Positions 1-64,000 of a DNA stretch of 64,000 nt are shown here, piece by piece. How positions within the stretch are numbered: the stretch's first letter is position 1; every line of letters starts with the position of its first letter. Position numbers and translations under genes: made by a program. The stretch spans positions 1,763 through 65,762 of the IMG/VR virus record IMGVR_UViG_3300025012_000083. One strand, given 5' to 3'. Below the pieces are notes generated by a model. It was given only the letters and a program-made list of their open reading frames with translations. It ran no database searches and had not been told where the DNA came from. This DNA is from a virus. Lineage: Duplodnaviria; Caudoviricetes.

Positions 1-1070
1 GAGGTATCAAACTGTGCTTGTTTAGTAGCATTTACAGAATCTCGTATTAAAGTTGTATTTTTTATTGAATTAAACTCAACGTCATCATCAGTATTAATTG
101 GTTGATCTGAGTGATAATAATTTCCTAAACTTGCATTACCACCAAATAATTCAGTTAATCCATTATGACTTGTTATAATAGATGGTGCAAATTTTGATGT
201 AAACGCATTATCTATTTGAGTTGCAATATCAGCACCTTTTTGAACAATAATACGGCCAAGAAGCATTCCTGTAGAAGAAATTCCAGCAGGAATATTATTA
301 GGTAATTGAGAAGCATTTGCTGTATTTAAATCGTAATCTCCATTACTAAGAAAAACTACAATTTCCTTACTATTTCCTATCATGCGAAATATCCAGTTTA
401 CAGCATAATTACCATCTGTTAAAGTTGATAATCCTGTCCCTGAATCAAATTGTGTATTATTATATTGAGTAATAGCGGTATTAAGCCAAGTACCTGTAGC
501 ATCTGTATAAAATAATTTACAAATATCAGTAGAAGAATCAACTGATTGCATAGAATTTCTATAAACGCCTTGCCATATAATGCCAGAAGAAACAATAATT
601 GAACGAGTTGCTTCTTCTCCTAAATTTAATCCAGACACTCTTGCAAAACGATCTGCTTGAGTAAGGCGAGTGTGAATCTTGTTTGCAAGTCCATTTCCTG
701 GGGAGTCCCAATCTATGTAAGATAAGTTATCACCATCTCTAGTGACGGTGTAAACAGGACATATGTTAGAACCATTAAGTTCACTAAAATCAGTAAGAGC
801 GTTAATTATTGGGTTTCCATTATTATAACTTACACATATATATATTATTGTATGCTCTGGTATAGATAATGTAGTCTCTGCTATAGTATGTTCTGTAATT
901 AAACCAGTGTAGTTTTCTGTATGAAATAAACGATATGTCCCTGTGCCGATAGTTGCTGTTCCTTCTCCAATATTATATGTAATTGTTGGTTTAATTGTTG
1001 TACCGCATGATATAAAAGTTGTTGAACTATTTGATACACTATTGCTACTTTTTGCACCACGTATAGGCAT
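1..1070 (-). CDS. Virion structural protein (tail/fibre-like), runs off the window edge
   Basis: Not in ORF track. ATG at 1070 behind a GAGGTG RBS, open frame MPIRGAKSSNSVSNSSTTFISCGTTIKP... to position 1; Thr/Ser/Gly/Asn-rich; downstream of the tail tube gene. Confidence 0.6.
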   Translation of the reverse strand, partial: MPIRGAKSSNSVSNSSTTFISCGTTIKPTITYNIGEGTATIGTGTYRLFHTENYTGLITEHTIAETTLSIPEHTIIYICVSYNNGNPIINALTDFSELNGSNICPVYTVTRDGDNLSYIDWDSPGNGLANKIHTRLTQADRFARVSGLNLGEEATRSIIVSSGIIWQGVYRNSMQSVDSSTDICKLFYTDATGTWLNTAITQYNNTQFDSGTGLSTLTDGNYAVNWIFRMIGNSKEIVVFLSNGDYDLNTANASQLPNNIPAGISSTGMLLGRIIVQKGADIATQIDNAFTSKFAPSIITSHNGLTELFGGNASLGNYYHSDQPINTDDDVEFNSIKNTTLIRDSVNATKQAQFDT

Positions 1071-1100
1071 TAATATTCACCTCACTTTATATTTAGAATT

Positions 1101-1418
1101 TTAATAGAATTGTCCAGACCATCGCAATTTTGTCCCTAAATTATTCATTACTTGAATAGATTTAATTCCTTGAAAATTATATTCTCTAGATTCATTTGCA
1201 GGGATATAAAGGATATATCCTCCAATATTAATATATAGATTTGTATTTTCTGCTTCTATAAATAATGAGTTAAGATATACTTTGTTTCCATTAGAGTCAG
1301 TGAAATTGATTAGTTCATTTTCAGATATTGTTGTGTACCATGGATCATAGTTAGCATCACCTATTTTATTTACTGGAAGACTACTTATAAAACCACTGTG
1401 TAATAATTGCCCTATCAT
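1101..1418 (-). CDS. Hypothetical virion-module protein
   Basis: 105-aa ORF with AAGGA RBS within the structural operon. Confidence 0.6.
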   Translation of the reverse strand: MIGQLLHSGFISSLPVNKIGDANYDPWYTTISENELINFTDSNGNKVYLNSLFIEAENTNLYINIGGYILYIPANESREYNFQGIKSIQVMNNLGTKLRWSGQFY

Positions 1419-1591
1419 TGTTTTATCATTCCTTTCTTTCTTTGTATTTTTTGTGATTTGAATTGTTATGGATGGATTTATTATATAATTTCCTAAAACT
1501 TAAAACCCTTGTGGGAGTGGACTTTAAGATTTAGAATATTTTATAATTGTGGGTTAAAATCAGTGTTTATTTGGAGTGGGAGAGTAAAAAA

Positions 1592-1640
1592 ATAAGGAGA
1601 AAAGAGAAGTTTTTTAATTTCTTCTGCTTCTCTCCTTATT
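1592..1640. terminator. Intrinsic terminator-like hairpin
   Basis: AATAAGGAGA...TCTCCTTATT inverted repeat after the 80-aa ORF, followed by a T-run on the minus strand. Confidence 0.55.
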
Positions 1641-1646
1641 AACTTA

Positions 1647-1889
1647 TTATTTCTTAATTATTTTAATATCATCTTTAACTTCTTCTTTCAACAATTCCTC
1701 CCAATTACCATCAATAGGTTTAAATAATTGAATTAATACATCATACTCAATATCTATCCTTTTATCTCCACCATCAATATACAATTTCTTATTGTCTAAA
1801 CCAATCGTATAAATAATATCCATTCTAATTTCCAGTGGAGGAGAAGCAGGGTGGAGATATTGAATTTTTATGCCTTTCAATTTTTCCAT
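1647..1889 (-). CDS. Hypothetical protein
   Basis: 80-aa ORF with GAGG RBS. Confidence 0.6.
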   Translation of the reverse strand: MEKLKGIKIQYLHPASPPLEIRMDIIYTIGLDNKKLYIDGGDKRIDIEYDVLIQLFKPIDGNWEELLKEEVKDDIKIIKK

Positions 1890-1930
1890 TTATATTACCT
1901 CGATTTTTAATTATTTTATATTTATGCTAA

Positions 1931-2725
1931 TTAAACACTTTCTCCAAGCACAGTAGTCTCAAAGAACACTTTATCATTTCCACTTGTTACAGGGAATAAA
2001 TCATATTCAAATGGAATTTCTGTTGCTTTATCGCTTGCAAATGTCCACTCAAATCCCGGCTTTACTTTAGCTTTCTTGATATCAAATTTAACTGGATATG
2101 TAAGACCATCTGATTCATCTACTGCCAAAGCATCTCCTGTAATACGAACATATCCTGGGAAATTATTTGCTGTAATGGTCATCTTCTTAGCTAAAGCAGT
2201 AGAAGTATAATCATAAACACAAAGGAATTTAGTTCCAATTGCACCAGTTGTAACATTTAGAGTAACTGTTGCTGTAGAAATAGTATATTGATTTTCGACT
2301 GTTGCGGGAGTACCAACAATTTGTTCTGTAGAAATATCTCTGTTATTTAATAATTTATAGATTTTTAAACTCCCATTTACAGGTGTTTGAGCTAGTGTCA
2401 TAGTTCCAGCAACAGTAATAGTAATTACTTCTCTTTTAGGAACTTGCGTAGCACCAGTGACTAATGCTTTACCTGTCATACTAGTTAAAGCAGATGTATC
2501 AAGCAATGGAAGTGTTGCCTTAAATGTTGCATCTTTGCTATGATCCATGCTTAAAAGTTTATAATTTCCCTGCCCACCACGTATATCTAATCTTTCTCCT
2601 GTAGTAGCAACAGATGAATCTTTTGCATAATCAACAAAAAATTGAACTGCACCACCAACGCCAGTGGCACTGTAAGTTTGTACTGTGTAATTTAAAACTT
2701 CTTTAAAAGCAAAAGTGTTTGACAT
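1931..2725 (-). CDS. Major tail (tube) protein, SPbeta-like
   Basis: 264 aa, Thr/Val-rich beta protein, IRGGQGN motif, strong GAGGAGG RBS, position after neck genes. Confidence 0.7.
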   Translation of the reverse strand: MSNTFAFKEVLNYTVQTYSATGVGGAVQFFVDYAKDSSVATTGERLDIRGGQGNYKLLSMDHSKDATFKATLPLLDTSALTSMTGKALVTGATQVPKREVITITVAGTMTLAQTPVNGSLKIYKLLNNRDISTEQIVGTPATVENQYTISTATVTLNVTTGAIGTKFLCVYDYTSTALAKKMTITANNFPGYVRITGDALAVDESDGLTYPVKFDIKKAKVKPGFEWTFASDKATEIPFEYDLFPVTSGNDKVFFETTVLGESV

Positions 2726-2746
2726 TTTATTACCTCCTCGTTTTAA

Positions 2747-3493
2747 TTATATTAGTCTTATTTTACTAAACCAGTTTTCTAGTTTAATATCCTCTTGTTT
2801 TGCTCCATGCAATAAACTTTGTATATCTATATCAAACTTATCAATTTTATTTAATCTTTTAAATTGATCTAGTGTTTGATAAACAGTTAATTGACCAATA
2901 TTTAATGGGTTAATGTTATGATGTTTTGCACATACAGATGAGAGAATATCAGAATAATCATATATTTGCTCATCATTTTTAGTTTTATTATATTTTTCTC
3001 TCATCTCTTTTAATTTTTTTGCCATTTGCTCTGCAATAGAATTAGCAAACTTCTCTGGTTCCTCCATTTGTATTCCGTTTTGCTTTTTTAAAATGAATTT
3101 TATATATTCATAATTTTCTTGGTGAATAAATTTTTCATTAATAATATCGCCAACAAAAAAACATAATAATTCTTTTGAAAATATTATTTCCTTTTTAAAA
3201 AAAACAGATAATGCTTCTAATATTAATTGTCTGAACAGTTCGTCGTGGTAACTTGCTGAAATTAAATATTGAAATGTAGATATGTCTTGATCATTTGAGG
3301 ATTCTAATAACATCTGTGTTATATGTTCTTTTTCTAAACAAAGAATACTCAAATACTGATTATATTTACTAAATCTTATTTTTTTAACTTCACTATTAGT
3401 TAAGCAAAATAATTTACCTACATTCGGTATTTCAATATAATCATCTAAAAACAACTCTATGTTTAAATCTAATTCGCTTAAGTTTTCAAACAT
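2747..3493 (-). CDS. Conserved SPbeta-like tail-module protein
   Basis: 248 aa between putative tail-completion and tail tube genes; synteny. Confidence 0.55.
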   Translation of the reverse strand: MFENLSELDLNIELFLDDYIEIPNVGKLFCLTNSEVKKIRFSKYNQYLSILCLEKEHITQMLLESSNDQDISTFQYLISASYHDELFRQLILEALSVFFKKEIIFSKELLCFFVGDIINEKFIHQENYEYIKFILKKQNGIQMEEPEKFANSIAEQMAKKLKEMREKYNKTKNDEQIYDYSDILSSVCAKHHNINPLNIGQLTVYQTLDQFKRLNKIDKFDIDIQSLLHGAKQEDIKLENWFSKIRLI

Positions 3494-3501
3494 ATGGACA
3501 C

Positions 3502-3978
3502 CTAATTAAATTCTGTAGTTTTATAAGCAAGATATACACCACTATAATTTTCATTAATTGGGATGTCGTCCATACCATAAAAAGGTAATTTTCCTATACC
3601 TATATCCCTTGAAGAATTAAAAATTTCATCGATATAGTTTAAAAGCATATCATAGCGAAGCATTCCATAGTCTGTTCTCACCAACGAATTATGTGTAATG
3701 ATATAAAAATAGATTGATCCATTTTTAAAAGTAATTCCATCAGGCTTATAACCAAATGCCATTGATATAAATGTTTTTGCTTCTGTTTGGATAGTAGGTA
3801 TGTATCTATATGGATATATCCTATCGTAAATCAAAGAAGTTACATCAAAATCAACAGGCAAAGGAATGTCTAGAAAATTATCTTCATTGTTAACAAGACA
3901 TTTTACAATATTTTCGTTTTCAATAAGTTTCATTAATATAGTTGTCTTGTTTGTACCTAGTTCACTAAATCTACTCAT
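3502..3978 (-). CDS. Putative tail completion/terminator protein
   Basis: 158 aa, RIYPYRYIP and RYD motifs, neck position. Confidence 0.5.
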   Translation of the reverse strand: MSRFSELGTNKTTILMKLIENENIVKCLVNNEDNFLDIPLPVDFDVTSLIYDRIYPYRYIPTIQTEAKTFISMAFGYKPDGITFKNGSIYFYIITHNSLVRTDYGMLRYDMLLNYIDEIFNSSRDIGIGKLPFYGMDDIPINENYSGVYLAYKTTEFN

Positions 3979-4029
3979 TTAATAAATATACACCACCTCT
4001 AAACTAAAAATTATTTAATAAACATTAAA

Positions 4030-5205
4030 TTACATCACTGACCTCAACTTAATAACCTTCTCAACAATCTCACCATTTCCTACATCAGTACCCCTCAAAG
4101 TAACATAATAAGTATAACTATTACATTTAATCGAACAACTATTCATACTCAAAGCACTTACAAAAGTATAAGCACTACTAGGCGTACTACCTGCAATAAT
4201 TGAAAATATAAATTCTGCTCCTACAATTTCAACACCATTATTAAATTTATGTGCTGTATAAATCTTAGTTGATCCTGATTTTATTTCCGTATCAGGTAAA
4301 ATATTTCCAACCAAACTATAAGTATAATTATCTTGTGGCAAATCAACAATCTCAATTCCAATACTATCCTGAATCAAATTATCATTATCCATTTTACAAC
4401 TAATATTTACATTCCCTACAGACAAGAAACTTACTAATCCTGTGCTTGATACATTAGCGATTAGATTATTGCTTGAAGCAAAAGAAAACGAAGGAGATGT
4501 AATTAATGTTTCTCTATCTTTCACTTGAACATTTAATTGTACAGGAGTATTAATATCTGCTTGAATCGAATCTCCATTTAAAATAGTAAGAGAATATGAT
4601 GGAAATACTTGTTCAACTTCGCTATACACCATTTTTAAAATTAACAAACCAGGAATAATAATATCATCAATATTTACTATGGTATAATTCCTCAGCCCAA
4701 TTTTGAAAATGTAATTCATCCCAATTTGTCTAGTAATATCAGTATTGCTTATTTGTATTGCAATTTCTGAATCTAAAGTTGAGATATACTTTTGTTCATC
4801 TAGACTTATTAGTCCTTTTGAGATTATGCAGGGGATTTGGTGGAGGGTTGATGTGGAAGAGTAAAATTTTAATACATTATCATTACATCTCTCAATAATA
4901 CCCACATCAGATATTTTTGAAGTTGTATCACCGTTTACGCAAATCCAATTCGAATTATCGAACTCAACAATTTCACCAATGCTTATAGTTTCATCAGGAA
5001 AACATAATAATCTCTTCCTGTTAGGATTCTTAATAATTGAACTTTCTTCAACAATACGAGTTTTTCTATCAATTCCACTAATTTTAACTAATTCATAACT
5101 TGTAGAATTTTCAAATTCAGTTGATACTAAATTCTTCATGTTATCTGTAAACAAAGTTTTTCTATCTTGTCCTCGTCTTGCTTGATATTCAGTCCACCAA
5201 GTCAA
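4030..5205 (-). CDS. Head-closure/neck protein with C-terminal Ig-like domain
   Basis: 391 aa; SSNNLIANVSSTGLVSFLSVGNVNI resembles a Big_2 Ig-like motif; neck position. Confidence 0.55.
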   Translation of the reverse strand: MTWWTEYQARRGQDRKTLFTDNMKNLVSTEFENSTSYELVKISGIDRKTRIVEESSIIKNPNRKRLLCFPDETISIGEIVEFDNSNWICVNGDTTSKISDVGIIERCNDNVLKFYSSTSTLHQIPCIISKGLISLDEQKYISTLDSEIAIQISNTDITRQIGMNYIFKIGLRNYTIVNIDDIIIPGLLILKMVYSEVEQVFPSYSLTILNGDSIQADINTPVQLNVQVKDRETLITSPSFSFASSNNLIANVSSTGLVSFLSVGNVNISCKMDNDNLIQDSIGIEIVDLPQDNYTYSLVGNILPDTEIKSGSTKIYTAHKFNNGVEIVGAEFIFSIIAGSTPSSAYTFVSALSMNSCSIKCNSYTYYVTLRGTDVGNGEIVEKVIKLRSVM

Positions 5206-5286
5206 TTTAATATCAACCTCCTTTTAAATTCTTACAAATTATAATAGAGAAGGAGCAGAAATTAATTCTACTCCCTAAACAAAAAA

Positions 5287-5562
5287 CTATTCTTTTTCGC
5301 GCAAACCAATAACTTTTAAAACCGAACCATCCGCAGAAGCTTTATAATAAAAAGTTTTACAATAAGTTTCAAAATTTTCAATACTTGCCCCAGCGACTAA
5401 TTCTATAGCGTTTTCTTCTGTCGTCAAATTGTCGATATTAATCGTGACCACATTAGCAGACTCATTTTTAATTAATTGAAAAATATTTACCCCAAGTGCT
5501 ACATTTTGTTCTGCTTGATTTGCCGTCAGTTTTTTGCTTACATATCCAGTTACATTTGCCAT
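5287..5562 (-). CDS. Small structural/hypothetical protein
   Basis: 91-aa ORF with GAGGAGG RBS. Confidence 0.55.
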   Translation of the reverse strand: MANVTGYVSKKLTANQAEQNVALGVNIFQLIKNESANVVTINIDNLTTEENAIELVAGASIENFETYCKTFYYKASADGSVLKVIGLREKE

Positions 5563-5712
5563 TATTTATTCCTCCTCTAAATTTTATTAATTATTTGTCT
5601 GTTTTATAATATAATTGAAGGAGGTACTAAGGCTTACGCTCCTTAAAATACCCCATAAATACAAAAAGTTAGAGAATAAATTCTCTAACAATGAATTAAT
5701 TTGCTATATTTA

Positions 5713-6096
5713 TTAAGTACCTATAGCAATCCATGCAACATTTGCAAAAACATCTGCGGCAGCTATAGGTGTAACATCATTTACAGCAGTTGGTTTCCAA
5801 GATTTAATTACAATACTTCCTGCGGTTGGTTGACCAGTTTGATTTCCTACTGTACATGTGCTATACATATGTGTCATTGATGGATCTCCAACTAGAGAAA
5901 CAACAGCATCAACAACAGTTGCCAAACCTGTTACAATAGTATCAGAAGCAGAACCAATAGTAGCAACTCCTCGTGCAATTTTATAACCTGATGCTACTCC
6001 TTGTGTCAATAAATTAATTTTAGCAGTTGTAACAGTAAGTCCATCAAGTACATTTAATTCTGATTCCGAAACTACTTTATAATCAAAATCACTCAT
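5713..6096 (-). CDS. Putative head decoration/fibre protein
   Basis: 127 aa, Ala/Thr/Val-rich, ends WIAIGT like phage fibre C-termini. Confidence 0.5.
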   Translation of the reverse strand: MSDFDYKVVSESELNVLDGLTVTTAKINLLTQGVASGYKIARGVATIGSASDTIVTGLATVVDAVVSLVGDPSMTHMYSTCTVGNQTGQPTAGSIVIKSWKPTAVNDVTPIAAADVFANVAWIAIGT

Positions 6097-6146
6097 TATT
6101 TTCCTCCTTAACTTATATTAAATATTTTCTATAATTTTCTATAATA

Positions 6147-6584
6147 CTAATTCCCAGATTTATAAAACTTTGAATACAAATAACCGTCATAAAGATAATC
6201 ATTAACTTTTAATTTTAACTCTTTGTCATAACTTAATTTTATTTTACTCATAGTACCTAATTGATCAGCAGGACTAAATGTTTTAAAATCCTTATCTGTT
6301 AATCTAAGTTTCAATAATTCACCGTTATTAATTTTCTCATCTAACCAAACTTTGCGCATGTAATCAGCTAAAATCCACATTTCTTCTTCAGTTAATGTGT
6401 TTGTAAATGTTTCAGTAGTATCATCTCTGGTTAAAACTTGTTTGCATTTCTTAAATAATGTTACTGCCTTAGATAGAGTTAATTTATTTTCTACTTTCAT
6501 TTGAACTTCTGTAAGAGATGTTAGATCAAAATCATTAATTTCATGCATGAATTTTGGAAAAACTAAGTCATAGGATGTTCCCAA
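6147..6584 (-). CDS. Putative head-tail adaptor
   Basis: 145 aa helical protein downstream of capsid genes; LTEEEMWILA and DFKTFSPA motifs. Confidence 0.55.
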   Translation of the reverse strand: MGTSYDLVFPKFMHEINDFDLTSLTEVQMKVENKLTLSKAVTLFKKCKQVLTRDDTTETFTNTLTEEEMWILADYMRKVWLDEKINNGELLKLRLTDKDFKTFSPADQLGTMSKIKLSYDKELKLKVNDYLYDGYLYSKFYKSGN

Positions 6585-6598
6585 TTAAATCACATCCC

Positions 6599-7099
6599 TT
6601 ATTTCTCATTCTTTTGTTGATTCAACTTATTTGCTTTCTCATCTTCTTTGATTAATGTTACTTTTACTTTTGTCCCATCTTCAATTGTATTAATTACTGA
6701 GCCTTTTAAATTGTCATAATCTTCGACAGCCAATTCAGCTAATAATTCTTTATTACCATTAGGGAGTTTTCCAATTTCCTCTTTTAATTCTTCAGAACTT
6801 AGATTTGCTAACATTAATTTTAATTGAGTGTGAAGTTTAATATCTTCATATTTTACATTAAGCCCTAGTGTATCAAATACATTCTTATCCTGAACATAAA
6901 TATCACCAGTCTGAATCAAATCACTAGTATATGCCATATTTTCTAATTCAATAAATGGTAATGTTGCTGGAGCACCAATTTTCAATAACGTGATAGGTCT
7001 ACCATTTAATTGAGTCCAATAAATTTTGCCATTAGAATTGTTAATTATTCTTACTTTTGTGTCTGCATCTATGGGTTGTATTTTAGTTTGAGTTGTCAT
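6599..7099 (-). CDS. Conserved head-module protein (SPbeta YonA-like position)
   Basis: 166 aa following the major capsid gene; synteny only. Confidence 0.5.
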   Translation of the reverse strand: MTTQTKIQPIDADTKVRIINNSNGKIYWTQLNGRPITLLKIGAPATLPFIELENMAYTSDLIQTGDIYVQDKNVFDTLGLNVKYEDIKLHTQLKLMLANLSSEELKEEIGKLPNGNKELLAELAVEDYDNLKGSVINTIEDGTKVKVTLIKEDEKANKLNQQKNEK

Positions 7100-7141
7100 T
7101 TTATTTAATCATTTCCTTTATATTTATTTTCTTGTTTGAAT

Positions 7142-7963
7142 TTATGCCATTTGTGAAAATTCCCATTTAAATCCTTTATGAGTTTTATATATTCCTTCAC
7201 AACAACCAAGAACGTATGTTGTTCTAAACATAGGAATTTCTCTTATGTCTTTATAATTGTTCCATATTTTAATTAATTCACCATCTAAAGTAAATTGATT
7301 AATCTTTTTTCCAATTTTAGGTATGAATCTATTTATATCAAAGTTTTTTTGTTCATACTCTGATTTAAAAAACCATAAACAATCGTAAGCATATTGATTC
7401 TTATAACTACAACATTTAGAAATAGGTGCTTGTTCTAAATCTAATATTTTAGATGCATAATTAGCACTTTCCCATTCTTGAATATATCTACCATCAATTG
7501 TACATTGAATTATAGGTTTACTTTTAGATATGCTCATATTTTTCTTGCCTTTGGCTGTACGCTTAATGCCAGTCATAGATTTACTCATTTTACTTTTAGT
7601 TTCTTCGGAATGACTACGACCTAATGTACTTTCAGCAGTAGGGCATATATTATAAGCAATATCTTTATTACAAGCATCTAATGTATCTATCCAATGCTGT
7701 TCACGTTTAATTAAATCTTCTTTAGATTCTACTTTTTCTAGTAAAATTACTATAAATCTTTCAGAACCATATTTATTATAAGAATTCTGCAAGTAAGTAT
7801 TTTTATGTTTATTATTCCTTAAATCTCTATAGTGAGTTAATTTACGTTGCCATAAATTTTTAGCACTACCAACATAAAATTTATTATTTGCTAAATTTAT
7901 AATTAAATAAATACCAGAATACTTCATATCACTTGTAATAATTTTAGATTCAATTTGCTCCAA
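7142..7963 (-). CDS. GIY-YIG homing endonuclease with NUMOD3/NUMOD1 repeats
   Basis: SGIYLI...FYVGSA..R motif; HSEETKSKMS (NUMOD3); KPIIQ..DG..I.EW and GFKWEF (NUMOD1). Confidence 0.9.
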   Translation of the reverse strand: MEQIESKIITSDMKYSGIYLIINLANNKFYVGSAKNLWQRKLTHYRDLRNNKHKNTYLQNSYNKYGSERFIVILLEKVESKEDLIKREQHWIDTLDACNKDIAYNICPTAESTLGRSHSEETKSKMSKSMTGIKRTAKGKKNMSISKSKPIIQCTIDGRYIQEWESANYASKILDLEQAPISKCCSYKNQYAYDCLWFFKSEYEQKNFDINRFIPKIGKKINQFTLDGELIKIWNNYKDIREIPMFRTTYVLGCCEGIYKTHKGFKWEFSQMA

Positions 7964-8034
7964 AATATCGTTCCTTTCTACTGATAGTATTTGTATTATT
8001 TATATTTGTATTATTATATTTAAACATAATAAAT

Positions 8035-8060
8035 AAGAGAGTGAAAAATTCACTCTCTTT
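8035..8060 (-). terminator. Terminator after major capsid gene
   Basis: AAGAGAGTGAA/TTCACTCTCTT inverted repeat. Confidence 0.7.
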
Positions 8061-8103
8061 ACAAACTGCTTATTAAATTGTAATAATTTTGTTTAATTAA
8101 GTT

Positions 8104-9105
8104 TTACAAACTAGTATTACGATACGAACAATACATATTAGAATAAACAATGGTCATTCCGAATTTTTTATAGCTTAAAAAATCAATGCTCATATCAGAG
8201 TTTTCAGTTTCCTTTACAATTGTCTCGCCTTCAAATGCAACTTTAATAATTTTTGCCTCGTTAGTTACAATTACGAATGCATATTGATCGCTCAATACTT
8301 TGCTAGTATTAGTATCATCAGCAAAAGCATTAGGCAATACAATTACACTAGCTCCTCTAAACTTACCAATTCTACCAAATTCTCTACGCTCAGTTTTATC
8401 CATATCAGTTATAAAACCAGGAGTTTCTTCAATCGTCCCTGCAAAAGTAGGAGTACAGAAAATTACAACATTATCTCCATAAGATTGAACATTAGTAATC
8501 AATTGACCCATTTGACTAGGGACAAATGCATTGGCTTGAACTTTCATATTAGCAGTCAATCCAGTAAATGAAGCAATTAAAGTAGCTTGAATTTGAACAT
8601 TAATTTTCTCCATAATTCCATCAATGATAGCATTAATTAAATCAGTCCAGTCTACGACACCATCCAAGAAACGCTCAAATTCGACATAAACTGCACCACC
8701 ATATGCTTCCATTGTCATATTAATATAGTCTACGTCAAGTCTTGTTCGTTCAATTACTCCACCCAAACCAACTTTTGTAATGAAATTGAGCAACCCTCTT
8801 TTACCTTTTTTAGTTTTGAATTTAGGTTTTTGTCCTTGGTCAAGAATTTGATATTCAACAAAACCACCATAAGCATCATCAACTCTTTTAGGAAGTATTT
8901 CATCTACATTTTCTTCAACAAGCTCAAAGATTTCAATCTTATTTTGACGAAAACTCTTATAACGATTTTTACCATCAGGAACTAATTCTTTAAAAGCATC
9001 TCTTAATGCACTATTCTTCTCATCGGAAGTATATGTAACCCCATTTTCTACAGTATCTTTACGATTATATGCTTGTTTTGCTAACTCAAAATATTTTCTT
9101 TCCAT
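8104..9105 (-). CDS. Major capsid protein (SPbeta YonB-like)
   Basis: 333 aa, strong RBS, follows scaffold and decoration genes, followed by a terminator. Confidence 0.8.
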   Translation of the reverse strand: MERKYFELAKQAYNRKDTVENGVTYTSDEKNSALRDAFKELVPDGKNRYKSFRQNKIEIFELVEENVDEILPKRVDDAYGGFVEYQILDQGQKPKFKTKKGKRGLLNFITKVGLGGVIERTRLDVDYINMTMEAYGGAVYVEFERFLDGVVDWTDLINAIIDGIMEKINVQIQATLIASFTGLTANMKVQANAFVPSQMGQLITNVQSYGDNVVIFCTPTFAGTIEETPGFITDMDKTERREFGRIGKFRGASVIVLPNAFADDTNTSKVLSDQYAFVIVTNEAKIIKVAFEGETIVKETENSDMSIDFLSYKKFGMTIVYSNMYCSYRNTSL

Positions 9106-9140
9106 GTTAATTTAATTCCTCCTTCTAATTTTATTTATTA

Positions 9141-9692
9141 TTAAGCTTTTGTGCAGGTGAAACAAAGCGCAGACTCTCCAGCAGGTAAAGTTACAACTCT
9201 AGTTGCTTGCAATTCAATTGCAGCACCAGCATTTTGGATAGGTTCAAGTTCAATTTGACCATTAGTAGATGGGTAAGCATATACAGGAGTACCAGCATTA
9301 ATTGCGGCTACAATAGCAGCATAATCAGCATAATCACCATCATCATATTTAAAGTTATTGGTATCAAACATATCGCCAATATGAAAACGATAAATACGAG
9401 GTAAAAATTCACCCAAATTCAATTTGAAATTACCAAGAGACATATCACTCTCATCATACATTTTTTCTACACATGCTACCAAACCACATCTGATTGTAGG
9501 GCCACTAGGAAGACCAAGAGTTTTTGTATAGTGTTCTTCTTCTAAAAGAAATCCATTTTGACAAGCTGTAGCAGTAAAATCAGTTGCATTCAAAGCATAC
9601 TGAATATTATGTTCCCCTGTTTTAACCCCTGCCACTTTACGAAGATTTACAATACCATACCGACCAGTTACTACATTATTTTTATTAGCCAT
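9141..9692 (-). CDS. Capsid decoration/minor capsid protein
   Basis: 183 aa between scaffold and capsid; CQNG and GDMFDTN motifs. Confidence 0.55.
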   Translation of the reverse strand: MANKNNVVTGRYGIVNLRKVAGVKTGEHNIQYALNATDFTATACQNGFLLEEEHYTKTLGLPSGPTIRCGLVACVEKMYDESDMSLGNFKLNLGEFLPRIYRFHIGDMFDTNNFKYDDGDYADYAAIVAAINAGTPVYAYPSTNGQIELEPIQNAGAAIELQATRVVTLPAGESALCFTCTKA

Positions 9693-9723
9693 GTTTATTT
9701 TTCCTCCTTTTAATTAATTAATT

Positions 9724-11478
9724 TTATTTTTTAATGCAAGATGTCCAATCATCTTTTTTCTTACAAGAAAAACTATTTAATGGAATTTCTGTTTCTATTT
9801 TCTTAGGTTTTTTATTAAATTTTACTTGCAAATCTTTATCTGCATAAAGAAGTTTAAATTCCTTTTCCATTTCCTCAGTAGAAAGGTCTTTGTCTTGTAC
9901 TGATTTTACTTCTTCAAGAGTCAACACTTTAGAGAAATTTTCTACTAATTCAGCTTTAAGTTGAATTTGATTTTGCTCGAATGCTTCTTGTTGTGCTGTT
10001 TCTGTATTGGATTTAAATTCTGCGAGAGATTGATTAGATTGAGTAAGAGTTTCATTTTCTGATTTGATGGTGTTGAATTGTTCTGTTAGAGTAGAGATAC
10101 TTGTTTCATATTCTGTTACTTTAGATTCTAATGCAGAATATTTGGTTTGGACTTCTTCTAATTCAGGTTTAACTTTTTCATAATCAATAGTGATTGCTTC
10201 AAGTTTTATCTGAATTTCAGTTTTTTCTGATTCAAGTGCATTGAATTTTTCAGTAACTTCAGTAATTTTAGAATCAGTTTCTTCTTTAATTTGTTCAAAT
10301 TCAGAAGTTATAACTTCATCTATTTTAGTAAATAAAGAAGAATCATCTGCTTGTTTTGGCCTCCAATCAGGAATAAATTCCACCTTTACTTCAAAATCTA
10401 AAGTTACAATATCACCATTTAAACTATATGGAACACCATAATATGTATCCCAACTATTTGTGACTACAATAGCGTTATCATCTTTTAAATCCATCAAATA
10501 AAAACTACGTCTTTCTACTAATTCTCCCCAATAATTCTTTTTCATTTCAGTCATTGTTTGAAGTATTTTATCAATTTCTGTCATTAGTTGACTGTTACTT
10601 AAAGAAAATTGTTCTTTAATCTTACTTTCAATTTCTTCTAAACTTAATTCATCAATATTGAATGAAAAAGTTTCTACAGTAAGATTATATTTTTGCAATA
10701 AGTCTATTTTTTCTTGGTTATCCACTAACTCTTTACCTCCTTCTTCTGTGATGTTGTTTTGGTTATTTATATTATCAACATCTAAAATATTAGACGATTG
10801 ATTCTTTGAAAACAATTGAGAAATATCTTTTAATTCTTTCATCATTTCTGTAAATTTAATTTTAAAGTCATTTTTATTAAATAATTGTATATTACTTGCT
10901 TCAAAACAAGGTTCGACAGAATTAGACAATATACAAAATGCTGTAAATTGAAAATCTATAATCTCGTAATATCCAATATCTGAAAATGTGCCATTCGTGA
11001 CTTCAATTTCCATACTATGATTGAAAATCTTATCTTCTTTTAGTTTATTATAAGCATCTTGTCTTTTCCACAAGATAACATTAGTACAAAGATACTCATG
11101 TATTCCAGATTCATCCTCAATTTCTTCCCACCAATAGTCTGCACTCTCATAGACCACTCCGATTGGATGTGTATCATTTACTATTTCAATAGATTTAATA
11201 TTTCCATCTTCATTGGTTTCTACTTCTAAGTGAGCATCGTGTGATCCAAAATCACCTTTGTTTCCATTTTCATCTGTTGTATTTCGATCATAATTTGTAA
11301 CTACTGGGCAATTGTACATACTCTTAATATTTCTTTCAAAACTTTCTTTTGAAATGAAACTATTATTCCTATTAAGACCGTGATAAGCTATTCTAAGGAC
11401 ACCAGTATCAAAAGAAGAATTAATCTCAGTTATTTTATCAAGAGATGAAGAATAATTAAGATACATTGTTTTAGACAA
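9724..11478 (-). CDS. Prohead protease/scaffold (YonD-like)
   Basis: N-terminal protease-like domain (HSMEI, FTAFCIL, PCFE) with a long acidic coiled-coil C-terminus. Confidence 0.75.
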   Translation of the reverse strand: MSKTMYLNYSSSLDKITEINSSFDTGVLRIAYHGLNRNNSFISKESFERNIKSMYNCPVVTNYDRNTTDENGNKGDFGSHDAHLEVETNEDGNIKSIEIVNDTHPIGVVYESADYWWEEIEDESGIHEYLCTNVILWKRQDAYNKLKEDKIFNHSMEIEVTNGTFSDIGYYEIIDFQFTAFCILSNSVEPCFEASNIQLFNKNDFKIKFTEMMKELKDISQLFSKNQSSNILDVDNINNQNNITEEGGKELVDNQEKIDLLQKYNLTVETFSFNIDELSLEEIESKIKEQFSLSNSQLMTEIDKILQTMTEMKKNYWGELVERRSFYLMDLKDDNAIVVTNSWDTYYGVPYSLNGDIVTLDFEVKVEFIPDWRPKQADDSSLFTKIDEVITSEFEQIKEETDSKITEVTEKFNALESEKTEIQIKLEAITIDYEKVKPELEEVQTKYSALESKVTEYETSISTLTEQFNTIKSENETLTQSNQSLAEFKSNTETAQQEAFEQNQIQLKAELVENFSKVLTLEEVKSVQDKDLSTEEMEKEFKLLYADKDLQVKFNKKPKKIETEIPLNSFSCKKKDDWTSCIKK

Positions 11479-11520
11479 TATTTATCACCTCCTTTCAAAT
11501 ATTAATAAAAATTTTGGATA

Positions 11521-11721
11521 TTAAAAAGTCATCTTGTTACTAATGATGCATTTTGACTTATCAATCTGATTAAAGTTAAATTTATTGTTGGCATCAATTG
11601 CAAAAACCCAACATTTTTTATTATCAATGTGAGTTTCTTGAAAAAGTTTTAATTGTTGTGATTGGAGTTTTAGTTTTTCTTGTTCGTCAAAACAGTATAT
11701 GAATGACATTATAATTATCAC
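11521..11721 (-). CDS. Small hypothetical protein
   Basis: 66-aa ORF upstream of the scaffold gene. Confidence 0.5.
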   Translation of the reverse strand: MIIIMSFIYCFDEQEKLKLQSQQLKLFQETHIDNKKCWVFAIDANNKFNFNQIDKSKCIISNKMTF

Positions 11722-11755
11722 CTACTTTTTGTGTTTAGATTTATTGTTGTTATTT

Positions 11756-13078
11756 TTATGATGCTTTTACTAGGATGTTTAATTCTTTTGTAAGAATTAC
11801 TTCTATGTTTTTAAAATCCCAATAGGGGATACGAATTAGTTTTATATTGTGTTTTTTACAATAATCATCTTTAAGTTTGTCATGTATTTGTAATGTCTCA
11901 AAACCATCGTCTTCGTACTGTTTTTCATAATGAAATTCACCGTCATACTCAATTAACATTCTTAACATTGTTTTTTCTTCATCATAAAATATTGGCACGT
12001 CATACTTTAATAGTCCTCCACCAACCCCTCTTAGATCATTAAAAGTATATTGTGAACCATGTGGAACATTATGTTTAATTAATATAGCGTCTAATTGTTT
12101 TTCTCCTTTAGATTCAGAACATTTTGGACAACCAGTATTCGAAGATGTTCTACTATTTGGTTTTACTTTCCATTCATGATCACATTTCTTGCATTGCCAC
12201 CATATGTATTTTTCACTACCGTAAGTAACATCATAAGGAGTTAAATCACCATTCTTTGTCGGATGCCACTCAGAAGCAATTTCAGGAAATTTAGTCGCTA
12301 AACAATTAGACAAACCCACTTGTTTACTAGCACAAAAAGAACAACTACAACCACTTGAAATATTGTCCCATGTTTGATGGAATTTTTCTTTGCAACCTTC
12401 TTTTAAACATTGCCATTGAAGTTTTATACGATTATTTTTATATTCTGTACTTAACAATTCAAATGGTTTGCTATTTAACTTGCACCATAATTTTATATTT
12501 TGGATAGAATAAGGATTACTATCATCTGCTATATGAAGATTACTTAATTTTTTTAAGTCACTCCATGTTTTTGTGTATGTATATCCATAGCTATCTGTCA
12601 TTATTAATTTTATTTTATGATTAATAAATTCATTAAGTAAATTCAAATCTGGATAATTTTTATTTAAGAATAATTTAATATTCTGCGTTGAATAAATATT
12701 TTTCTCACTAACAAAAGCATGATTACTATCAATATTTTTATATAAGTTCCTCCAAGTTAAATTATAATAATATCCATCATCGTCACATAAAATTAAATGA
12801 GAATCTTCATTCTTATATTCATCAGATATTAAATAATATTTAATCTTATAATTTTTTAAAAATAGTTTTATGTTTTGTATAGAATATGGATTAGATGAAT
12901 GTACAAATTTTGGTCTTATACCATTACGAAATGAATTCCAAACAATTGTATAATAATAACCTTTATTATCTTTAATAATAAGTATTCCTTTACTTCCTGT
13001 ACATTCTTTACTGACCAGTTCATAACCAAATGACTTCAAATATATTCTAACATCATTTGTTTCCAATTTATTACTCAT
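11756..13078 (-). CDS. Free-standing endonuclease (zinc-ribbon repeats plus Vsr/PD-(D/E)XK-like C-terminus)
   Basis: Repeated NPYSIQNIK units, ASEWHPTKNG...WWQC..CDHEW Zn-ribbon, SKGE...IEYDGEFH...IRIPYW. Confidence 0.8.
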   Translation of the reverse strand: MSNKLETNDVRIYLKSFGYELVSKECTGSKGILIIKDNKGYYYTIVWNSFRNGIRPKFVHSSNPYSIQNIKLFLKNYKIKYYLISDEYKNEDSHLILCDDDGYYYNLTWRNLYKNIDSNHAFVSEKNIYSTQNIKLFLNKNYPDLNLLNEFINHKIKLIMTDSYGYTYTKTWSDLKKLSNLHIADDSNPYSIQNIKLWCKLNSKPFELLSTEYKNNRIKLQWQCLKEGCKEKFHQTWDNISSGCSCSFCASKQVGLSNCLATKFPEIASEWHPTKNGDLTPYDVTYGSEKYIWWQCKKCDHEWKVKPNSRTSSNTGCPKCSESKGEKQLDAILIKHNVPHGSQYTFNDLRGVGGGLLKYDVPIFYDEEKTMLRMLIEYDGEFHYEKQYEDDGFETLQIHDKLKDDYCKKHNIKLIRIPYWDFKNIEVILTKELNILVKAS

Positions 13079-13175
13079 ATTATATCTCCCTTCATATAGA
13101 AATCCCTAATATATTATAAAGTGGCAGGAAGTAGGGAAACTTCTTTTCGATCCGTCGATCTAGCCACAAAATTTT

Positions 13176-14795
13176 CTATCTAATATTACTTTCCTTATCC
13201 TGCCCAATAATCGTTGCGTCTGAAGGCGTAGAAGTCTTTGGTGCTCCTCCGGTATTGTCAGAATTTGTTGCTTGATTCATATTCACAGGAACACGCCAGT
13301 TTCCCTTAGATTTGGTCAGATTTTCATACTGTAATGTTGCATCGTAATCGCAATCTGTATGTCCAACTTTGCTTGACAAGACGCTTAACGAACCTCCGAT
13401 TGAAGTTAGTTTATATTCTTGTTCTATAGCCTCTGTTTGATTATACCAAGTGATTTTCCATATATTCAGTTTAAATGTGTACTTTTTCCTTAAATTTACA
13501 TTGCTTATGCGATAATTAAACCAACTTTGAATTTTATCAAGTATACTAAATACATTTGATTGAATATATACCAAGTTTTGAGTTACACCTACTGATGAAT
13601 TTGTACTAGAACCTCCAAGCAACAAAGGATTAGCTCCAGCTTGCATATATGCCATTGATTTTGCAAATTCAGCTAAACTTTCCTTTTCATTTTGCACACT
13701 TTTAAAAGAAATTTCTTCTAATTTGTAAGGACTACCGACCACGCAAACCGATTCTGGCAAACCTTGACTTACAACATCTACCCAAGAAGAAACGACTTCA
13801 GGTTCTACCAATGGGATGCCAGTTTCTTGGTCAGTCGGGAAATTAATGAAGACCATTTTTAATTTTTGATCCCTAGAACTCTCAATTTCTTCATCAATTA
13901 AATCATTTAACAAAAATAATTCTGTAAACAATTGACTATATAAAGGCAAGAAAAATGTATCATTATCTCCACCTAATTTAATACAACACACTTTTTCATT
14001 TGGCAAAGGTTGCCATTCAGGATATCTTAATTTATCAGGATTTTTTCTATACCTATCATACAAAATTTTAAATTCAGCAGGATATACTCCCCATGCAAAT
14101 TCAGATAATTCATTATCTCTTGATAAATCATCAAAATATTTGAAGTTAAACTCAACCTTATATTGTCCACTTTTTATTGAATATAATCTAATATACTTTA
14201 TTGGCAAATCCCATAGATAAGGAAAATCTCCATCGTTTTTCTCGAATCCACAATATGCACCGTATCTAACTATACTTTCAATAATTCTTCTTCCGGTTTT
14301 CTTTATATCAATATTTTCTATATAATCTCTAACTGTATCAAATTCATTTTCAAAATTGTTTAATATTTTATCAAACGCATCTTGATCTATTGGATTACCT
14401 AATTCATCAAATTTAGTTTTTGCTTTTAACTCTAAATTTAATTTTCTCATTGTTGATTTTGTTGGCTGAAGATAATTATCTAAAGTTGCCATATTTGAGG
14501 TTAGATTAACTAATGTTTTATATATTCCTTCAGGAGCATATAATAAATCAGATAAATCTAGAATTTCTGTTTGATATTTATTTGGATTATGTAACCATAA
14601 TTTTATTTTGTCTATTGTAATGTTTTTGTTGTTTTTTGTTGATTTTTTGTTAGAGAAAAATGAAGCAATACGAGATAATGAGAAGTTTTTTGATTTTGAT
14701 GGTTCCCATGATTCTTTTAATGCGAATAGGTTTGGAGAGAGTGGGGAGGAAGTTGGTGTTTTGTTTTGGTCTGACAAGGATTGACCTCCTTTCAT
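13176..14795 (-). CDS. Portal protein (YonE-like)
   Basis: 539 aa immediately downstream of the terminase large subunit. Confidence 0.75.
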   Translation of the reverse strand: MKGGQSLSDQNKTPTSSPLSPNLFALKESWEPSKSKNFSLSRIASFFSNKKSTKNNKNITIDKIKLWLHNPNKYQTEILDLSDLLYAPEGIYKTLVNLTSNMATLDNYLQPTKSTMRKLNLELKAKTKFDELGNPIDQDAFDKILNNFENEFDTVRDYIENIDIKKTGRRIIESIVRYGAYCGFEKNDGDFPYLWDLPIKYIRLYSIKSGQYKVEFNFKYFDDLSRDNELSEFAWGVYPAEFKILYDRYRKNPDKLRYPEWQPLPNEKVCCIKLGGDNDTFFLPLYSQLFTELFLLNDLIDEEIESSRDQKLKMVFINFPTDQETGIPLVEPEVVSSWVDVVSQGLPESVCVVGSPYKLEEISFKSVQNEKESLAEFAKSMAYMQAGANPLLLGGSSTNSSVGVTQNLVYIQSNVFSILDKIQSWFNYRISNVNLRKKYTFKLNIWKITWYNQTEAIEQEYKLTSIGGSLSVLSSKVGHTDCDYDATLQYENLTKSKGNWRVPVNMNQATNSDNTGGAPKTSTPSDATIIGQDKESNIR

Positions 14796-14814
14796 TGTGT
14801 TTTATTTATTTTGG

Positions 14815-16653
14815 CTATCGCCTTGCTCTGCTTGATTTATTTGCTATTGCGAAGTATGATGATGGGGAGATGTTTGTTGGACGTTTTTTACCAGTTACAT
14901 GTTTTCTTCTTAATTCAGATAAATGCCATGCTAACATTGCACAAGCATATGCTCTATCGTCATTCATTTTATGTATTTTATCTGATGGTAAATCATATCT
15001 GCAATTTCCATTTGAACTTTCAAACCTATAAATATTAACAAGTTCTTCTTTAAGAAGATCAATTTGTACCAATGCCATTTCTTCCTCAAACGATAATTTG
15101 TATATACTTGATTTTATTTCCTCTCCTTCTGTTTCATTCATGGTCAAATAGCCTTTACCATCGTATGTTTCAGGAAAAGAGATTAAATCTAAATTCATCA
15201 TTTCAATTAATGCTTCAAAAAGTTGTTTTTTATATTTTTGAGGAGATATTAATTTAAGTTTATCAACTGCATTTGGAAATTTAGACACATAATCTATAGA
15301 TTCAATTTTATCAATCAATCCTCTATGTTTGTTACCTTGTTTATCCACCCATTCTTCCATGAAATAGTCAGCAATATTTACTCCTCCTCCTCCAGAACCC
15401 GCATCAATGCCCAATATCTCAAGATTTTCATAATCTGCTGATGATTTTCCATTATAATCAAGTAACATTTGTTTAACCAATTCTACTTGTTCAGGTGTTC
15501 TCATAGGAGTCTTTTTCTTTTTAGCAATATCAACAAAACTTACCCCACTACTAATTTTTAACTTATATCCTACAATGTCATCTAAAATAAATTCCCCAAC
15601 CACACACACAGAATTATCGTAACTACGTGCAGGATCATACATAATACCAAATTTTCCACCAGTATTGTTGTATAAAGTCGGAACTCTTAATTCTGAGTTT
15701 TTTATAATAGTGGCACGTTTTACAATCTGATTATTGCCTCCTTCAGTTGTGAAGATATTTTTGTACTCGCGGAGGGCTTTTTCTTTATTTTCTCTCATTG
15801 CAGAATCAATTTTATCTTGAGTTAATAATGCAACTGGGTATAATTTTCCATTATATGTAGCATTCATTACGATATCAGAACTAATGTCTGCTACAAAAAA
15901 TCTTTTATCCCCTAAAAACATTTTTTTGCTAAAATCTCTATATTTTCTAAAAAAATATGTATCAATGCTAGATGCTGATGAAGCATATATTAATTGATTT
16001 GGAAATTGTTTTGGATATAATGTAACATCAATATCTCCACCTAATTTGAAGTCAGCATTTTGAGTTGTAAAAGGTTCAGAAGTTGTAAACAATTCATCTG
16101 AAGCAAATCCTGACTCATCGTAAAAATTTAAATTTGAGCGTTTTGAGCGATTTGAGTCCACAGCCCCATTTAGAGAATGAATAGTACTTCCATTATAAAG
16201 AGAACATTTAAAACTAGCAGGGTTATGAGTAAAACCATCTGTATTAGCAGCAGATTTTACTGTTTCGTTTAAGAATACATCTGTCAAACCAGTAAACGAA
16301 GCAATATTATTCTTAGCAATATTTTCAATTTTCATAAACATTTCTTGACTTTGTGACCCGACACCTGCCAATATATATGTATTAAAGTTTGGTATAAGCA
16401 TTGATTTTGTCATTATAAAAGGAGAACCTAATGTAGTTTTGCCCCCATTCCTCCCCATACACCAAACACAGAAAGGAGTTGTCCAACTTTCCATAAAAAT
16501 ATATTTCTGATAATCCAAAAGATCAATTCCAAACATTAATTCGACGAACCTCAGAGGCCACTTACGTCCCCATTGAATGATTTCAGCAAGTTTTAAATAT
16601 CCATCAATCTTTCTTTGAGACATCATTTTATTATCCATTAATAATGCCACCAC
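14815..16653 (-). CDS. terL: Terminase large subunit
   Basis: Walker A MGRNGGKT, Walker B FYDESG, nuclease motifs YDPARSYD and DDRAY. Confidence 0.9.
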   Translation of the reverse strand: MVALLMDNKMMSQRKIDGYLKLAEIIQWGRKWPLRFVELMFGIDLLDYQKYIFMESWTTPFCVWCMGRNGGKTTLGSPFIMTKSMLIPNFNTYILAGVGSQSQEMFMKIENIAKNNIASFTGLTDVFLNETVKSAANTDGFTHNPASFKCSLYNGSTIHSLNGAVDSNRSKRSNLNFYDESGFASDELFTTSEPFTTQNADFKLGGDIDVTLYPKQFPNQLIYASSASSIDTYFFRKYRDFSKKMFLGDKRFFVADISSDIVMNATYNGKLYPVALLTQDKIDSAMRENKEKALREYKNIFTTEGGNNQIVKRATIIKNSELRVPTLYNNTGGKFGIMYDPARSYDNSVCVVGEFILDDIVGYKLKISSGVSFVDIAKKKKTPMRTPEQVELVKQMLLDYNGKSSADYENLEILGIDAGSGGGGVNIADYFMEEWVDKQGNKHRGLIDKIESIDYVSKFPNAVDKLKLISPQKYKKQLFEALIEMMNLDLISFPETYDGKGYLTMNETEGEEIKSSIYKLSFEEEMALVQIDLLKEELVNIYRFESSNGNCRYDLPSDKIHKMNDDRAYACAMLAWHLSELRRKHVTGKKRPTNISPSSYFAIANKSSRARR

Positions 16654-17722
16654 TTTTTATTTTTAATAATCTCAACTCTTCTTCAAGTTCAGCATTTTTA
16701 AAATCTAATTTTTCAATTAGTTCTCTCTGTTCATTTATCATTGCACTATAATCATTTTCATCAAATTGAAGTTGTTTTCTAATGCTTTCATTACTCATAT
16801 CTGCAACCTGTTTCATACCTTCACATGTTTCAATGTCATAAAGGTTAACTTCTACTTCCATAAAACCTTTTTCTTGAAGTTGCTTCATTATTCCAGATAA
16901 TGTTCCGGCGCCTTTAGATTTCTTATTTGAGTGATTTACAGAAATACCATTATCCTTTGCCATTGCAAGAATAGCACGATACATTTTATCTTTTGCTTCA
17001 AATAGAGACTTAATTCCACCAACTTGACTTTGTACAGATCCTATATCGCTAGTCATTAGTGCTAATGCTTGGTTTATTTTATCTATTTGATTAAAACTTT
17101 TTGCTATTTCTATAACTATGGGTAATTTAAAAGAATCCTCAAGAGTTGATTCATCTAACATATCAACTAAAGAGTTATATAACCCCTTTTGATCCAAAGG
17201 ATTTTCATTCTCAAATGGATCATAACCAACCATCCGAATCACATCATCTTTATTACGTTTGTCTTCTTCAGTCCACTCAACATTTTCTCCTGTTTCAAAT
17301 ATATTTCTTTCTCCACTAACATCAATAAGAGTAGAATCAAAAAATGTTTTTGAACTATACTGAGGCAAACTATTAATTTTTTGAAAATAAATACCAGCTA
17401 TATTTGTATTTCCATTGGTAGCTTGTTGTGCTACACTTGGATACAAGTTTGAATCAAAATATACATCTAATAATCTACATAAAAAATACAATGCAATTTT
17501 TGTATCTTCATATTTATTAACTAGGAATGAATATAATTCAATTACGCATTCTTTACATACTACCATCCTATGATCATTCCCTTTTAGGATAATAGAATTA
17601 GATTTATAATAGTCTTTATCTTTTTGTTTGTCTTTGGTACAACATACACATTTGTATAATATTTTTTCTTCTTTAACTTGTGGCAAGGTACTATTTGCCA
17701 CTTTTTTAGGTCTTCCTGCCAC
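16631..17722 (-). CDS. Zn-finger protein upstream of TerL (possible small terminase subunit)
   Basis: CxCC and CKEC motifs, coiled-coil C-terminus, overlaps terL; GTG at 17722 with RBS is the likely start. Confidence 0.55.
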   Translation of the reverse strand: MAGRPKKVANSTLPQVKEEKILYKCVCCTKDKQKDKDYYKSNSIILKGNDHRMVVCKECVIELYSFLVNKYEDTKIALYFLCRLLDVYFDSNLYPSVAQQATNGNTNIAGIYFQKINSLPQYSSKTFFDSTLIDVSGERNIFETGENVEWTEEDKRNKDDVIRMVGYDPFENENPLDQKGLYNSLVDMLDESTLEDSFKLPIVIEIAKSFNQIDKINQALALMTSDIGSVQSQVGGIKSLFEAKDKMYRAILAMAKDNGISVNHSNKKSKGAGTLSGIMKQLQEKGFMEVEVNLYDIETCEGMKQVADMSNESIRKQLQFDENDYSAMINEQRELIEKLDFKNAELEEELRLLKIKSGGIING

Positions 17723-17739
17723 AAGGTCACTTCCTTTAA

Positions 17740-18948
17740 TTAAACTACATTTTTCCAAGATTTATTAGTTTTTATATTATAAATTGCAGCGTCTTTCATA
17801 CCATATTCTTTTGAAATATAGGTAATTGGAAACCCTTTGTCTAATAATTCTCTAATTCTAATTACTTCATCTCTTGTTAGTCTTTTATATTCTTTTATAT
17901 TTCTTTGTTTATTTTTAATAGTTTTTTCTTTTATTTCTAGAATTTCCTTAAATTCACCATCAAAGTATTTACTTTTAAACTCTTCAAATTGATCTTGAGT
18001 ATTATTTGTAAGACCATACATAACATGAAACAGCTTATGTAATTTTCTTTTAAGTGGTATCCCTAAACCATGCTTATAATTTAAATCCAAAAAGCATTTA
18101 TTTATTTTTTTAATTTCTTCATCAGAGTATTTAAGCATGTTGTCATAAATTGGCAATTCTAATAAGTTTAATGTCTCAGCAATAATATCACTAAAATTTT
18201 CATTGGCATGATGTATTTGTAAATCTCTATTATTTTCACCTGTGAATGCACATTTATAGTCATACACTTTTAAACTATCATTCTTCCATTCATTCAAAAT
18301 GCTTCTAAAATAAGTGTGTAAAGGAGTTAGACCGCCTTTCCAATTCTTATTGTTAGATCCTCTGTTATTTATACCTATTTTCCTTCTTTGCTCGACTGGC
18401 ATAATATAACCCTTATGTGCCTCGCTATTTATTTTAAATAACATTTCATCGCTTCTACATACTCTCAATTTAGTAGCCTTATTTTTTATAGCGTCCCATG
18501 TTCTATCTTTAAATCCTTCTTGTAATTTATCTTGTGGCATACTTGGATAATTAATTTTTAAGAAATTAATATCTTCGTCATTCCAATTATCGTTCTTTTC
18601 TGTCTTTCTAATATTCCATTGATAAATTATATTAGTTAGTGTCTTATAATTCGAATTTGGAAATTTATTAATTAATTCTTTTCTACCTATTTTTAAATAG
18701 TTATCGTATATCCATTTAATATCTTCAAATAACCACTTGTTTTTGAAGATATTTGATCTATCTTGATACCAACTATAAATATCAAAATCATCAGTTTGTT
18801 TGTATTTCCCTTTGACGCATTCTTTGCATTTTGTTCGATACCCTTCTTTTGCAGTTTCTTCTTTGTAAAAATTTTCTTCCGTAAGTTCTTTTTCTTCTCC
18901 ACATTGAGTACATGTTCTCATTTTAATCTCTTGATTTTCTACTAACAT
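17740..18948 (-). CDS. HNH-type homing endonuclease-like protein
   Basis: CTQC...CKEC Zn finger, NWKGG, YKCAFTG...LQIHH...HKLFH..YG HNH-like core, C-terminal HTH. Confidence 0.75.
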   Translation of the reverse strand: MLVENQEIKMRTCTQCGEEKELTEENFYKEETAKEGYRTKCKECVKGKYKQTDDFDIYSWYQDRSNIFKNKWLFEDIKWIYDNYLKIGRKELINKFPNSNYKTLTNIIYQWNIRKTEKNDNWNDEDINFLKINYPSMPQDKLQEGFKDRTWDAIKNKATKLRVCRSDEMLFKINSEAHKGYIMPVEQRRKIGINNRGSNNKNWKGGLTPLHTYFRSILNEWKNDSLKVYDYKCAFTGENNRDLQIHHANENFSDIIAETLNLLELPIYDNMLKYSDEEIKKINKCFLDLNYKHGLGIPLKRKLHKLFHVMYGLTNNTQDQFEEFKSKYFDGEFKEILEIKEKTIKNKQRNIKEYKRLTRDEVIRIRELLDKGFPITYISKEYGMKDAAIYNIKTNKSWKNVV

Positions 18949-19248
18949 CTATAATTCCTTCTTTCCGTATATTTTTGAATCCCCGTACTATAAAAAAGTA
19001 AAAGAAGATAGGGTACGGAGATGAAGGAGCTACCTTCAAAAACCTATCTTCTATGCCTATATTTTCATAGACACAAAGACGTATTATTGCTAATACGCCT
19101 ATAATCCACAAAACTTTATAATCATTACTATTACAATTCCCATCCACACAGAAGACACCTGATTGCTCAAGCGTCTTATAACTTACAAAACATTATTTAT
19201 TATTAGATTAAAAGGTACGACATTTAGTGGTGAACCTACAAATTTAAC

Positions 19249-20109
19249 TTATTTCAATTTCTTAATACCACCATCACCAACCATAATTTTATCTATCTTC
19301 TTCAATTCCTTAATAGACTTTTCTGCTCTAACTGGCACTATTCTATTAGGATACTCCTTAACCAAATCACTATAAATCTCTTTCCATGTATAATTTTTCT
19401 TTACCATCCAAACTATCTCTTCTTCGATTTCTTTTATCTCTTCTAAATCTCTTGTAGATAAGAAATCTCTAAGATTATCACGTTCTTTTAAATCTAAATA
19501 TTTCTTAATTTCTTTAGCATACATTCCATAAAGCATGTCATATGTAGTATTCGTAATACATGCATATGGATTGTAAAAATGACTTAACTCTCCACGACTT
19601 TTCAATATGGACATTGCTTCAGTTTCTTTGTTTCTTTTGATTGTTCCTATTTCTCTTGCTACTAATTGCTTTAATTCATCTGGCGTAATTGCTTGAGTTA
19701 AAATTGCTTCCTTGATATAAAAGTAATCATTAATTACAGCTTTATATTGGATAATAGATAATTCACTGTCCATAAATTTCAACAGTAAACTATATCCACG
19801 TTCAGACAATAAGAAGATATTATTACTAACTTTAATTGCTTGATTTGTAAATATCTTACTGCCGACCAAAACGGCAGTTGCTTCTTTACTGTCTTTTAAG
19901 TCAAGATAATGAATTCCTATATCAAAATGCTTTATATTTTTATTTATTAATTCATTTATATGACTTGGCTTTTTATTGTGCAATTCTGCTACAGTTTTTG
20001 CTAAAATTACTCTTTGATCTCCACCAAAACCACCATAAACATTAGGGACATCAATTCCGCATACTTTTGTTGTACCTTTTATTATTAACTCATTAATATT
20101 ATTTTCCAT
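19249..20109 (-). CDS. ORF6N-domain antirepressor-like protein
   Basis: GGFG.DQRVILAKTVAELH...INELIN.N...F and LLSERGYSLLLK motifs. Confidence 0.75.
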   Translation of the reverse strand: MENNINELIIKGTTKVCGIDVPNVYGGFGGDQRVILAKTVAELHNKKPSHINELINKNIKHFDIGIHYLDLKDSKEATAVLVGSKIFTNQAIKVSNNIFLLSERGYSLLLKFMDSELSIIQYKAVINDYFYIKEAILTQAITPDELKQLVAREIGTIKRNKETEAMSILKSRGELSHFYNPYACITNTTYDMLYGMYAKEIKKYLDLKERDNLRDFLSTRDLEEIKEIEEEIVWMVKKNYTWKEIYSDLVKEYPNRIVPVRAEKSIKELKKIDKIMVGDGGIKKLK

Positions 20110-20713
20110 TTGTGGCTGTATCCTTTCTATTACTTCTACACTTTTCGTACCCTATGGTGTCGAATAGTCGAGGAACAAGAATATTGATGTTTTTACCACA
20201 ATAAAGAAGATAAGGATTAACCAAATAAAAGGTTTCCTTACCTAGTTCATAACTTACTATTGCTAATTTCTCTCTAAGACTTTTCATATTTCTATTTACT
20301 GTTTTTCTATTAATATCTAATATATTTGCTAATCCAATTTGATTTAATGGATTGTCATCTAAATCAACAAGTAAATTCATTTCCCATTTTAAATATGGAG
20401 ATAAAGAATATAAAAATGCTATCTCACTTTTTGTTATTCCATATTGTTCTGTTGCATGAGCAATTTCTAAATTAAATACTTTTGTAAAATGATCTTTAGG
20501 TTTCCAATGTTGTTTCTTAACATCTTTTACAAAAAGAGAAGCAGTTAAAGTATTATCTTCATCTTTTTTAAGATATTGTTTTATAAAGTCTCCAATTTCT
20601 TTTTGTGCTTTTATATCCTTAAACGTATCAACATCACTAGCAAAAATATCTGCTAATATCCGCATAGTTTTATCTTCCATTGTAGACATCACCTCTTTCA
20701 TCATCACAGACAA
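20099..20713 (-). CDS. HTH DNA-binding protein, RepL/MarR-like
   Basis: LNQIGLANILDINRKTVNRNMKSL HTH followed by YLVNPY. Confidence 0.6.
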   Translation of the reverse strand: MSVMMKEVMSTMEDKTMRILADIFASDVDTFKDIKAQKEIGDFIKQYLKKDEDNTLTASLFVKDVKKQHWKPKDHFTKVFNLEIAHATEQYGITKSEIAFLYSLSPYLKWEMNLLVDLDDNPLNQIGLANILDINRKTVNRNMKSLREKLAIVSYELGKETFYLVNPYLLYCGKNINILVPRLFDTIGYEKCRSNRKDTATNGK

Positions 20714-20719
20714 ATAAAA

Positions 20720-20977
20720 TTATTTTAAAATTTTATGTTTGTCTAATTCCCTTCTTAATAGGGATGTTGCTTTAGTTAATTTATTTAAATTAACCATTGC
20801 TTTATAATTTAAAAAATCATTAATTAATTTTTGAAATAATTCTGGTTTATTATTATTAATTTTAAAATAAACGCTTTCTTCTTTTTTCTCTGAACCAACT
20901 AATTGAAATTTGTAACTAACAAATAATGCAGCCAAATAAAAATCTTTTGTTTCAAAAATATTCATATTATCAATCAC
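20720..20977 (-). CDS. Small DUF5659-like protein
   Basis: FETKDFYLAALF N-terminal motif. Confidence 0.55.
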   Translation of the reverse strand: MIDNMNIFETKDFYLAALFVSYKFQLVGSEKKEESVYFKINNNKPELFQKLINDFLNYKAMVNLNKLTKATSLLRRELDKHKILK

Positions 20978-20992
20978 CTTTCATCATCTCAA

Positions 20993-21271
20993 TTATTTAA
21001 CTTTGGTTACTTCATACTTTGCTATTTCTGACCTTATGATTTTTGAGATTTGTTTTCTGTTTTTTGAGAAAGATAAAACATTTATATTTGCATTATCATT
21101 TATAAAATTGTTATAAAGATTAATTAATTCTTCTTTTTCTCCAGTAAAATGAACAAAAACTTTAATTCCATAATCTTTATCTTTTGTAATTTCAATGTTA
21201 TTATATTTATATCCTAATGTAATAAGATAAGATATAAAATTTGTATCACTATACCTAAAATTAACTTGCAT
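20993..21271 (-). CDS. Small DUF5659-like paralogue
   Basis: SDTNFISYLITLGY; size and layout similar to its neighbour. Confidence 0.5.
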   Translation of the reverse strand: MQVNFRYSDTNFISYLITLGYKYNNIEITKDKDYGIKVFVHFTGEKEELINLYNNFINDNANINVLSFSKNRKQISKIIRSEIAKYEVTKVK

Positions 21272-21414
21272 AATTAAATGCCTCCTTTAAATTTAAAATA
21301 TCAAATAAATTAAATAATCAAACCTAAATATTGAGCGTTAGCGAAATATTTAGAAAGAGGAACACGCTTGTTCCGATACACTTGCTCTCGTTGTGTGTTA
21401 TTATTTTTATTAAA

Positions 21415-21555
21415 TTATATCTCCACCCAATGCCCACAATCAGCACACCATAATATTGTCTTACCACAATAAAATTTCATCCAGAACCTATTTTTGAAGC
21501 ATATAGGGCATATTGTATTTTCGTTGATTGAATCATAAATATTAGTTTCTTTCAT
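21415..21555 (-). CDS. 46-aa zinc-ribbon peptide
   Basis: Not in ORF track: MKETNIYDSINENTICPICFKNRFWMKFYCGKTILWCADCGHWVEI, two CxxC pairs, upstream AGGAGG. Confidence 0.5.
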   Translation of the reverse strand: MKETNIYDSINENTICPICFKNRFWMKFYCGKTILWCADCGHWVEI

Positions 21556-21867
21556 TTTGTTTATTGTTTAATCCTCCTTATAGAGAATATACTATAAAAT
21601 ACAGTTTTTCTTGGATTGTTAAGTGATAGTTTTTATCTGGGATATACTATCAAACCCATTTAGTAAGTTATTGGGGAATCAACGGACTCCCCATATTTGA
21701 ATCAGCAATTTAAAATCTTCCCACTCGTGAAAGATATTTTTGTTAATAGAATAGAGAAGGGAGATATGGTAATTATGATAATATTATTTATCTCCCTTGT
21801 GTGACCACATCTAAATTTCTTTAGATGGACAATATAACGTGCCTAAAGCACAAACGACTTTTATATT

Positions 21868-22301
21868 ACTAACCAGAAAAGCAAGCAAAATAAGACTATT
21901 TTTCTTAATTAATTAATTATATTATCCATTTATTTATTAAAATCATCCTCTTGTTTCTAAGATAGTATCTTTTAAAATACTATATTTTTAATATTTGTTC
22001 TTCTAGTTAAGGATTGTTAATCCTAAAATTTATTTATGGCATGATTAGCGAAACGATTGTCGTATTTGCGTAATAATGAGACTAATGTTATATAGAATTT
22101 ACGAATAATGATTTTGTGTTTTGCGAAGCGGATTAGCGATTTTTCTTTTACTGTTAAGTAAAACCTGCTTGTTTATCAGTTTCAAATGTTTGAGAAATAT
22201 GTAAAGTTAAACTTACACAATCTTGCATTATTTGATATGTCTTATCTGTTTATATCACAGATTAGCTTTAAATAGTCTATCTTGCTTTGCTTCTGGCTAG
22301 T
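21868..22301 (-). ncRNA. Candidate ~430-nt structured ncRNA downstream of the 229-aa gene
   Basis: ACUAGCCAGAAGCAAAGCAAGAUAGACUAUU (22301-22271) pairs with AAUAGUCUUAUUUUGCUUGCUUUUCUGGUUAGU (21900-21868) with G-U wobbles on the minus strand; internal hairpins and short repeats; no ORF. Confidence 0.6.
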
Positions 22302-22365
22302 TTTTTAATAAGGGAAGTGTGGTTAGGCAATCCTCTTATTAACTGTCTTGGTTAAGATTCTTAGA

Positions 22366-23055
22366 TTAACTTTCTAAAGATGATAAATATTTCCCTACAA
22401 TATCAGCAGTTGAATCATGAATACTATAAGGAAATTCATACTCAACAATTTCTTCCATCATAGCTTTTTCAATAGAAATACTGAGTTTGTCAGCTTTTGC
22501 TAGTAATGCTTTGTAATTATCACTAACAATATTCCTATCAAAATTAATTGTTTTTGTAACTACTACATCATATCGATATGACGTTTCATTACCTTCTAGA
22601 TTAAATTTGAAGCCATTTTTCTGTGTCTTTTGTTCATCTGTCTTTATATTGATAAGACTATTTAATACATTAGCTAAATTCCTAGATTGTTTTGCATTTG
22701 ATATAGCAGAATCTAAACTAAGATTATTATTATCCTTAGTTTCAATTATTATATCTCTTTTAGCTATTTCTACTGAAATTTCTAATTTTGTCTTTTCTGC
22801 AATTAGATTTTGCACAAGATTAATGATATCAACTGTTGAAGCATCAGGATATTCTCTAATGGTAGTAGTATCTAGTTCCTCATTTTGTGCTTCTGGATTT
22901 GATTTTTCTTTAAAGTGTGATTCAATTACAGAAATAGAATTGTTTTTATTAGAAAGATAAGATGTTAGAGATGAAATAGTTTTATCAATATAAACCAATG
23001 TGCGAAAGGACTCTTTTAGTGAAATTGCGGATTGTGTATTTTGTGAATTAGACAT
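22366..23055 (-). CDS. Conserved helical/coiled-coil protein of unknown function
   Basis: 229 aa; SLKESFR start and GFKFNLEGNETSY...TINFDR motif. Confidence 0.75.
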   Translation of the reverse strand: MSNSQNTQSAISLKESFRTLVYIDKTISSLTSYLSNKNNSISVIESHFKEKSNPEAQNEELDTTTIREYPDASTVDIINLVQNLIAEKTKLEISVEIAKRDIIIETKDNNNLSLDSAISNAKQSRNLANVLNSLINIKTDEQKTQKNGFKFNLEGNETSYRYDVVVTKTINFDRNIVSDNYKALLAKADKLSISIEKAMMEEIVEYEFPYSIHDSTADIVGKYLSSLES

Positions 23056-23119
23056 ATTTGTTATTTCCTTCTTTCAATTGTTAATTTTATTTTTTGTTAG
23101 AGTAATTAACTCAATTATT

Positions 23120-23635
23120 ATTATGAAGGAATTAGTAGCTTGAGCAGATCATATTTTTCAATATAATCTTACATAATTCCTTCACAATACAAGCAAAAAT
23201 GCATCCATAAACCTCATACTCTTTATCAGAGCAATGCCTGTCTTTCAAGGTCTTACTAACTTATGCACATGATTTTAGGGAAGGTTCGCAATTGCACTAG
23301 CGTTGACCTAATTTTATCAAACCCTAAAATAAGTTTTTATTGTTGCTGTTTTGGTTTATGCAATTTCCAAAAATCATCACCACAACAATTTATAGAGGGA
23401 AATAAAAGATTGCTCTCATGAGCATGTAATAGATGATATCAGACCACAATAGTAAGGCGGTGTATCTTACATCTCAGATACTCTTTCGAGTGCGTCAGGA
23501 ACCATTTCTGACCTTATTGTAGTTAATTAAGGTAACTGCCAATGAATCGCCAAACTCACCATATCTGTAAGAGATATTTAATCTCTAGAAATATCCTGCA
23601 ATTAAACCATCACCTATCTGAGTGATATCACTTTT
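23120..23635 (-). ncRNA. Candidate multi-domain structured RNA(s)
   Basis: ORF-free, dense nested stems, ACUC-GAAA-GAGU tetraloop, possible pseudoknot CUCAGAU/AUCUGAG. Confidence 0.45.
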
Positions 23636-23639
23636 TATC

Positions 23640-23825
23640 TTACTCTTCTTCTTCAGTATCCTCAGATTCCCCATCTAAAGACAAATACTGATCACAACCA
23701 TTGATTGTAATATCTAAAATTCCAGCTTGCTTTTTTGTACCTTCTAGTTTATATAGTTTAGTTGACCATTCACATACACTAGCTTTTACACAAGATTCAC
23801 AGAATTGATTATTTAAATTAGCCAT
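23640..23825 (-). CDS. Small Cys-containing acidic protein
   Basis: 61 aa, CESC...C...C, RBS present. Confidence 0.55.
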   Translation of the reverse strand: MANLNNQFCESCVKASVCEWSTKLYKLEGTKKQAGILDITINGCDQYLSLDGESEDTEEEE

Positions 23826-23952
23826 ATATTAATAAATTCCACCCTTTATATTTTTTTATTTATTATTAGTCTTCATCCCGACTTACGTAAATAATTGTAT
23901 TGTGCTACCATGTCTGTTCAGGACTTATATAGTAGCACAAAAATTTATATAT

Positions 23953-24237
23953 TTATTGCTTAACTAAATCTGCAAACTCTTTACCAACCTTAAATCCAAC
24001 CCTAAATGAATCTTCGGAAGTCCAAGTTTCACCTTTACGATCTCCGAATCGAATAATTCCAGTTGTCCCTTTAGTTGGTTTCTTCTCAAAGTTACCAAAA
24101 TTAACGATTTTCACAGGTTCTCCAGTTGCTACAGTTTCTTTAATTACATCCAATACAGCATTAATTGCTTTTTCAGCGTCTTTTTTTGACATTTCACCTT
24201 TTAAACTTACTGCTGTAACCATTTCATTTTTCGTCAT
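23953..24237 (-). CDS. hup: HU-family DNA-binding protein
   Basis: MTKNEMV...SKKDAEKAI...GEPVKIVNFGNF...FKVGKEF. Confidence 0.9.
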   Translation of the reverse strand: MTKNEMVTAVSLKGEMSKKDAEKAINAVLDVIKETVATGEPVKIVNFGNFEKKPTKGTTGIIRFGDRKGETWTSEDSFRVGFKVGKEFADLVKQ

Positions 24238-24342
24238 GTTTTAATATATCCCCTTTTTATTCTTTAATAGTATCTGCGTACTTTTAGTACCAGACCTGTG
24301 TTTTTCAATTTGTTATTGTTATTTATTTTTGTTTTATTTAAT

Positions 24343-25584
24343 CTAAATTTGTTGTGCAATTTCACACATAGGACTTCTATACGTATTCTTTAACTTCACA
24401 CATGAAAAATACTTTGTGTCCTTAAATACTTCTATTGCTCTTTGCATACCATTATCTCTAGGATTTGTACTCTTTAAATCTCTTTGCTCAAACATATCCC
24501 CCTCAATAATAATTTTACATTTAGCACGTTGAATAATTGTTCTCATAGTATAAGCATCAATATTCTGTGCCTCAGTAACAAAAATACAATCCTTCTCAGA
24601 TATCTCAATTCCTCTAATTTCAGAAGTAGGAATCAATAATAATTTACCTTCTTCAATTAAATCTTCTACAGCAGACATAGCACCAAATTTACTTGACAAA
24701 ATGCCACCTAAACTAGATTGAAGTAGTTTATCATCTCTTGAACCAGGATAATATCCTTGCATTTGACTATTCTTTAAAGGAACAGAATTGAATATTATTA
24801 CACACTTATCTATCTCTCCACTGTGAATATTTTGCATTATCCAACTCAAAGATAATAAACTTTTAGCACTTCCTGCTACTCCAAATAATAGTGTAAATAC
24901 TGTACTATCCAATGAGTCCATTGCAATTATCTGATATGGATCTTTTGGTGTAAATTTATCAAGATATATAGAATTTATTGTTTTCTCTTTTAAAGAAATA
25001 AATCCTTTCTCTGTATTCCATCTTTGTTGATCTACAATTATACCACTTTCATCTTCTATTAATAAATATTCATTATTAAGAAGTCCAAAAATATTGATTG
25101 GATTAGATTTATGATTTTTTATTTCTTGTTGAGACATCTTAACTGTCTTATAACCCTTGTAATCAAACTTTTCTTCTTTAAACTCAAACATATCACAAGG
25201 AATTCCAAATGCTTTTGCCTTAATATAAAGATTAAGATCATCAGTCAAGAACAAAAAATCATTATCTTCTTGATATGCTTGGAAGGAGAAGCCTAAGATA
25301 AAGTTATCTGACTTATGTGTAAGAAACTTATTTTCGAATGAAAAATCATAAAATGTTAAAATATCTAAATTAGTTGCATTTTTAATTTTTCTTGTTGCAT
25401 CTCTAGCTTGATATCCAACTTCTGTTGAGCGTTTCAAACCATCAATTTCTTCAATGCAGACTATACAAGTGATTACTTTGTCATAATCTTCAAATCTGAA
25501 TGATGGGTTTAATAAAACGTTTGTATCAACAAATATTCTTCTGTTAGATGCATTTGAATTAATATATGATGGTTTATCGGGCAA
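24343..25584 (-). CDS. phoH: PIN-domain PhoH-family ATPase
   Basis: FVDTNVLL PIN start; GVAGSAKS P-loop, EIRG, EAQN and EGD..Q.D PhoH motifs. Confidence 0.85.
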   Translation of the reverse strand: MPDKPSYINSNASNRRIFVDTNVLLNPSFRFEDYDKVITCIVCIEEIDGLKRSTEVGYQARDATRKIKNATNLDILTFYDFSFENKFLTHKSDNFILGFSFQAYQEDNDFLFLTDDLNLYIKAKAFGIPCDMFEFKEEKFDYKGYKTVKMSQQEIKNHKSNPINIFGLLNNEYLLIEDESGIIVDQQRWNTEKGFISLKEKTINSIYLDKFTPKDPYQIIAMDSLDSTVFTLLFGVAGSAKSLLSLSWIMQNIHSGEIDKCVIIFNSVPLKNSQMQGYYPGSRDDKLLQSSLGGILSSKFGAMSAVEDLIEEGKLLLIPTSEIRGIEISEKDCIFVTEAQNIDAYTMRTIIQRAKCKIIIEGDMFEQRDLKSTNPRDNGMQRAIEVFKDTKYFSCVKLKNTYRSPMCEIAQQI

Positions 25585-25624
25585 TATAAACCAGATCCTT
25601 TGCTATTTATTTTACTGTGATTTA

Positions 25625-25882
25625 TCATGAGACACTATCCATACTACCATTAAACAAATATCTCTGATTATCTTTTACATCAGTAATAGTCTGTTTATTT
25701 TTATCATTTTGCTTTAATCTGAGCAAATAATTATAGTATGGGTCTGTAATATAGCGTTGTTTGCGAGTTCCACTACTGAATTTACCTATTACTACTAGAT
25801 TATCTCCATAGTTGCCGTGGTATTGCTTTAGGATATTTAGATTAATTAGATATGACATTTCTTGTTTGCTGATTTTTTCCAA
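25625..25882 (-). CDS. Hypothetical protein
   Basis: 85-aa ORF. Confidence 0.55.
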   Translation of the reverse strand: MEKISKQEMSYLINLNILKQYHGNYGDNLVVIGKFSSGTRKQRYITDPYYNYLLRLKQNDKNKQTITDVKDNQRYLFNGSMDSVS

Positions 25883-26145
25883 TGTTTTGTTATTGATGCT
25901 CCTTTTGGTTTGGAGTTTTTGTTAATTTTTGTTGTTTATATATTTTAATCGTGATCGACCACACGATTAAATACTGATGTAAGGGTATCATACCTCTTAG
26001 ATTTGTATATTAGCCTATGTTTCCCTAATAGTAGGTATTTTGAAAACAGTACTTATCCTTACTCCTGCAAGGGTTTCAGCAATTTGTAATATTTATTTAT
26101 TATTTTGCAAACCTTGAAACCCTTGTGAGAGTAGGGTTTTAGGGA

Positions 26146-28752
26146 TTAGCTAACTGGTAAAGTATTTTTCTTATGATAGTACCTTAATGCCTTTTCTCTA
26201 TTTTGTTGTTCACGAATACTTTTCCAACATTCATTACAATATTTAGTTTGATTATTAATAGTCTGTTCAATCCTTTCTCCGCAAACTTCACAAAGCATAG
26301 AATTTTCTGCAATATTTTTATTTAAATTCTCAATAATTACATCTCCAAAACACTCCCATAACGTAGTTTTATAATTAGCCTTTTTATGTATATATAAATA
26401 TTCAACTAGCACATCAACCACATAATTTACATCACTATTTATTTTAAGTATCTCATTTCTAATTTCTTTGTATAAATATACTGAATTTCCTGCTTCATCA
26501 TTAGATACCTTTGTAATCATAAAATGATTTTTTAAATCTAATTCAGTATATTTTTTAATTATCTCATCATTTTGTTCTATTTTTTTATTATTCATAAGCA
26601 TCTTGTAATTAAATTTTCCTAAATTCAGTGCATTGTAATTAATATTAGGATTTGGAATAATCTTTTCAAGTTTATTTACTACACTATTATTGATTTTCTC
26701 TACTTTATCTTTTTCTTTATCTTTGGCATATATAAAAAAATGAGGTGTTTTTGATTTAGTGTAACCACTAATTAATTTATGTTTGTCATCTGGTCTTTCT
26801 GGTTTATATAGCGTTTTAGCAAAATCAATGACAAAGTTTGATTCCATACATAGAAGTTTAATTGCATCTAGATTTACATTTTCACTATTCCATATCTTTG
26901 TAATATTGTTACTCACCATTCCAATATTTCCACCAGTATAAGCAGTTTTCAAACCATTATAAATACTATTGTTAGTAATTAATTCTGCTGATGCTTTTCT
27001 CATGTTATAATATAAGGGAACAATGTCTATCATATTGCGTTCTGCAACCTCAATCAGTGTGTGATCTGCTACTACTAAACTTTTGTCTCCATCCCAATCA
27101 TTTTGTAAAATCTTAGATATTAAATCATGACATGAATTATATAATCCTTTCGTGATAAACCATTTGCACTTTTCTTCCTCTATTGTATTATTTCTAACTG
27201 CCCACTCTCTATAAAGATGCGGTGATCTTAAACATGCTAATTTTGGTTTATCTTTATATAGATTACAATAAACTTCACCGTCATTTAATAAACCTTTTGG
27301 ATTTAATTCTCCTTTTATTAAATACTCACAAAAAGCATACATATCAGGAATTATGAATGTGTACTTACCATTAACATCTAATTTTCCTGCTCTAGCATTT
27401 TTAACCATACTTTTTTTCACTTGTTTTAATATTTCTTTACTATATGTATCATTTAATAATTCAGGATAAATTACCAATGCTTGTTGAATATAATTCTTGT
27501 TCACATTTGTTTTAGTAACTCCTAAAACTTTCAGCATTGTTTTTCTATCCTTACCTATGTTTACAATATTGTTCTTAGTTTGTTTTGCGACTTCCTCTAA
27601 TTCTTCATCAGACATACATGTAAGCGTCTGCAATGTTTGATAATTAATTTTTGCATTTCCTATAATATCTTCCTCTTCATTACACATTCCTGCTTGGCAA
27701 TTATATTTTTTATAATTTTCTACATATTGCTCCCAACTTTCAAAATACTTATACATCTTGAATTGACTTTTACAAAAGATAACCTCTATTTTTTCTTTTA
27801 AAATATCATGTTCTACGCCATAAATATCTTTTACTATACCATATTTCTTCCCGTCTTCGTTTTTATTTGCTTCTCTTATGAATTTATCGAAAGGGAAGGG
27901 GGTAATTAACCCCTTCACCCAAGGCAAGCGAATCATTGTACTCTTTCTTGTTTTACTAGGCAATATCATCCCAATACCATCCGTATGAGAAATTGGTACA
28001 TCCATTTTCTTTCTATTTATAGAATAAGTTTCATCATCTATAAGATCGACAGTTCCATTAACCATAGATTCAAAATCTTCTACTACAATTGACTTATCAA
28101 TATTAAATCCTTGCCATATATCTGTCGCAGAATTTGAAAGAGCTAGATAACTCAAATATTTATTTATATTTGCCCCACCAAGTTTATTAATAATATCAAT
28201 TGTCAATCCACACATTAAAGTATTTTGATGTTTACGTAGTGAACTTTCCTTAATAAATACTGTCTTTTTTGTGCGAATTTGTCCAGCACTTGCTGTCAAA
28301 CAAACATATTTTTCATTTCCATACATATACCCATCTAATATTATATCCTCGATTACATCAAAGAAAAATGTTTGTACAATCATAATATCAGTTGATAACG
28401 TATTTTCTGGAATCTGCATTGTTCTAGTTAATACAGAATCAAATATTGAAATTATATTTCTCTTGTTTAGTGATTCTGGTCTCAAATTTCTTATTCCTGT
28501 ATTTTTATTAAACTCGATATACAGTTTATCTTTCAGTTTCTTTATCATTTTATTGGCGTTTGACATATGTTTAGTATAATATTTACTCAATTCTTTATTT
28601 TCTTTTTTGCCTTTTAGTTTTTTTCTTTTTTTATTTAATTCAAATTTATATTTATATAATCTACCCAAATATTTATGTATTCTTGCTTCATCTTTATTGT
28701 AGAATGAGCTTGTATCAACAGAGTAGATATGTACTTGTTTATTAAGATTTAT
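26146..28752 (-). CDS. yonO: YonO-like single-subunit (double-psi beta-barrel) RNA polymerase
   Basis: Catalytic NDWDGD (DxDGD), RSPH, SAGQIR and TDG motifs; frame stays open 28 codons upstream of the tracked start to an ATA at 28752 with GAGGAG RBS (INLNKQVHIYSVDTSSFY). Confidence 0.85.
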   Translation of the reverse strand: MNLNKQVHIYSVDTSSFYNKDEARIHKYLGRLYKYKFELNKKRKKLKGKKENKELSKYYTKHMSNANKMIKKLKDKLYIEFNKNTGIRNLRPESLNKRNIISIFDSVLTRTMQIPENTLSTDIMIVQTFFFDVIEDIILDGYMYGNEKYVCLTASAGQIRTKKTVFIKESSLRKHQNTLMCGLTIDIINKLGGANINKYLSYLALSNSATDIWQGFNIDKSIVVEDFESMVNGTVDLIDDETYSINRKKMDVPISHTDGIGMILPSKTRKSTMIRLPWVKGLITPFPFDKFIREANKNEDGKKYGIVKDIYGVEHDILKEKIEVIFCKSQFKMYKYFESWEQYVENYKKYNCQAGMCNEEEDIIGNAKINYQTLQTLTCMSDEELEEVAKQTKNNIVNIGKDRKTMLKVLGVTKTNVNKNYIQQALVIYPELLNDTYSKEILKQVKKSMVKNARAGKLDVNGKYTFIIPDMYAFCEYLIKGELNPKGLLNDGEVYCNLYKDKPKLACLRSPHLYREWAVRNNTIEEEKCKWFITKGLYNSCHDLISKILQNDWDGDKSLVVADHTLIEVAERNMIDIVPLYYNMRKASAELITNNSIYNGLKTAYTGGNIGMVSNNITKIWNSENVNLDAIKLLCMESNFVIDFAKTLYKPERPDDKHKLISGYTKSKTPHFFIYAKDKEKDKVEKINNSVVNKLEKIIPNPNINYNALNLGKFNYKMLMNNKKIEQNDEIIKKYTELDLKNHFMITKVSNDEAGNSVYLYKEIRNEILKINSDVNYVVDVLVEYLYIHKKANYKTTLWECFGDVIIENLNKNIAENSMLCEVCGERIEQTINNQTKYCNECWKSIREQQNREKALRYYHKKNTLPVS

Positions 28753-28775
28753 GACAATCTCTCCTCTACATTATT

Positions 28776-29774
28776 TTATTTTTTAATTATAGAATTAAGG
28801 AACTCATTCAAATTTGTATGTATGTAATTATAATACCAATCTTTATCTTGAAATATTTTTCTGCCATTATAGTAGTCAAGTCTAAACAAAGGTATATTAT
28901 TATCTTCACAATATTTATCTTTAATATGATCTCTTTCTCTTGCCCTTACTCTTCTTGGTTGTGTATGATTATATCTATGTTCTTCATCATCTATTTCTAC
29001 TAATCCTAGTAATTTATTATCATCATCTAATATCCCAAAATCATATTTTAAGTGTTCACCATTTTCACCCATTAAATCATCAAAAGTATATTGTACTCTA
29101 ATATTATGATTAGGATAATTATCTATTAAATAATCATAAGGAACTTTTTCAGAATAAGGTAGGTTGCAAATTGGACACCACCTACCTTTCCTAAGATTTA
29201 AAGGCATTATATCCCAAATATAATTATGCTCATTACATTTTACTGACAAATGTATTCCTGCACCTTCATATGTACCTAACAATGTTCCATTTTTACTATT
29301 TACTATGTCTTCCATTTCTTTTTGAAATTCTCCAGTTCGTCCATAGCAAGCAGGACACCATTGAGGTTTATTCAGTAAACTATCTGCATTACTAAAGAAG
29401 TTTGGGTGTCCATCTACTTTACAATCTACTTCATATAAATCTTTTGCTATAGTCCATTCTGTGCTTATTAGTTCACCTCCCATCGACCTACAATATTCCT
29501 GTAATCTTTTATATTGATAAGTTTTATCTTTTATTGCTAGAGTTGCTTTTAAACTCTTCAATTCTATATCACATTTTTTACAAGGTTGAAAACATTTTGC
29601 TAATACATTTTTAGCATTTAAAGTTTTATATGTATCGCCATGTTTTTCACAATGATAGACAAAATCTATTGGTTCTGTACCTCCTAGATATTCACTTAAT
29701 ATTTCTACTTTATCACCACGTTTTGCGAATACTTTCTGCTTATATGTGTCTGTGCTTTGTAATTTTACTCCCAA
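28776..29774 (-). CDS. Free-standing endonuclease (Zn-ribbon repeats plus PD-(D/E)XK-like domain)
   Basis: WCPAC and WCPIC repeats; QYTFDDL...YDF...VEIDDEEH...KDKYC. Confidence 0.7.
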   Translation of the reverse strand: MGVKLQSTDTYKQKVFAKRGDKVEILSEYLGGTEPIDFVYHCEKHGDTYKTLNAKNVLAKCFQPCKKCDIELKSLKATLAIKDKTYQYKRLQEYCRSMGGELISTEWTIAKDLYEVDCKVDGHPNFFSNADSLLNKPQWCPACYGRTGEFQKEMEDIVNSKNGTLLGTYEGAGIHLSVKCNEHNYIWDIMPLNLRKGRWCPICNLPYSEKVPYDYLIDNYPNHNIRVQYTFDDLMGENGEHLKYDFGILDDDNKLLGLVEIDDEEHRYNHTQPRRVRARERDHIKDKYCEDNNIPLFRLDYYNGRKIFQDKDWYYNYIHTNLNEFLNSIIKK

Positions 29775-29883
29775 TTAATTTATTCCTCCTATTTTATTTT
29801 TATTATTATAATATTTATTTATTAATTTAATGGAAAGGGAGTTTTACACTCCCTACTTCTTATCCTCTACCATCCAAAAACCT

Positions 29884-30327
29884 CTAACAATCCATAATCA
29901 AATCCTGAATCATATCATACAATTCATTCTTCTTAACACCATAAATTACATCACTTTTCTGACTAACCATTCCTTGTATCCACTCAAATACACTTCTACT
30001 CACAAATTTACCATCAATATAAAATGGTTTATGTCCTTTATACTCAAATACAGCACCAATGCTTTCTACTCTATCTTCATTTAATTTCTCATTTTTATAT
30101 TTATACTGATTAAATTTAACCTCTACCCATAGCTCACTTCTCATTTCATCTTTAAAACACCTCATACCTTCGTCCATATATTCTTGATATTCCACAGATA
30201 CTTCTGTTTGTCTTGATGCTATTACTCCTAATTTTTCTTCAATAAATTCTTCTATTCTTTCTGTAAGATCAATTTCTAATTCATCTAAATCAAATTCTGT
30301 AATAATAAAATTCTTATCAATGCTCAT
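29884..30327 (-). CDS. Hypothetical acidic protein
   Basis: 147-aa ORF with AGGAG RBS. Confidence 0.6.
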   Translation of the reverse strand: MSIDKNFIITEFDLDELEIDLTERIEEFIEEKLGVIASRQTEVSVEYQEYMDEGMRCFKDEMRSELWVEVKFNQYKYKNEKLNEDRVESIGAVFEYKGHKPFYIDGKFVSRSVFEWIQGMVSQKSDVIYGVKKNELYDMIQDLIMDC

Positions 30328-30369
30328 TTTTATTTCTCCTTCTTGCTATTGGTAGCAACCCATAATTTA

Positions 30370-31200
30370 TTATTTATTAACCAACAAACCTTCCTTATGT
30401 AATCTAACTCTTTCCTGTCCTAACTCAAAATACTTTTCATCATTCTCAAACCCTATGTAATTTCTATTTGTATTTATACATGCTATTGCTGTTGTAAAAG
30501 ATCCCATACAATTATCTAAAATCAATTCACCTTCATTAGAGTATGTTTTTATAAGATATCCTAGTAATTCAACTGGTTTTTGAGCAGGATGAAGTTTATT
30601 TTTAGCATTTACAACCACATTAAATTTTTGCACACTTGTAGGATATCTTAAATCTTCGTAATTTTCTTTTCTTACTCCCGTGATATTATGTAAATCGCTT
30701 TTTACTTCTCCCGTTGTATATTTATAATTATTTCTTTTAGCGGAAGCTTCTGTAACATCCCTTGCTTCTTTTATTGGGTTGTATGTAGGTTTCTTTTTGT
30801 AAAAAACACTTATCGTTTCATGACTTCTCATTGGTTGATTTTTTGCATTCGCAAAACCACTTGGTTTATTTTTATGCCAAATCCAATCATATCTAAATAA
30901 TTTTATATTACTCAATCTTAGATAACTGCTAAAGGGTTCTGCTCCAAATAAAACTATCGCTCCATTTTCTTTTATAATTCTTTCATATTGTAACCACAAC
31001 TTATCTAGAGGGATTACACTGTCCCATTTTGCTTGAGTAGTACCGTAAGGAAGATCACAGAGGATTAAATCTATACTTTTATCTTCTATTATACACATAC
31101 CATTATCACCAATACAATCCTCATTATATACTTTATTCAATTCTAACATTATTATTTCCTTCTTTCTGTTTTTCAAACTATAAAGTCCCTTAAAACTCAC
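30370..31200 (-). CDS. DNA methyltransferase (N6-A/N4-C, beta class)
   Basis: DLILCDLPYG catalytic motif, HPAQKP, LDNCMGSFTT SAM-binding motif; likely start at MLELNK. Confidence 0.9.
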   Translation of the reverse strand: MSFKGLYSLKNRKKEIIMLELNKVYNEDCIGDNGMCIIEDKSIDLILCDLPYGTTQAKWDSVIPLDKLWLQYERIIKENGAIVLFGAEPFSSYLRLSNIKLFRYDWIWHKNKPSGFANAKNQPMRSHETISVFYKKKPTYNPIKEARDVTEASAKRNNYKYTTGEVKSDLHNITGVRKENYEDLRYPTSVQKFNVVVNAKNKLHPAQKPVELLGYLIKTYSNEGELILDNCMGSFTTAIACINTNRNYIGFENDEKYFELGQERVRLHKEGLLVNK

Positions 31201-31223
31201 CTTTTGTTGGATTATATTAATAT

Positions 31224-34200
31224 TTATTTATATTTTATAATGTTTTTATGATATAATTCATCAAAATCTTCATTTGATAACGGACTTGTTTCTTTAAGAT
31301 AATTGTAATGCTCTTCTTCTTTTAAAGTATTAGTCCATTCTCTATTCCAACATTCTTCACAATCAGAATTGTCTTTACATAAAATCATTTCTCCATTAGA
31401 TATCCCATACTCCTGTGGGCAAGATCCTGAAATAATCATATTAGGATTTCTGTTGTTATTTTCTATCTCTAATGCTTTTTCAATAAGTTTAATTTCAAAA
31501 ACCTCCTATTTTTAATAATCCATACAACTAACTACTTCTATATCCATTCTTTCAGCACACTCACCACATATGTATCTATCTTTATCAACACTAACAAATA
31601 TATCTTCTATTTGTAATAATTCCTTAGAACAATAATAACATGATTCAAAAACACTATTGTTGTCAGCTTCACTATTATAAGACAATTGATTTTGCATTTT
31701 CATTTTTCACACGAACCTCCGAAAACACAAAGTCAGTATAATCTTCTAAAAGTATCTCAATTTGATTTCCAACATTCTCAAACAATTTGCTTTCTAACTG
31801 CATACTGCCAACACAATATCCCTCTACTTTTTGCTCATTGCTCCTACACATATGTAAGCAACCCATTCCATTAAATTCAATATTATTAACTCTTCCTAAA
31901 ACTCTTACCAATTTGTTATTAATGTTTTTACCATTGAAAATGTTATCTAGAATATTGGTGAGTGATGTTTGCGAATTATCTGAAGGTGATGTAATTATGT
32001 AATTTATTTTATTATTAATTGAATTTGTGTCAGATATAGATAGTTGACCTTGGAAATGATAAGTTTTCATATTTTTAATTTGCCTTCTTTCTATTATTAA
32101 TTTTATTTTTGTATTTTTATTAAATATCTCGACCTTGAGTAATAGAATTACCATCATTTTCCAACCCTGTAATCAGCCTATAGCTTTATTCTTAAAATGA
32201 CAATTCAATATAAATGGGCTGTATTGATAGCAAAAATCTATCTGCTATAATCTTACATATTGAAGAATTGAACGCCTTATAATGAGTTTTAAATTGATTT
32301 TTATTTATTTGTATTAGATATATTATTTTTATCTTCTTTTAGTTTCGCTTTTAAATTATCTGCTTTAAGTTTTTCCTTGTGAAGTTTCAATTGCTCATTT
32401 TTCCCTTTAATCTGAAAATGTAACACAGAATGAATTTTATCTATATCCTTTTCATCCACAAGATAGACTTTCTCTTCACAATCAATATGTAATGTGTATT
32501 TAATCCCTAATTCATCAAACTGTGGTAAAACTATATTTGTTGTGCTTTTGCCTTTCGGGAAATATATAGCCAATGTTCCTTTATCATCATAGCGATAAGT
32601 TTCTGTTTGTGATTTTCCAAGCAAATAATTATCTGATTCATTTTTAGTTGGTTTATTTGTTTTTAGATCATAAGGCATATGTATTGTGTAGATACCGATG
32701 TAGTCTAAAATTTCTTTTCACCTCCTTTATATAAATATTTATTTTAGTATTTAACAACTTAATATGTATTGTAACTATACATTAACTTCTTATTATCACA
32801 TTCTTTACAAACTAAATGAACCCAATGTTCTGTGTAACTATCGTCATACCACATATTAAATTTTTCAGTATGATTTATTGATGTAGAATTGCTGTGGCAA
32901 ACCTTACATTCAATATGAAAACCTATATTCATTAATATCACCTCCTCTCTACTACTTCATTGTATCATTAATTAAGAAATAATGCAAGTAATATTATTTA
33001 TTGCTTTATATACCTATGTATTCTATTGAATCTTCTTTGTAACACCTCTTTTATCACGATATTTCTTAATTATAAAATCAAGAAACTCTTTCTTCATATT
33101 AAATATTTGCAAACCAAGATCAAATACTTTCTCCCATACTTTTAACATAGCAATTAGTAGTACTCCACTGGTAATAATTAAGGATAGTCCAATAGTTACT
33201 TTGATGAGATTATCTATGATTATGTATTCCATTTATTTTATTCCTTTCTCACATTGTTGAATTATACAAATCTTTCATTTCATCTTTCAAAGATTCATAA
33301 CCATATTTATAATCTAATCTTGGGAATATAGTTACTGAGCGTTTCCATTTCATATGTTCTACGGTTAAGATAATTTCATGTCCTATGCTGTATCCTTCTT
33401 TATCTAATTTATCATATTGACTTACTATGAATTTAGGAGGAGAATCTGTATCGTTACCATATTCTTGTTTACATATTTTATCTACTGCAAATTGGATGGA
33501 ATCAATGATATTTATGTGTTCTAGTTTCATGTTTTATTCTCCTTTTCTATTTTGACAAAACAAATCTCTCAAGCACCAACCACTTAGAAATCCATCAAAG
33601 AAAAAATATTAAAATGATAAGTAACACAGATATTTCTTTACTCATTAATTATCCTCTCTTAAAATCTTTGATAAATCTTTCAATGCTTTTTGTCTCATAA
33701 CCTTTTTATACTCAGTTTGTTTCTGACCGATTATTTCTATATTAGAATTTATTTTTAGTAGTCTTTCTACGATGGATTCATATGGAGCAATTGTCAATCC
33801 TAAAATATTACATCTTTGTTTCATTAATGATAATTCTCCTAAGATGTAATCAATGTCGCTTTTAATTGCTTCAATTTCAAACATTTATTTCCTCCTTATG
33901 TTCGTTAATCCATCCATAATCCAAATTATAATACAATTTAGCAAGGTAACTTGGTAATCTGTATACTAATTTATCCTCAATATCTTTTAATTTGTTTTTA
34001 TATTTATCTCTAAACACAATGTTATTGTCATCTTTCTCATCATATTTAAACATATCTGACCAATCCAATAAAGCCCAGAGTGACTTTGATTCTATGTCAA
34101 CATAACCTTCTTTGATATAAGGATTTATGCGATAAGATAAATCTTTCAGAAATGGAATATTAATTCCTTCTGGTCTTTTTAATAATGCCCATGTTACAAT

Positions 34201-34559
34201 ATTTTCAATGCTTAGTGTATACATTATATTCCTCCAATTTCTCGCTCGACAGATTTGTCGGATGAGGTGTAATCACAATTTTTAAATTCTATTTAGTTTC
34301 TTATGTGACGTAATATATTTACTTAAACCATCAAAAAGAAATTGTCTTTATATCATTCTCCTAAATAATTTAATCTATTTGCTATACAAGTAGGGCATAA
34401 TAATCCTGCTTCTTCATGATGCGTTGGATTAATTAATTCCCATAAGTAATTTGGTATAATTAAGTCTGGAAATTCACCATATTTCATTCTACAATCATAG
34501 CAACATCCTTGTGGTCTTTCATTATCATTGTATTTCCACTTGTATTTATAATTATTCAA
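31224..34559 (-). CDS. Cluster of about ten small hypothetical ORFs, several with CxxC pairs
   Basis: ORFs 31224-31439, 31512-31703, 31675-32157, 32301-32678, 32759-32941, 33023-33232, 33249-33530, 33645-33884, 33877-34224 and 34353-34559, mostly with RBSs. Confidence 0.55.
32960..32988 (-). promoter_or_regulatory. sigmaA-type promoter
   Basis: TTGCAT-N17-TACAAT upstream of the 60-aa ORF. Confidence 0.6.
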
Positions 34560-34568
34560 TTATTTTAT

Positions 34569-35141
34569 TCACCTCTTTAAATCTCTTTCAACAATCTTAA
34601 TAACTTTATAATCAAATATACCCATAATAAACTGTGCAAATATCTGTAATCCAATTAATATATTAATACTTACCTCAAACTTTATTGCTACTATTGCTAA
34701 TGTAGCTCCCATGATCTGTGCTATAGATACTAAATAACTTTCTTGTGTCTGATAATTTGTTAAATCATCTCCTTGCCATATTTTATTTATATTCGATTTA
34801 ATAATACACATCCATATTGCTGAAGATGTTCCATTGAGTATGGAAATACCGAAGAATCTTATGTTTATATTGTGTAATCCATAAATTGACACAAATAAGA
34901 ATCCTAAAACATCTAAAATTACTATTAATAAGAAGAATTTTTGTAATAATTCTCTATTCTTTTGTTTCTTTAATATGTAATTTATAAGAAATATTGTGAT
35001 AATTCCTACCCAGTTTACTATTGAATATATGTATGTGGATACTTTTTGCATGAAATATATGTTTACTGTAGGAGTTGTTAGTGCGAATAGTAGACAATTT
35101 GTGAATATTCCAGTGTATAGGTATAGTTTTATGTTTTTGAT
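34569..35141 (-). CDS. Multi-pass membrane protein (half-MFS-like)
   Basis: About six hydrophobic segments; frame extends ~30 codons upstream of the tracked ATG (IKNIKLYLYTGIFTNCLLFALTTP) to an ATC after GAGGTG. Confidence 0.55.
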   Translation of the reverse strand: MKNIKLYLYTGIFTNCLLFALTTPTVNIYFMQKVSTYIYSIVNWVGIITIFLINYILKKQKNRELLQKFFLLIVILDVLGFLFVSIYGLHNINIRFFGISILNGTSSAIWMCIIKSNINKIWQGDDLTNYQTQESYLVSIAQIMGATLAIVAIKFEVSINILIGLQIFAQFIMGIFDYKVIKIVERDLKR

Positions 35142-35178
35142 TGTGTGATCACCTCATTTGTGTTTATTATATATTAAC

Positions 35179-35613
35179 TTAGTATTTTTTAAAAAACATC
35201 TCAAATGGTTTAAACTTTTTTTGCTGTTTCTTTTCTTCTTCTACCTTTTCAGTATCTTCTAATAGTTTTATTTCCTGTTCTTTTTTATCAACAATTGCTT
35301 CTACTTTCCTTAAATACTTTTCAATGTAATCTATCCATGCTCCCTTGATAAGCCAGTCATAATTAAAAACATTTTCAGGTGTTGTATTTCCGTAAACATG
35401 TAATACAGGAATTCTACAATTAGGAATATACTTATTATTTCGTATTGAATTTAAATCTTCAGTTTGATAAACATAAATGTTAATGCCAAAACATCCATAA
35501 GGATAATCAAACATTATATTTTTATGTTTATAGCAACTACACCCTATATCTACTAAATCAACTTCATCTAATAAATCTAAATCTTTTGCTGTTTTTATAT
35601 ACCATAATTTCAT
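35179..35613 (-). CDS. Hypothetical protein
   Basis: 144-aa ORF with GGAGGTG RBS. Confidence 0.6.
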   Translation of the reverse strand: MKLWYIKTAKDLDLLDEVDLVDIGCSCYKHKNIMFDYPYGCFGINIYVYQTEDLNSIRNNKYIPNCRIPVLHVYGNTTPENVFNYDWLIKGAWIDYIEKYLRKVEAIVDKKEQEIKLLEDTEKVEEEKKQQKKFKPFEMFFKKY

Positions 35614-35730
35614 TTAATTATTTCACCTCCTTTGATTTATTTTATTATTGGATTTTGAGGAAAGGGGTAGGTATATTTGAGTGTGATTTTTTGATTGTGT
35701 AAATATACCTACCCCGTACCTCTTGTATAT

Positions 35731-35759
35731 ATTGTAACATATTATTATGAATAATGCAA
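35731..35759 (-). promoter_or_regulatory. sigmaA-type promoter followed by a 15-bp inverted repeat (35664-35715)
   Basis: TTGCAT-N17-TACAAT; GGGGTAGGTATATTT/AAATATACCTACCCC. Confidence 0.6.
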
Positions 35760-35797
35760 ATATATATTTATTTATTAATTTTCACAATATCCAATAT

Positions 35798-36010
35798 CTA
35801 TCTTTTCTTAATAATCCAACTAATCTTATTCGCCTTCACGCAAGTATGAACATCAAATTTAGTTCTCAATACCTTACCATTAGCCCACCATTCATTCTTT
35901 AACCAATCTAATTGTTTCTGAGTTGCAGGTTCATATTTCCACTTTGCTTTTCTGTCTAGGAATGTACTATATTTTCTAGATGCATATTTCTCTGCTTCTT
36001 CAATAAGATT
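35798..36010 (-). pseudogene. C-terminal remnant of an SF2 helicase-like gene
   Basis: Start-less open frame NLIEEAEKYASRKYSTFLDRKAKWKYEPATQKQLDWL...KKR*. Confidence 0.5.
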
Positions 36011-37580
36011 AAACTTCTTTATTATAATATTTCCAGATCAATTTTTCTCCTGTTTCTAAAGTTCCTGCTGATTTAGCCTTACCTCTACAACATGCGGATA
36101 TTCCAGAAACACTGTTTAAATTATATCTCTTGATTGCATCAGTTATAGAATTAAAAATTTCTCCAGTTGTTACACAAATAACCTCTTTATTATTTGTTGC
36201 TATTGATTTAGTATTATTTATACAATCTTCATGATATTTCCATTCTAAATGAATACCTGTAATTGGACAAATTACATATTGCTTAAACCCTGAACAGCAT
36301 TCTGAAATAAAGTCGGATTTAATTTTATATTTTTTACCTGCTTCAGAAATACTTTTAAAAATTTCTCCGGTAGTAGTGCAAACTATCTTTTTCATGTTAG
36401 AATTATAATTACACCATCCAAGCTTTACTCCTTTATGTAAATAACTTCTTATAGTCGTTGTAGATAATTTATAGATTTCTGCCAATTCTGAAATAGTACG
36501 CTTACCATTGTCCCAAATTATACATATTTCTTTAACTAAATTCTTTAACGCAAACTCTTCACATTTTATCCAATCTACTAGTTCAAGGTCAAATATTGTA
36601 TTTAGTTTAGATTTAATTATATTACTCTTTATGTATTCCAAATCAGAAAAGGCACAATCAATTCTAATCACTTCTATATCATGCTCTTTTGCTATATTGT
36701 CCTTATTTTCATCTATAAGCTTTGATTCTTCCTTGGTTTGTCCAGACATTTTATTATCTACCTTATGCCATCTACCGTCCATTTCAACAGCATATTTATT
36801 ATTATCTAATTCAAAATAGAAGTCGAATCTCATTTCTTTAAAAGTATGTTCTGATTTGAAATCTACATTTAACTGTTCTAATACACTAAATCCTATTTTA
36901 TTAGGATAACTAATTTTATCACCGCATGAACACCCTATGGATTTATTTTTATATATAGAATATATACTTATAGGTTTGTCTTTAATTCTACCGCAATCTG
37001 GACAGATTGGAACGATCTTTTGTTTAGTACCCTTAATATACAATTTTGCTTCATCATAACCTCCTTGAAAATATTTAACCATCCAAGGATCTGTAGTTGT
37101 AATATCATTAATTCCAACAACTAGTTTTAGAGGATTAACACCACATACATTACAACCATTTTTCTCTTTTAAATGATTTTCTGCAATAGAATCTTCATTC
37201 CCACAATTTAAACATAAATAATCATACCCCTTTCTATTATTATTTCCCATTCTTATTTGTTTTATTATTTGTAATTTCCCACTTCTAGTTTCGATGATGT
37301 CGTCTATTTTATATATATGTTCAAAACTATAATTTCCTAAATATAATTCAAATTTGCATTTAGCAAACCAACCGGAATACATATTAAATTCTTTTTATTT
37401 ATCATTACCAATATAAAAATATATTTGCCTATTTTTAAAATCATTGATATGAAATATGTAGTTGTTATTATTGAACTCTATTTGTAAATCCATTCCTATA
37501 ATTTCTTTCCATTTTACTTTTCCTATATTAAAACCACTTGTCCATTTTGGCAATTCTGTAAGTATTTTATTATTATACAT
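36009..37580 (-). pseudogene. Homing endonuclease-like gene (Zn ribbons, Vsr-like nuclease, NUMOD1) split by an in-frame TAA
   Basis: 61-aa and 457-aa ORFs are in the same frame: ...GNDK*KEFNMYSGW...; EMDGRWH and ICVTTGEIFNSI motifs. Confidence 0.65.
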
Positions 37581-39396
37581 TATATTCCTCCTCTTTATTA
37601 ATTGTATTAATATTATTTATTACATTATGTAACTCATGTCCATTTGTTTTATATCTCAGCAATAAATATCTCTTAATAGTATCGCTTAATTGAATTTTGT
37701 TACTCGCTCTAGAAATCCCAACATATACAATCGCCATCTCTTCAAATAGGTTACTATTAACCTTCTTTTTATCTGGATCAACTTCAATAAACTTATTATA
37801 ATATTCACTTTCAATATCAAAATGATCATCACTAATATATACAGGTATTGAATAAGTTTGGCCTTTGCTACGATGAATGGTGGAAAATATAATGTCTGCA
37901 TTTTCTTTTTTAGTTACTGCATTATTTTTAATTCCATTTACAATATCAATAATTCTTGAGCCATATTTCTTTACCATTCTAATTAGTGAAAGAAGTTCTA
38001 AATCAACTGTTTTTTCTGAGTATTCTTCTAACTCTTGGTAATTCTTAAATTTAGATAATATTTTGTTTTTGGTTGGTTTACCTATACTAAAATAGTAACA
38101 GTCAGAAATATTTTCAAAGTTATAAGATTTATATGTTCCTTCGAAGAAAAACTTCTTATTCTTATCTAAATATAATGCTTCCGCAATTTCTGCAAATATG
38201 TATGCATTAGTTCTACAAAGACACACATAGGGTTTTGATTTATCAATTTTATCTACTATAGTTTGTTTGGTATTGAATCCTTTCATTTGAATATCATTAT
38301 CTGACATATCTCCAACAATTAAATTTGCAATATGTGCTATATTTTGTGATACTCTAAATGAGGTTGTTAGAAAATATTCTTTTGCTTCAAACAAAGGCAT
38401 AATATTTATAGCATTACGCCAAGAGTACAAAGCTTGGAAGCGATCCCCACAAATACATATACCTTTAACATTAGAATTAGCAATAATATCAAACATCATC
38501 TTACTGCTGTCTTGTGCTTCATCTAAAAGGATAATATCATATTTTTTACTTAAGTCTTGTTGGCTTAATTGAAATAATTTTAAATAAAAATCATGCGTAA
38601 CCTTTATGTTGTTCTTATATGATTTCATCATAGTCCATAATTTTTCACATAGGGATATTATTTGTCCTTTCATTTTATCATTTATAAACAACTCTAAATC
38701 ATTAAATGTTTGGACATCTGACAACATATATTGCTTCATCATTTCATTAATTTTTACTGCTAATTCCATATCATTATGCCAATTAAGATTTAAATCTTTA
38801 ATAATGTCTACAACACCATAATTAAATGTAAGTTTATCTTTATAAAATCTTCCGACATATCCAAAAGCTAATCCATGTACGGTTTTTACGTCAACAAAGT
38901 TAAGTTTTCCGAAACTTCCATTTTGTGCCTCGGTTTTCATTGCTGTATTATACACCAAATACAATATCTTTTTAAATGGTCTTGCTTTTGAGTAATAGTA
39001 GAGGGTGCTTGATTTGGCACTTCCGGCTAAAGCTGATATCTTTATCCTATCCTCCGTAGAGTTTATAATATCTTTTTGTTCATTTGTAAGAGCAAAACCA
39101 TCATCAGACATATAATCAGACATTTCAATAGCGATATTATCAAATTGCTTGTTATAAAATTCATCAGATAATATATTAGATTCAGATTCTTGTAATACTA
39201 ATTCCTCTTCTTTTAATATCAATTTCATTTTTAGTTCGCATTCTTCGCCTAGTCCTTTGGGGTGAGCATAATATTGTTTTTGAGCACCAAACTTTCTTGT
39301 GAGATTTTCTCCACACACTGAACAATGATATATATTTTCTGCTACGGACTCAATGATATCTATGAGTTTATTATTCTGATCTAAAGCTTTTTTCAT
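37573..39396 (-). CDS. UvrD/Rep-like SF1 helicase with N-terminal CoiA-like Zn finger
   Basis: ALAGSAKS, LLDEAQD, GDRFQALYSWR, TSFR, STIHRSKG and YVGISRA motifs. Confidence 0.9.
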   Translation of the reverse strand: MKKALDQNNKLIDIIESVAENIYHCSVCGENLTRKFGAQKQYYAHPKGLGEECELKMKLILKEEELVLQESESNILSDEFYNKQFDNIAIEMSDYMSDDGFALTNEQKDIINSTEDRIKISALAGSAKSSTLYYYSKARPFKKILYLVYNTAMKTEAQNGSFGKLNFVDVKTVHGLAFGYVGRFYKDKLTFNYGVVDIIKDLNLNWHNDMELAVKINEMMKQYMLSDVQTFNDLELFINDKMKGQIISLCEKLWTMMKSYKNNIKVTHDFYLKLFQLSQQDLSKKYDIILLDEAQDSSKMMFDIIANSNVKGICICGDRFQALYSWRNAINIMPLFEAKEYFLTTSFRVSQNIAHIANLIVGDMSDNDIQMKGFNTKQTIVDKIDKSKPYVCLCRTNAYIFAEIAEALYLDKNKKFFFEGTYKSYNFENISDCYYFSIGKPTKNKILSKFKNYQELEEYSEKTVDLELLSLIRMVKKYGSRIIDIVNGIKNNAVTKKENADIIFSTIHRSKGQTYSIPVYISDDHFDIESEYYNKFIEVDPDKKKVNSNLFEEMAIVYVGISRASNKIQLSDTIKRYLLLRYKTNGHELHNVINNINTINKEEEYNV

Positions 39397-39397
39397 A

Positions 39398-39490
39398 TTA
39401 TTTAATTCCTCTTTCTTTTATATATTTTGGTTTTAAGTTATTTACTGCTTCTACAGATTCTAATTGATATGGTCTTAATTCATATGCCAT
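39398..39490 (-). pseudogene. N-terminal remnant of an SF2 (ResIII/DEAD-like) helicase
   Basis: MAYELRPYQLESVEAVNNL... Q-motif with GAGG RBS, truncated after 30 aa. Confidence 0.6.
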
Positions 39491-39589
39491 TCTAATAGTC
39501 CTCATTTTCTAGATTATTTACTATAATTATATTCATCTGGCATAATACTACTCATAATTTAATCAATCTCCTCAATCATATTTATTATT

Positions 39590-39778
39590 TTATTTAAGAC
39601 TATTATAGAACTCAGTTAATGCTACGAATAATTCTTCTGTTTTTGTGAATTTGTATGTTCTAATTTGACTATCTCTTTTAATGAATATAGGTTTAATTCC
39701 TTTAGTAGATAAGTAATCTACCTCTACACTCCATTGGGTTGCATATTCTTTATCAAATTTCATTTCAAAATCAACCAC
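39590..39778 (-). CDS. Small conserved phage protein
   Basis: FDKEYATQW..EV.YL...GI; RBS present. Confidence 0.6.
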   Translation of the reverse strand: MVDFEMKFDKEYATQWSVEVDYLSTKGIKPIFIKRDSQIRTYKFTKTEELFVALTEFYNSLK

Positions 39779-39804
39779 CTTTTAATTAGTACTATGTAAT
39801 GTGT

Positions 39805-40095
39805 ATACAATTTTGCGTTCACATTCTAGAATGTACCCCCTATTTTGAGTACAAATTCTAAAGTTATGCTCACACACATTTGCGTTCAAATTCATAGTAT
39901 TTTAGAAAGTAAACGCTTTTCTGTGTGAGCACTCTCTGCGTTTGTACGCAAAACTGTGTGAGCACATTTAGAATGTAAACGCTTTTTAGTAGCCACATCA
40001 CAGAGAATATAGAGTTATATAAGTATAAAGAGTAAAAAAGAATATAGAGTAAAAGATTATAAAGAGTTCTATAGATTTGCTAACGCAAAATCAAA
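39805..40095. repeat. Iteron-like repeat cluster (candidate replication origin)
   Basis: CTGTGTGAGCAC x2 plus an inverted partial copy, TTTAGAAnGTAAACGCTTTT x2, TTTGCGTTCA x2, then a purine-rich tract. Confidence 0.5.
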
Positions 40096-40110
40096 TTGTT
40101 TTTATCATTA

Positions 40111-40770
40111 TTATTTATTTTTCTTTTTAAGTTCTAATGTATCAATAATAAATTGTTTACCTTTCCCTGTTATCAATATTTTATAATGCTTAAATTCTTT
40201 ATTTTTAGATTCCTTACCATTAACAAAATAACCAAGTTCAATATATTTTTTATGTACATAAAAAGAATTATTTTCTTTGTAAAATATATTTTTATCCTTT
40301 AAAGCAGTATGCAAAGATGTTTTTGTAAAATCTAATATATATCCTTCGTCTAATAATTCTTGACAGGTTGTGATGCAACTTTTAACATTTAAATTTAGTT
40401 TCTTTAAGTATTTACAATCCAAGTCTTTACTCATAATTATTCTATTACCATTTAAAATTTCTTGCATGGTATTTTCTACATTATATCCATTGGTAAGGGA
40501 TTTATATTGCTCCATATATTTTCCTTCTAAATATATTAATTGCATAGTGGTTCTATATGAAGTTTTTAACTTCTGAATTTTTTCTATTATCTCAAATTCA
40601 AAATTATCTTTACCATATGTATTCCAATCATTTTGGAGTTTGTAACTATGATGAGTATTATTGTTTAAATCTTCTATATGTTCATCCCAACGTCTTTCTA
40701 TGTTATTACTTTCACCAATATAGATTAGATTGTTTACCTTGTTTATGATTTTGTATATTCCTATTGTCAT
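40111..40770 (-). CDS. GIY-YIG endonuclease fused to a KilAC-like C-terminus
   Basis: GIYKI...IYIGES..IERRW..H; C-terminal YIELGYF...LITGKGKQFI. Confidence 0.8.
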   Translation of the reverse strand: MTIGIYKIINKVNNLIYIGESNNIERRWDEHIEDLNNNTHHSYKLQNDWNTYGKDNFEFEIIEKIQKLKTSYRTTMQLIYLEGKYMEQYKSLTNGYNVENTMQEILNGNRIIMSKDLDCKYLKKLNLNVKSCITTCQELLDEGYILDFTKTSLHTALKDKNIFYKENNSFYVHKKYIELGYFVNGKESKNKEFKHYKILITGKGKQFIIDTLELKKKNK

Positions 40771-40936
40771 TTAATCTTCTCTCCTCTATCAATTATTATT
40801 TTGTTAATTAATTTATATTTTACTTATGTAAAACCAGTAGCAATAATATTAATTTGTATATGTAATAGAAATGTAATATCATAATCAATAAATTTCCTCC
40901 TTTCCGAATTTGTTTCGTAGTTGTCACCTTAGATAA

Positions 40937-40965
40937 GTATACCATACAATAATAATCATGTCAAC
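40937..40965 (-). promoter_or_regulatory. sigmaA promoter
   Basis: TTGACA-N17-TATACT. Confidence 0.65.
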
Positions 40966-40982
40966 ATATTTTATTTATATAT

Positions 40983-41243
40983 TTATAAAAGATGCTTAAT
41001 ATATTGATTAGAATACAAACCATTATTAATCAAATACTCAATATACTTTTCCATTTCACTCTTTACTGCTAATCTTGCTTGATTAATTCCATGACCAGAT
41101 TCTACATGATATATTTCTAGGGATATGTTTTGTCTGAATTGTTGAGCTGATTTCTCTCCATTTAGTTTTACCTTTATGGAAGGAGTACGTACAGAATATG
41201 TTATTGAGGATGTAATTGAAGGATAGTGCTGTGGAATAGACAT
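40983..41243 (-). CDS. Hypothetical protein
   Basis: 86-aa ORF overlapping an alternative-frame 78-aa ORF (41083-41319) that carries the RBS; possibly one frameshifted gene. Confidence 0.4.
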   Translation of the reverse strand: MSIPQHYPSITSSITYSVRTPSIKVKLNGEKSAQQFRQNISLEIYHVESGHGINQARLAVKSEMEKYIEYLINNGLYSNQYIKHLL

Positions 41244-41375
41244 TAGATATGGTTTTAAGTTGTGATTTATAATTAGAGAATTGGTTAAGATTATTTTGTT
41301 TAGATTTGTATTTATTCATATGTTTTTGTTACTCCTTTCTAGATACTGATTTTGTGCAGATTTGTACCTGTTAAT

Positions 41376-41404
41376 ATTGTAACACAGATTTATTAGTAAT
41401 GCAA
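41376..41404 (-). promoter_or_regulatory. sigmaA-type promoter for the leftward arm
   Basis: TTGCAT-N17-TACAAT. Confidence 0.6.
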
Positions 41405-43465
41405 ATATTTATTTTATAATTTATAAAATATGCAAATGTTATTAAAAATATTTTCATCAAATTTTAGAGTATCGTATATATGATATAATTGATTCGTCTT
41501 GAGTTGTAAAATACACCCCCTCTATAGTAGAAGGGATAATTTGAGTGTGATATAATTGGTTAGGATCAACGGTTTTAAGGTTATTAATTGGATTAGATTG
41601 ATTAGGAATTTGTGATTAATTTTGGATGCATAATTATGAATTTAGGTGGGATAATTTTGTTCGATAGGATTTATGATATTTTATGATAATTTATATTTTA
41701 AGTTATGAAATTGAGTTAAGATCAAGTAGTTATTTACACCAGATAAATGTTGTGAGAGTAGTATTTATTAGTGTTTTGTGTTGGAAAGATTTATTGAGAT
41801 TATATGAGATTTTATTAAATTAATTTGTAAATTTATTTGACTTTTGAGAAGTTTTATGATTTGGAAATTGATTCGTATGAGTGGAAATTGTTGTGTTGAT
41901 TATGTTTTTGCGATGTGAGAACGAAGGGGAAATTGGAGATGATTTGTCTCGAAATCGATTTCTAAAATTTCGATGTGTAAACAAGTACTCTGCACATAAT
42001 GTCGAACCATGTCGAATAATAATTTGTAATCTAGGCCCCACCTATGCTAAAGTTGGCATGGAAATTGAAAGTGAATACAGAAGCAGGTTTTTGGTATAGT
42101 CTCTGCTTATGACAAACTCAAAATGACATAGGCCGTAAATGATGCGAACGCTGAAACCCGCATTATACAAGGGTTTTTACTAATATCTGAATGTGACACA
42201 ATGGGAATGTGTCACATTGGAGAGGAATGGAGGGTATAATTGTATGGGCCGGATGAATCTGAGAGTTTAGAAGGGCTATTTGTGGCAGAAATGATAAGAG
42301 GATAATGTCCTGGCTTTTATGATCGGCTGCAGTCGGAAATGATTTTGTCGAATTGATTATGATGGATAAAAATGGAATGAATGCAGAGATAATGAAGCCA
42401 ATCATTGGGCCTTAATGCTAATGTGCGTTATAACGCTCAAATAGTTCGGAATCTATAACATTGGCGAAACTGGCGAAGACTTTACAGTATACAAATGTAT
42501 ACCTAGTATATAAAAGATACTAACTATATTAAACATACTATTATACAATCACATAAACTCTTAATGCAGTCATATGAACTCATTATAATAAATCTAATCA
42601 CATAACCATCATATCTAATCTAATAACTTTGTAATACAATCACTTGACTACATTACACGTTTATTGTAATCGTTATCACATTATCCTATTACATTAACCA
42701 CTTTATATGATCGCAATGATCATATAGCATAAACATATATCTATAATTAAACCTAATACCAAATGATTTATTATACTATAATCCACACTATATTGCTATA
42801 CATTAATACTTACCATATCACTTAGTATTTATATCTTATCATTATACTATACATTAATACCAACTATATTACTATACTATAAATCAATATCATTTTACTA
42901 TACATTCCATCAAGCAAATACCATAAACAACTTAAAACATTTCTAATCAATTCTAATGCCAAAACACCCAATTCTACGACACACTAGGCAACGTGTAGAA
43001 AAATTTTAGTATAAACCATAAAATAAATATTTATAACCTAGTATAACCCTCTAAACCTTAAACGTCTTAAAAGGCCCATTCTGTGCCCCTCATGCGATTA
43101 CATTATTTTTGCATTTGTACACTCATTAAACTCACAATTAACATTGGCATACATATTGCATAATATACAGCAATACAAATAACTCTAGCAAATACAGCAC
43201 AATAAGCATAATATACAGCCTCTGTTACCGTTGATCCCACTCTATTTATTACATCTTATCTATCCATTATTACTTATATTTTACTTATCCTTAACATCAT
43301 ACCTCTATTAACTCTAAACGTCTTAAAACACACTTCTAGGGCCTATAAGCCCAACACAATAACCTTATTAACCTTCATTCTGTATGTACTAAATTTTAAC
43401 CTATATAATAGGAAACAATAATTCAGAAAATCTAAAATAATCTCTATAATACCTTACAAACCCAC

Positions 43466-43494
43466 TAGACACAACCCTCTATAAATGTTAAAAT
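43466..43494 (+). promoter_or_regulatory. First rightward sigmaA promoter
   Basis: TAGACA-N17-TAAAAT with extended -10 TG. Confidence 0.6.
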
Positions 43495-43526
43495 AAATAA
43501 ACAAATTGAATTAATAAAGGAGTTGT

Positions 43527-43961
43527 TTGCTAATGGCAAAGAAAATTAAATCCTCTAACACTGTTAGAAAACTAGAGGATACCAGTTGGTTAGCTCAAAT
43601 TGTCCAAGATAAAATGGATGTAGAGTCTAGTAAAATGGGGTTATATCCTTCAAGTCGTTGGAATGCATTAAATACCTTACATATCATCATCAATGAAGCA
43701 GACGATCAAACAAATGACAATATCTACTACGATACCTACAATAGAAAACAATCAATCACAATATGCGAAATACCATCACTGATAATGAAATATGGATATG
43801 ATTACGATATAGAAGGAATGCAAGCAAGACTAAGAGGACTTGCAGAAAGATATAAGGATGATGACGGAATGTACATTGTATCAGTCCTAACCACGAATGA
43901 TCTTAATAGTGCCACCATAAAAGATTTAGAAGAATTGATGTATCAAATAGGAACTCATTAA
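43527..43961 (+). CDS. Hypothetical early protein
   Basis: AAGGAG RBS, own promoter and terminator. Confidence 0.65.
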   Translation: MLMAKKIKSSNTVRKLEDTSWLAQIVQDKMDVESSKMGLYPSSRWNALNTLHIIINEADDQTNDNIYYDTYNRKQSITICEIPSLIMKYGYDYDIEGMQARLRGLAERYKDDDGMYIVSVLTTNDLNSATIKDLEELMYQIGTH

Positions 43962-44020
43962 AAAGGGAATCTAAAAATTTCCTTTTTTTCTATCTTTAAA
44001 CTTGAAAGGAGCAAAACAAA

Positions 44021-44170
44021 ATGAAGTGTGTAATTATTGTAAATGGCAAAATACTAAAAGAATATGATTCAGATAATATTAGAATATACAATACCAAAAA
44101 AGAAGCTGAATCAATAGCAAGGAATATTAAAGAATCAAAAATTATTGTTAAACCATTGAAGGAAGTTTAA
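44021..44170 (+). CDS. 49-aa peptide
   Basis: Not in ORF track; AAGGAG RBS, MKCVIIVNGKILKEYD..., followed by a terminator. Confidence 0.55.
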   Translation: MKCVIIVNGKILKEYDSDNIRIYNTKKEAESIARNIKESKIIVKPLKEV

Positions 44171-44427
44171 AAGACTTCCTTTTCTTTGTCTTATAATCTA
44201 TTCACTCTCATATCTAAATGCCTTAAAAGACCCTTCTAGCCTCTTATAATAGCATCTTATAACCTTAATTATCCTACATAATTTTAACCTAAATAATAGG
44301 AAGTAATAATAAGAAATACATTGCAAACTATAAAAATAAATATTATTCAACATGGTTTTTCCTATTGATTATATGCTATAATGTATATAGTAGATCAAAC
44401 AAATTAAATAAAAGGAGTTGCTTACAT

Positions 44428-44907
44428 ATGACTGCTACAGCTAACCTCTTAGGCTATACTGGCAAAGTAAATATCCTAGAAGAAACTACTACAGGTTACG
44501 AAATTGAATTACTCCAAGGAAATCTAAAAGGCAAAAGAACATTCGTTTCCAAAAGCTCCCAAAACGAAACAATAACAATTCCTAATCAAAAGTTTACATC
44601 TAAAATCTCCTACACTGTTTATAAAGAACTCAACGAAGACACAAATACCGAGCAAGTGCAACAAAGATATCTTGACTTAACCATAACAGCACAAACCGAA
44701 GAAATAGCAGAAAAATTATGGGATAATTGCTTTAACTACTTAGAAGAAAATGCAAGATTTAAAATTACTTGGATAGGATGTCCTGCAAAAGAGGAAGAAT
44801 TAAATGGAAAATTTAGTTACTCAGACAATATAGCAATATTTGACAAAGAAGAATATGAGGAACTAAAAGACCTATACAAAGAATGGAAGAAGTTAGGTAA
44901 GATATAA
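44428..44907 (+). CDS. Hypothetical early protein
   Basis: Start MTATANLL after AAGGAG; TGCTATAAT promoter upstream. Confidence 0.65.
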   Translation: MTATANLLGYTGKVNILEETTTGYEIELLQGNLKGKRTFVSKSSQNETITIPNQKFTSKISYTVYKELNEDTNTEQVQQRYLDLTITAQTEEIAEKLWDNCFNYLEENARFKITWIGCPAKEEELNGKFSYSDNIAIFDKEEYEELKDLYKEWKKLGKI

Positions 44908-45092
44908 AAAGTCTTACCTAACCTTTTGTCTATTTTTGTCATAACAAAATCATTATAACAGCATAACAATTTACTTATAACAAATCTGATCATTGCAATA
45001 TTAAAATAATTATAATTATTTGACATATACCATAACATTTGATAATATTAAGAAAATTATCTAAATTTAAAGAAAGGAGAATTAATATAAGT

Positions 45093-45543
45093 ATGAGTAA
45101 ACAAACGTTAGAATTTGAAATGCAGGCAATTTATAAAACTGTAGAATTAAATCTTAAAAAAGACCATAATTATATACACAGGGTAATACTAAAAGAAACA
45201 GTATTCGAATATATCAGAAATATTTTAATAGAAATGCAAAACGACGATATTATTATCTACGGCTTATCTAAAGAATATGAAAAGGCATATACTGATTTTG
45301 AAAAATTAATTAAGAAAGAAGGTTAAAACAATAATGCAAGAAAAAGATATCTATATTGTCAATGCTAAATTACGATTTAATGATAATAAAGAAGAAACTA
45401 TACCTTTTTATGTAGATCGTGATACAATGGGTAAAGCTGAAGCAATAGTAGAAGAATGGCTGCTATCTGGAAAATCTGGTTATTATTTTACTAAAATATT
45501 AGCTATACGTGCAGATCATAATATATTATTATTAACTGACTAA
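45093..45543 (+). CDS. Two small hypothetical ORFs (45093-45326 and 45334-45543)
   Basis: TTGACA promoter at 45020, RBSs, terminator at 45542. Confidence 0.6.
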
Positions 45544-45811
45544 GGACTTCTAGCAGAGTCCTTTTTCTTTTTGTCTATAATTGTACCACTATGCTATATA
45601 AAACGTATTATAAGTCATTCTGGAGCCTCTGACATCAATCTATTATCCTTATATCAATACTACCCTATCCAATCGTCTTGTAAACACTAATATAAAATAT
45701 ATTGACAACTGCAAAATGAATTTATATACTCTTAATTAATCCACCTTATCAGTAATTCAATTACATACCAAATACTAAAAATACATAAATAAAAAAAGGA
45801 AGTGCAACCTC

Positions 45812-46195
45812 ATGGCAAAAAATCTTAAACCTACAAATCTCAAAAAATTATCTCAAATCAAAACCACAAACGGTTTCCGCATCGACCTAGCAAACTACAT
45901 GTATAATCCATCATACGACCACGAATACCCAAACTTAATCCAATGCACCCATGAAACCACAACTGAGCGATTCTACACCAATATCAAATACTTTAAACGT
46001 TACAATGGCACTGGATATTATTCAACAGAAACCTACTCACACAAAATAGATCCTTCTAACTCCTGGAGCATTGCAAACAGTCTAAAGGAAACAGAACTAG
46101 AAGAATCTAACAGATTTAGCATGAAGAGACTAATAGAACTGGCTGAACAAATTAAACTAGAAAACATTCCGGCAATTGCTGAAGCAGCACGTTAA
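45812..46195 (+). CDS. Hypothetical early protein
   Basis: TTGACA-N17-TATACT at 45702, RBS, terminator at 46224. Confidence 0.65.
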   Translation: MAKNLKPTNLKKLSQIKTTNGFRIDLANYMYNPSYDHEYPNLIQCTHETTTERFYTNIKYFKRYNGTGYYSTETYSHKIDPSNSWSIANSLKETELEESNRFSMKRLIELAEQIKLENIPAIAEAAR

Positions 46196-46601
46196 ACATA
46201 AATCACAAAATAAAATCCAAATTGAGGCTCTAACGAGTCTCTTTTCTATTCCCTAACATTCCCTCATCCATCCACCAAAACCATCTCACAATCAATCCTA
46301 GTGCATATCAGATTATATTCCGCTATAATCTAAAATACATATTCCCGATCACAACAAAATAAACCATAAAATAAATATTGACATATTATATCCCATCATG
46401 TTATAATTAATTTTACCCAATTATACAAAATAAATTTATAAAAAGGAGTTGAGCGAACCATACTAATTATTATTAATTTTGTTATTTGCATCTATAGATT
46501 CGGCTATACATAATAATCTAATCAATTATCTGTCTTTAATCATTGCATCATTTAATCACTGTATCAGAAAAAAATAAAATAATGAAAGAGTTAATATAAA
46601 A

Positions 46602-46823
46602 ATGAAATATAATGACTTTGAATCAACTATACTAGATATGCTCTACAATTCTTATGGTCCTAATGAACTGGAAGAAGAGCAAGAGCCGCAAGTATTAAAC
46701 CTAAAATACATCTTGGAATACTGCAATGAATATTCTTTAGAATCAGATCCAGACATAATATATCATGAATGGATACAATTATATGAGGGTAACGATGCAA
46801 TCATACTAGAAATATCATACTAG
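46602..46823 (+). CDS. Small acidic protein
   Basis: 73 aa, Glu/Asp-rich; promoter at 46378. Confidence 0.55.
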   Translation: MKYNDFESTILDMLYNSYGPNELEEEQEPQVLNLKYILEYCNEYSLESDPDIIYHEWIQLYEGNDAIILEISY

Positions 46824-46929
46824 AAATGATTATGGAAGAATACATGCGTATTATTGAAAGAAGCACTGGGAAAGTAATAATTAGACATCCAAAACAAAGA
46901 AAAGTAATTAATCTAGAAGGAGAAAAATA

Positions 46930-48177
46930 ATGAATATATTTAATTTATACGTTGGTTTAATTATTAAAAACTATAAAGAACTCTGTGCTATATTAGGGAT
47001 ACCAGTTAAGGCCAGCACAAACAGTAAACAAGCGCAATATAAGGAAATGGATAGATACTTTAAATATCACAAAGAAGGGAATAAGTTTATCATTGATGAA
47101 ATATACCTTGAAGCATTACCTAAAATTGATAATAGAATATTTAATAAAGGAGGAGCAAACAACGTCACGGAATACACAAAATACATAGAAAACTTAATAT
47201 TAGATTTATTAGTGCAAGGAGGAAGTAAAAAACAAGGTTTTGGGAGAGTATTCTTATCTAAAAATCAATTATTCAAAGAATTTCATATGATTAATGATAA
47301 TTACGTTTTCTGCAAGCGCAGAATATTAAAATTGTCTAAATTTATGAATATTAGCAAAGAGACTGTAGAAGAATGGTATGATCTAAACGATGATATGTTA
47401 GAAAGAAATTTAAACCAAGCACTTAAAAGTCTAGAAAACCAATCATTAATATTATGGTCAAGGGAGTTAACCGTGGCTGAAGCAATAGTAATGGCAGAAG
47501 TGACAAAGGATGGAACTGAAATAGTAAAAAGAAAATATATGGATAAATATGACGAGGAACAAATTGATTATAAATATCGTGCCGATGATGAAATACAATT
47601 GAACTATAGAGAAGGTACTGATAAGGAAAAGACATTTATCTTAGAAACTGAAAAAGAAATAATGAAAGAATTAGGATGTGATAGTAAACAGAAGGTTATT
47701 AAGTTTGGAATGTGGGAAACCTTTAAAAATAAAGTTGATGATATAGTATTGAAAAAATTGAATATTGCTTTTTACTATAAAAGTTATAAAATATTATTTA
47801 ACGAGAAACATATCAAAGAGGCCATAGATGATATTTATGGTAAATGTGAACTGGTAGAAGATGAAAAAATTAGCAGTAAATATCTTATTAATACTGATGT
47901 AATGGATAGAACTATCACAAATGCAGAAAATAGACATGAAAAAGCATTAGAAGAAAAGTCTAAAATCATCGGAAAACTTAAAGATGATAAAGAAGGTAAA
48001 AGAACTAAAAGAAGGGCTGAGAAAAACTATATAGATGATAATATAGAATTAGGAAATAGTTTGATATTTATAAATGCCACAAATATTAAAGATTCAGTCA
48101 AGAAAACTAAATTAGATGCTATTGTTAATATAAACATGGATGAATTATTAGAAAAATTGTTAGATGAATTAGAGTAA
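46930..48177 (+). CDS. Large phage DNA-binding protein of unknown function
   Basis: 415 aa; KNYKELC.ILG...KEGNKFIIDEIY N-terminal motif; GAAGGAG RBS. Confidence 0.6.
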   Translation: MNIFNLYVGLIIKNYKELCAILGIPVKASTNSKQAQYKEMDRYFKYHKEGNKFIIDEIYLEALPKIDNRIFNKGGANNVTEYTKYIENLILDLLVQGGSKKQGFGRVFLSKNQLFKEFHMINDNYVFCKRRILKLSKFMNISKETVEEWYDLNDDMLERNLNQALKSLENQSLILWSRELTVAEAIVMAEVTKDGTEIVKRKYMDKYDEEQIDYKYRADDEIQLNYREGTDKEKTFILETEKEIMKELGCDSKQKVIKFGMWETFKNKVDDIVLKKLNIAFYYKSYKILFNEKHIKEAIDDIYGKCELVEDEKISSKYLINTDVMDRTITNAENRHEKALEEKSKIIGKLKDDKEGKRTKRRAEKNYIDDNIELGNSLIFINATNIKDSVKKTKLDAIVNINMDELLEKLLDELE

Positions 48178-48541
48178 TAAATAAAATCGCTCATAATTGA
48201 CATGGCCTTTATATTATAGTTATTATGGGGACTTCAATTATGGTCGATTCTTTATAAAATCTCTAAAAACAATAGCTTGCAGCGCCTTTTCAATTTTGAG
48301 TAAACTCAAAATAGCATTTATCAACTCTTTATCAACTCCATTCTAATAATCCCTTAAATATAGACAAAGGGGAACGCAACATAATTTCCGGCAAGTGTGC
48401 GGAAATTCTGGTTATATTTTCTTAATCAATTTTCTCTTTTTATATCCTAAAGATAAAAATAAAATACTTTACAAAACATAATCCTATCTATATAATACTA
48501 ATCAATATCAAAATACATAAAAAGAAAGAAGGTACACACTA

Positions 48542-48859
48542 ATGAAAAAATTATTATCTATCCTAACCCTTTCCATTTCCCTCCTAACATCTTCCATCCT
48601 CACAACTTCCGCTTCACCCACAATTCAACCCAACTCCGATACATCCTACACAATGATAGCACTAGCCACACAAAGCACCTATAATCCTTCAGATTCCTGC
48701 TATCATACAACTCTACAAAATGAGAATGGAAATACCTTTATAGTCCTAACTGCTGACAATGTAAAAGACAAATGGTTTTCTTGCTCAGTGGATAGCAATA
48801 ATACACCGGAAAACATAAAAGATGATAAAATTATTGATTTAGGATTGCTAGAAGACTAA
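48542..48859 (+). CDS. Secreted small protein
   Basis: Sec signal peptide MKKLLSILTLSISLLTSSILTTSA; own promoter at 48468. Confidence 0.65.
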   Translation: MKKLLSILTLSISLLTSSILTTSASPTIQPNSDTSYTMIALATQSTYNPSDSCYHTTLQNENGNTFIVLTADNVKDKWFSCSVDSNNTPENIKDDKIIDLGLLED

Positions 48860-48974
48860 ATACTAAAATAAAATTATACCATTGCAAAACTATTCAACCT
48901 ATGCTATATTTATGGCATAGGTTTTTACTGTAATCAATTCAAATCTAAAATATTAGAAAGAAGGTAAAATACAT

Positions 48975-49523
48975 ATGATCAAATTAACCGAACTCAAGCG
49001 CATGATAAAAGCCAACAACTTGAACCCTTGTTTTTATGCTGAAGGATTAAATAATGTCATTTTCAACTATAAGCAACAACTTACCATTATTTTAAAGCAA
49101 ATTGACCAACCAAAACTATTTGCTTATTTACAATCAACTAATTATGTCTCTGCTGATTTAAAATTTACTCCATATAATCTGGATATGGATCTTAAAAATA
49201 AATTTGAGAGAATCACAGCTAACAAACTAGAACATACACAAATGCTAGTGGATACTGGAATACAATTCCACAAAAAAGGAAAATGGAAAGATGAGCAGAA
49301 AATTCTTTACAAAGTATTCAAAACTGAAAAAGGATTAATGAAGATTAAAGACGAATATCTTTGCATCTTGAATCAGAACATTAAAAAAGGAGTCATGTTA
49401 AAAACTAATGAAGCACATTCAATGGTATTTATCTATAATAATACCTTTGATATTATCGGTGTTTGCATGGGAGAAAAATTCGAAATGAGCGAACTAACAG
49501 AATATACACAATGGGGATCTTAA
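48975..49523 (+). CDS. Hypothetical early protein
   Basis: Promoter at 48882, RBS, terminator at 49522. Confidence 0.6.
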   Translation: MIKLTELKRMIKANNLNPCFYAEGLNNVIFNYKQQLTIILKQIDQPKLFAYLQSTNYVSADLKFTPYNLDMDLKNKFERITANKLEHTQMLVDTGIQFHKKGKWKDEQKILYKVFKTEKGLMKIKDEYLCILNQNIKKGVMLKTNEAHSMVFIYNNTFDIIGVCMGEKFEMSELTEYTQWGS

Positions 49524-49630
49524 GGAGCTTTACAGCTTCTTTTTTCTTTGCTTAATACAATTTCCCTCCATCTATATCTAATCTCTTACAATCCCTATCC
49601 ACGGGCCCTTAAAACCTAAAATAAAACAGT

Positions 49631-49659
49631 TTGACATTGTGTTATTTATCCTTTATAAT
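49631..49659 (+). promoter_or_regulatory. Consensus sigmaA promoter
   Basis: TTGACA-N17-TATAAT. Confidence 0.8.
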
Positions 49660-49697
49660 CTTACTTAGTTACATAAATAAATTATTGGAGGAATAAA

Positions 49698-50886
49698 ATG
49701 TTTACAATTGATAAAATCAAATACCACGTACACGAGCAAATAATCAAAACTATTGATCTTTGTGTAAAACTTCAAGAAATTGACACACTGGAAAAATGGC
49801 TGAAAGATTGTAACACAGAGATTCAGCGCAGGGAATCAGAAAAAGAGAATACTTATCCTTTGTTTTATGAGAAAGCATATTTGGAAATGGTATTAGGGAA
49901 TCATTAATTTGATTCTCTTTTCTTTTGTCTCTGTTTTGTCTATTCTCCTTATCTTATCCCTTATAATCCTTCCAGACCTTCCACGATGTCATATAAGCCC
50001 TCAGATAATCAAACTAATACAAAATACACCACTAAAGTACAATAAAGGCCACAAACACAAATATAAAATATATGGTTGACATAGCCTTATTATTTTAGTA
50101 TTATAATTAGTAATTACATAAATAATTTAATAAAAGGAGTGCTTACGAATGACTGAAATTACACACGCTTACGGATCTTACAGAATGAAATTAACTCCAT
50201 ATATCACACTGGACGAAAATGGAGAAATAAACAACGAAAAATCCTACGCTCAAGTATCTGTATCTGATTTAGGAAATTTAAAATGGCCATTAATGTGGAG
50301 CAAACCTTTTCCACTAGCTGAAGCTCATGCAGCAATGACATTGTTTGAAGGCATAGGACATTTCCCTATAATGGATGTTTAAGAACCTTTTTAGGTTCTT
50401 TATTTTTCTAAATTAAATATTAAGGAGTGATCACAACATGAATCAAAAAACTTGGGAGTTAAAAAACACTAAGGAAACTACTGATTATATTTGTTGCAAT
50501 TGTCAAGAAAATATTATACATCATTCTCATTATACGGATCATAGGTTCTGTGAAGAGTGCAGGAATTATATTATCAATAGTTTTAATACGATGGAGGATA
50601 AAGAAAGTAAAAATAGATATTTTAACAGTGAAGACTTTTTAGATTCTGTATATGAGGAATTGAGTCCTAAATATTATGGAATTGATGAAAGATTTTAAAG
50701 GAGGGATTAAAACAAATGTCAAAACAATTTTTACATGATATTAAAATAATTTTTAAAATTTTAAAGGAAATATTTATATCTATTTTCTTTCCATTAACCG
50801 TGGAGCAAAAACTAGAAAGAATATTTGGGAAAGATAAACCATATAGACAAGACGAATTATTTGATGATTATTACGATTATCACTAA
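49698..50886 (+). CDS. Four small ORFs (49698-49907, 50149-50382, 50438-50698, 50716-50886)
   Basis: Each with an RBS; promoters at 49631 and 50076; terminators at 50381 and 50885. Confidence 0.6.
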
Positions 50887-51229
50887 GAGGCTGAAAACAG
50901 TCTCTTTTCTTTTTGTGTTAACACATTATACCAGTTATCAATTCCGGTAATTAAAACTCTTGTTTTATCCTATTGTATAAAGTGTAAAATAATTTTCCAA
51001 AATCTATTTTACAAACATATAAAAATTATGGTAAAATGAGAAGAACGCTAAATCTAATTTATTATTTATCCTTCACTCGTGTACATTTGTGTCTATAGTT
51101 AGTACACCACCAAGGCGAACATATTTCATAAATTCAATTAAAAATATCGTTTCTATAGACCATAAAAGAGTAAATCTAAATATAAAATATTTACTTGACA
51201 TTCATTCAAATAAGACTATAATAGTAATT

Positions 51230-51343
51230 AGATAAGTGGTATGTACCGAAATGGACGCAAGGTTAACCTCTTCGACTGTAGTTCCTAGAGCGTAGGCAGT
51301 AGAACGTTTTCCCTTAATCTCCTCTATGAGATATCACTTATCT
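51230..51343 (+). ncRNA. Structured 5' leader or small RNA
   Basis: Starts just after TTGACA-N16-TATAAT; AGATAAGTGGTAT pairs with ATATCACTTATCT and encloses internal hairpins. Confidence 0.45.
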
Positions 51344-51380
51344 AAAACCTAAATCAAACAACCTTTAAGGAGGAATACAT

Positions 51381-52004
51381 ATGGCTAAAGCAATCAAAAC
51401 TGAAAAATCCCTTCCAATGGTTCCAGTGATCGAAGAATTTTTAGCACAATGGAAACAAAGAGCTTTTGCATTTTACTCCCCATACTACAAGAAAAGTCAA
51501 TTCCTAGAAAAGCAGCACGAAGATGCCCACAAGGAATTAAATCAAGCGCAGGAGAAAATTGAAAAACCTTTAAAAGATGAGATAAAACCCATGATGGTAG
51601 AACTTGATAAAATGGAAGTCAATGACGAAAGCAGAGCGTATTGGGAAACTATACAGGCAAAACAAGAAAATGTAAAAAGGATGATGGTTCCATATTTTAA
51701 CAGGTATCAAATTACTATGAAAGATAATCAAGAATTTATCAAAGAGAATCGGGAATTTATTATCTGGAATAGTAAAATCAATTTAGATCAAGCACTTGAC
51801 CGTGAAGTATTAAGTAAAAAGAAAACACTGTTTACTAGAATTCTTAAAAAGACAGGCAATATCTTGGATGCAAAATTGAACATAGGAGCAAACGGAGAAA
51901 TTAATGGAACGATTGCAGGAGATATTGCAACAGTAAAAGTTGAAACAATATACGCAGGAGGCCACAACATACAATGTTTACACTATAGGGTACTAGTAAA
52001 GTAA
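51381..52004 (+). CDS. Conserved phage protein
   Basis: 207 aa, coiled N-terminus, C-terminal VETIYAGGHNIQCLHYRVLVK. Confidence 0.7.
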   Translation: MAKAIKTEKSLPMVPVIEEFLAQWKQRAFAFYSPYYKKSQFLEKQHEDAHKELNQAQEKIEKPLKDEIKPMMVELDKMEVNDESRAYWETIQAKQENVKRMMVPYFNRYQITMKDNQEFIKENREFIIWNSKINLDQALDREVLSKKKTLFTRILKKTGNILDAKLNIGANGEINGTIAGDIATVKVETIYAGGHNIQCLHYRVLVK

Positions 52005-52047
52005 AGGACTTGAAATATAGTCCTTTCTTTTTCTTAATATAAGGGAG

Positions 52048-55000
52048 GTGAATATTTTGTATTATCCTAAATTATCTAAAAAGATTAGAAAAGATTGTAG
52101 TGATTGTCGGGCATGTAATCATGATGTATTTTCTAGCTCTAATTGTTCTCTATATTTTAAGACTGGTTCTAAAGAAATAGTGGGGTATCCTATATCAATT
52201 CCTTTAGAACCATGTCCAAAACCTTTGACTTATGATCAATATTTTTTATGTCGCGAAGTTTATAAAAGTAGATGGAGTGTGAATTAAAGAAGGCAAATAA
52301 ACCTTCTTTTCTTTTACTTCCAAATGCCCATTTTATAGGGATGTAAAAATTCAATTATCACTATTGGTATTATGAGAATACATAAATTTTTAGTTATGAA
52401 ATCAGCACAAAATAATAATTTATAATCTATTGCAATTATTTTAAAACTCTATATAATAAGGAGTAATTAAATAAATAAAAGGAGTTGTTTGAATATGCGT
52501 TCATTCATGGAAATTTCAAACGAATTTACAGCACTCGGAGAGCAACACGGGAAAAATGGTATTGACAACTCAAAAAGACTTTTAGAACTTGAAAAGGAAT
52601 TTGCCGAACGTGCTGAAACTATCACACAAGAAAAAATCAAAACTAAGTACAAAGGTAAAAAAATTACTTTTTGGGATAATATTAAGACTGACTATGCGAC
52701 TTCTACGCATCCTGAAGAATATCTAGGAATAGAAAGAAAATTTAGTGACAAAGACGGAGTTTTAGTTGACTGGTATACACATAAAGCAAGTTTTTACGGA
52801 GTAAATAAAGAAGCTGAATAAAGCTTCTTTTTCTTTGTCCTCATATTGTACTAATATAATTAATATGCTAAAATGAATTATAAATAAATTTAAGGAGTTG
52901 ACCAAACATGGAAATCACAAAAGAATACAACTATGACTGGGAGATCCCAAAAGAAATATTCTTAAGTCATTGCAGTAAAGTTGGTAAATTATTAGTGCAA
53001 TTTCCCTTAGAAGCAAAGAGAGTAGATTTTAGATTCGATGGAGGACAAAACTTAGAAAAGATAACTAAAAAGAATATATTTCTTAAGACTTCGGATACCT
53101 TGAAAAACAGAGAAATAATAAAAGAGTATAGAGGTAAAATAAAAGAAGTTGACGAGTCGGAATATATATACTGGGAGAAAGGGCATAAACGGAAGGTATT
53201 AAAAGCCATTGAAGAAGGTATGCCAGTGCCGGAAGAAGTTAAAAAGGATTATACTATAAACTAGGATCTTATTCCTAGTTTTTCTTTTGTCCTACTAGTA
53301 CCTTAAAACCTATATTTTAACCCTTGCACGAATCTACCGGATCAAAAATAAATGTAAAATAATTTTTAAAATTCTAACACAAATATAAAAATGTATGCTA
53401 TAATAAATCATCAAATAAATTTATATGGAGGTTATGAAAATGAGAGATGTATTAGTTTTTGATCGAGACACAAACCAAGAAGCGGTAATTCAAGCAAAAA
53501 CATTAATCGAAGCCACTAGAAAATACATGAAACAAAATAAAATCAGCGGAAATGTTAAGCGCACCAGTGATAATGGATGGAGATTCAACGCGATAGAAAT
53601 TCAGAAAGGAGAATACATAGACAGGATAAAAGTTGGAGTAAATAGTTGGTATTTGTGGACAAACTAAGAACTAAGCAATTAGTTCTTTTTCTTTTCCCTA
53701 AAATCCTTCCTACACGCTCACAAATCCTCTATAATCGCTCAGAACTCTATACCCTATATTATCGCACCACAAGCAAAACATAACCCTTTATACGCTCAGT
53801 AAATATAAAAATAATTATTTCCAACATGACTATTCGCGCCTATTATGTGCTATAATATATGAAATGGTACATATTTAAGGAGTTGGAGCAAATGTTTAAA
53901 TTGACTATTTACGAAAATGGTTATATTTTTGAAACTGAAAAAGGCAAAATTAATTACGGAAATATACCATCTGATATAAGTGAAGCAACTGAATTTAATG
54001 GTCAAGAAGCATATAAACAATTTTGGCTATTACGATTCAATAAACAAGATGAGAAAGTACAAAACATCTTAAAAGCAGTATATCCCAATTATTTAGAGAG
54101 ACTAGAGACCGAACAACTTAAAACTCCTGACAAGTTGTGGAATATTGCAATTAACAAACTAGTAAAATTAGAAACTAAATTCATGAAAGAATGTACTCGT
54201 TGCGGAGGGACAGGACATTACTCATACAACCAACAAATAGGAACTAAATGCATAAAGTGTAATGGATTGAAGTATACATTACCTAAAATCACCAAAAAAT
54301 GGCTAGAAGATGTTACAGAATATTTTCAAAAGTAATATTAGGAGGTTTTTACCTCCTATTGTTTTTTATGATATAATATTAATTAATTTTCAGAAAGAAG
54401 GACTAATAATGAGAAGAGAAAAATTAAAACATTTTGCTAATAAAATAATTGACATTAATTTGTATGATTATATATTAGATAATTATGACATTGACAATTG
54501 GGATGAAGTTATAAATTATATATCTGATTTAAGTAGAAATCATAAAGATAAAAAGTGGTATATTTCAAATAATTCTATTAAACTTGCTATTAAAATTAAA
54601 ACAGAATTAAATATAGATGTTTTCCTTATAATATTTAGAACTTATGCGGGGAAATGGTTAAAAGCCGGAGCAGCTTTTACATGGTTTATGTATATGGATA
54701 ATACTGGTATAATTGGAGGATGTTCTAATGCTTCAAAATATATTAAAAAGAATAGTAGATTAGAATTATATACAGGAGATAATGATTTGGAATTAATGAT
54801 TAATGATTTGGAATTAATGATTAATGATTAGAGATTAGGCCACAAACCTAGTCTTTTCTTATGTCTAAATATAAAATCCTCCTTCCAACTCTCACTAACC
54901 CCAAACATAACGTGCAGAATACCATCTCTAAGCCCTTATAATCTATATCCTTATATAATTCCCCTCTAACACGTTTTAAACCTGCTAGAATCAAAATACA

Positions 55001-55373
55001 GATATGAGGCCCATGAATGTTAAAATAATATTATATTGACATTGTAGCGGTCAATCCTTATAATACTAAGTAATTACATATTATTTAGGAGGTTGAGCAA
55101 ATGGAGAATTGGCAAATTGAATCATCTAGCTACCACGACAAGAAAAAGAATAAACTATGGATCACTGTACTAATAGAGGACACTAACAACTACATAGAAA
55201 AATGGGAGCATAACTATTACATTTACTGCATGGTAGAATTTATTAAAGGTAACGAACCCAAAATTAATTTTGCTATTCCAAACGCCAGAGGATTGAAAGG
55301 AATAGAACTTACAGAGTATCAAAAAGAATTAGTAATAAACGCAGCAATCGAAACAAGTAAAAAATACAATTAA
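52048..55373 (+). CDS. Seven small early ORFs, one with a DnaJ-type Zn finger (CTRCGGTG...CIKCNG, ~53892-54335)
   Basis: ORFs 52048-52287, 52489-52821, 52908-53264, 53425-53667, 53859-54335, 54310-54831 and 55101-55373, each ending in a hairpin terminator. Confidence 0.6.
54780..54828 (+). repeat. 21-bp tandem duplication at an ORF end
   Basis: TAATGATTTGGAATTAATGAT x2, giving NDLELMI-NDLELMI-ND. Confidence 0.8.
55036..55064 (+). promoter_or_regulatory. Consensus sigmaA promoter
   Basis: TTGACA-N17-TATAAT. Confidence 0.8.
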
Positions 55374-55651
55374 GACTAGCTGAAAATTCTAGTCTTTTTC
55401 TTTGTCTAAAATAAAATCATGTTAATCATTTAGCCGGATCAACTCATTTTCCATTTTTAATCCTTCACAAACCAAAAACACACGCACATAAACGGCCCTT
55501 CTTTCCTTCAGATTGCATTGCCCTTTATAATCTTACCTAGCATCGATTTAAACGTCTCAGAATCAAAATAGGGTTAATTGTGACTGAAAACCTATATAAT
55601 TCACCTATAAATTAAATATAAAATTTATTTTTAAAATACCTCAAAAGGGTA

Positions 55652-55680
55652 TTGCAATCTTATTCAACATGTATTAAAAT
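55652..55680 (+). promoter_or_regulatory. sigmaA promoter heading the long right-hand unit
   Basis: TTGCAA-N17-TAAAAT. Confidence 0.65.
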
Positions 55681-55689
55681 AAGGCCATG

Positions 55690-56315
55690 GAAGAGATACA
55701 TAAACCACTAGGAAGTAGTTAGTGGTCATTGAATACAAAAATAAAGGTTTTCCGATTTGCCCTCAAAAAATCGAGGTGACTGGTAAAACAGCCTAAAAGC
55801 TCTTTGAAAACTGAATAAAACTTTCCTGAAGTTATACAAAAGTTGTTTATATGTCTATAAGTTCGCTTGCGTCTGATGGCAATTAAACAATATGGAAATA
55901 CTGGCTCTAAGGTAGCCAAGGAAGTAATAGGGAAAGGCTTAAAACCTCTCTTTTATATTATCTAATTCTCTATCCTTCATAAATTCTAGCATATGGGATA
56001 TTCCCTCTATATCAAAATTTTCTTAACAGCGTCCCTTAGTCGAATGATGATCTAAGACAGCCAAAAGAAAATAAAGATACACGGAATACAAAATATGTTA
56101 GATTTTATAAAGGATAGAGGAAAAGATAAAAACATTCTATAAATCCCTTCAGTTTATTCATTATTACAATTTAATCATAACAATTCATTTAAACTTGCAT
56201 AACATTATTAAAATGCAGGTTGTTGTAATTTAATGTTAAATTGTCTATACTTAGGGCTGAAGGGATTGAATTTTCCGCAAGGTGTGAACTTATAACAATG
56301 AGTTTAGACCTTGTT
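55690..56315 (+). ncRNA. Long structured leader RNA
   Basis: About 650 nt without a plus-strand ORF; stems ACCACTA/TAGTGGT, TCTATCCTT/AAGGATAGA, AATCCCTTCAG/CTGAAGGGATT. Confidence 0.5.
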
Positions 56316-56347
56316 TAAAATTTAAAGAATGAAAGAGGTTAAAAATT

Positions 56348-56901
56348 ATGAGTATGTACGCAATTGTCAAAGTTTTTAACACTGGTAAAATGGAGATTCA
56401 ACAGGCCACAATCGGAACTAAGGAGTTTGCAGAATCTCAAATGGAATCATGTTTAAATCAGGATGAATCAAATATATACAGAGGAAACATCAAAAAATGT
56501 CAAGAAAAAGGTATCGATCCAACTATGTGGATTGAAGCATTAAATTTACATGAGAATCTACGTGTAACTTATCAAGTTTGTCAAATTGGAATTATTCTAT
56601 AGTACTTTTAGAGTTTTTGAATTAATGCGCTGTGATAATAACAATGCATAGCGTGTTGACGTGTAAACTTGAAAGGAAGTGTTGAAAAATGAATGATGGA
56701 GAACGAGTGGAATTAATTAAGAATTGCTTAGATAATCCATATATCAAAAAGGGAATGCAGGGTATTGTATGGAACGATTTTGTTGGATATGATGGACATA
56801 TCACAATTCAATTTGATTTCGATATTTGCGGAAATACTATAGTCAGAGACAAATATAACACTTGGAACATTAAACCAGAATTTTTAAAGGTTATTGGTTA
56901 A
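56348..56901 (+). CDS. Two small ORFs (56348-56602 and 56689-56901)
   Basis: RBSs; each preceded by an AUAACA-loop hairpin. Confidence 0.6.
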
Positions 56902-56996
56902 AGTTAATTCCTAAAAGTTTGTTGGTCATAAGATAGCGGAGACTATAACAGATTCGCTATCTTGCGTCGAGTCAAACTTATAAGGAGTGGTAAGAA

Positions 56997-58311
56997 ATGG
57001 CTAAAGAAATGAATGTAAAAACTTTAGGAATTGTTGGTCTAGTATCTCAACTCAAATCAGGTCAAATTAACAGAGATGCTGAAATGCAGCGTTCATATGT
57101 TTGGGGGCAAAAAGAACAAACTGAACTTATTGACAGTGTTTTTCAAGTGTCAACTACTTATATTCCTCCCTTGATTGGTGCGGAAACTGAGGTTGAAATT
57201 GAGGTAAAAGGCAAACTAGAAAAAGGTTATCGACCTTTTGGATGGAAAGCAACGTTCCACTACTTTAGAAAAATTCCTAAACGATGAAATAAAATTAGGT
57301 CATAACATTCGGCCTGTTGTAATCGAAAATGAAGACGATACAATCGAAACTTACATAGTCGCAGGGAAAAAGTGGAGCGAATTACCGGACAGAGCGAAAC
57401 AAGTTTTCAAGAATTGCAAAATTCAAATGGTCTATTTTAAGGATATGACACAACATGAACGAGAGCTTCAATTTATCAAACTCCAAGGAGGTAAAAAATT
57501 AAGCAATGCAGAAGTAAATAAAGTTCGTATTGGTGGTACTGTCAGAGAGTTCATTTATAAGCAATTGGCAACAGACCTATGGACAAAACATGTTGCTATT
57601 TCTTCTAATCGCGAAGTAAAATTTGAAGCAATGCAACAAACTTTAATGGTTATGTCTAGAAATTATGACTTATCCGGCAAGTCATTACAAGCCTTTTCAG
57701 AGGATTCTATAATGGTCACTGATGACATCATAGAGCAAGTTGAACAGGTCACAGAATACCTAAATGAAGTTGTAGCACTTATCAAAAAATTCTCATTACC
57801 TGCTGAACTTCAATCCCTTGAAGAATCTGAAGTTATAACCAAACTCGAACCTAAAGAGCTTAAAAAGTATCTCAAGACCATAGACTATCTCAAGAAGGTA
57901 AATGTTCCTATCATCTATAATACTGCCTTAAAAGCCCTTCAGAACGATGTAAATACAAAAGACTTCGCTAAGTTTATCTCTAAATTCTTTGAGAATGTTT
58001 CTGCTAAATATAAGAGCAAAACGGAATCAGGAAGTTCTGATTCTGATAAAGTTAAGGCTAGAATTGATATGCTGAACGATGCCTTAATTAGCGAGTTTAA
58101 AATTGTGGAAAAGGTTGTTGAAGTAAAAGCGGAAGAGATTCAAACTGAAAACCTTGAATCCACTATAACAGTGAGCGCAGAAGAGTTCAGCGATGAAACA
58201 GAAAATAAAGAAGAACAGTCAGAACAAACTATCAATGATAAACAAGAACAGGATCAAGAATTCCAAGAAGAAACTCAAGCAATCCTAAACATTGTAAACA
58301 ATGTTGCTTAA
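56997..58311 (+). CDS. DUF262 (ParB-like/GmrS-like) protein split by a +1 frameshift
   Basis: QRSYVW...LIDS...IPP in the first ORF and DGKQR in the second; removing one A from 57220-57224 restores EKVIDLLDGKQR. Confidence 0.75.
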
Positions 58312-58411
58312 TCCATAAATAATTGTATCTGGAGTCTAGACAATAACAATATTAATTTGCTATTGTCTAGCATTCGAGGTAAAGTTATTATATTCAAAGG
58401 AGGTCAAACAA

Positions 58412-59646
58412 TTGCAATTCTTAACCCACTACGAACGCTACAACGTGTTAAAATGGGAGCAACGTCAAATCATGCCAAGTTCAAATTTTGTGGCCTTAAA
58501 CAATTCCTTTATGAGCCACAATTCTTCCTTGATAGGTTTCCAGGTTGAACATGAAGACAAACGAGTTCATTATTCAGTTAGTAATATGTTTCTTAACAGG
58601 TTGCAAGCTCAATTTCCTGATAACTGGTTAAAAATTCTTAATGATGGTATGATAGCAGAGTTTAAACAGTGGGAAAGAGGTATATATTCTAACATGTATC
58701 AAGAGGGATTTTTCAGTTAATAAAATCTATTACCCAAATCTTAAAATAAAATTTAGAGAATTAGCCTTAATTCTCTTTTAAGTTCATACAAAATAGGTTA
58801 TAATATTTATAACAAATGTATGAACTTAAAAGGCAATTGTGGAGAATATCTATAACAATTGACCTAGAATACTTGAAGGAGGTTCACAAGTGAAATATTG
58901 TGATTTTTGCAATGAGTCTTTCGACGTTCAATTTGTTACTAAATATGAAACATTGATACACAAAAAGAAAGTATTATATATTTGTGAGTATTGTAATGAT
59001 GAGCATTCAGAATATGACGATGCTGAAGAAATGCAGTCGATTACTTATGGCGATTCGATTTATTACCCTTCACGCTTGCTATAACAAATCAAAGGAGAGT
59101 GATTTTATAATGGAAAAATTAAGTTTTGATATAAACAATGGAAGCACTGTTGAACTAATACAATTTAAACATGATGGAAGTGTATTAATAACAAAGTATG
59201 ACAGCAAAGGCAATCAAGAAACGAATACAGAATCTATTTCTGCAGGTGATTTTATAACAATGCTTAATTGGTATAGGTATGAAAAAGGGAAAGGAAATCA
59301 CAGTTTAAATTTTGACTAACCATTCTTTATCTCGACAGTGGGCAGGTAACATAACAATAACAATGTTATTTGCCTAGTTTCGAAATTAAGAAAGGAAGTG
59401 TATAGAATGAAAGATTTTGTAATTAATAACGTGAATATGATCAAAGAAGATTTTTCGCAAATGATTAACTATGTAGGTCAAAGAGCTATCGCATTAGCCG
59501 AAGTAGAAGAAGGTATTGCAATTAATACTTCTAACCCTTTAAACGAAAAAGATGTTCATAGTAGTATTATATTTTTCTTTGAAAAATGGAATAGGGTTTA
59601 TAAATTAGATTACGGACGAAATGATATTGAAATCGTTTGGAGTTAA
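58412..59646 (+). CDS. Four small ORFs (58412-58720, 58890-59084, ~59109-59319, 59398-59646)
   Basis: RBSs present; the second ORF has two CxxC pairs. Confidence 0.6.
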
Positions 59647-59754
59647 TAACTTTAAATTCTAATTTTGATTGTATGGAAATAGGGCGAAGTGACATAACAA
59701 TAACAGGACTTCGTCTTGATTCGAGACTATCAAAATTTAAGGAGCGTGCATATT

Positions 59755-60012
59755 ATGACAAAGAAAGAAAACTTTAAATTAATTGCGGAGATTGCAAAAA
59801 GAGCAGAAAGTATGAATTTACTCATGTTTGACAGATTTTCTTTAATTATGGATTTAGAATGTGCGAACCGTGAATTCAATTTGAGACTTGAAGAATTTTT
59901 GGATGCAGATAATTTTAATTTTGCTCATGATATTAGCGGTATCCAAAATAATCTAAACAGACAAACGAAGCAATTTGAAAATTGTTTTTTGCCTAGATTT
60001 TCAAGCAAATAG
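59755..60012 (+). CDS. DUF6874-like phage protein
   Basis: MDL...L.LEEFLDADNFNFAHDISGI...CFLPRF; ATG at 59755 after AAGGAG. Confidence 0.6.
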   Translation: MTKKENFKLIAEIAKRAESMNLLMFDRFSLIMDLECANREFNLRLEEFLDADNFNFAHDISGIQNNLNRQTKQFENCFLPRFSSK

Positions 60013-60030
60013 ATTAAAACCAAACTTTTA

Positions 60031-60115
60031 AGGCATTTTGCAGAGTGTAAAGGGTAATATATCTATAACAATTGCCCTTTATTAATGCACTGGCACACGT
60101 TTCAAGTCGTGGCCT
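60031..60115 (+). ncRNA. Twister ribozyme (type P5), possibly degenerate
   Basis: GCA-GAGUG-[P1 hairpin]-UAA-UGC-AC...CAC-GUUUCAAGUC-GUG, closed by AGGC/GCCU; T1 pairing imperfect. Confidence 0.6.
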
Positions 60116-60143
60116 ATGCTAAACTAAGAAAGAGGTTATCAAC

Positions 60144-60482
60144 ATGACTAATGAACTAAAAGAGCGCATTAAAGAAGAAAATAAATATTCCGATTTATTA
60201 AAAAGCAATCCAAAATATATTCTTCAAGGTTGTGACATGAAAACTAAAAAGCGTATCGTTGGAATTATTCGAGGGAACCCAAACGAATATCATGTTACAG
60301 ATTTTCTAGATTACAAATATTTTGATTCTTGGAAAGACGCTTATATGCAATTAGAATTAAATAAAGTGTACTGCTCAAACTGTGGAAAATCTATAACACC
60401 AGAAGTCACAGAATACGAGGAAGGACTAGAAAATTTTGAAAGTGAAAAGATATGTCCTATATGCGAAGAATATATTAATTAA
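60144..60482 (+). CDS. Zn-ribbon protein flanked by two twisters
   Basis: 112 aa, CSNC...CPIC. Confidence 0.65.
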   Translation: MTNELKERIKEENKYSDLLKSNPKYILQGCDMKTKKRIVGIIRGNPNEYHVTDFLDYKYFDSWKDAYMQLELNKVYCSNCGKSITPEVTEYEEGLENFESEKICPICEEYIN

Positions 60483-60555
60483 TCTTGCAGAGTGGTAGAG
60501 CGTATAACAAAACGCTCTATTAATGCACAAGACAGGTCACAAGTCCTGTTAAGAT
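60482..60555 (+). ncRNA. Twister ribozyme (type P5)
   Basis: GCA-GAGUG-GUAGAGCGU/ACGCUCUAU-U^AA-UGC-AC-AA-GACAG-GUCACAAGUC-CUGUU; GUG/CAC and AC/GU pseudoknot pairs; AUCU/AGAU closing stem. Confidence 0.8.
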
Positions 60556-60580
60556 GCTAAATTATTAGGAGGAATATATA

Positions 60581-63037
60581 ATGTCCAAATCTCTTCAAAC
60601 TTTAAAAACCAACATTACTAAAGGCTCACAAAGACTTTCCAAAACTACTATTAAAAACATCGTAAATGCCGGAGAATTTGATAAAATTGAACTTGCCTAT
60701 TCTTACGATGGCAGAGAAGTCCACAAAGGGACTTTGATCGAAAATCCTGTTGAATGGTTCAATAAAGAGTATGAATTATTGGACGTTCGGCTCTACAAGG
60801 TAGAAAAAGGTTTAGTTTTAATTCATTTGCAATTCCATTCTAACCTATGGTATGCTCTACATATTGACTTAAATAAAAACTATGAAACAACCAACGCACC
60901 AGGAGTTAAAGCAGAAAATAAAGTTCAAGATGTTCAAGTAACGGAAACAAAAACCTATCTTGACACAATGCAAAGCAAATTCAAAACAGGAGAAGGAACA
61001 GCAGAGGAACTAAGATCCTATTATACTTATTTAATTGAAAATGTTGATTCTGTAAAAGTTGTAATTCTTGACATGCTGAACAATTCAGAACAACACAAAC
61101 GGAAACGTGCAAATACTAAAGCGGAATTGACTGAGGATTGCTATAACAACATGGTAGAGGCTCTTGTATATCATGTTAAAGACACTTTATCTTACCAGAT
61201 GGATTTTACTGATATCAAAGGAGCAAGACAAAGAGCTATCAAGACAATTCTTGATTCTGCTACTGACGAAATGATACAAACCCAATATACCAAAAACAAA
61301 GCAGAGAAAGAAGAAAGAACAGTACAAAGAAAGGAATTAATTGAAGGGATTACAAATCCCCAAACCCTAGAGGATTTCCATAATGTCAAATATTATCGCA
61401 ATGACAAAAACTTGACCATTGAAGAACAACAGCGTTTTGATCATATTTATTCAATCTCTCAGAAAGTAAAGAGAGAAAAAGAACAGCAGGAGCGAAAAGA
61501 AAAAGCACTTGCAACAGTTGTCGGATCAAATGACATGTACGCTATAACAGCAGACGTTGACACACGCGACAATTCTCCTCTATGGGTTGTAAAACTCATA
61601 AATACTCTTAGTAAAGATGAATGGAGAATTCATGATTCACAAATGAAATTAATTAGCGGTTATTATTCAAGATTCAAAAAAGGCCACATTTTCAAGTATG
61701 ACCCAACATCTAAATTATTAGGAGAACAGTCTGAAGAAAACCAAGTAGAACAGTTGGAAGAAATCCAAGCATCTAGCAATAACAGCGACAAACTACGCAA
61801 GGTAGCAGACAACATGCAAAACACAATTGACAACAAAAGAGCAAACATACTGACAAATACTGCAAGAAGAGCAAGAATGGCAATAGGTCAAGAAGAGCAA
61901 GCAGACACATTAGAACAAATGCAGGGAGTTTTGCGAAATATTGCAAATGCTATTGAATATGGTGAATTAACATTTATTAATCTTATTGATTCTAGGACAC
62001 AAGTTGACACACTAGAAAGCATTCTTAATCGTGCAAACTGGAAATATAAATCAGTTGAAAATATTGATTATAATGTATGGCATAATTCTCCAATAACAAC
62101 AGACATTATTAGGTTCGCAGAAATTCCCTCAAGTACAATTTATCTTCGTCAATTACAGTCTATTATTAATGATATTCGCAATACTGACGGTTTTAAACTC
62201 ATTGCAAACCGATTGCAAAAACTAATTGACAATGCAAAATTAAAGCAAAAAGATCCTCACCATGACCCACTAATTGATATTTCAGATTATGATGCTGAAC
62301 TTGATAAGATTTACAAAAATACTGATGTTTTGTACAATCAATATTTTGAAACCGCAATCGAAGAACGCAGGAGATTATCAAGAATGGGCATAGAATCAGT
62401 TGAAGAATTAAGGGAATATCTAAGGGAATACTTCAATTATCGAACCGTTAAAAGCTCAATTGACCCAACTCAACAAAAAATTAAAGAGTTGGAAAGAAAA
62501 TTCAAGTTCGATCAAAAAGGAGATACTTTCTTTACTCCTTCAGACATTGCCCTTCAAATGATTGAATTGGCCGACATATCTAATAACAGCAGAGTTCTTG
62601 AACCTTCAGCCGGAATTGGAAATATTGCAGACCAAATTCAAAAGTTTGTTGACAATGTTGATGTTTGTGAACAGATGTATTCATACCAAGAACTGTTAAC
62701 TCTCAAAGGTTTTAATGTTGTAGGAAGTGACTTCCTGAAGTATGAAAATAACAATTATTACGACTGTGTGATAATGAATCCCCCATTTTCAGCAGAACAG
62801 GATCACATTAAACATGCTTATGATCTTCTTAAGGTTGGTGGAAAACTCATTGCAATTACTTCGCCGCATTGGACTTTTGCCAATGACAAATCATCAAAAG
62901 AATTCCGTCAATGGTTCGAGAATTTGAATGGTGAAATTGTAGAAGAATTAGAGTCAGGAACTTTTGAGATGACACAAGTTAGATCAAATATAATTGTCAT
63001 TAATAAAGACACTGAGACCATGCAAAAGGCTGTATAA
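60581..63037 (+). CDS. Large protein with C-terminal N6-adenine methyltransferase domain
   Basis: FFTP, VLEPSAGIGNI and IMNPPF motifs in the last ~190 aa; long helical N-terminal region. Confidence 0.8.
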   Translation: MSKSLQTLKTNITKGSQRLSKTTIKNIVNAGEFDKIELAYSYDGREVHKGTLIENPVEWFNKEYELLDVRLYKVEKGLVLIHLQFHSNLWYALHIDLNKNYETTNAPGVKAENKVQDVQVTETKTYLDTMQSKFKTGEGTAEELRSYYTYLIENVDSVKVVILDMLNNSEQHKRKRANTKAELTEDCYNNMVEALVYHVKDTLSYQMDFTDIKGARQRAIKTILDSATDEMIQTQYTKNKAEKEERTVQRKELIEGITNPQTLEDFHNVKYYRNDKNLTIEEQQRFDHIYSISQKVKREKEQQERKEKALATVVGSNDMYAITADVDTRDNSPLWVVKLINTLSKDEWRIHDSQMKLISGYYSRFKKGHIFKYDPTSKLLGEQSEENQVEQLEEIQASSNNSDKLRKVADNMQNTIDNKRANILTNTARRARMAIGQEEQADTLEQMQGVLRNIANAIEYGELTFINLIDSRTQVDTLESILNRANWKYKSVENIDYNVWHNSPITTDIIRFAEIPSSTIYLRQLQSIINDIRNTDGFKLIANRLQKLIDNAKLKQKDPHHDPLIDISDYDAELDKIYKNTDVLYNQYFETAIEERRRLSRMGIESVEELREYLREYFNYRTVKSSIDPTQQKIKELERKFKFDQKGDTFFTPSDIALQMIELADISNNSRVLEPSAGIGNIADQIQKFVDNVDVCEQMYSYQELLTLKGFNVVGSDFLKYENNNYYDCVIMNPPFSAEQDHIKHAYDLLKVGGKLIAITSPHWTFANDKSSKEFRQWFENLNGEIVEELESGTFEMTQVRSNIIVINKDTETMQKAV

Positions 63038-63112
63038 GTTATAACAACCATACTACAAGGGTTCGAGGGTATCCCTAAAAAATACCCTTACTATTTTAAA
63101 AGGTGGTTTATT

Positions 63113-63304
63113 ATGACTTATAAATATGTTATCAATTCCACTGGTGGAAGTTCTACTAAATATGGCAATTGTGAAGTTTGCGGAAAACATGCAAGCGAAG
63201 TTTTTTTACAAATTGAAGAAAGAAAATATAGTGAAGGTTATACACATTTTAAATGTAATTCATATTTTGGTCATAGGGAATGTTTGGAGAGTAAAAGAAG
63301 ATAA
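63113..63304 (+). CDS. Small Cys/His-rich protein
   Basis: YGNCEVCGKH...FGHRECL; AAGGTGG RBS. Confidence 0.6.
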   Translation: MTYKYVINSTGGSSTKYGNCEVCGKHASEVFLQIEERKYSEGYTHFKCNSYFGHRECLESKRR

Positions 63305-63325
63305 ATAATTTATTTTGATAATGCC

Positions 63326-63379
63326 CAAATGCTTTACACTAATATAAAAATAATATATAATATTAGTGTAAAGCATTTG
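63326..63379. repeat. Perfect 20-bp inverted repeat
   Basis: CAAATGCTTTACACTAATAT / ATATTAGTGTAAAGCATTTG. Confidence 0.8.
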
Positions 63380-63490
63380 CAATCAATTAAACCTTACATT
63401 TCCAATACCAAAATGGTATAATCTGTATAACACAACTCAAAATTTCAAGCAGGGAATTTCAAAATTCATTAAGAAAGGAAGGTTAAAACA

Positions 63491-63766
63491 ATGAACAATT
63501 ACATTACAAGCAAAGTAAAATTCGAGGAAATTGATTCTAATACATTCAGAATTAATAACACAATCTACACTGTAAATCACGACAAAGACCCTGAATATAT
63601 CGATGATGGAGTATTAAATCTTAGTTATTATCATCTAGAAAAAGATGGAGAACAATCTCAATATATTCTAGCATTTAACAAAATTGAAGGTATTGATCCA
63701 GAAGATGTTAGCGAATGGTCAGACGAATATGACTCTAATAACCCATATATTTTAGAGTTTAATTAA
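63491..63766 (+). CDS. Small acidic protein
   Basis: 91 aa, RBS, TGGTATAAT promoter at ~63414. Confidence 0.6.
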   Translation: MNNYITSKVKFEEIDSNTFRINNTIYTVNHDKDPEYIDDGVLNLSYYHLEKDGEQSQYILAFNKIEGIDPEDVSEWSDEYDSNNPYILEFN

Positions 63767-63839
63767 GTTAACAGAGGACTTGCAACCTTTTGAGATTGCA
63801 AGTAATGTGCAAAGGCATATTCCAAGTTATGCCTAACTT
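63765..63839 (+). ncRNA. Twister ribozyme (type P5)
   Basis: AAGUUA/UAACUU closing stem; ACA-GAGGA-CUUGCAA/UUGCAAG-U^AA-UGU-GC; AGGCAUA-UUCCAAGU-UAUGCCU with GGA/UCC pseudoknot. Confidence 0.75.
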
Positions 63840-63877
63840 GTTAGCTCAAAAAGGAGCAGGGTAAAGGAGTTTTAAAA

Positions 63878-64000
63878 ATGAACATTGAATTAATGATCGA
63901 AAATCTAAATGTAACCGAGGAAGATGAAAACTATATCAGAGAATCATTAGTAGAAATTCAAATCCATCCTGAAGAGATTTTAGAAGTTAAGGAATCAGGT
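63878..64000 (+). CDS. Start of an acidic ORF, truncated by the window edge
   Basis: ATG after AAAGGAG; MNIELMIENLNVTEEDEN... Confidence 0.55.
   Translation, partial: MNIELMIENLNVTEEDENYIRESLVEIQIHPEEILEVKESG

What the first reader, a model, noticed from the sequence alone, without database searches (positions are those of the whole stretch)
21868..23055. 229-aa helical protein plus downstream ~430-nt RNA closed by a long-range stem: candidate protein-ncRNA module
Seen: about 65 nt after the stop codon, past one hairpin at 22305-22342, a ~30-bp imperfect stem joins 22301-22271 with 21900-21868. Its mismatches are G-U wobbles only on the minus strand, the same strand as the gene. Inside are small hairpins (AUCUGU/ACAGAU, AGGAUU/AAUCCU, UAGUAU/AUACUA) and a ~110-nt G-poor core (22035-22145) of short degenerate repeats (UCGCUAAUC x2, CAUUAUU(A)CG x2, CGCAAA x2). 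No RT or nuclease motif is visible in the protein. From memory, unverified, similar proteins (LKEAFR start, GY.FN.EGNQ..Y...TI.FDR motif) in Bacillota mobile elements are followed by similar stem-closed, CG-repeat-containing regions. Inference: a self-contained ribonucleoprotein in which the repeats are multivalent binding sites (scaffold, sponge, or type III toxin-antitoxin-like pair).
Basis: partly seen in the sequence, partly recalled or inferred. Interest (0 to 1): 0.8.

Follow-up and report, generated by a model that had tools for sequence, protein, structure and literature searches.

The report
Phage protein gene with partner RNA
A phage gene for a small protein of unknown function is almost always followed by a large, intricately folded RNA of about 400 bases, a pairing that recurs in hundreds of phages and gut bacteria and matched no catalogued RNA or protein family.

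Summary
The window is part of a 65.8-kb phage record. The 229-aa gene at 22366-23055 (-), here called X, is followed by a 434-nt element at 21868-22302 (-) closed by a bulged stem of about 33 nt per arm.

The same architecture follows X homologues in 57 of 63 assessable distinct phage loci, down to 25% protein identity. Alignments of 20 and 113 distant elements show heavy compensatory change in a closing stem of 26-30 bp, an inner stem and an H-type pseudoknot. G-U outnumbers A-C about five to one on the gene strand, so this is an RNA, not a DNA repeat.

The G-poor core is a quasi-periodic array of CpG spaced 7-8 nt.

A scan with the RNA motif alone found an X homologue directly upstream in 84 of 84 viral and 103 of 104 bacterial-genome loci, while other neighbours differ.

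Neither Rfam 15 nor Pfam, PHROGs, PADLOC or PDB sequences name the RNA or the protein. The best fold match is a protein of unknown function.

That X binds the RNA is my inference and is untested. No expression data were available. I rate it a new class of large phage RNA with a dedicated protein gene.

The parts
22366..23055 (-). Gene X: 229-aa acidic alpha/beta protein of an unnamed phage family
   Evidence: ORF. 526 homologue clusters at E<=0.001. No Pfam, PHROG or PADLOC family. AF2 pLDDT 95.8. pI 4.97.
23160..23187 (-). Candidate sigma-70-like promoter upstream of X (weak consensus match only)
   Evidence: TTGTGA, 16-nt spacer, TATATT, 9 of 12. Such matches were fewer than in shuffles, so this is only a candidate.
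22305..22342 (-). Hairpin H0 between the stop codon and P1, with conserved loop UGCCUAACCACA; seen only in the window's close relatives
   Evidence: stem pairs keep pairing through changes on both sides (columns 15-21 with 47-54); loop nearly invariant in 14 sequences.
22270..22302 (-). P1 closing stem, 5' arm
22241..22263 (-). Hairpin H1 (AUCUGU/ACAGAU), at the place where distant members carry stem S2 of the pseudoknot
   Evidence: columns 114-121 with 129-136. The positional homology with S2 is my inference from L016-L019.
22198..22219 (-). Hairpin H2
   Evidence: fold; coordinates. Partly replaced in relatives.
22145..22165 (-). Hairpin H3 (UUUUAC/GUAAAA)
   Evidence: Relatives carry UUUGC/GCAAG at the same place (read by eye; not counted with a tool).
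22038..22141 (-). G-poor, C-rich single-stranded core with CpG-centred short repeats about 7-8 nt apart; its 3' end CGACAAUCGUUUCGCUAAUC resembles the ACG(U/C)UUC motif of distant members
   Evidence: consensus.
22007..22028 (-). Hairpin H4 (AGGAUU/AAUCCU)
   Evidence: Relatives have a different hairpin at this place.
21946..21984 (-). Hairpins H5 (UAGUAU/AUACUA) and H6 (UCUU/AAGA)
   Evidence: columns 460-462 with 473-475 change on both sides.
21922..21935 (-). AAAUAAAUGGAUAA: the window's counterpart of the conserved 3' junction motif AAAUUGG / AAAAUGG
   Evidence: consensus AAAnTGGTTGAA. Assigning the window's copy to this motif is inference.
21868..21901 (-). P1 closing stem, 3' arm; end of the conserved element
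   Evidence: A strain variant in DNA runs joins 21664 to 21867, next to this edge.
21829..21852 (-). Terminator-like hairpin 16 nt after P1
   Evidence: In relatives, 31 of 112 have such a hairpin within 60 nt after P1, against 6 of 104 control windows.

Best explanation
This is a two-part module: gene X plus a large structured RNA read from the same strand directly after it.

Shown:
- The RNA has a median length of about 410 nt (434 nt in the window).
- It is closed by a stem of 26-30 bp (P1).
- An inner stem (P3) leads to a junction that in most members holds a compact H-type pseudoknot.
- Peripheral hairpins vary between members.
- In its middle it displays about 100 nt of G-poor, C-rich sequence in which CpG recurs every 7-8 nt.
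- Gene and RNA are inherited together across very different phages and mobile elements.

Inferred:
- X and the RNA are made as one transcript. P1 starts a median of 16 nt after the stop codon, and a terminator or tRNA genes often follow.
- The long perfect stem marks and protects a discrete stable RNA, probably after cutting by a double-strand-specific RNase such as RNase III.
- Several copies of X, or X with a host factor, bind the periodic single-stranded array, one unit per protomer. This gives a ribonucleoprotein that acts in trans in the infected cell.

The target of that particle is unknown. Its place among early or middle genes and tRNA genes points to host takeover or RNA metabolism rather than virion structure.
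For: RNA nature and fold:
- Closing helices are far above shuffles in 57 of 63 assessable distinct loci.
- In A5 (20 elements), 25 of 26 P1 pairs change on both sides, 96.1% of cells are paired, and 0 of 500 shuffles reach this; slid controls give 37-41%.
- In A6 (113 elements under 90% identical), 20 of 20 outer P1 pairs are compensatory.
- Pseudoknot: 95.9% paired, 7 of 11 pairs changed on both sides, 0 of 500 shuffles.
- Strand: G-U 84 against A-C 19, and 288 against 56.

Coupling of gene and RNA:
- X to RNA: 57 of 63 loci.
- RNA motif to X: 84 of 84 viral loci and 103 of 104 genome loci.
- In 115 genome loci with any hit, X is found in 114, but HU in 2 and RNAP and PhoH in 1 each.

Co-transcription:
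- Stop-to-P1 gap has a median of 16 nt, IQR 11-24, in 103 representatives.
- A terminator-like hairpin follows P1 in 31 of 112, against 6 of 104 controls.

Periodic array:
- CpG pairs at lags 7 and 8 number 124 and 122, against 26-47 at lags 4, 6, 9 and 10. Peaks recur at 15-16 and 22-24.
- 809 of 1691 core G lie in CpG, against 1720 of 8348 outside the core.

Protein: a confident fold with conserved K14, R18, H47, K99, N152, Y160 and Y162.
Against: - No direct evidence that X binds RNA.
- X is acidic (median pI 5.15, net charge -7) and has no recognisable RNA-binding domain.
- No transcript data; only DNA runs hold the stretch.
- RNase III cutting is assumed from the stem's length alone.
- Tight linkage would also arise if the RNA were a cis element of the X mRNA.
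- Exceptions exist. L040/L041 and L054 have X but no closing stem. L025 has an internal deletion. One genome locus, L260, has the motif without a detected X.
- An HMM of the distant family does not hit the window's AT-rich copy. The window's membership rests on protein homology, position, architecture and bridging loci.
- The loci were collected with a pattern that fixes much of the pseudoknot, and elements were kept only if P1 scored 15 or more. High pairing in A6 is therefore partly by construction.
Confidence: 0.45

Rival explanations
1. The RNA works on its own or with a host factor, as a decoy or sponge for a host RNA-binding protein or nuclease, or as an RNA-only assembly like ROOL and GOLLD. 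X is linked because both serve one pathway or share one transcript, not because X binds the RNA.
For: - The phage setting and nearby tRNA genes resemble what is written for GOLLD and ROOL (passages of PMC5737381). tRNA genes lie within 1 kb in 22 of 65 loci, at three times the local density.
- X is acidic.
- A G-poor, evenly spaced array suits a multivalent decoy.
Against: - Near-perfect reciprocal linkage across unrelated genomic contexts is more than shared transcription usually gives.
- ROOL and GOLLD have no fixed partner gene (recalled, and from the same passages).
Confidence: 0.25
2. The element is a cis-acting 3' untranslated region of the X mRNA. It would be a stabiliser against 3' exonucleases, a Rho-loading or anti-termination site (the core is C-rich and G-poor like a rut site), or a translational feedback site.
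For: - It starts a median of 16 nt after the stop.
- The core has C 33.5 against G 15 per 110 nt.
- It is never found apart from X.
Against: - A stabiliser or rut site does not need about 400 nt with a conserved pseudoknot, junction motifs and a 27-bp clamp.
- Terminators often follow it rather than lie inside it.
- Known autoregulatory sites lie at the 5' end (general knowledge).
Confidence: 0.12
3. The RNA is a ribozyme or self-processing RNA, and the long stem brings its ends together.
For: - Size, a pseudoknot and invariant junction nucleotides are typical of ribozymes.
- The window carries another ribozyme, twister-P5.
Against: - No Rfam ribozyme family matches, even at E<=10.
- The most conserved long stretch is unpaired and repetitive, which is unusual for a catalytic core.
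Confidence: 0.08
4. It is a DNA-level element: an invertible segment, a replication origin with iterons, a packaging site or a miniature transposon bounded by inverted repeats.
For: - Inverted repeats of about 30 bp flank about 400 bp.
- Short direct repeats lie in the middle.
- The terminase and portal genes are 5-9 kb away.
Against: - Mismatches are G-T on the gene strand about five times as often as A-C.
- Pseudoknot covariation is present.
- Orientation relative to X is the same in every locus aligned.
- The 7-8 nt period does not fit the DNA helical repeat.
Confidence: 0.05
5. It is a type III toxin-antitoxin-like pair, in which X is a toxin neutralised by the repeat RNA.
For: A protein gene lies next to a repeat-bearing RNA in mobile elements.
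Against: - The gene order is reversed.
- There are no tandem units of about 36 nt (one search lists no tandem family in the core).
- X has no PADLOC or Pfam hit and a helical fold unlike the recalled ToxN fold.
Confidence: 0.03

Closest known systems
ROOL and GOLLD RNAs (large ornate phage-associated RNAs; Rfam)
   Same: Large, multi-helix, pseudoknotted RNAs. They occur in phages and prophages of Firmicutes from gut and rumen, often beside tRNA genes, and their function is unknown (passages of PMC5737381).
   Different: No Rfam 15 model matches. This RNA is shorter (median about 410 nt against 581 nt for ROOL). It is always preceded by one protein gene. It has a long clamp stem and an unpaired periodic CpG array.
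Dedicated RNA-protein pairs such as OLE RNA with OapA/B/C, or Y RNA with Ro (Rsr)
   Same: A structured non-coding RNA is encoded next to its partner protein gene and inherited with it. Y RNAs also close with a long stem formed by their two ends (recalled).
   Different: X is not related to TROVE/Ro or Oap proteins (no Pfam hit). Binding is not shown here. The RNA architecture is unrelated.
TRAP and similar ring proteins that wrap evenly spaced short RNA repeats
   Same: A single-stranded run of about a dozen short units at a fixed spacing would suit one protomer per unit. This is an analogy of mechanism only.
   Different: The unit is 7-8 nt centred on CpG, not GAG/UAG triplets. X has a different, helical fold. 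Its oligomeric state is unknown.
PDB 3kdq (Corynebacterium diphtheriae protein of unknown function)

Membership tests
ROOL RNA / GOLLD RNA (Rfam) | Match to the family covariance model | tested here: not met
   Gathering-threshold cmscan of the window and 22 loci found none. E<=10 scans of the window region and of two distant elements found none.
ROOL RNA / GOLLD RNA (Rfam) | Phage or prophage setting near tRNA genes | tested here: met
   Viral contigs. tRNA genes within 1 kb in 22 of 65 loci, 0.415 against 0.141 per kb. This is a resemblance of context only.
Type III toxin-antitoxin (ToxIN-like) | Tandem antitoxin RNA repeats upstream of the toxin gene, separated by a terminator | tested here: not met
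   The RNA lies downstream of the gene. Repeats are degenerate units of 7-8 nt inside a folded RNA.
Type III toxin-antitoxin (ToxIN-like) | Toxin of the ToxN/AbiQ endoribonuclease family | tested here: not met
   No Pfam or PADLOC hit for X or six homologues.
Retron / reverse-transcriptase-associated RNA | Adjacent reverse transcriptase gene | tested here: not met
   No RT among the conserved neighbours.
Invertible DNA segment (inverton) | Both orientations present; a recombinase nearby | tested here: not met
   One orientation in all aligned loci. No recombinase among the conserved neighbours. No strand-changing joint in 4 DNA runs, but contigs can hide rare forms.
Known universal structured RNAs (tmRNA, RNase P RNA, SRP RNA, 6S RNA, group I/II introns) | Match to an Rfam or ARAGORN model | tested here: not met
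   ARAGORN found no tRNA or tmRNA in the window. Rfam found none.
Ro/Y RNA module | TROVE-domain Ro protein beside the RNA | tested here: not met
   X has no Pfam family.
phi29-type packaging RNA (pRNA) | RNA of about 170 nt in phi29-like phages that binds the portal | not testable with these tools
   No Rfam match. Binding to a portal cannot be tested here. Portal and terminase genes lie 5-9 kb from the element.

The most novel reading that the evidence does not exclude
X and its RNA form a new kind of phage ribonucleoprotein. A clamp stem and pseudoknot hold out a loop of about a dozen CpG-centred 7-8-nt units, and these are coated by an X oligomer. The particle acts on host RNA metabolism or defence. 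It is spread through large lytic-type phages and small mobile elements of gut and rumen Firmicutes.
Probability: 0.35. Interest if true: 0.9.

Novelty: categorically new. Interest (0 to 1): 0.82.

Why it matters
Large, elaborately folded bacterial and phage RNAs are rare, and most have led to new biochemistry. This one is abundant. I found at least 100 viral and at least 120 bacterial-genome stretches, and the protein family has 526 clusters at 50% identity. It is present in cultured gut isolates such as Dysosmobacter, Faecalibacterium, Blautia, Flavonifractor and Neglectibacter.

Unlike ROOL and GOLLD, it comes with a fixed protein partner gene. That gives an immediate experimental handle: co-expression, pull-down and cryo-EM. 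The evenly spaced CpG array held in a clamped loop is an arrangement that I could not match to any described RNA.

The finding also supplies a testable function for a large family of phage proteins that is so far unannotated.

Tried and rejected
Database and structure searches that gave no name:
- Rfam: no family for the element in the window, in 22 loci, or at E<=10 in three scans.
- Phage GenBank records: blastn of 21300-23700 hit only the skipping-rope RNA. tblastn with X found nothing.
- The first genome-contig scan, with peptide patterns, found nothing.
- Pfam, PHROGs, PADLOC and PDB sequences gave no family for X.
- Foldseek against pdb and BFVD gave nothing at E<=0.001.
- The ESM Atlas gave only unnamed phage clusters, with leads to DUF7873 and DUF6847. 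One homologue hits DUF6847 at E 0.013, below the cut-off.

Context and target searches:
- Neighbour genes in bacterial loci are mostly unannotated: one NinI-like phosphatase and one integrase fragment.
- Skipping-rope RNA is not a regular neighbour; it occurs in 1 of 11 close loci.
- A search of the window for a target complementary to the core gave only chance-level short matches.
- An HMM of the distant family gave no hit in the window at E<=10.

Method notes:
- RNAduplex output was too loose to read, so I replaced it with helix scans.
- The minimum-G window measure was uninformative in AT-rich members, so I replaced it with C-minus-G.
- The shuffles do not keep CpG counts. I therefore compare peak lags with neighbouring observed lags.

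Expression and DNA runs:
- No RNA holder was listed for the stretch.
- DNA contigs of 4 runs show no strand-changing joint. Contigs cannot exclude rare forms.

Literature:
- Searches found no description.
- I read passages of PMC5737381, PMC10690425, PMC8040213 and 10.64898/2026.10.21.760802, and the outline and abstract of 10.64898/2026.09.22.753630.
- The large catalogues of unnamed candidate RNAs (PMC10690425, PMC8040213) may list parts of this element in supplements that I could not open.

Rows dropped before counts:
- Duplicate loci were removed: 79 loci became 65 distinct.
- Loci with under 700 nt downstream were left out: 2 of 65.
- Loci with under 750 nt upstream of the motif were left out: 15 viral and 16 genome loci.
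- Elements with P1 score under 15 or too near a locus end were left out.
- Sequences 90% or more identical were collapsed: 160 became 112.

Full report
**What the window is.**
The window is 64 kb of a 65.8-kb IMG/VR virus record that CheckV rates 42% complete. It is AT-rich, 26-34% G+C.

On the minus strand the genes run in this order:
- a helicase;
- homing endonucleases;
- a YonO-like single-subunit RNA polymerase (PF05183, phrog_8308);
- a PIN-PhoH protein;
- an HU protein;
- a skipping-rope RNA;
- the 229-aa gene, here called X;
- about 810 nt without any ORF of 40 aa or more;
- small DUF5659 genes, an HTH gene and an anti-repressor-like gene;
- then terminase and portal.

X occupies 22366-23055 (-). 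A hairpin lies at 22342-22305. Then 22302-22270 pairs with 21901-21868, enclosing 434 nt.

The minus-strand fold closes with this stem, at -86.5 kcal/mol and z -4.85, with 0 of 100 shuffles as good. The plus strand gives z -2.15. A terminator-like hairpin follows 16 nt later.

In the window alone the stem is bulged. It beats shuffles only when gaps are allowed. The case therefore rests on comparison with relatives.

**Close relatives.**
X has 27 homologues in the word-indexed search and 526 clusters at 50% identity in the exhaustive one. All are about 200-235 aa and none is named.

The search for related loci gave 79 viral loci at 25-88% identity, of which 65 are distinct.

In the window's group, the roughly 495 nt after the stop codon stay 70-76% identical. 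This holds even where the protein is only 44-47% identical (L021, L022, L026, L027). The similarity ends at the 3' arm of the stem.

A strain variant in DNA runs joins 21664 to 21867, the same edge.

RNAalifold on 14 close sequences keeps the first hairpin, the closing stem and two inner hairpins. Of 47 predicted pairs, 15 change on both sides.

**Distant relatives.**
Most loci with 25-35% protein identity have no detectable nucleotide similarity to the window; only L070 gave a weak nhmmer hit. A near-perfect helix nevertheless starts a few bases after the stop and closes 390-520 nt. Helix scores are 18-36, against shuffle maxima of 10-17. In all, 57 of 63 assessable distinct loci pass.

The six that fail are these:
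- L016, L018 and L019 have weaker stems at the same place and are homologous by nhmmer.
- L025 has an internal deletion.
- L040 and L054 have no stem.

**Covariation.**
- In alignment A5 (20 distant elements), 25 of 26 P1 pairs change on both sides and 96.1% of cells pair. The whole structure reaches 93.3%, against 73.2% in shuffles (0 of 500) and 37-41% when slid.
- An inner stem (P3) is solid over its 5 inner pairs.
- Next to it sits an H-type pseudoknot. S1 is GCUUC/GAAGU or GGUUC/GAACU. S2 is NNGCAG/CUGCNN. The loops are 1-2, 1-2 and 6 nt. It is 95.9% paired, with 7 of 11 pairs changed on both sides and 0 of 500 shuffles reaching this.
- In A6 (113 elements under 90% identical), all 20 outer P1 pairs are compensatory. 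The S1 pair that the search pattern left free is complementary in 113 of 113 rows. The free S2 pair at columns 89/111 is paired in 113 of 113.

Caveat: these loci were gathered with a pattern that fixes most of the pseudoknot and were kept only if P1 was found. The invariant pairs and the high overall pairing are therefore partly built in. The compensatory changes and the slid controls are not.

**RNA, not DNA.**
In the closing stems, G-U outnumbers A-C by 84 to 19 in 33 loci, and by 288 to 56 in 112 representatives. The pseudoknot and the fixed orientation relative to X in every aligned locus point the same way.

**The core.**
About a third of the way along the element lies a stretch of about 110 nt with a median of C 33.5 and G 15. 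There, 809 of 1691 G stand in CpG, against 1720 of 8348 outside the core.

CpG positions are periodic. There are 124 and 122 pairs at lags 7 and 8, against 26-47 at lags 4, 6, 9 and 10. Further peaks lie at 15-16 and 22-24.

In the window's group the unit reads roughly AUUCGCUAAUC. The end of the core, ACG(U/C)UUC, recurs from the window to the most distant members.

A second type of 5' domain replaces the pseudoknot in L042, L046, L066, L069, L070 and L079 (read by eye).

**Linkage.**
I scanned with the RNA's pseudoknot motif alone.
- Viral contigs gave 100 stretches.
They are mostly gut and rumen Clostridia and Negativicutes, including cultured isolates.

An X homologue lies within 1.3 kb upstream in 84 of 84 viral loci and 103 of 104 genome loci that have enough sequence.

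In the genome loci the phage neighbours of the window are missing. HU is found in 2 loci, and RNAP and PhoH in 1 each, out of 115. The gene and the RNA therefore travel as a pair.

P1 starts a median of 16 nt after the stop. A terminator-like hairpin follows P1 in 31 of 112 representatives, against 6 of 104 control windows.

tRNA genes, all on the same strand, lie within 1 kb in 22 of 65 loci.

**The protein.**
AlphaFold2 gives a confident model, with pLDDT 95.8 and pTM 0.79. It has four long helices and a long beta-hairpin at residues 140-168 that carries the conserved FN.EGNQ..Y.Y.

X is acidic, with a median pI of 5.15. I count this against a simple RNA-binding role, though it does not exclude a local binding surface.

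**What is known.**
No Rfam 15 family matches, even at E<=10. Five literature searches and the passages I read name nothing like it. Unnamed candidates in closed supplements may overlap it.

The nearest kinds are the large phage RNAs ROOL and GOLLD, which share the context but have no partner gene, and RNA-protein pairs such as OLE/Oap or Y RNA/Ro, which share the logic but have unrelated parts.

**Verdict.**
That this is a real, widespread structured RNA tied to gene X I hold at about 0.95. That it is undescribed, about 0.7. That X binds its periodic core to form a ribonucleoprotein, 0.45.

Noticed in passing
window 23444-23522 (-): Skipping-rope RNA (RF02924, 68.1 bits), followed by a terminator-like hairpin at 23424-23411, just upstream of gene X. 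It is present in only 1 of 11 close relatives scanned (L001), so it is not part of the module.
   Followed up: partly
window 60486-60548 (+): Type-P5 twister ribozyme (RF02684, 58.6 bits), directly upstream of an 818-aa methyltransferase-like gene at 60581-63037.
   Followed up: no
window 13104-13170 (-): int-alpA RNA (RF02996, 46.8 bits), between the portal gene (13176-14795) and an HNH or homing-endonuclease gene (11756-13078).
   Followed up: no
window 26146-28668 (-): An 840-aa YonO-like single-subunit RNA polymerase (PF05183 RdRP, phrog_8308 at E 6e-280). PIN-PhoH and HU genes follow it. This order recurs in 23-30 of 65 related loci.
   Followed up: partly
window 11756-13078, 28776-29774, 36009-37382 (-): Three related HNH or homing-endonuclease genes (phrog_559, 9084, 4538) are scattered through the phage.
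   Followed up: no
window 21664-21867: In two DNA runs a more abundant strain variant replaces these 202 bases with 8 other letters. The joint lies at the 3' edge of the RNA's closing stem.
   Followed up: partly
L042, L046, L066, L069, L070, L079 (first 100 nt of the element): A second type of 5' domain replaces the pseudoknot: a GACAG..CG..CUGU hairpin followed by a hairpin with an AGCGAU loop. This was read by eye and not counted with a tool.
   Followed up: no
L040/L041 and L054: X homologues without any closing stem downstream. In L040 a 93-aa ORF starts 21 nt after the stop. These may be natural cases of X without the RNA.
   Followed up: no
L180-L299, about 0.5-1.6 kb after the motif: In bacterial-genome loci, two small unannotated proteins often follow the RNA on the same strand. 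One of about 117 aa occurs in 37 of 120 loci, and one of about 128 aa in 21 of 120 loci. Neither has a Pfam or PHROG family.
   Followed up: partly
window 21415-21555 (-): A 46-aa ORF with two CxxC pairs (zinc-ribbon-like), downstream of the element.
   Followed up: no

What the first reader, a model, noticed from the sequence alone, without database searches (positions are those of the whole stretch)
56140..63070. Operon punctuated by hairpins that share an AUAACA loop motif
Seen: from 56.1 kb on, most intergenic gaps contain a stem-loop whose stem sequence is unrelated from copy to copy but which presents (U/C/A)AUAACA in or beside the loop. Copies: 56192-56221, 56278-56313, 56625-56656, 56930-56963, 58336-58370, 58776-58831, 58831-58865, 59339-59376, 59681-59717, 60048-60081, 60495-60520, and a weaker one at ~63033-63055. 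The stems use G-U pairs on the plus strand, which points to RNA structure. Several are followed by NNNUCGA(G/A) and then the next RBS. They lack U-tails, and I saw no clear sigmaA promoters between 55.7 and 63.3 kb, unlike the 43-55 kb region. Two copies are the P1 stems of twister ribozymes. Inference: a repeated protein-binding RNA tag that coordinates processing, antitermination, stability or translation of a ~7-kb phage operon. I know no described system with this layout.
Basis: partly seen in the sequence, partly recalled or inferred. Interest (0 to 1): 0.85.

Follow-up and report, generated by a model that had tools for sequence, protein, structure and literature searches.

The report
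AUAACA-tagged hairpins punctuating a phage operon
A long operon of small accessory genes in an uncultivated SPbeta/c-st-like phage is saturated on its sense strand with the hexamer AUAACA, shown mostly in the loops of hairpins between genes that sit in the same slots as self-cleaving ribozymes, which points to an undescribed way of cutting and marking a phage messenger RNA.

Summary
In the window, ATAACA is the commonest intergenic 6-mer from 56.1 kb on (16 seen, 1.2 expected). It sits in the apical loop of 10 strong and 2 weak hairpins that have no T-tails and fold better on the + strand. One hairpin is P1 of a Type-P5 twister (58.6 bits). A second scores 35.1 bits, just under Rfam's cut-off.

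New findings:
- The hexamer is also enriched inside the block's coding sequence (13 vs 3.5 by synonymous shuffling).
- 24 related metagenomic loci and one IMG/VR locus carry the same sharply bounded, + strand-only block, about 12-17 kb long, although gene content is almost entirely different.
- Many hairpins are composite: the loop hexamer lies 21-24 nt upstream of UCGAR, which pairs with YUGGA, often around a G.G mismatch.
- The gap upstream of the conserved methyltransferase gene holds, in different relatives, a twister, one of two composite hairpins, or a terminator plus promoter. Pistol ribozymes also occur in the block.

Best reading (0.5): RNA-level punctuation, with loop-directed cleavage leaving hairpin-capped mRNAs, plus an operon-wide RNA tag read by an unidentified factor. 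No RNA data exist, so the mechanism is inferred. I found no description in Rfam or in my literature searches.

The parts
55036..55064 (+). Last consensus sigma-70-like promoter (TTGACA-17-TATAAT) before the block. Candidate promoter of the unit, followed by a 90-aa ORF (55101-55373) and a ~975-nt stretch without ORFs.
   Evidence: 12 of 12 match; ORFs; no terminator-like site between it and the block. Its role as the block's promoter is inferred.
56141..56205 (+). Conserved ~60-nt sequence at the point where ATAACA enrichment begins. It contains the first two ATAACA copies (56177, 56199).
   Evidence: the 5' half is nearly invariant in 7 loci, including two (L007, L017) whose 3' half differs.: 92-95% identity.: the block starts here in relatives.
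56192..56221 (+). Hairpin, 9 bp, ATAACA at the 5' edge of the loop.
56277..56314 (+). Hairpin, 16 pairs (3 G-U), ATAACA in the loop. The L001 homologue has a different loop without the hexamer.
56622..56659 (+). Hairpin, 13 pairs (4 G-U), loop ATAATAACAATG.
56915..56979 (+). Composite element: upper stem, ATAACA loop (56945), UCGAG at 56967-56971 paired with UUGGU, with a G.G mismatch in the lower stem.
   Evidence: z -5.1
58321..58386 (+). Composite element: ATAACA at 58343, UCGAG at 58374-58378 opposite CUGGA, with a G.G mismatch.
   Evidence: z -6.2; conserved in L001, L010, L015, L019
58769..58865 (+). Two adjacent hairpins: a long one with ATAACA (58809) in the apical region, and a weak 6-7-bp one with ATAACA (58852) in the loop.
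   Evidence: In L001 the first hairpin's loop lacks the hexamer.
59320..59395 (+). Composite element: tandem ATAACAATAACA loop (59351, 59357). UCGAA at 59380-59384 is paired with UCGA on the 5' side (fully paired variant).
   Evidence: z -6.2
59661..59737 (+). Composite element: tandem ATAACAATAACA loop (59694, 59700). UCGAG at 59721-59725 lies opposite UGGA, with a G.G mismatch.
   Evidence: z -4.5; minus strand z -0.25
60039..60111 (+). Twister-P5-like element just below Rfam's threshold. ATAACA (60065) is in the P1 loop.
   Evidence: 35.1 bits against gathering 37.6; not listed in the wider scans
60486..60548 (+). Type-P5 twister ribozyme. ATAACA (60504) caps P1.
   Evidence: 58.6 bits
63033..63067 (+). 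Weak hairpin after the methyltransferase gene, with ATAACA (63041) and UCGAG (63063-63067) at the usual 22-nt spacing. Conserved in 10 further distinct sequences.
56348..63766 (+). Block genes: small ORFs, a frameshifted DUF262/GmrSD_N gene, a DUF6874 gene and an 818-aa N6-adenine methyltransferase. They carry 13 in-frame-independent ATAACA copies (e.g. 56855, 57302, 58165, 59188, 59254, 60393, 61143, 61544, 61779, 62093, 62583, 62748, 63555).
   Evidence: 13 against 3.56 expected; 0 of 500 synonymous shuffles reach 13
63326..63379 (+). Long AT-rich hairpin without the hexamer, overlapping a promoter-like site (63333-63361). It is a local break inside the block; ATAACA copies continue to 63555.

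Best explanation
The elements act in the sense RNA of one long, terminator-free transcription unit of cassette-like accessory genes. The phage is an uncultivated relative of SPbeta and c-st.

After almost every gene, 20-55 nt past the stop codon, the RNA forms a hairpin. Its loop displays AUAACA, set 1-4 nt from the 3' arm.

In the composite form, UCGAR lies 21-24 nt from the start of the hexamer, about one helical turn below the loop. It pairs with YUGGA, often around a G.G mismatch.

I propose that a trans-acting factor reads the loop and that an endonuclease cuts at or near this lower site. The factor and the nuclease could be the same protein, acting like a ruler, or the nuclease could be a host double-strand RNase. 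The cut would leave the upstream cistron with a 3' hairpin cap and the downstream cistron with a ~30-nt leader carrying its ribosome-binding site.

Twister and pistol ribozymes do the same job without a protein in some slots. A terminator plus a new promoter does it in others.

The same hexamer, scattered at high density through the coding sequence of whatever gene sits in the block, marks the whole transcript for the same factor. The purpose could be protection, timed decay or sorting.

Shown: the anatomy, the statistics, the strand, the conservation and the slot equivalence.
For: (1) Enrichment.
- 16 against 1.2 copies in the window's gaps.
- In 215 non-redundant gaps of 26 loci, ATAACA is the top 6-mer with 203 copies; the next has 122. 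It is present in 141 of 183 gaps of 60 nt or more.

(2) Loop display.
- 29% of intergenic copies lie in loops of hairpins with 7 or more pairs, against 5.8% for all 6-mers.
- 52 of 248 hairpins carry it.
- The motif-to-3'-arm distance is tight (quartiles 1-4 nt), while the 5' side is loose.

(3) Sense-strand folding.

(4) Ribozymes.
- Twister-P5 in the window and in L001, L006 (two), L012, L013, L019 and L021. Pistol in L014 and L015.
- 6 of 8 distinct twisters carry ATAACA in the P1 loop, on three different P1 stems.

(5) Slot equivalence, from the gap upstream of the methyltransferase gene in 19 loci:
- twister in 2
- one composite hairpin family in 4
- another composite hairpin family in 6
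- terminator-like hairpin plus TGnTATAAT promoter in 6
- other in 1

(6) Fixed geometry.
- ATAACA-to-TCGAR spacing is 21-24 nt in 13 of 17 sequence clusters.
- TCGAG occurs 32 times against 12.4 expected.
- The YUGGA/UCGAR arrangement with G.G is seen in 7 of 14 hairpin clusters, and a fully paired UCGA/UCGA in 2 more (my reading of the folds).

(7) Position: 20-55 nt after stops and 50-90 nt before starts; TCGAR is mostly 27-38 nt before the start.

(8) Operon-wide tag.
- Coding enrichment of 13 against 3.5 (window) and 21 against 4.5 (G001), with no shuffle reaching either value.
- Only 2 of 13 block genes recur widely among relatives.
- The block is sharply bounded.
- Motif sites are predicted to be more accessible than same-composition controls: 0.39 against 0.33 in coding, p 1e-4.

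(9) No T-tails and no intergenic terminator-like sites in the block.
Against: - No RNA evidence of any kind. The only runs holding the sequence are DNA.
- No reader or nuclease was identified. No RNase III domain was found in the two phage fragments, which are 42% and 32% complete. The PIN-PhoH gene is only 31% identical between two phages that share the motif.
- About 70% of intergenic copies are not in predicted loops. Some homologous hairpins and 2 of 8 twisters lack the hexamer.
- Covariation within homologous families is modest: 36 variant pair types keep pairing (only 3 changed on both sides) and 22 break it.
- Processing alone does not explain the coding-sequence enrichment.
- Four ATAACA direct repeats lie just upstream of a promoter-like site at 44.9-45.05 kb. 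These look like DNA-binding sites, so a DNA-level reader cannot be excluded.
- The accessibility effect is small.
Confidence: 0.5

Rival explanations
1. Targets for programmed decay. AUAACA is the cleavage or entry site of a sequence-specific endoribonuclease that switches this class of messages off at a set time. Phage T4 RegB does this at GGAG (recalled). The phage's own PIN-PhoH (PhoH2-type) RNA helicase/RNase is a candidate. Loops and open coding stretches simply expose the site.
For: - The motif is spread over coding and non-coding RNA and is block-specific.
- It is more accessible than controls.
- A PIN_4+PhoH protein is encoded at 24343-25584.
Against: - PhoH2 is 31% identical between the window's phage and G001, while neighbouring genes are 70-95% identical and the motif is unchanged.
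- A cut in the loop would destroy the hairpin. That makes the fixed-distance UCGAR site and the ribozyme equivalence hard to explain.
- No RNA data.
Confidence: 0.13
2. DNA-level signal on the + strand. Possibilities: a promoter, pause or loading element for the phage's YonO-type RNA polymerase or another factor; hairpins extruded as in phage N4 early promoters (recalled); or a polar signal of the Chi or translocase-orienting kind.
For: - The phage encodes a YonO orthologue, 52% identical to SPbeta YonO. The promoter of YonO is unknown (PMC5467207, passages).
- TATAAC resembles a -10 hexamer.
- The conserved sequence at the block start holds two copies.
- Direct ATAACA repeats flank a promoter at 44.9-45.05 kb.
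- Density-type enrichment with strict polarity is typical of DNA polar signals.
- A terminator-plus-promoter cassette occupies the same slot in 6 of 19 loci.
Against: - Stems rely on G-U pairs of the + strand, and the minus strand folds much worse. The N4-type hairpin is on the template strand (recalled).
- Two to eight of the hairpins are stems of ribozymes, which must be transcribed from upstream.
- 2-9 sites per kb inside genes is far too dense for promoters.
- SPbeta and the D-1873 contig have YonO but no ATAACA block.
- By synteny, YonO is expected to serve the late genes on the other strand.
Confidence: 0.15
3. Processive antitermination or anti-pausing tags. A lambda-N-like or put-like factor is loaded on the polymerase at each AUAACA hairpin and keeps it reading through 12-17 kb.
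For: - One long unit without recognisable internal promoters.
- Repeated hairpins with a shared loop resemble boxB (recalled).
- A conserved element at the block start could be the first loading site.
Against: - There is nothing to antiterminate. No T-tailed hairpins lie in the block (0 of 52 motif hairpins and 13 of 248 of all hairpins).
- Known systems use one or two sites per operon (recalled), not dozens including coding copies.
- It does not explain UCGAR spacing or ribozyme equivalence.
Confidence: 0.1
4. Cassette boundaries without a trans-acting RNA reader. The hairpin modules are mobile regulatory cassettes or recombination sites that mediate gene shuffling, like PeSLs of T4-type phages or, more remotely, integron attC sites (both recalled). 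The hexamer would be a hitch-hiking or recombination-related word.
For: - Gene content of the block is hypervariable while intergenic modules recur next to different genes.
- The twister module moved between slots.
- The neighbouring 44-55 kb region has PeSL-like terminator-promoter cassettes.
Against: - Stems are unrelated between copies, so they give no homology for recombination.
- It does not explain the enrichment at synonymous sites inside unrelated genes, nor the loop placement.
- No recombinase was seen in the block.
- attC sites conserve the stem base, not the loop (recalled).
Confidence: 0.08

Closest known systems
RNase III processing hairpins between genes of phage T7 early/late mRNAs and of Bacillus phage SP82 early mRNA
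   Same: - Irregular 50-75-nt hairpins without T-tails between cistrons of a phage polycistronic RNA.
- An internal loop or mismatch in the lower stem where a single cut would leave a 3' hairpin on the upstream message.
[quoted passage not shown] Details of T7 and SP82 sites are recalled.
   Different: - A shared loop hexamer, a fixed loop-to-site distance and operon-wide enrichment of the hexamer in coding sequence are not features of those sites, as far as I recall.
- Cleavage here is not shown.
Yeast Rnt1p substrates (AGNN tetraloop hairpins cut 14-16 bp from the loop; recalled)
   Same: Stems of any sequence, a conserved loop as the identity element, and a constant distance from the loop to a lower site (21-24 nt here).
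   Different: The enzyme is eukaryotic and the loop is a tetraloop. Here loops are 10-15 nt with a hexamer near the 3' arm. No RNase III homologue was found in the phage fragments. This is an analogy only.
Twister and pistol self-cleaving ribozymes (Rfam RF02684, RF02679)
   Same: They occupy the same intergenic slots in the same operon family. Two hairpins of the window are twister P1 stems.
   Different: The other hairpins match no ribozyme model. They conserve too little sequence, and the loop lies a full turn from the internal site, so self-cleavage is unlikely (inference).
Lambda-type nut/boxB and HK022 put antitermination RNAs (recalled)
   Same: Phage operon RNA hairpins whose loop, not stem, is the recognised part.
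   Different: Those systems have one or two sites per operon, a boxA partner and terminators to override. Here there are dozens of sites, no boxA-like word was looked for or seen, and there are no terminators.
CsrB/RsmZ-type RNAs and CsrA targets (GGA in loops of unrelated hairpins; recalled)
   Same: A short word shown many times in loops and single-stranded stretches of one RNA, with unrelated stems. The logic is one of site density.
   Different: The word is different and the RNA here is a 12-17-kb coding transcript, not a small sponge RNA. No CsrA-like reader is known for AUAACA.
PeSL mobile regulatory cassettes of T4-type phage hyperplastic regions (recalled)
   Same: Hypervariable arrays of small unknown ORFs, each bounded by a stem-loop module.
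   Different: A PeSL is a stem-loop plus an early promoter. In the block the promoter half is missing in most gaps, and a loop hexamer and a UCGAR site are present instead.

Membership tests
Type-P5 twister ribozyme (RF02684) | Covariance-model score at or above Rfam's gathering score (37.6 bits) | tested here: met
   60486-60548 scores 58.6 bits. The second copy, 60039-60111, scores 35.1 bits and does not meet it. Self-cleavage was not tested.
Intrinsic (Rho-independent) terminator | G+C-rich hairpin followed directly by a T-run | tested here: not met
   0 of 52 motif hairpins have 5 or more T in the next 8 nt. There is no intergenic terminator-like site in 56-63.3 kb, against 16 on the + strand of 44-55 kb.
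Any described RNA family (Rfam 15) | Match of the non-ribozyme hairpins to a curated model | tested here: not met
   Only weak chance-level microRNA and snoRNA matches, with E 0.05-9. Nothing at gathering score in the window or in 25 loci other than twister, pistol, skipping-rope and int-alpA.
RNase III processing site (T7 / SP82 type) | Cleavage by RNase III within a ~20-bp or longer irregular helix | not testable with these tools
   Helices of 16-28 pairs with an internal mismatch exist. No cleavage data. No RNase III domain in G000 or G001. The host is unknown.
Lambda nut / boxB antitermination site | Hairpin with a GNRA-like pentaloop plus boxA, upstream of terminators, with an N-type protein | tested here: not met
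   Loops are 10-15 nt with AUAACA. There are no terminators downstream. An N-like protein was not searched for.
N4-type hairpin promoter | Short hairpin (5-7 bp, 3-nt loop) formed by the template strand (recalled) | tested here: not met
   Stems have 9-28 pairs and loops of 10-15 nt. The non-template (+) strand folds better: -244.8 against -161.1 kcal/mol.
Integron attC recombination site | Conserved RYYYAAC / GTTRRRY at the stem base, a variable loop and an integron integrase nearby (recalled) | tested here: not met
   The conserved words here are the loop hexamer and YUGGA/UCGAR. No integrase was found among the block proteins scanned.
PeSL-type cassette (stem-loop plus early promoter) | Each ORF preceded by a stem-loop and a sigma-70 promoter | tested here: not met
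   Not met inside the block: no 11-12/12 promoter match lies between 55.1 and 63.3 kb. It is met by the neighbouring 44-55 kb region, and by the variant module upstream of the methyltransferase gene in 6 of 19 loci.

The most novel reading that the evidence does not exclude
A dedicated RNA address system. A phage (or host) protein recognises the AUAACA hexamer wherever it is single-stranded on one class of phage transcripts. At the intercistronic hairpins it measures about one helical turn from the loop to a G.G-mismatch site and directs 3'-end formation there. This would be a bacterial-virus counterpart of loop-directed processing (Rnt1p) and of 3' stem-loop binding proteins. It would be interchangeable in evolution with self-cleaving ribozymes and imposed on any gene cassette that enters the operon.
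Probability: 0.3. Interest if true: 0.85.

Novelty: new variant of a known kind. Interest (0 to 1): 0.68.

Why it matters
Natural roles of twister and pistol ribozymes are still largely unknown. Here they sit in slots that other relatives fill with a defined hairpin element or with a terminator-promoter pair. That gives a concrete, testable role: cutting a polycistronic phage message into capped units.

The hexamer is imposed on unrelated genes in a hypervariable accessory (probably anti-defence) operon. This suggests a transcript-wide label that decides the fate of a whole class of phage mRNAs. If a specific reader exists, it and its ~65-nt composite site would also be a compact, sequence-programmable RNA-processing module for operon engineering.

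If the elements turn out to be ordinary host RNase III sites, the result still documents an unusually regular punctuation grammar in a large group of uncultivated Clostridia-type phages.

Tried and rejected
**Negative or uninformative searches**
- Whole-window ATAACA count is not enriched (76 against 91 expected). The signal is local and strand-specific.
- Megablast and blastn of the block against 50,697 phage records gave nothing, then one 251-nt match in the DUF6874 gene of Bacillus phage 2S-4. No cultured relative of the block was found.
- The methyltransferase has only homologues below 30% identity in cultured phages, and none in the genome-contig scan.
- L002, L003, L004 and L029 (distant homologues) show no comparable motif bias or have another context, so they were left out of the later counts.
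- SPbeta (134 kb) and the 74.6-kb contig of Clostridium phage D-1873 were scanned for ATAACA or any block-specific 6-mer. No such block was found, so the feature is not a general trait of phages with a YonO-type polymerase.
- No RNA holder was listed by the look-up of sequencing runs (4 DNA rows, one study).

**Ideas tested and dropped**
- Depletion of TGTTAT on sense strands looked like avoidance of + strand ATAACA outside the block. It is general to all gene sets tested, so it says nothing.
- AR9-type late promoter (AACA-N6-TW, recalled): checked by eye on ten copies and not consistent.
- Hfq-type (ARN)n / AAYAAYAA reading (recalled): 113 of 203 intergenic copies are TATAACA, which breaks the repeat.
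- tRNA anticodon-loop mimicry: loops are 10-15 nt, not 7.
- Kissing partner UGUUAU: only 5 minus-strand copies in 42-64 kb and none in a loop.
- New self-cleaving ribozyme: unlikely, see Closest known systems.

**Steps that failed or were not possible**
- A covariance model of the composite hairpin was not built. The 5' loop part varies in length, MAFFT could not be expected to align the 5' arms, and Infernal is not in the script box. Within-family pair counts were made instead.
- The degenerate twister+ATAACA pattern scan of genome contigs returned 120+ rows, capped. None of those laid in /data had a P1-like pairing of 5 or more pairs (0 hits). This was a wasted scan and it is not exhaustive.
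- The RNase III family search covers only two incomplete phage fragments.
This call corrects that and changes nothing else.

**Literature**
- 'AUAACA'+'loop': 250 papers hold both terms, and the 15 listed are unrelated by title and abstract.
- 'twister ribozyme'+'phage'+'operon': 4 papers, none on this by title and abstract.
- 'YonO'+'promoter' and 'YonO'+'RNA polymerase'+'phage': only PMC5467207 bears on promoters, and it says the promoter is undetermined (passages).
- The sequence preference of PhoH2 could not be read. PMC7096712 is not held, and what I remember of it is not used as evidence.
- Supplements of papers were not consulted.
- My gene calls in the loci are a crude ORF/SD heuristic, so counts of 'gaps' carry that error.

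Full report
**What the window is**

The window is 64,000 of the 65,762 bases of one viral contig, rated 42% complete.

Genes on the minus strand up to about 42 kb include a terminase, a portal protein, a helicase, homing nucleases and an 840-aa protein. That protein matches Pfam RdRP. It is 52% identical over 93% of its length to YonO of SPbeta, and 62% identical to the homologue in Clostridium phage D-1873. An HU-like gene and a PIN-PhoH gene follow it, as in D-1873. The phage is therefore an uncultivated relative of the large SPbeta/c-st-type phages. The only sequencing runs holding it are groundwater metagenome DNA.

From about 43.5 kb the genes are on the + strand. Up to 55 kb each small gene has a near-consensus sigma-70-type promoter and a hairpin-plus-T-run terminator. 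From 56.1 kb on there are neither.

**The observation**

ATAACA is not enriched in the window as a whole. On the + strand, however, there are 30 copies in 56.1-64 kb and none in 46.2-54.2 kb.

In the 1,518 nt of intergenic DNA from 56,101 on it occurs 16 times, against 1.2 expected. The maximum in 2,000 shuffles was 6. It is commoner than the Shine-Dalgarno word.

Ten hairpins are strong and two are weak. The four long hairpins have z-scores of -4.5 to -6.2. They fold much better on the + strand, with 40 G-U pairs against 14. None has a T-tail.

One hairpin is P1 of a Type-P5 twister at 58.6 bits. The look-alike at 60039-60111 scores 35.1 bits when searched alone, just below the 37.6-bit cut-off, and was not listed in the wider scans.

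First, the hexamer is also enriched inside the block's genes.
- Block genes have 13 copies against 3.5 expected when synonymous codons are shuffled (0 of 500 shuffles reach 13).
- The early + strand genes have 2 against 5.4.
- The minus-strand genes have 17 against 20.8.

Second, the feature defines a family.
- A protein-guided scan with the block's 818-aa methyltransferase found one close IMG/VR locus (L001) and 25 metagenomic loci.
- L001 and L005-L028 all have 1.5-9 copies per kb on the gene strand and almost none on the other. One example is 41 against 0 in 18 kb of L021.
- The distant L029, L002, L003 and L004 do not show this.
- In the longer loci the enrichment starts abruptly and ends after about 12-17 kb. 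The window's contig stops 8 kb into its block.
- The start coincides with a ~60-nt sequence that is nearly invariant even where the flanks differ.

Third, gene content is hypervariable. Of 13 block genes of the window, only the methyltransferase (12 of 12 long loci) and the DUF262 gene (8) recur widely. Yet the block genes of G001, mostly unrelated, show the same enrichment, 21 against 4.5. The hexamer is therefore imposed on whatever lies in the block.

**Family-wide anatomy**

The counts below use my own crude gene calls.
- In 215 non-redundant gaps (27.6 kb), ATAACA is the top 6-mer with 203 copies. It occurs in 141 of 183 gaps of 60 nt or more.
- 29% of intergenic copies lie in the loop (plus two closing pairs) of a hairpin with 7 or more pairs, against 5.8% for all 6-mers. 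52 of 248 hairpins carry it.
- Loops are 10-15 nt. The hexamer lies 1-4 nt from the 3' arm, while its distance from the 5' arm is loose.
- The extended consensus is C-(U/A)-AUAACA-R.
- The copies sit 20-55 nt after the stop codon and 50-90 nt before the next start.
- Nine of 170 TAA stops are embedded in the hexamer, against about 3 expected.
- Motif sites are predicted to be slightly more open than same-composition words, both in coding and in non-coding RNA.

**A composite element**

TCGAG is 2.6-fold enriched in the gaps. TCGAR lies 21-24 nt from the start of the hexamer in 13 of 17 sequence clusters. By my arithmetic the chance of that is about 1e-5, given the 16 spacings allowed by the search.

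Reading the folds, UCGAR pairs with YUGGA on the 5' side as U:A, G.G, G:C, A:U in 7 of 14 hairpin clusters. It is fully paired with UCGA in 2 more, and the rest differ. The site is about one helical turn below the loop. TCGAR is mostly 27-38 nt before the next start codon.

Within homologous families, changed pairs mostly stay paired through G-U (33 one-sided and 3 two-sided against 22 broken). That is only modest support. The main evidence for structure is the recurrence of the same architecture on unrelated stems.

**Ribozymes and slot equivalence**

Rfam finds Twister-P5 in L001, L006 (two), L012, L013, L019 and L021, and Pistol in L014 and L015, all on the gene strand inside the block.

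Six of 8 distinct twisters have ATAACA in the P1 loop, on three different P1 stems. Two have other loops. Twister cleavage, as I recall its architecture, falls just 3' of P1. That is 17-19 nt from the hexamer, so the upstream product would end in the AUAACA hairpin.

The gap in front of the conserved methyltransferase gene was examined in 19 loci. It holds:
- a twister in 2
- one composite hairpin family in 4
- another composite hairpin family in 6
- a terminator-like hairpin followed by an extended -10 promoter in 6
- something else in 1

All four devices give the upstream message a hairpin end and the downstream message a fresh 5' end.

**Interpretation**

The best-supported reading is RNA-level punctuation of a long accessory-gene transcript, with the hexamer as an identity element. 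At the hairpins it is coupled to a cut at a measured distance. Elsewhere it marks the transcript.

This is inference. No RNA run holds the sequence, and no reader was found. The two phage fragments lack an RNase III domain. The PIN-PhoH protein belongs to a class described as sequence-specific RNA helicase/RNases, but it is only 31% identical between two phages that share the motif.

The DNA-level rival cannot be dismissed for three reasons:
- The phage has a YonO-type polymerase of unknown promoter specificity.
- TATAAC is -10-like.
- Four direct ATAACA repeats flank a promoter at 44.9-45.05 kb.

Against the DNA-level rival stand strand-specific G-U pairing, the ribozyme stems, the site density inside genes, and the absence of any such block in SPbeta and in the D-1873 contig. 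Antitermination lacks terminators to act on. A pure recombination-cassette reading does not explain the synonymous-site enrichment.

**Comparison with known systems, and novelty**

The nearest known systems are the RNase III sites between T7 and SP82 genes and, by logic, Rnt1p's loop-plus-ruler recognition. CsrA-type loop words and PeSL cassettes share single aspects.

None of the non-ribozyme hairpins matches an Rfam family. My literature searches listed nothing on this motif. I rate it a new variant of a known kind, intercistronic processing hairpins of phage mRNAs. There is a 0.3 chance that it is a dedicated loop-reading RNA address system.

Noticed in passing
window 23444-28668 (-): YonO-type RNA polymerase (26146-28668), PIN-PhoH (24343-25584), an HU-like protein (23953-24237) and then a skipping-rope RNA (23444-23522, 68 bits). 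In SPbeta the corresponding place after yonO-yonN is a 1.7-kb non-coding gap that holds the YonO start site and an unannotated RNA (PMC5467207 passages). The skipping-rope RNA may mark the start of the polymerase's late operon.
   Followed up: partly
window 44000-55400 (+): Each small gene has a near-consensus sigma-70-like promoter and a hairpin+T-run terminator. The terminator is followed by a recurring TTCTTTTGTC-like word. These are PeSL-like cassettes, a different punctuation grammar from the adjacent block.
   Followed up: partly
window 44941-45048 (+): Five ATAACA copies. Four are direct repeats spaced 14/8/14 nt just upstream of a promoter-like site (45020-45048), and one lies in its spacer, next to an AT-rich stretch. 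They look like DNA-binding sites or iterons. They were not found in G001.
   Followed up: partly
window 56997-58311 (+): The DUF262/GmrSD_N gene is split by a frameshift around 57238-57287. It is intact (417 aa) in L007. This could be an assembly error, a pseudogene or a programmed shift; which was not decided.
   Followed up: no
window 55374-56347 (+): About 975 nt without ORFs lie between the last consensus promoter/90-aa ORF and the first block gene. The segments 55426-55621 and 55799-55955 are conserved at 83-94% in relatives. No Rfam match.
   Followed up: partly
L014:8471-8545 and L015:18205-18279 (+): Pistol ribozymes (52.9 bits) in the block of two relatives, with ATAACA directly 3' of the ribozyme, before the ribosome-binding site.
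   Followed up: partly
L025:1-1949 (+): A 68%-identical methyltransferase gene fragment and its downstream region carry 18 ATAACA copies in 1.95 kb. Some lie between the Shine-Dalgarno word and the start codon, and some in tandem peptide-repeat coding sequence.
   Followed up: no
window 13104-13170 (-): int-alpA RNA motif (46.8 bits) between the portal gene and an HNH-type gene.
   Followed up: no
L153:9153-10833 (-) (SPbeta yonN-yonK gap): 1.7 kb of G+C-richer non-coding sequence in SPbeta, upstream of yonK. It looks like a large structured RNA. Not analysed.
   Followed up: no
G001 (L030) about 1900-4050: The terminase homologue matches in two separated pieces (1922-3241 and 3537-4043), which suggests an intervening element in that phage's terminase gene.
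   Followed up: no

Follow-up and report, generated by a model that had tools for sequence, protein, structure and literature searches.

What are the structured elements that fill three intergenic spacers of an uncultured tailed phage, and what would they do to the RNA that carries them? Within the window, the whole 64-kb stretch of DNA that was analysed, direct reading of the sequence placed type-P5 twister motifs in these spacers at 60032-60120 (copy 1), 60482-60555 (copy 2) and 63765-63839 (copy 3), all on the + strand, which is the coding strand. The coordinates and strand of all three elements agree with those of an initial annotation, and their features were confirmed base by base.

Structure and detection of the three motifs

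In all three copies P2, P1 and P4 are nested round a U^AA bulge, with a conserved GAG and CAAG loop, and the minimum-energy folds are consistent with this nesting (z -3.0 to -4.2). The type-P5 identity that had been proposed was borne out: in each copy P1 is closed by a loop, the P3 stem is absent, the ends emerge at the P5 position and the U^A sites lie where they had been predicted. The P1 hairpins of copies 1, 2 and 3 measure 11, 8 and 7 bp and the flanking P5 pairings 5, 5 and 6 bp; T2 pairs in every copy (AC/GU, AC/GU and GC/GU, respectively), and T1 pairs at all three positions in copies 2 and 3 and at two of three in copy 1. The compensatory differences reported between copies 2 and 3 proved exact, both in P2 (GCA/UGC versus ACA/UGU) and in T1 (GUG/CAC versus GGA/UCC). 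The motifs share with the Rfam family RF02684 (clan CL00120) the order of P2 5' strand, GAG-NN, P1 hairpin, U^AA, P2 3' strand, T2 and P4, together with a P4 that carries a ...CAAG... loop and the presence of both pseudoknots, of which T1 is incomplete in copy 1. They differ from it in having U for C after CAAG in all three copies, which is offset by A/G in T2; copy 3 differs further in an A-U pair in P2 and in its GGA/UCC T1, and is missed by the filtered family model, and copy 1 differs in its mismatched T1 and in a score below the cut-off.

Copy 2 (60482..60555, +; predicted cut U60521^A60522) is canonical, with P5 formed by AUCUU (60482-86) and AAGAU (60551-55), T1 by GUG (60492-94) and CAC (60538-40), complete pairing of both pseudoknots, and the loop UCACAAGU. 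It matched RF02684 at 58.6 bits (E 1.3e-9) over model positions 1-58 of 58, and was the only copy to clear the gathering score of 37.6 bits that serves as the family threshold. From its sequence, copy 2 is almost certainly active as a ribozyme.

Copy 3 (63765..63839, +; predicted cut U63803^A63804) is divergent. Its P5 consists of AAGUUA (63765-70) and UAACUU (63834-39), its P2 strands lie at 63771-73 and 63806-08 and its T1 strands at 63776-78 and 63821-23, and its loop reads UUCCAAGU; through the compensatory changes every helix pairs, T1 and T2 included, and the minimum-energy fold has a z of -2.98. The A-U pair in P2 stands where G-C is found in 55/56 distinct twisters of our alignment, many of which were chosen by a pattern that fixes that pair. 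Copy 3 is probably active as a ribozyme.

Copy 1 (60032..60120, +; predicted cut U60083^A60084) lies near the family threshold and has a weakened T1. P5 is formed by GGCAU (60032-36) and AUGCU (60116-20), P2 by GCA (60040-42) and UGC (60086-88), the 11-bp P1 by 60048-58 and 60071-81, T2 by AC (60089-90) and GU (60106-07), and P4 by 60092-99 and 60108-14, with UUUCAAGU as the loop; the minimum-energy fold (z -3.96) gives back P5, P2, P1 and P4. In T1, GUG faces UUC, so that U opposes U at the centre and one end closes with a G-U pair, and because of the central mismatch self-cleavage of copy 1 is possibly slow or dead.

A search with Infernal and the Rfam Twister-P5 model, which had been suggested as a check, thus recovered copy 2 and fell short for the other two: copy 1 reached 35.1 bits against the cut-off of 37.6, and was matched only in a search of a 126-nt stretch, while copy 3 gave no match at E<=10 in searches of 5 kb and of 121 nt. 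We also used two covariance models of our own, run with filters off; the training set of one of them, R2, consisted of 38 twisters from other viral contigs and contained no sequence from the window. R1 scored copies 2, 1 and 3 at 78.9, 34.9 (E 1.6e-7) and 25.8 bits (E 3.9e-5), and R2 scored them at 69.9, 38.0 (E 2.3e-7) and 24.3 bits (E 4e-4); the runner-up site for R2 across the 64 kb reached 10.1 bits, and neither model gave a fourth twister above 11 bits in the window. As copy 3 was lost again by our own model under default filters, its absence from the Rfam results is at least partly an effect of filtering, and since a standard search misses this divergent copy, routine annotation would under-count such arrays. 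Covariance models leave pseudoknots unscored. A strict descriptor requiring P2, P1, UAA, P4 and both pseudoknots, composed after the copies had been seen, returned copies 2 and 3 only from both strands, and none from 100 dinucleotide-shuffled versions of the window; when one T1 mismatch was tolerated, copy 1 was added and one site appeared per 100 shuffles.

Gene context and comparison with other phage twisters

At all three spacers we read the coordinates of stop codon, ribosome-binding site and start, and the succession of stop, twister and ribosome-binding site described in the initial annotation was found at each. For copies 1, 2 and 3 the preceding stop codons finish at 60012, 60482 and 63766, which puts 27, 4 and 4 nt between stop and core, and the downstream ribosome-binding sites and starts lie at 60132-35 and 60144, 60567-72 and 60581, and 63863-69 and 63878, respectively. 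Copy 1 is preceded by a 98-aa gene (59716..60012, +) with a DUF6874 domain (Pfam PF21779, E 2.1e-28; phrog_12453). Between copies 1 and 2 lies a 112-aa gene (60144..60482, +) whose translation contains a zinc-ribbon-like CxxC-X19-CxxC pattern, its score for Pfam Zn_ribbon_3 (19.6 bits) being under the cut-off of 27. Copy 2 is followed by an 818-aa gene (60581..63037, +) with a C-terminal DNA methyltransferase domain (Pfam MTS, N6_Mtase), which matched internal positions 698-1421 of the 2789-position profile phrog_15406 (E 1.6e-114), and then by a 63-aa open reading frame (63113..63304, +). A 91-aa gene (63491..63766, +) precedes copy 3, with its stop ending 4 nt ahead of the core; neither it nor the 63-aa frame had a family match in Pfam and phrog searches. 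The gene that starts downstream of copy 3 (63878..64000, +) runs off the contig end, which is also the end of the window.

The array had been described as cutting a single polycistron. The cluster is indeed on one strand, but continuity as far as copy 3 is doubtful, as two promoter-like sites lie between copies 2 and 3, immediately ahead of the 91-aa gene, and the three copies therefore need not share one transcript. Together with a palindrome these sites occupy 63326..63422 (+; fold z -7.92): a perfect 20-bp palindrome, with arms at 63326-45 and 63360-79, encloses a promoter-like TTTACA-17-TATAAT (63333-61), and a second site with a TG-extended -10 follows 3' of the palindrome at 63393-63422. 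The stretch 63381-63482 is conserved in the related contigs G001 and G002. It is possible, judging from these motifs, that 63326..63422 provides a separate transcription start for the 91-aa gene.

Arrays of twisters between phage genes are already known. Same-strand arrays, each with 2 to 5 twisters, occur on other viral contigs, exemplified by G004 (four matches above the Rfam cut-off and one below, inside 3.2 kb), G005 (three above and one below) and G002 (two), and at least two matches were found at 8/40 twister-bearing loci. A frame of at least 50 codons ends upstream, between -9 and +27 nt from the twister, for 49 of 55 distinct assessable twisters, and for 36/55 the upstream stop falls between -3 and +6 nt; the antisense control gave corresponding counts of 18/55 and 4/55. 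Among the 49 members with an upstream gene, copy 1 is the farthest from its stop. In a set of 57 phage twisters, 96.5% of T1 cells are paired and each of the three T1 pairs covaries, the types encountered being GUG/CAC, GGG/CCC, GAG/CUC, GGC/GCC, UGG/CCA and AGG/CCU; the GGA/UCC of copy 3 obeys the same pairing rule. Adjacent copies in the arrays mostly carry unlike T1 sequences. P5 pairing across 28 phage twisters was no stronger than in controls, and P5 is therefore optional.

Probable cutting of mRNA between genes and two other readings

The analysis establishes the motifs themselves, their statistical significance and position, and the recurrence of such motifs in other phages. The likeliest function, which the sequence leads us to favour with somewhat better than even confidence, is cutting of mRNA between genes, and we infer both cleavage in vivo and an effect on expression. 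Three twisters of type P5, presumed to act in cis, occupy three gaps between small accessory genes that are clustered on one strand; on transcription each would fold P2, P1 and P4 with the pseudoknots T1 and T2, and the backbone would be cut at the U-A step of the UAA bulge. The upstream mRNA would then end a few bases past its stop codon in a stable P1 hairpin and a 2',3'-cyclic phosphate, and the downstream mRNA would start with a 5'-hydroxyl followed by the P4 hairpin, approximately 25-45 nt before the ribosome-binding site, so that adjacent cistrons would become separate RNAs with stability and translation uncoupled. Earlier work has proposed that twisters and hammerheads of bacteria process polycistronic transcripts (PMC6765202). 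The RNases of the host would decide whether the cut makes either product more or less stable. Among relatives the ribozymes have been gained, lost and moved, which counts against a function tied to particular genes.

A second reading, which we think unlikely, is that the twister spacers are mainly junction modules of the accessory-gene region that move or promote recombination, in which cleavage is of little adaptive value for the flanking genes; just as tentatively, such spacers might persist by travelling with gene cassettes or by seeding cassette exchange. Consistent with this, the spacer of copy 2 (~95 nt) has counterparts of ~89-91% identity in G002 and G001, and the flanking genes differ on both sides in all three phages; in G002 a different twister takes the place ahead of the methyltransferase gene. 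Most of the flanked genes have no assigned function, and all are small and unrelated to one another. A decayed copy lies at 58822-58891, which retains the 5' flank, the 16-mer of the P1 loop and a P4-loop-like stretch without the catalytic core (local alignment score 45; the best of 1953 null windows scored 41). However, compensatory change preserves the helices and both pseudoknots, which indicates selection on the fold and presumably, through it, on cleavage, and the tight placement at stop codons (36/55 against 4/55 in the control) suggests a messenger role. Mobility of the spacers is compatible with cutting of mRNA rather than opposed to it.

Alternatively, copy 2 would be the sole active ribozyme and copies 1 and 3 decaying paralogues without a useful cleavage rate, which from the sequences we regard as rather improbable. 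The fully decayed neighbour shows that decay occurs at this locus, copy 1 combines its central T1 mismatch with a score under the Rfam cut-off, and in the rice twister T1 proved highly sensitive to single mismatches when pairs were mutated systematically (PMC9901934). A mid-pair mismatch in T1 is nevertheless also present in natural high-scoring twisters, such as L044:199-252 (51.6 bits), and GAG, UAA and CAAG are retained in copies 1 and 3 in the model alignments. Copy 3 is unmatched in Rfam, its 3-bp P2 is weak, two of the pairs being A-U, and it has no relatives in IMG/VR, where 0/19 pattern loci contain a twister, yet its paired changes keep all helices and both pseudoknots, an outcome not expected from random decay.

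Known ribozyme systems and the circular mRNA proposal

The proposed cutting of mRNA between genes has parallels in engineered and natural leaders: self-cleavage in the untranslated region by the glmS ribozyme and by synthetic insulators such as RiboJ leaves a 5'-OH end, removes the upstream context and alters the fate of the mRNA. Unlike these, the phage twisters show no evident ligand control, and they border the 3' end of the upstream gene no less than they form part of the 5' leader of the gene that follows. In bacteria, papers published since 2015 describe self-cleaving ribozymes as enriched near phage genes and near one another (PMC4604425, PMC10085705), clusters that both papers credit to Roth 2014 and Weinberg 2015 and for which Mu-like phage genes are the strongest gene association that they cite. 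The present locus resembles these clusters in having several self-cleaving ribozymes within a few kb, beside small phage genes without known function, and differs in containing one class in one permutation on a free phage contig rather than in a bacterial genome. The reason for phage ribozyme clusters is called "still unknown" in the 2023 paper (PMC10085705); this locus adds a clean example, in which three same-strand copies of one class each fill an intergenic spacer. The comparison set yields two regularities that any explanation must cover, namely that a twister usually starts near the upstream stop and that T1 usually differs between neighbours.

Circularisation had been raised for the 112-aa gene, which two twisters do flank, copies 1 and 2 being predicted to release a 438-nt RNA (60084-60521). 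By analogy with the engineered Tornado system, a host RtcB-type ligase would join the ends of this RNA, with its ribosome-binding site and gene, into a natural circular mRNA, a proposal that found no support and that we consider very improbable, because the ends are cross-incompatible and RtcB was not found in the phage contigs searched. Tornado permutations leave short complementary ends in a designed ligation stem. In the engineered Tornado system of E. coli, as described in PMC12628768, native RtcB circularises coding RNAs placed between two ribozymes whose cleavage yields 5'-OH and 2',3'-cyclic-phosphate ends, and the phage locus likewise has one complete gene with its ribosome-binding site between two same-strand twisters, a layout in which a single gene is flanked by two twisters and which was seen in 7/10 multi-copy arrays listed. 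Were the proposal true, the product would be an exonuclease-resistant mRNA and a natural counterpart of Tornado, and the twister-flanked single-gene units of other phages would be circularised likewise. Here, however, both ribozymes are of type P5 and large non-complementary halves would remain: the two halves on the excised RNA, 3' from copy 1 and 5' from copy 2, rebuild neither a twister nor a ligation stem such as a Tornado-like or retrozyme-like circle would need (P2 of 3 bp, T1 at 2/3 positions, P5 duplex at +1.1 kcal/mol), and for the segment from copy 2 to copy 3 both P2 and T1 are incompatible across halves. Over 18 adjacent pairs, with loops parsed by a simple rule that misread at least one row, cross-P5 energy averaged -1.94 against -1.77 for unrelated controls (p 0.51), and T1 was complete across halves in 5/18 pairs, compared with 23/28 for the ribozymes' own T1. 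RtcB (PF01139) was not found in G000-G003, that is, in the phage's own contig (rated 42% complete) and three related contigs, one of them rated 100% complete. Furthermore, G003 encodes a protein that is homologous to the 112-aa protein over the N-terminal 71 residues of the latter, and no twister lies nearby. The minimum-energy fold of the excised RNA juxtaposes positions 40-50 and 400-410, as circularisation would favour; short end-to-end distances are common for RNAs.

Detection and structure of the three twister copies

The initial annotation had proposed three type-P5 twister ribozymes on the + strand of this contig, here delimited as copy 1 (60032-60120), copy 2 (60482-60555), and copy 3 (63765-63839). 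When checked against the Rfam Twister-P5 model, this proposal held for copy 2, narrowly missed for copy 1, and failed for copy 3. A default Rfam scan of the window returned 3 matches, including Twister-P5 at 60486-60548 within copy 2, which scored 58.6 bits over the full model length relative to a gathering score of 37.6. Copy 1 gave a Twister-P5 alignment at 60039-60111 that scored 35.1 bits, slightly below the cut-off, in a 126-nt search, and the family was not matched to copy 3 in a 121-nt search. Permissive Rfam scans (59000-64000 at E<=10; whole window at E<=5) revealed no additional twister and no other ribozyme class, with hammerhead, pistol, hatchet, twister-sister, and HDV-like ribozymes absent among the 11 matches of the whole-window scan. 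Read base by base, all three copies share the same order of elements, namely the P5 5' strand, the P2 5' strand, GAG followed by two bases, the P1 hairpin, U^AA, the P2 3' strand, two T2 pseudoknot bases, a short linker, P4 with the loop U-NNN-AAG-U, and the P5 3' strand. This reading put the predicted cut sites at 60083/84, 60521/22, and 63803/04, in agreement with the initial annotation, and bore out the paired changes described between copies 2 and 3 in P2 and in the T1 pseudoknot.

A strict descriptor requiring all helices and both pseudoknots identified copies 2 and 3 alone on both strands, with 0 sites in 100 dinucleotide shuffles; permitting one T1 mismatch added copy 1 (1 site per 100 shuffles), and removal of the pseudoknots returned the same three sites alone (4 sites per 100 shuffles). 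As the descriptor was composed after the copies had been seen, covariance models were built as well. Model R1, generated from copy 2 and four twisters from other viral contigs and run with filters off on both strands of the whole window, scored copies 2, 1, and 3 at 78.9, 34.9, and 25.8 bits (E-values of 3.7e-19, 1.6e-7, and 3.9e-5) with the next best site at 10.7 bits, while model R2, generated from 38 twisters of other contigs and excluding both the window sequence and the two closest copy 2 homologues, scored them at 69.9, 38.0, and 24.3 bits (E-values of 6e-15, 2.3e-7, and 4e-4) with the next site at 10.1 bits, the E-values of both models being rough owing to a short calibration. Copy 3 was lost by R1 when default filters were on, so speed filters at least partly explain the Rfam miss. 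This one divergent twister copy escapes standard annotation. Minimum-energy folds recovered the nested helices in copies 1, 2, and 3, with z-scores of -3.96, -4.23, and -2.98, respectively.

Judged by its sequence, copy 2 is a canonical twister. Copy 3 retains all pairings, with a P2 helix composed of A-U, C-G, and A-U pairs. Of the 56 distinct twisters of our alignment, 55 have G-C as the first P2 pair; many of them were chosen by a pattern that fixes this pair, and the unselected second copies found in the same loci likewise have G-C there. T1 was paired in 96.5% of cells of the alignment, with both sides varying in all three T1 pairs to give the types GUG/CAC, GGG/CCC, GAG/CUC, GGC/GCC, UGG/CCA, and AGG/CCU; since T1 and T2 are not scored by the covariance models, these counts are independent of model fit. 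The predicted T1 of copy 3 (GGA/UCC) fits this covariation. In copy 1, T1 places GUG opposite UUC, giving a G-C pair, a U-U mismatch, and a G-U pair. In the rice twister, pairwise mutagenesis is reported to show that single T1 changes are highly disruptive and that compensatory changes rescue them (PMC9901934), a result that favours copy 3 and makes a fully active copy 1 less likely. A mid-T1 mismatch is also present in a few high-scoring natural twisters, such as that at positions 199-252 of locus L044. A search for relatives of copy 3 found 0 twisters in 19 loci matching its P2 and T2 region (R1, filters off, E<=0.1). The P1 loops of copies 1 (60059-60070) and 2 (60503-60512) have in common a UAUAAC(A/G) motif that also occurs in the P1 loops of both twisters of the related contig G002 (L141 4634-4695 and 8130-8194); P1 loops otherwise vary freely, and the shared motif could reflect common descent or a bound factor.

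Flanking genes and proposed fate of the mRNA

Copy 1 follows a DUF6874 gene (59716-60012) and is separated from copy 2 by a 112-aa gene encoding a CxxC-X19-CxxC motif (60144-60482). Copy 2 precedes the gene of an 818-aa protein (60581-63037) whose C-terminus is a DNA methyltransferase, and copy 3 lies between a 91-aa gene (63491-63766), for which no relatives were found among viral contigs, and a gene truncated by the contig end. The entire length of the 818-aa protein matches internal positions 698-1421 of the 2789-position phage methyltransferase profile phrog_15406, and it looks like a free-standing fragment of a giant multidomain protein. As initially annotated, each twister is placed after a stop codon and before a ribosome-binding site, with the core beginning 27, 4, and 4 nt past the stop codon and a ribosome-binding site 12-24 nt downstream of the P5 3' strand.

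We consider cutting of the mRNA between genes to be the probable function of the three copies. Both the chemistry of self-cleavage and the position of the cut are established properties of the twister family to which the copies belong; the feature particular to this locus is their placement. The upstream mRNA would end in the P1 hairpin, carrying a cyclic phosphate a few bases past its stop codon, and the downstream mRNA would start with a 5'-OH followed by the P4 hairpin, 5' of its ribosome-binding site. Cleavage would thereby uncouple neighbouring cistrons, with host RNases deciding between stabilisation and decay of the products. Bacterial twisters and hammerheads have been proposed, without proof, to process polycistronic transcripts (PMC6765202).

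The interval between copies 2 and 3 contains TTTACA-17-TATAAT, a near-consensus promoter-like site enclosed by the arms of a perfect 20-bp palindrome (63326-45 with 63360-79; fold z-score of -7.92) that spans 63326-63379. A second promoter-like site with a TG-extended -10 is found at 63393-63422, and the region is kept in two related contigs. Given these sites, copy 3 may belong to a transcription unit of its own. A hairpin after the methyltransferase gene (63065-63089) was unconvincing as a terminator given its fold z-score of -0.82. A TATAAT-like stretch is likewise enclosed by a less exact 31-nt inverted repeat at 58760-58847, and both this repeat and the palindrome could be operator/promoter cassettes at gene-cassette boundaries.

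The initial annotation had further suggested that the 438-nt RNA that copies 1 and 2 would release could be circularised by an RtcB-type ligase, which we regard as very improbable. This idea is chemically reasonable, as native E. coli RtcB is reported to circularise ribozyme-flanked coding RNAs in the Tornado system (PMC12628768); however, the two ribozyme halves left on the 438-nt product would have only the 3-bp P2 in common, with T1 pairing at 2 of 3 positions and a cross P5 duplex of +1.1 kcal/mol, and the P2 and T1 elements of the copy 2-to-copy 3 segment are incompatible. Across 18 adjacent twister pairs, cross-P5 energies did not differ from those of 696 unrelated pairings (means of -1.94 versus -1.77 kcal/mol, p 0.51). 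Nor did P5 energies within single ribozymes differ from those of unrelated pairings (mean of -1.64 kcal/mol, p 0.68), and as own, cross, and control flank energies are indistinguishable, P5 does not appear to be a general feature. T1 was fully paired in 5 of the 18 cross combinations versus 23 of 28 ribozymes' own, with the loop located by a simple rule that misread one or more copies, among them the first of L067 with its P3 insert. In addition, no RtcB family match was found in this contig or its three relatives (G001-G003); a host enzyme could nonetheless carry out the joining. Our literature searches on phage twister arrays turned up no description of twister-flanked single-gene units or natural circular phage mRNAs.

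Twister arrays and their turnover in other viral contigs

An IMG/VR pattern scan yielded 119 loci, 40 of which contained a twister by R1 (E<1e-3), with at least two twisters in 8 of the 40. The hand-written descriptor was too strict as a general detector, flagging 10 of 121 loci versus 40 of 119 for R1. Rfam searches of whole records identified four matches over the cut-off and one below it, on one strand within 3.2 kb, in G004 (57.6 kb, terminal repeats), three over the cut-off and one below it in G005 (49.6 kb, terminal repeats), two in G002, and one in G001, a 178-kb relative of this phage rated complete; no twister was matched in the G003 record. A second weak match in G001 (L140 12973-13027; 14.3 bits, E 0.032) was rejected for its unfitting T1 and loop.

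Ten multi-copy arrays have their ribozymes on the coding strand, between open reading frames, and 7 of the ten include a single gene with a twister on either side; the flanked genes show no relation to one another, include one that is RadC-like, and mostly lack a known function. Placement was assessed for 55 of 57 distinct twisters, the other 2 being at a locus edge. In this set, which carries the bias of the search pattern and has several copies per locus, 49 twisters (antisense control, 18) follow a frame of 50 or more codons whose stop ends within -9 to +27 nt relative to the first P2 base, and in 36 (antisense control, 4) it ends within -3 to +6 nt. The G004 array comprises five same-strand twisters within 3.2 kb (L011; 21358-24545) and the G005 array four within 4.5 kb (L053; 31132-35603). 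Adjacent copies in these arrays mostly differ in T1, with GAG/CUC, GUG/CAC, and GGG/CCC in L053, a difference that could prevent neighbouring ribozymes from mispairing.

The strongest ribozyme gene associations described are with Mu-like phage genes, for a reason stated to be still unknown (PMC10085705), and prokaryotic ribozymes are reported to lie frequently beside open reading frames that are small and not conserved (PMC6155905). In light of these associations, the three-twister locus is another well-formed case of an arrangement already known. The locus is real and was correctly described, and its novelty is modest.

The copy 2 spacer is 88.7% identical to its G002 counterpart and 90.7% to that of G001, and the genes on either side of it differ among this phage, G001, and G002. 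In G002, another twister precedes the homologous methyltransferase gene, and the copy-2-like twister is located ~950 nt downstream of that gene. G003 encodes a protein homologous to the 112-aa gene product over the latter's N-terminal 71 residues, and the 10 kb around it is without a twister. The stretch at 58822-58891, in a region with 83% identity to G001, looks from its alignment like a decayed twister copy: its alignment with copy 1 takes in the 5' flank, 16 nt of the P1 loop, and a segment resembling the P4 loop that a ribosome-binding site and a GTG start now overlap, with an alignment score of 45 relative to a null mean of 22.6 (sd 4.4, maximum 41, 1953 windows). The GCAGAG catalytic core is missing, and the stretch is scored by neither R1 nor R2.

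Phage and genomic setting

The window covers bases 1763-65762 of a 65,762-base IMG/VR virus record with a completeness of 42% (CheckV), and its end is that of the contig. PHROGs recognise the portal, large terminase, PhoH-like protein, helicase, and homing endonucleases of a tailed phage, and beyond ~57 kb the + strand carries all sizeable open reading frames. DNA of the window is present in groundwater metagenome runs of one study (4 entries listed, all DNA), which may be the source sample. DNA comparison with deposited phages found no twister array in a culturable phage. DNA similarity to deposited phages was confined to 251 nt of the DUF6874 gene, matched in Bacillus phage 2S-4, with no twister in the 12-kb stretch around the match, and the copy 2 spacer gave just a 21-nt chance match. 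Elsewhere in the window, the - strand carries a skipping-rope RNA (RF02924; 23444-23522) at 68.1 bits, far over its cut-off of 36.7, and an int-alpA RNA (RF02996; 13104-13170) at 46.8 bits that is flanked by an HNH homing-endonuclease gene (11756-13078) and the portal gene (13176-14795). Two homing-endonuclease-like genes, at 11756-13078 and 36009-37382 (- strand), match phrog_559, phrog_4538, and phrog_9084.
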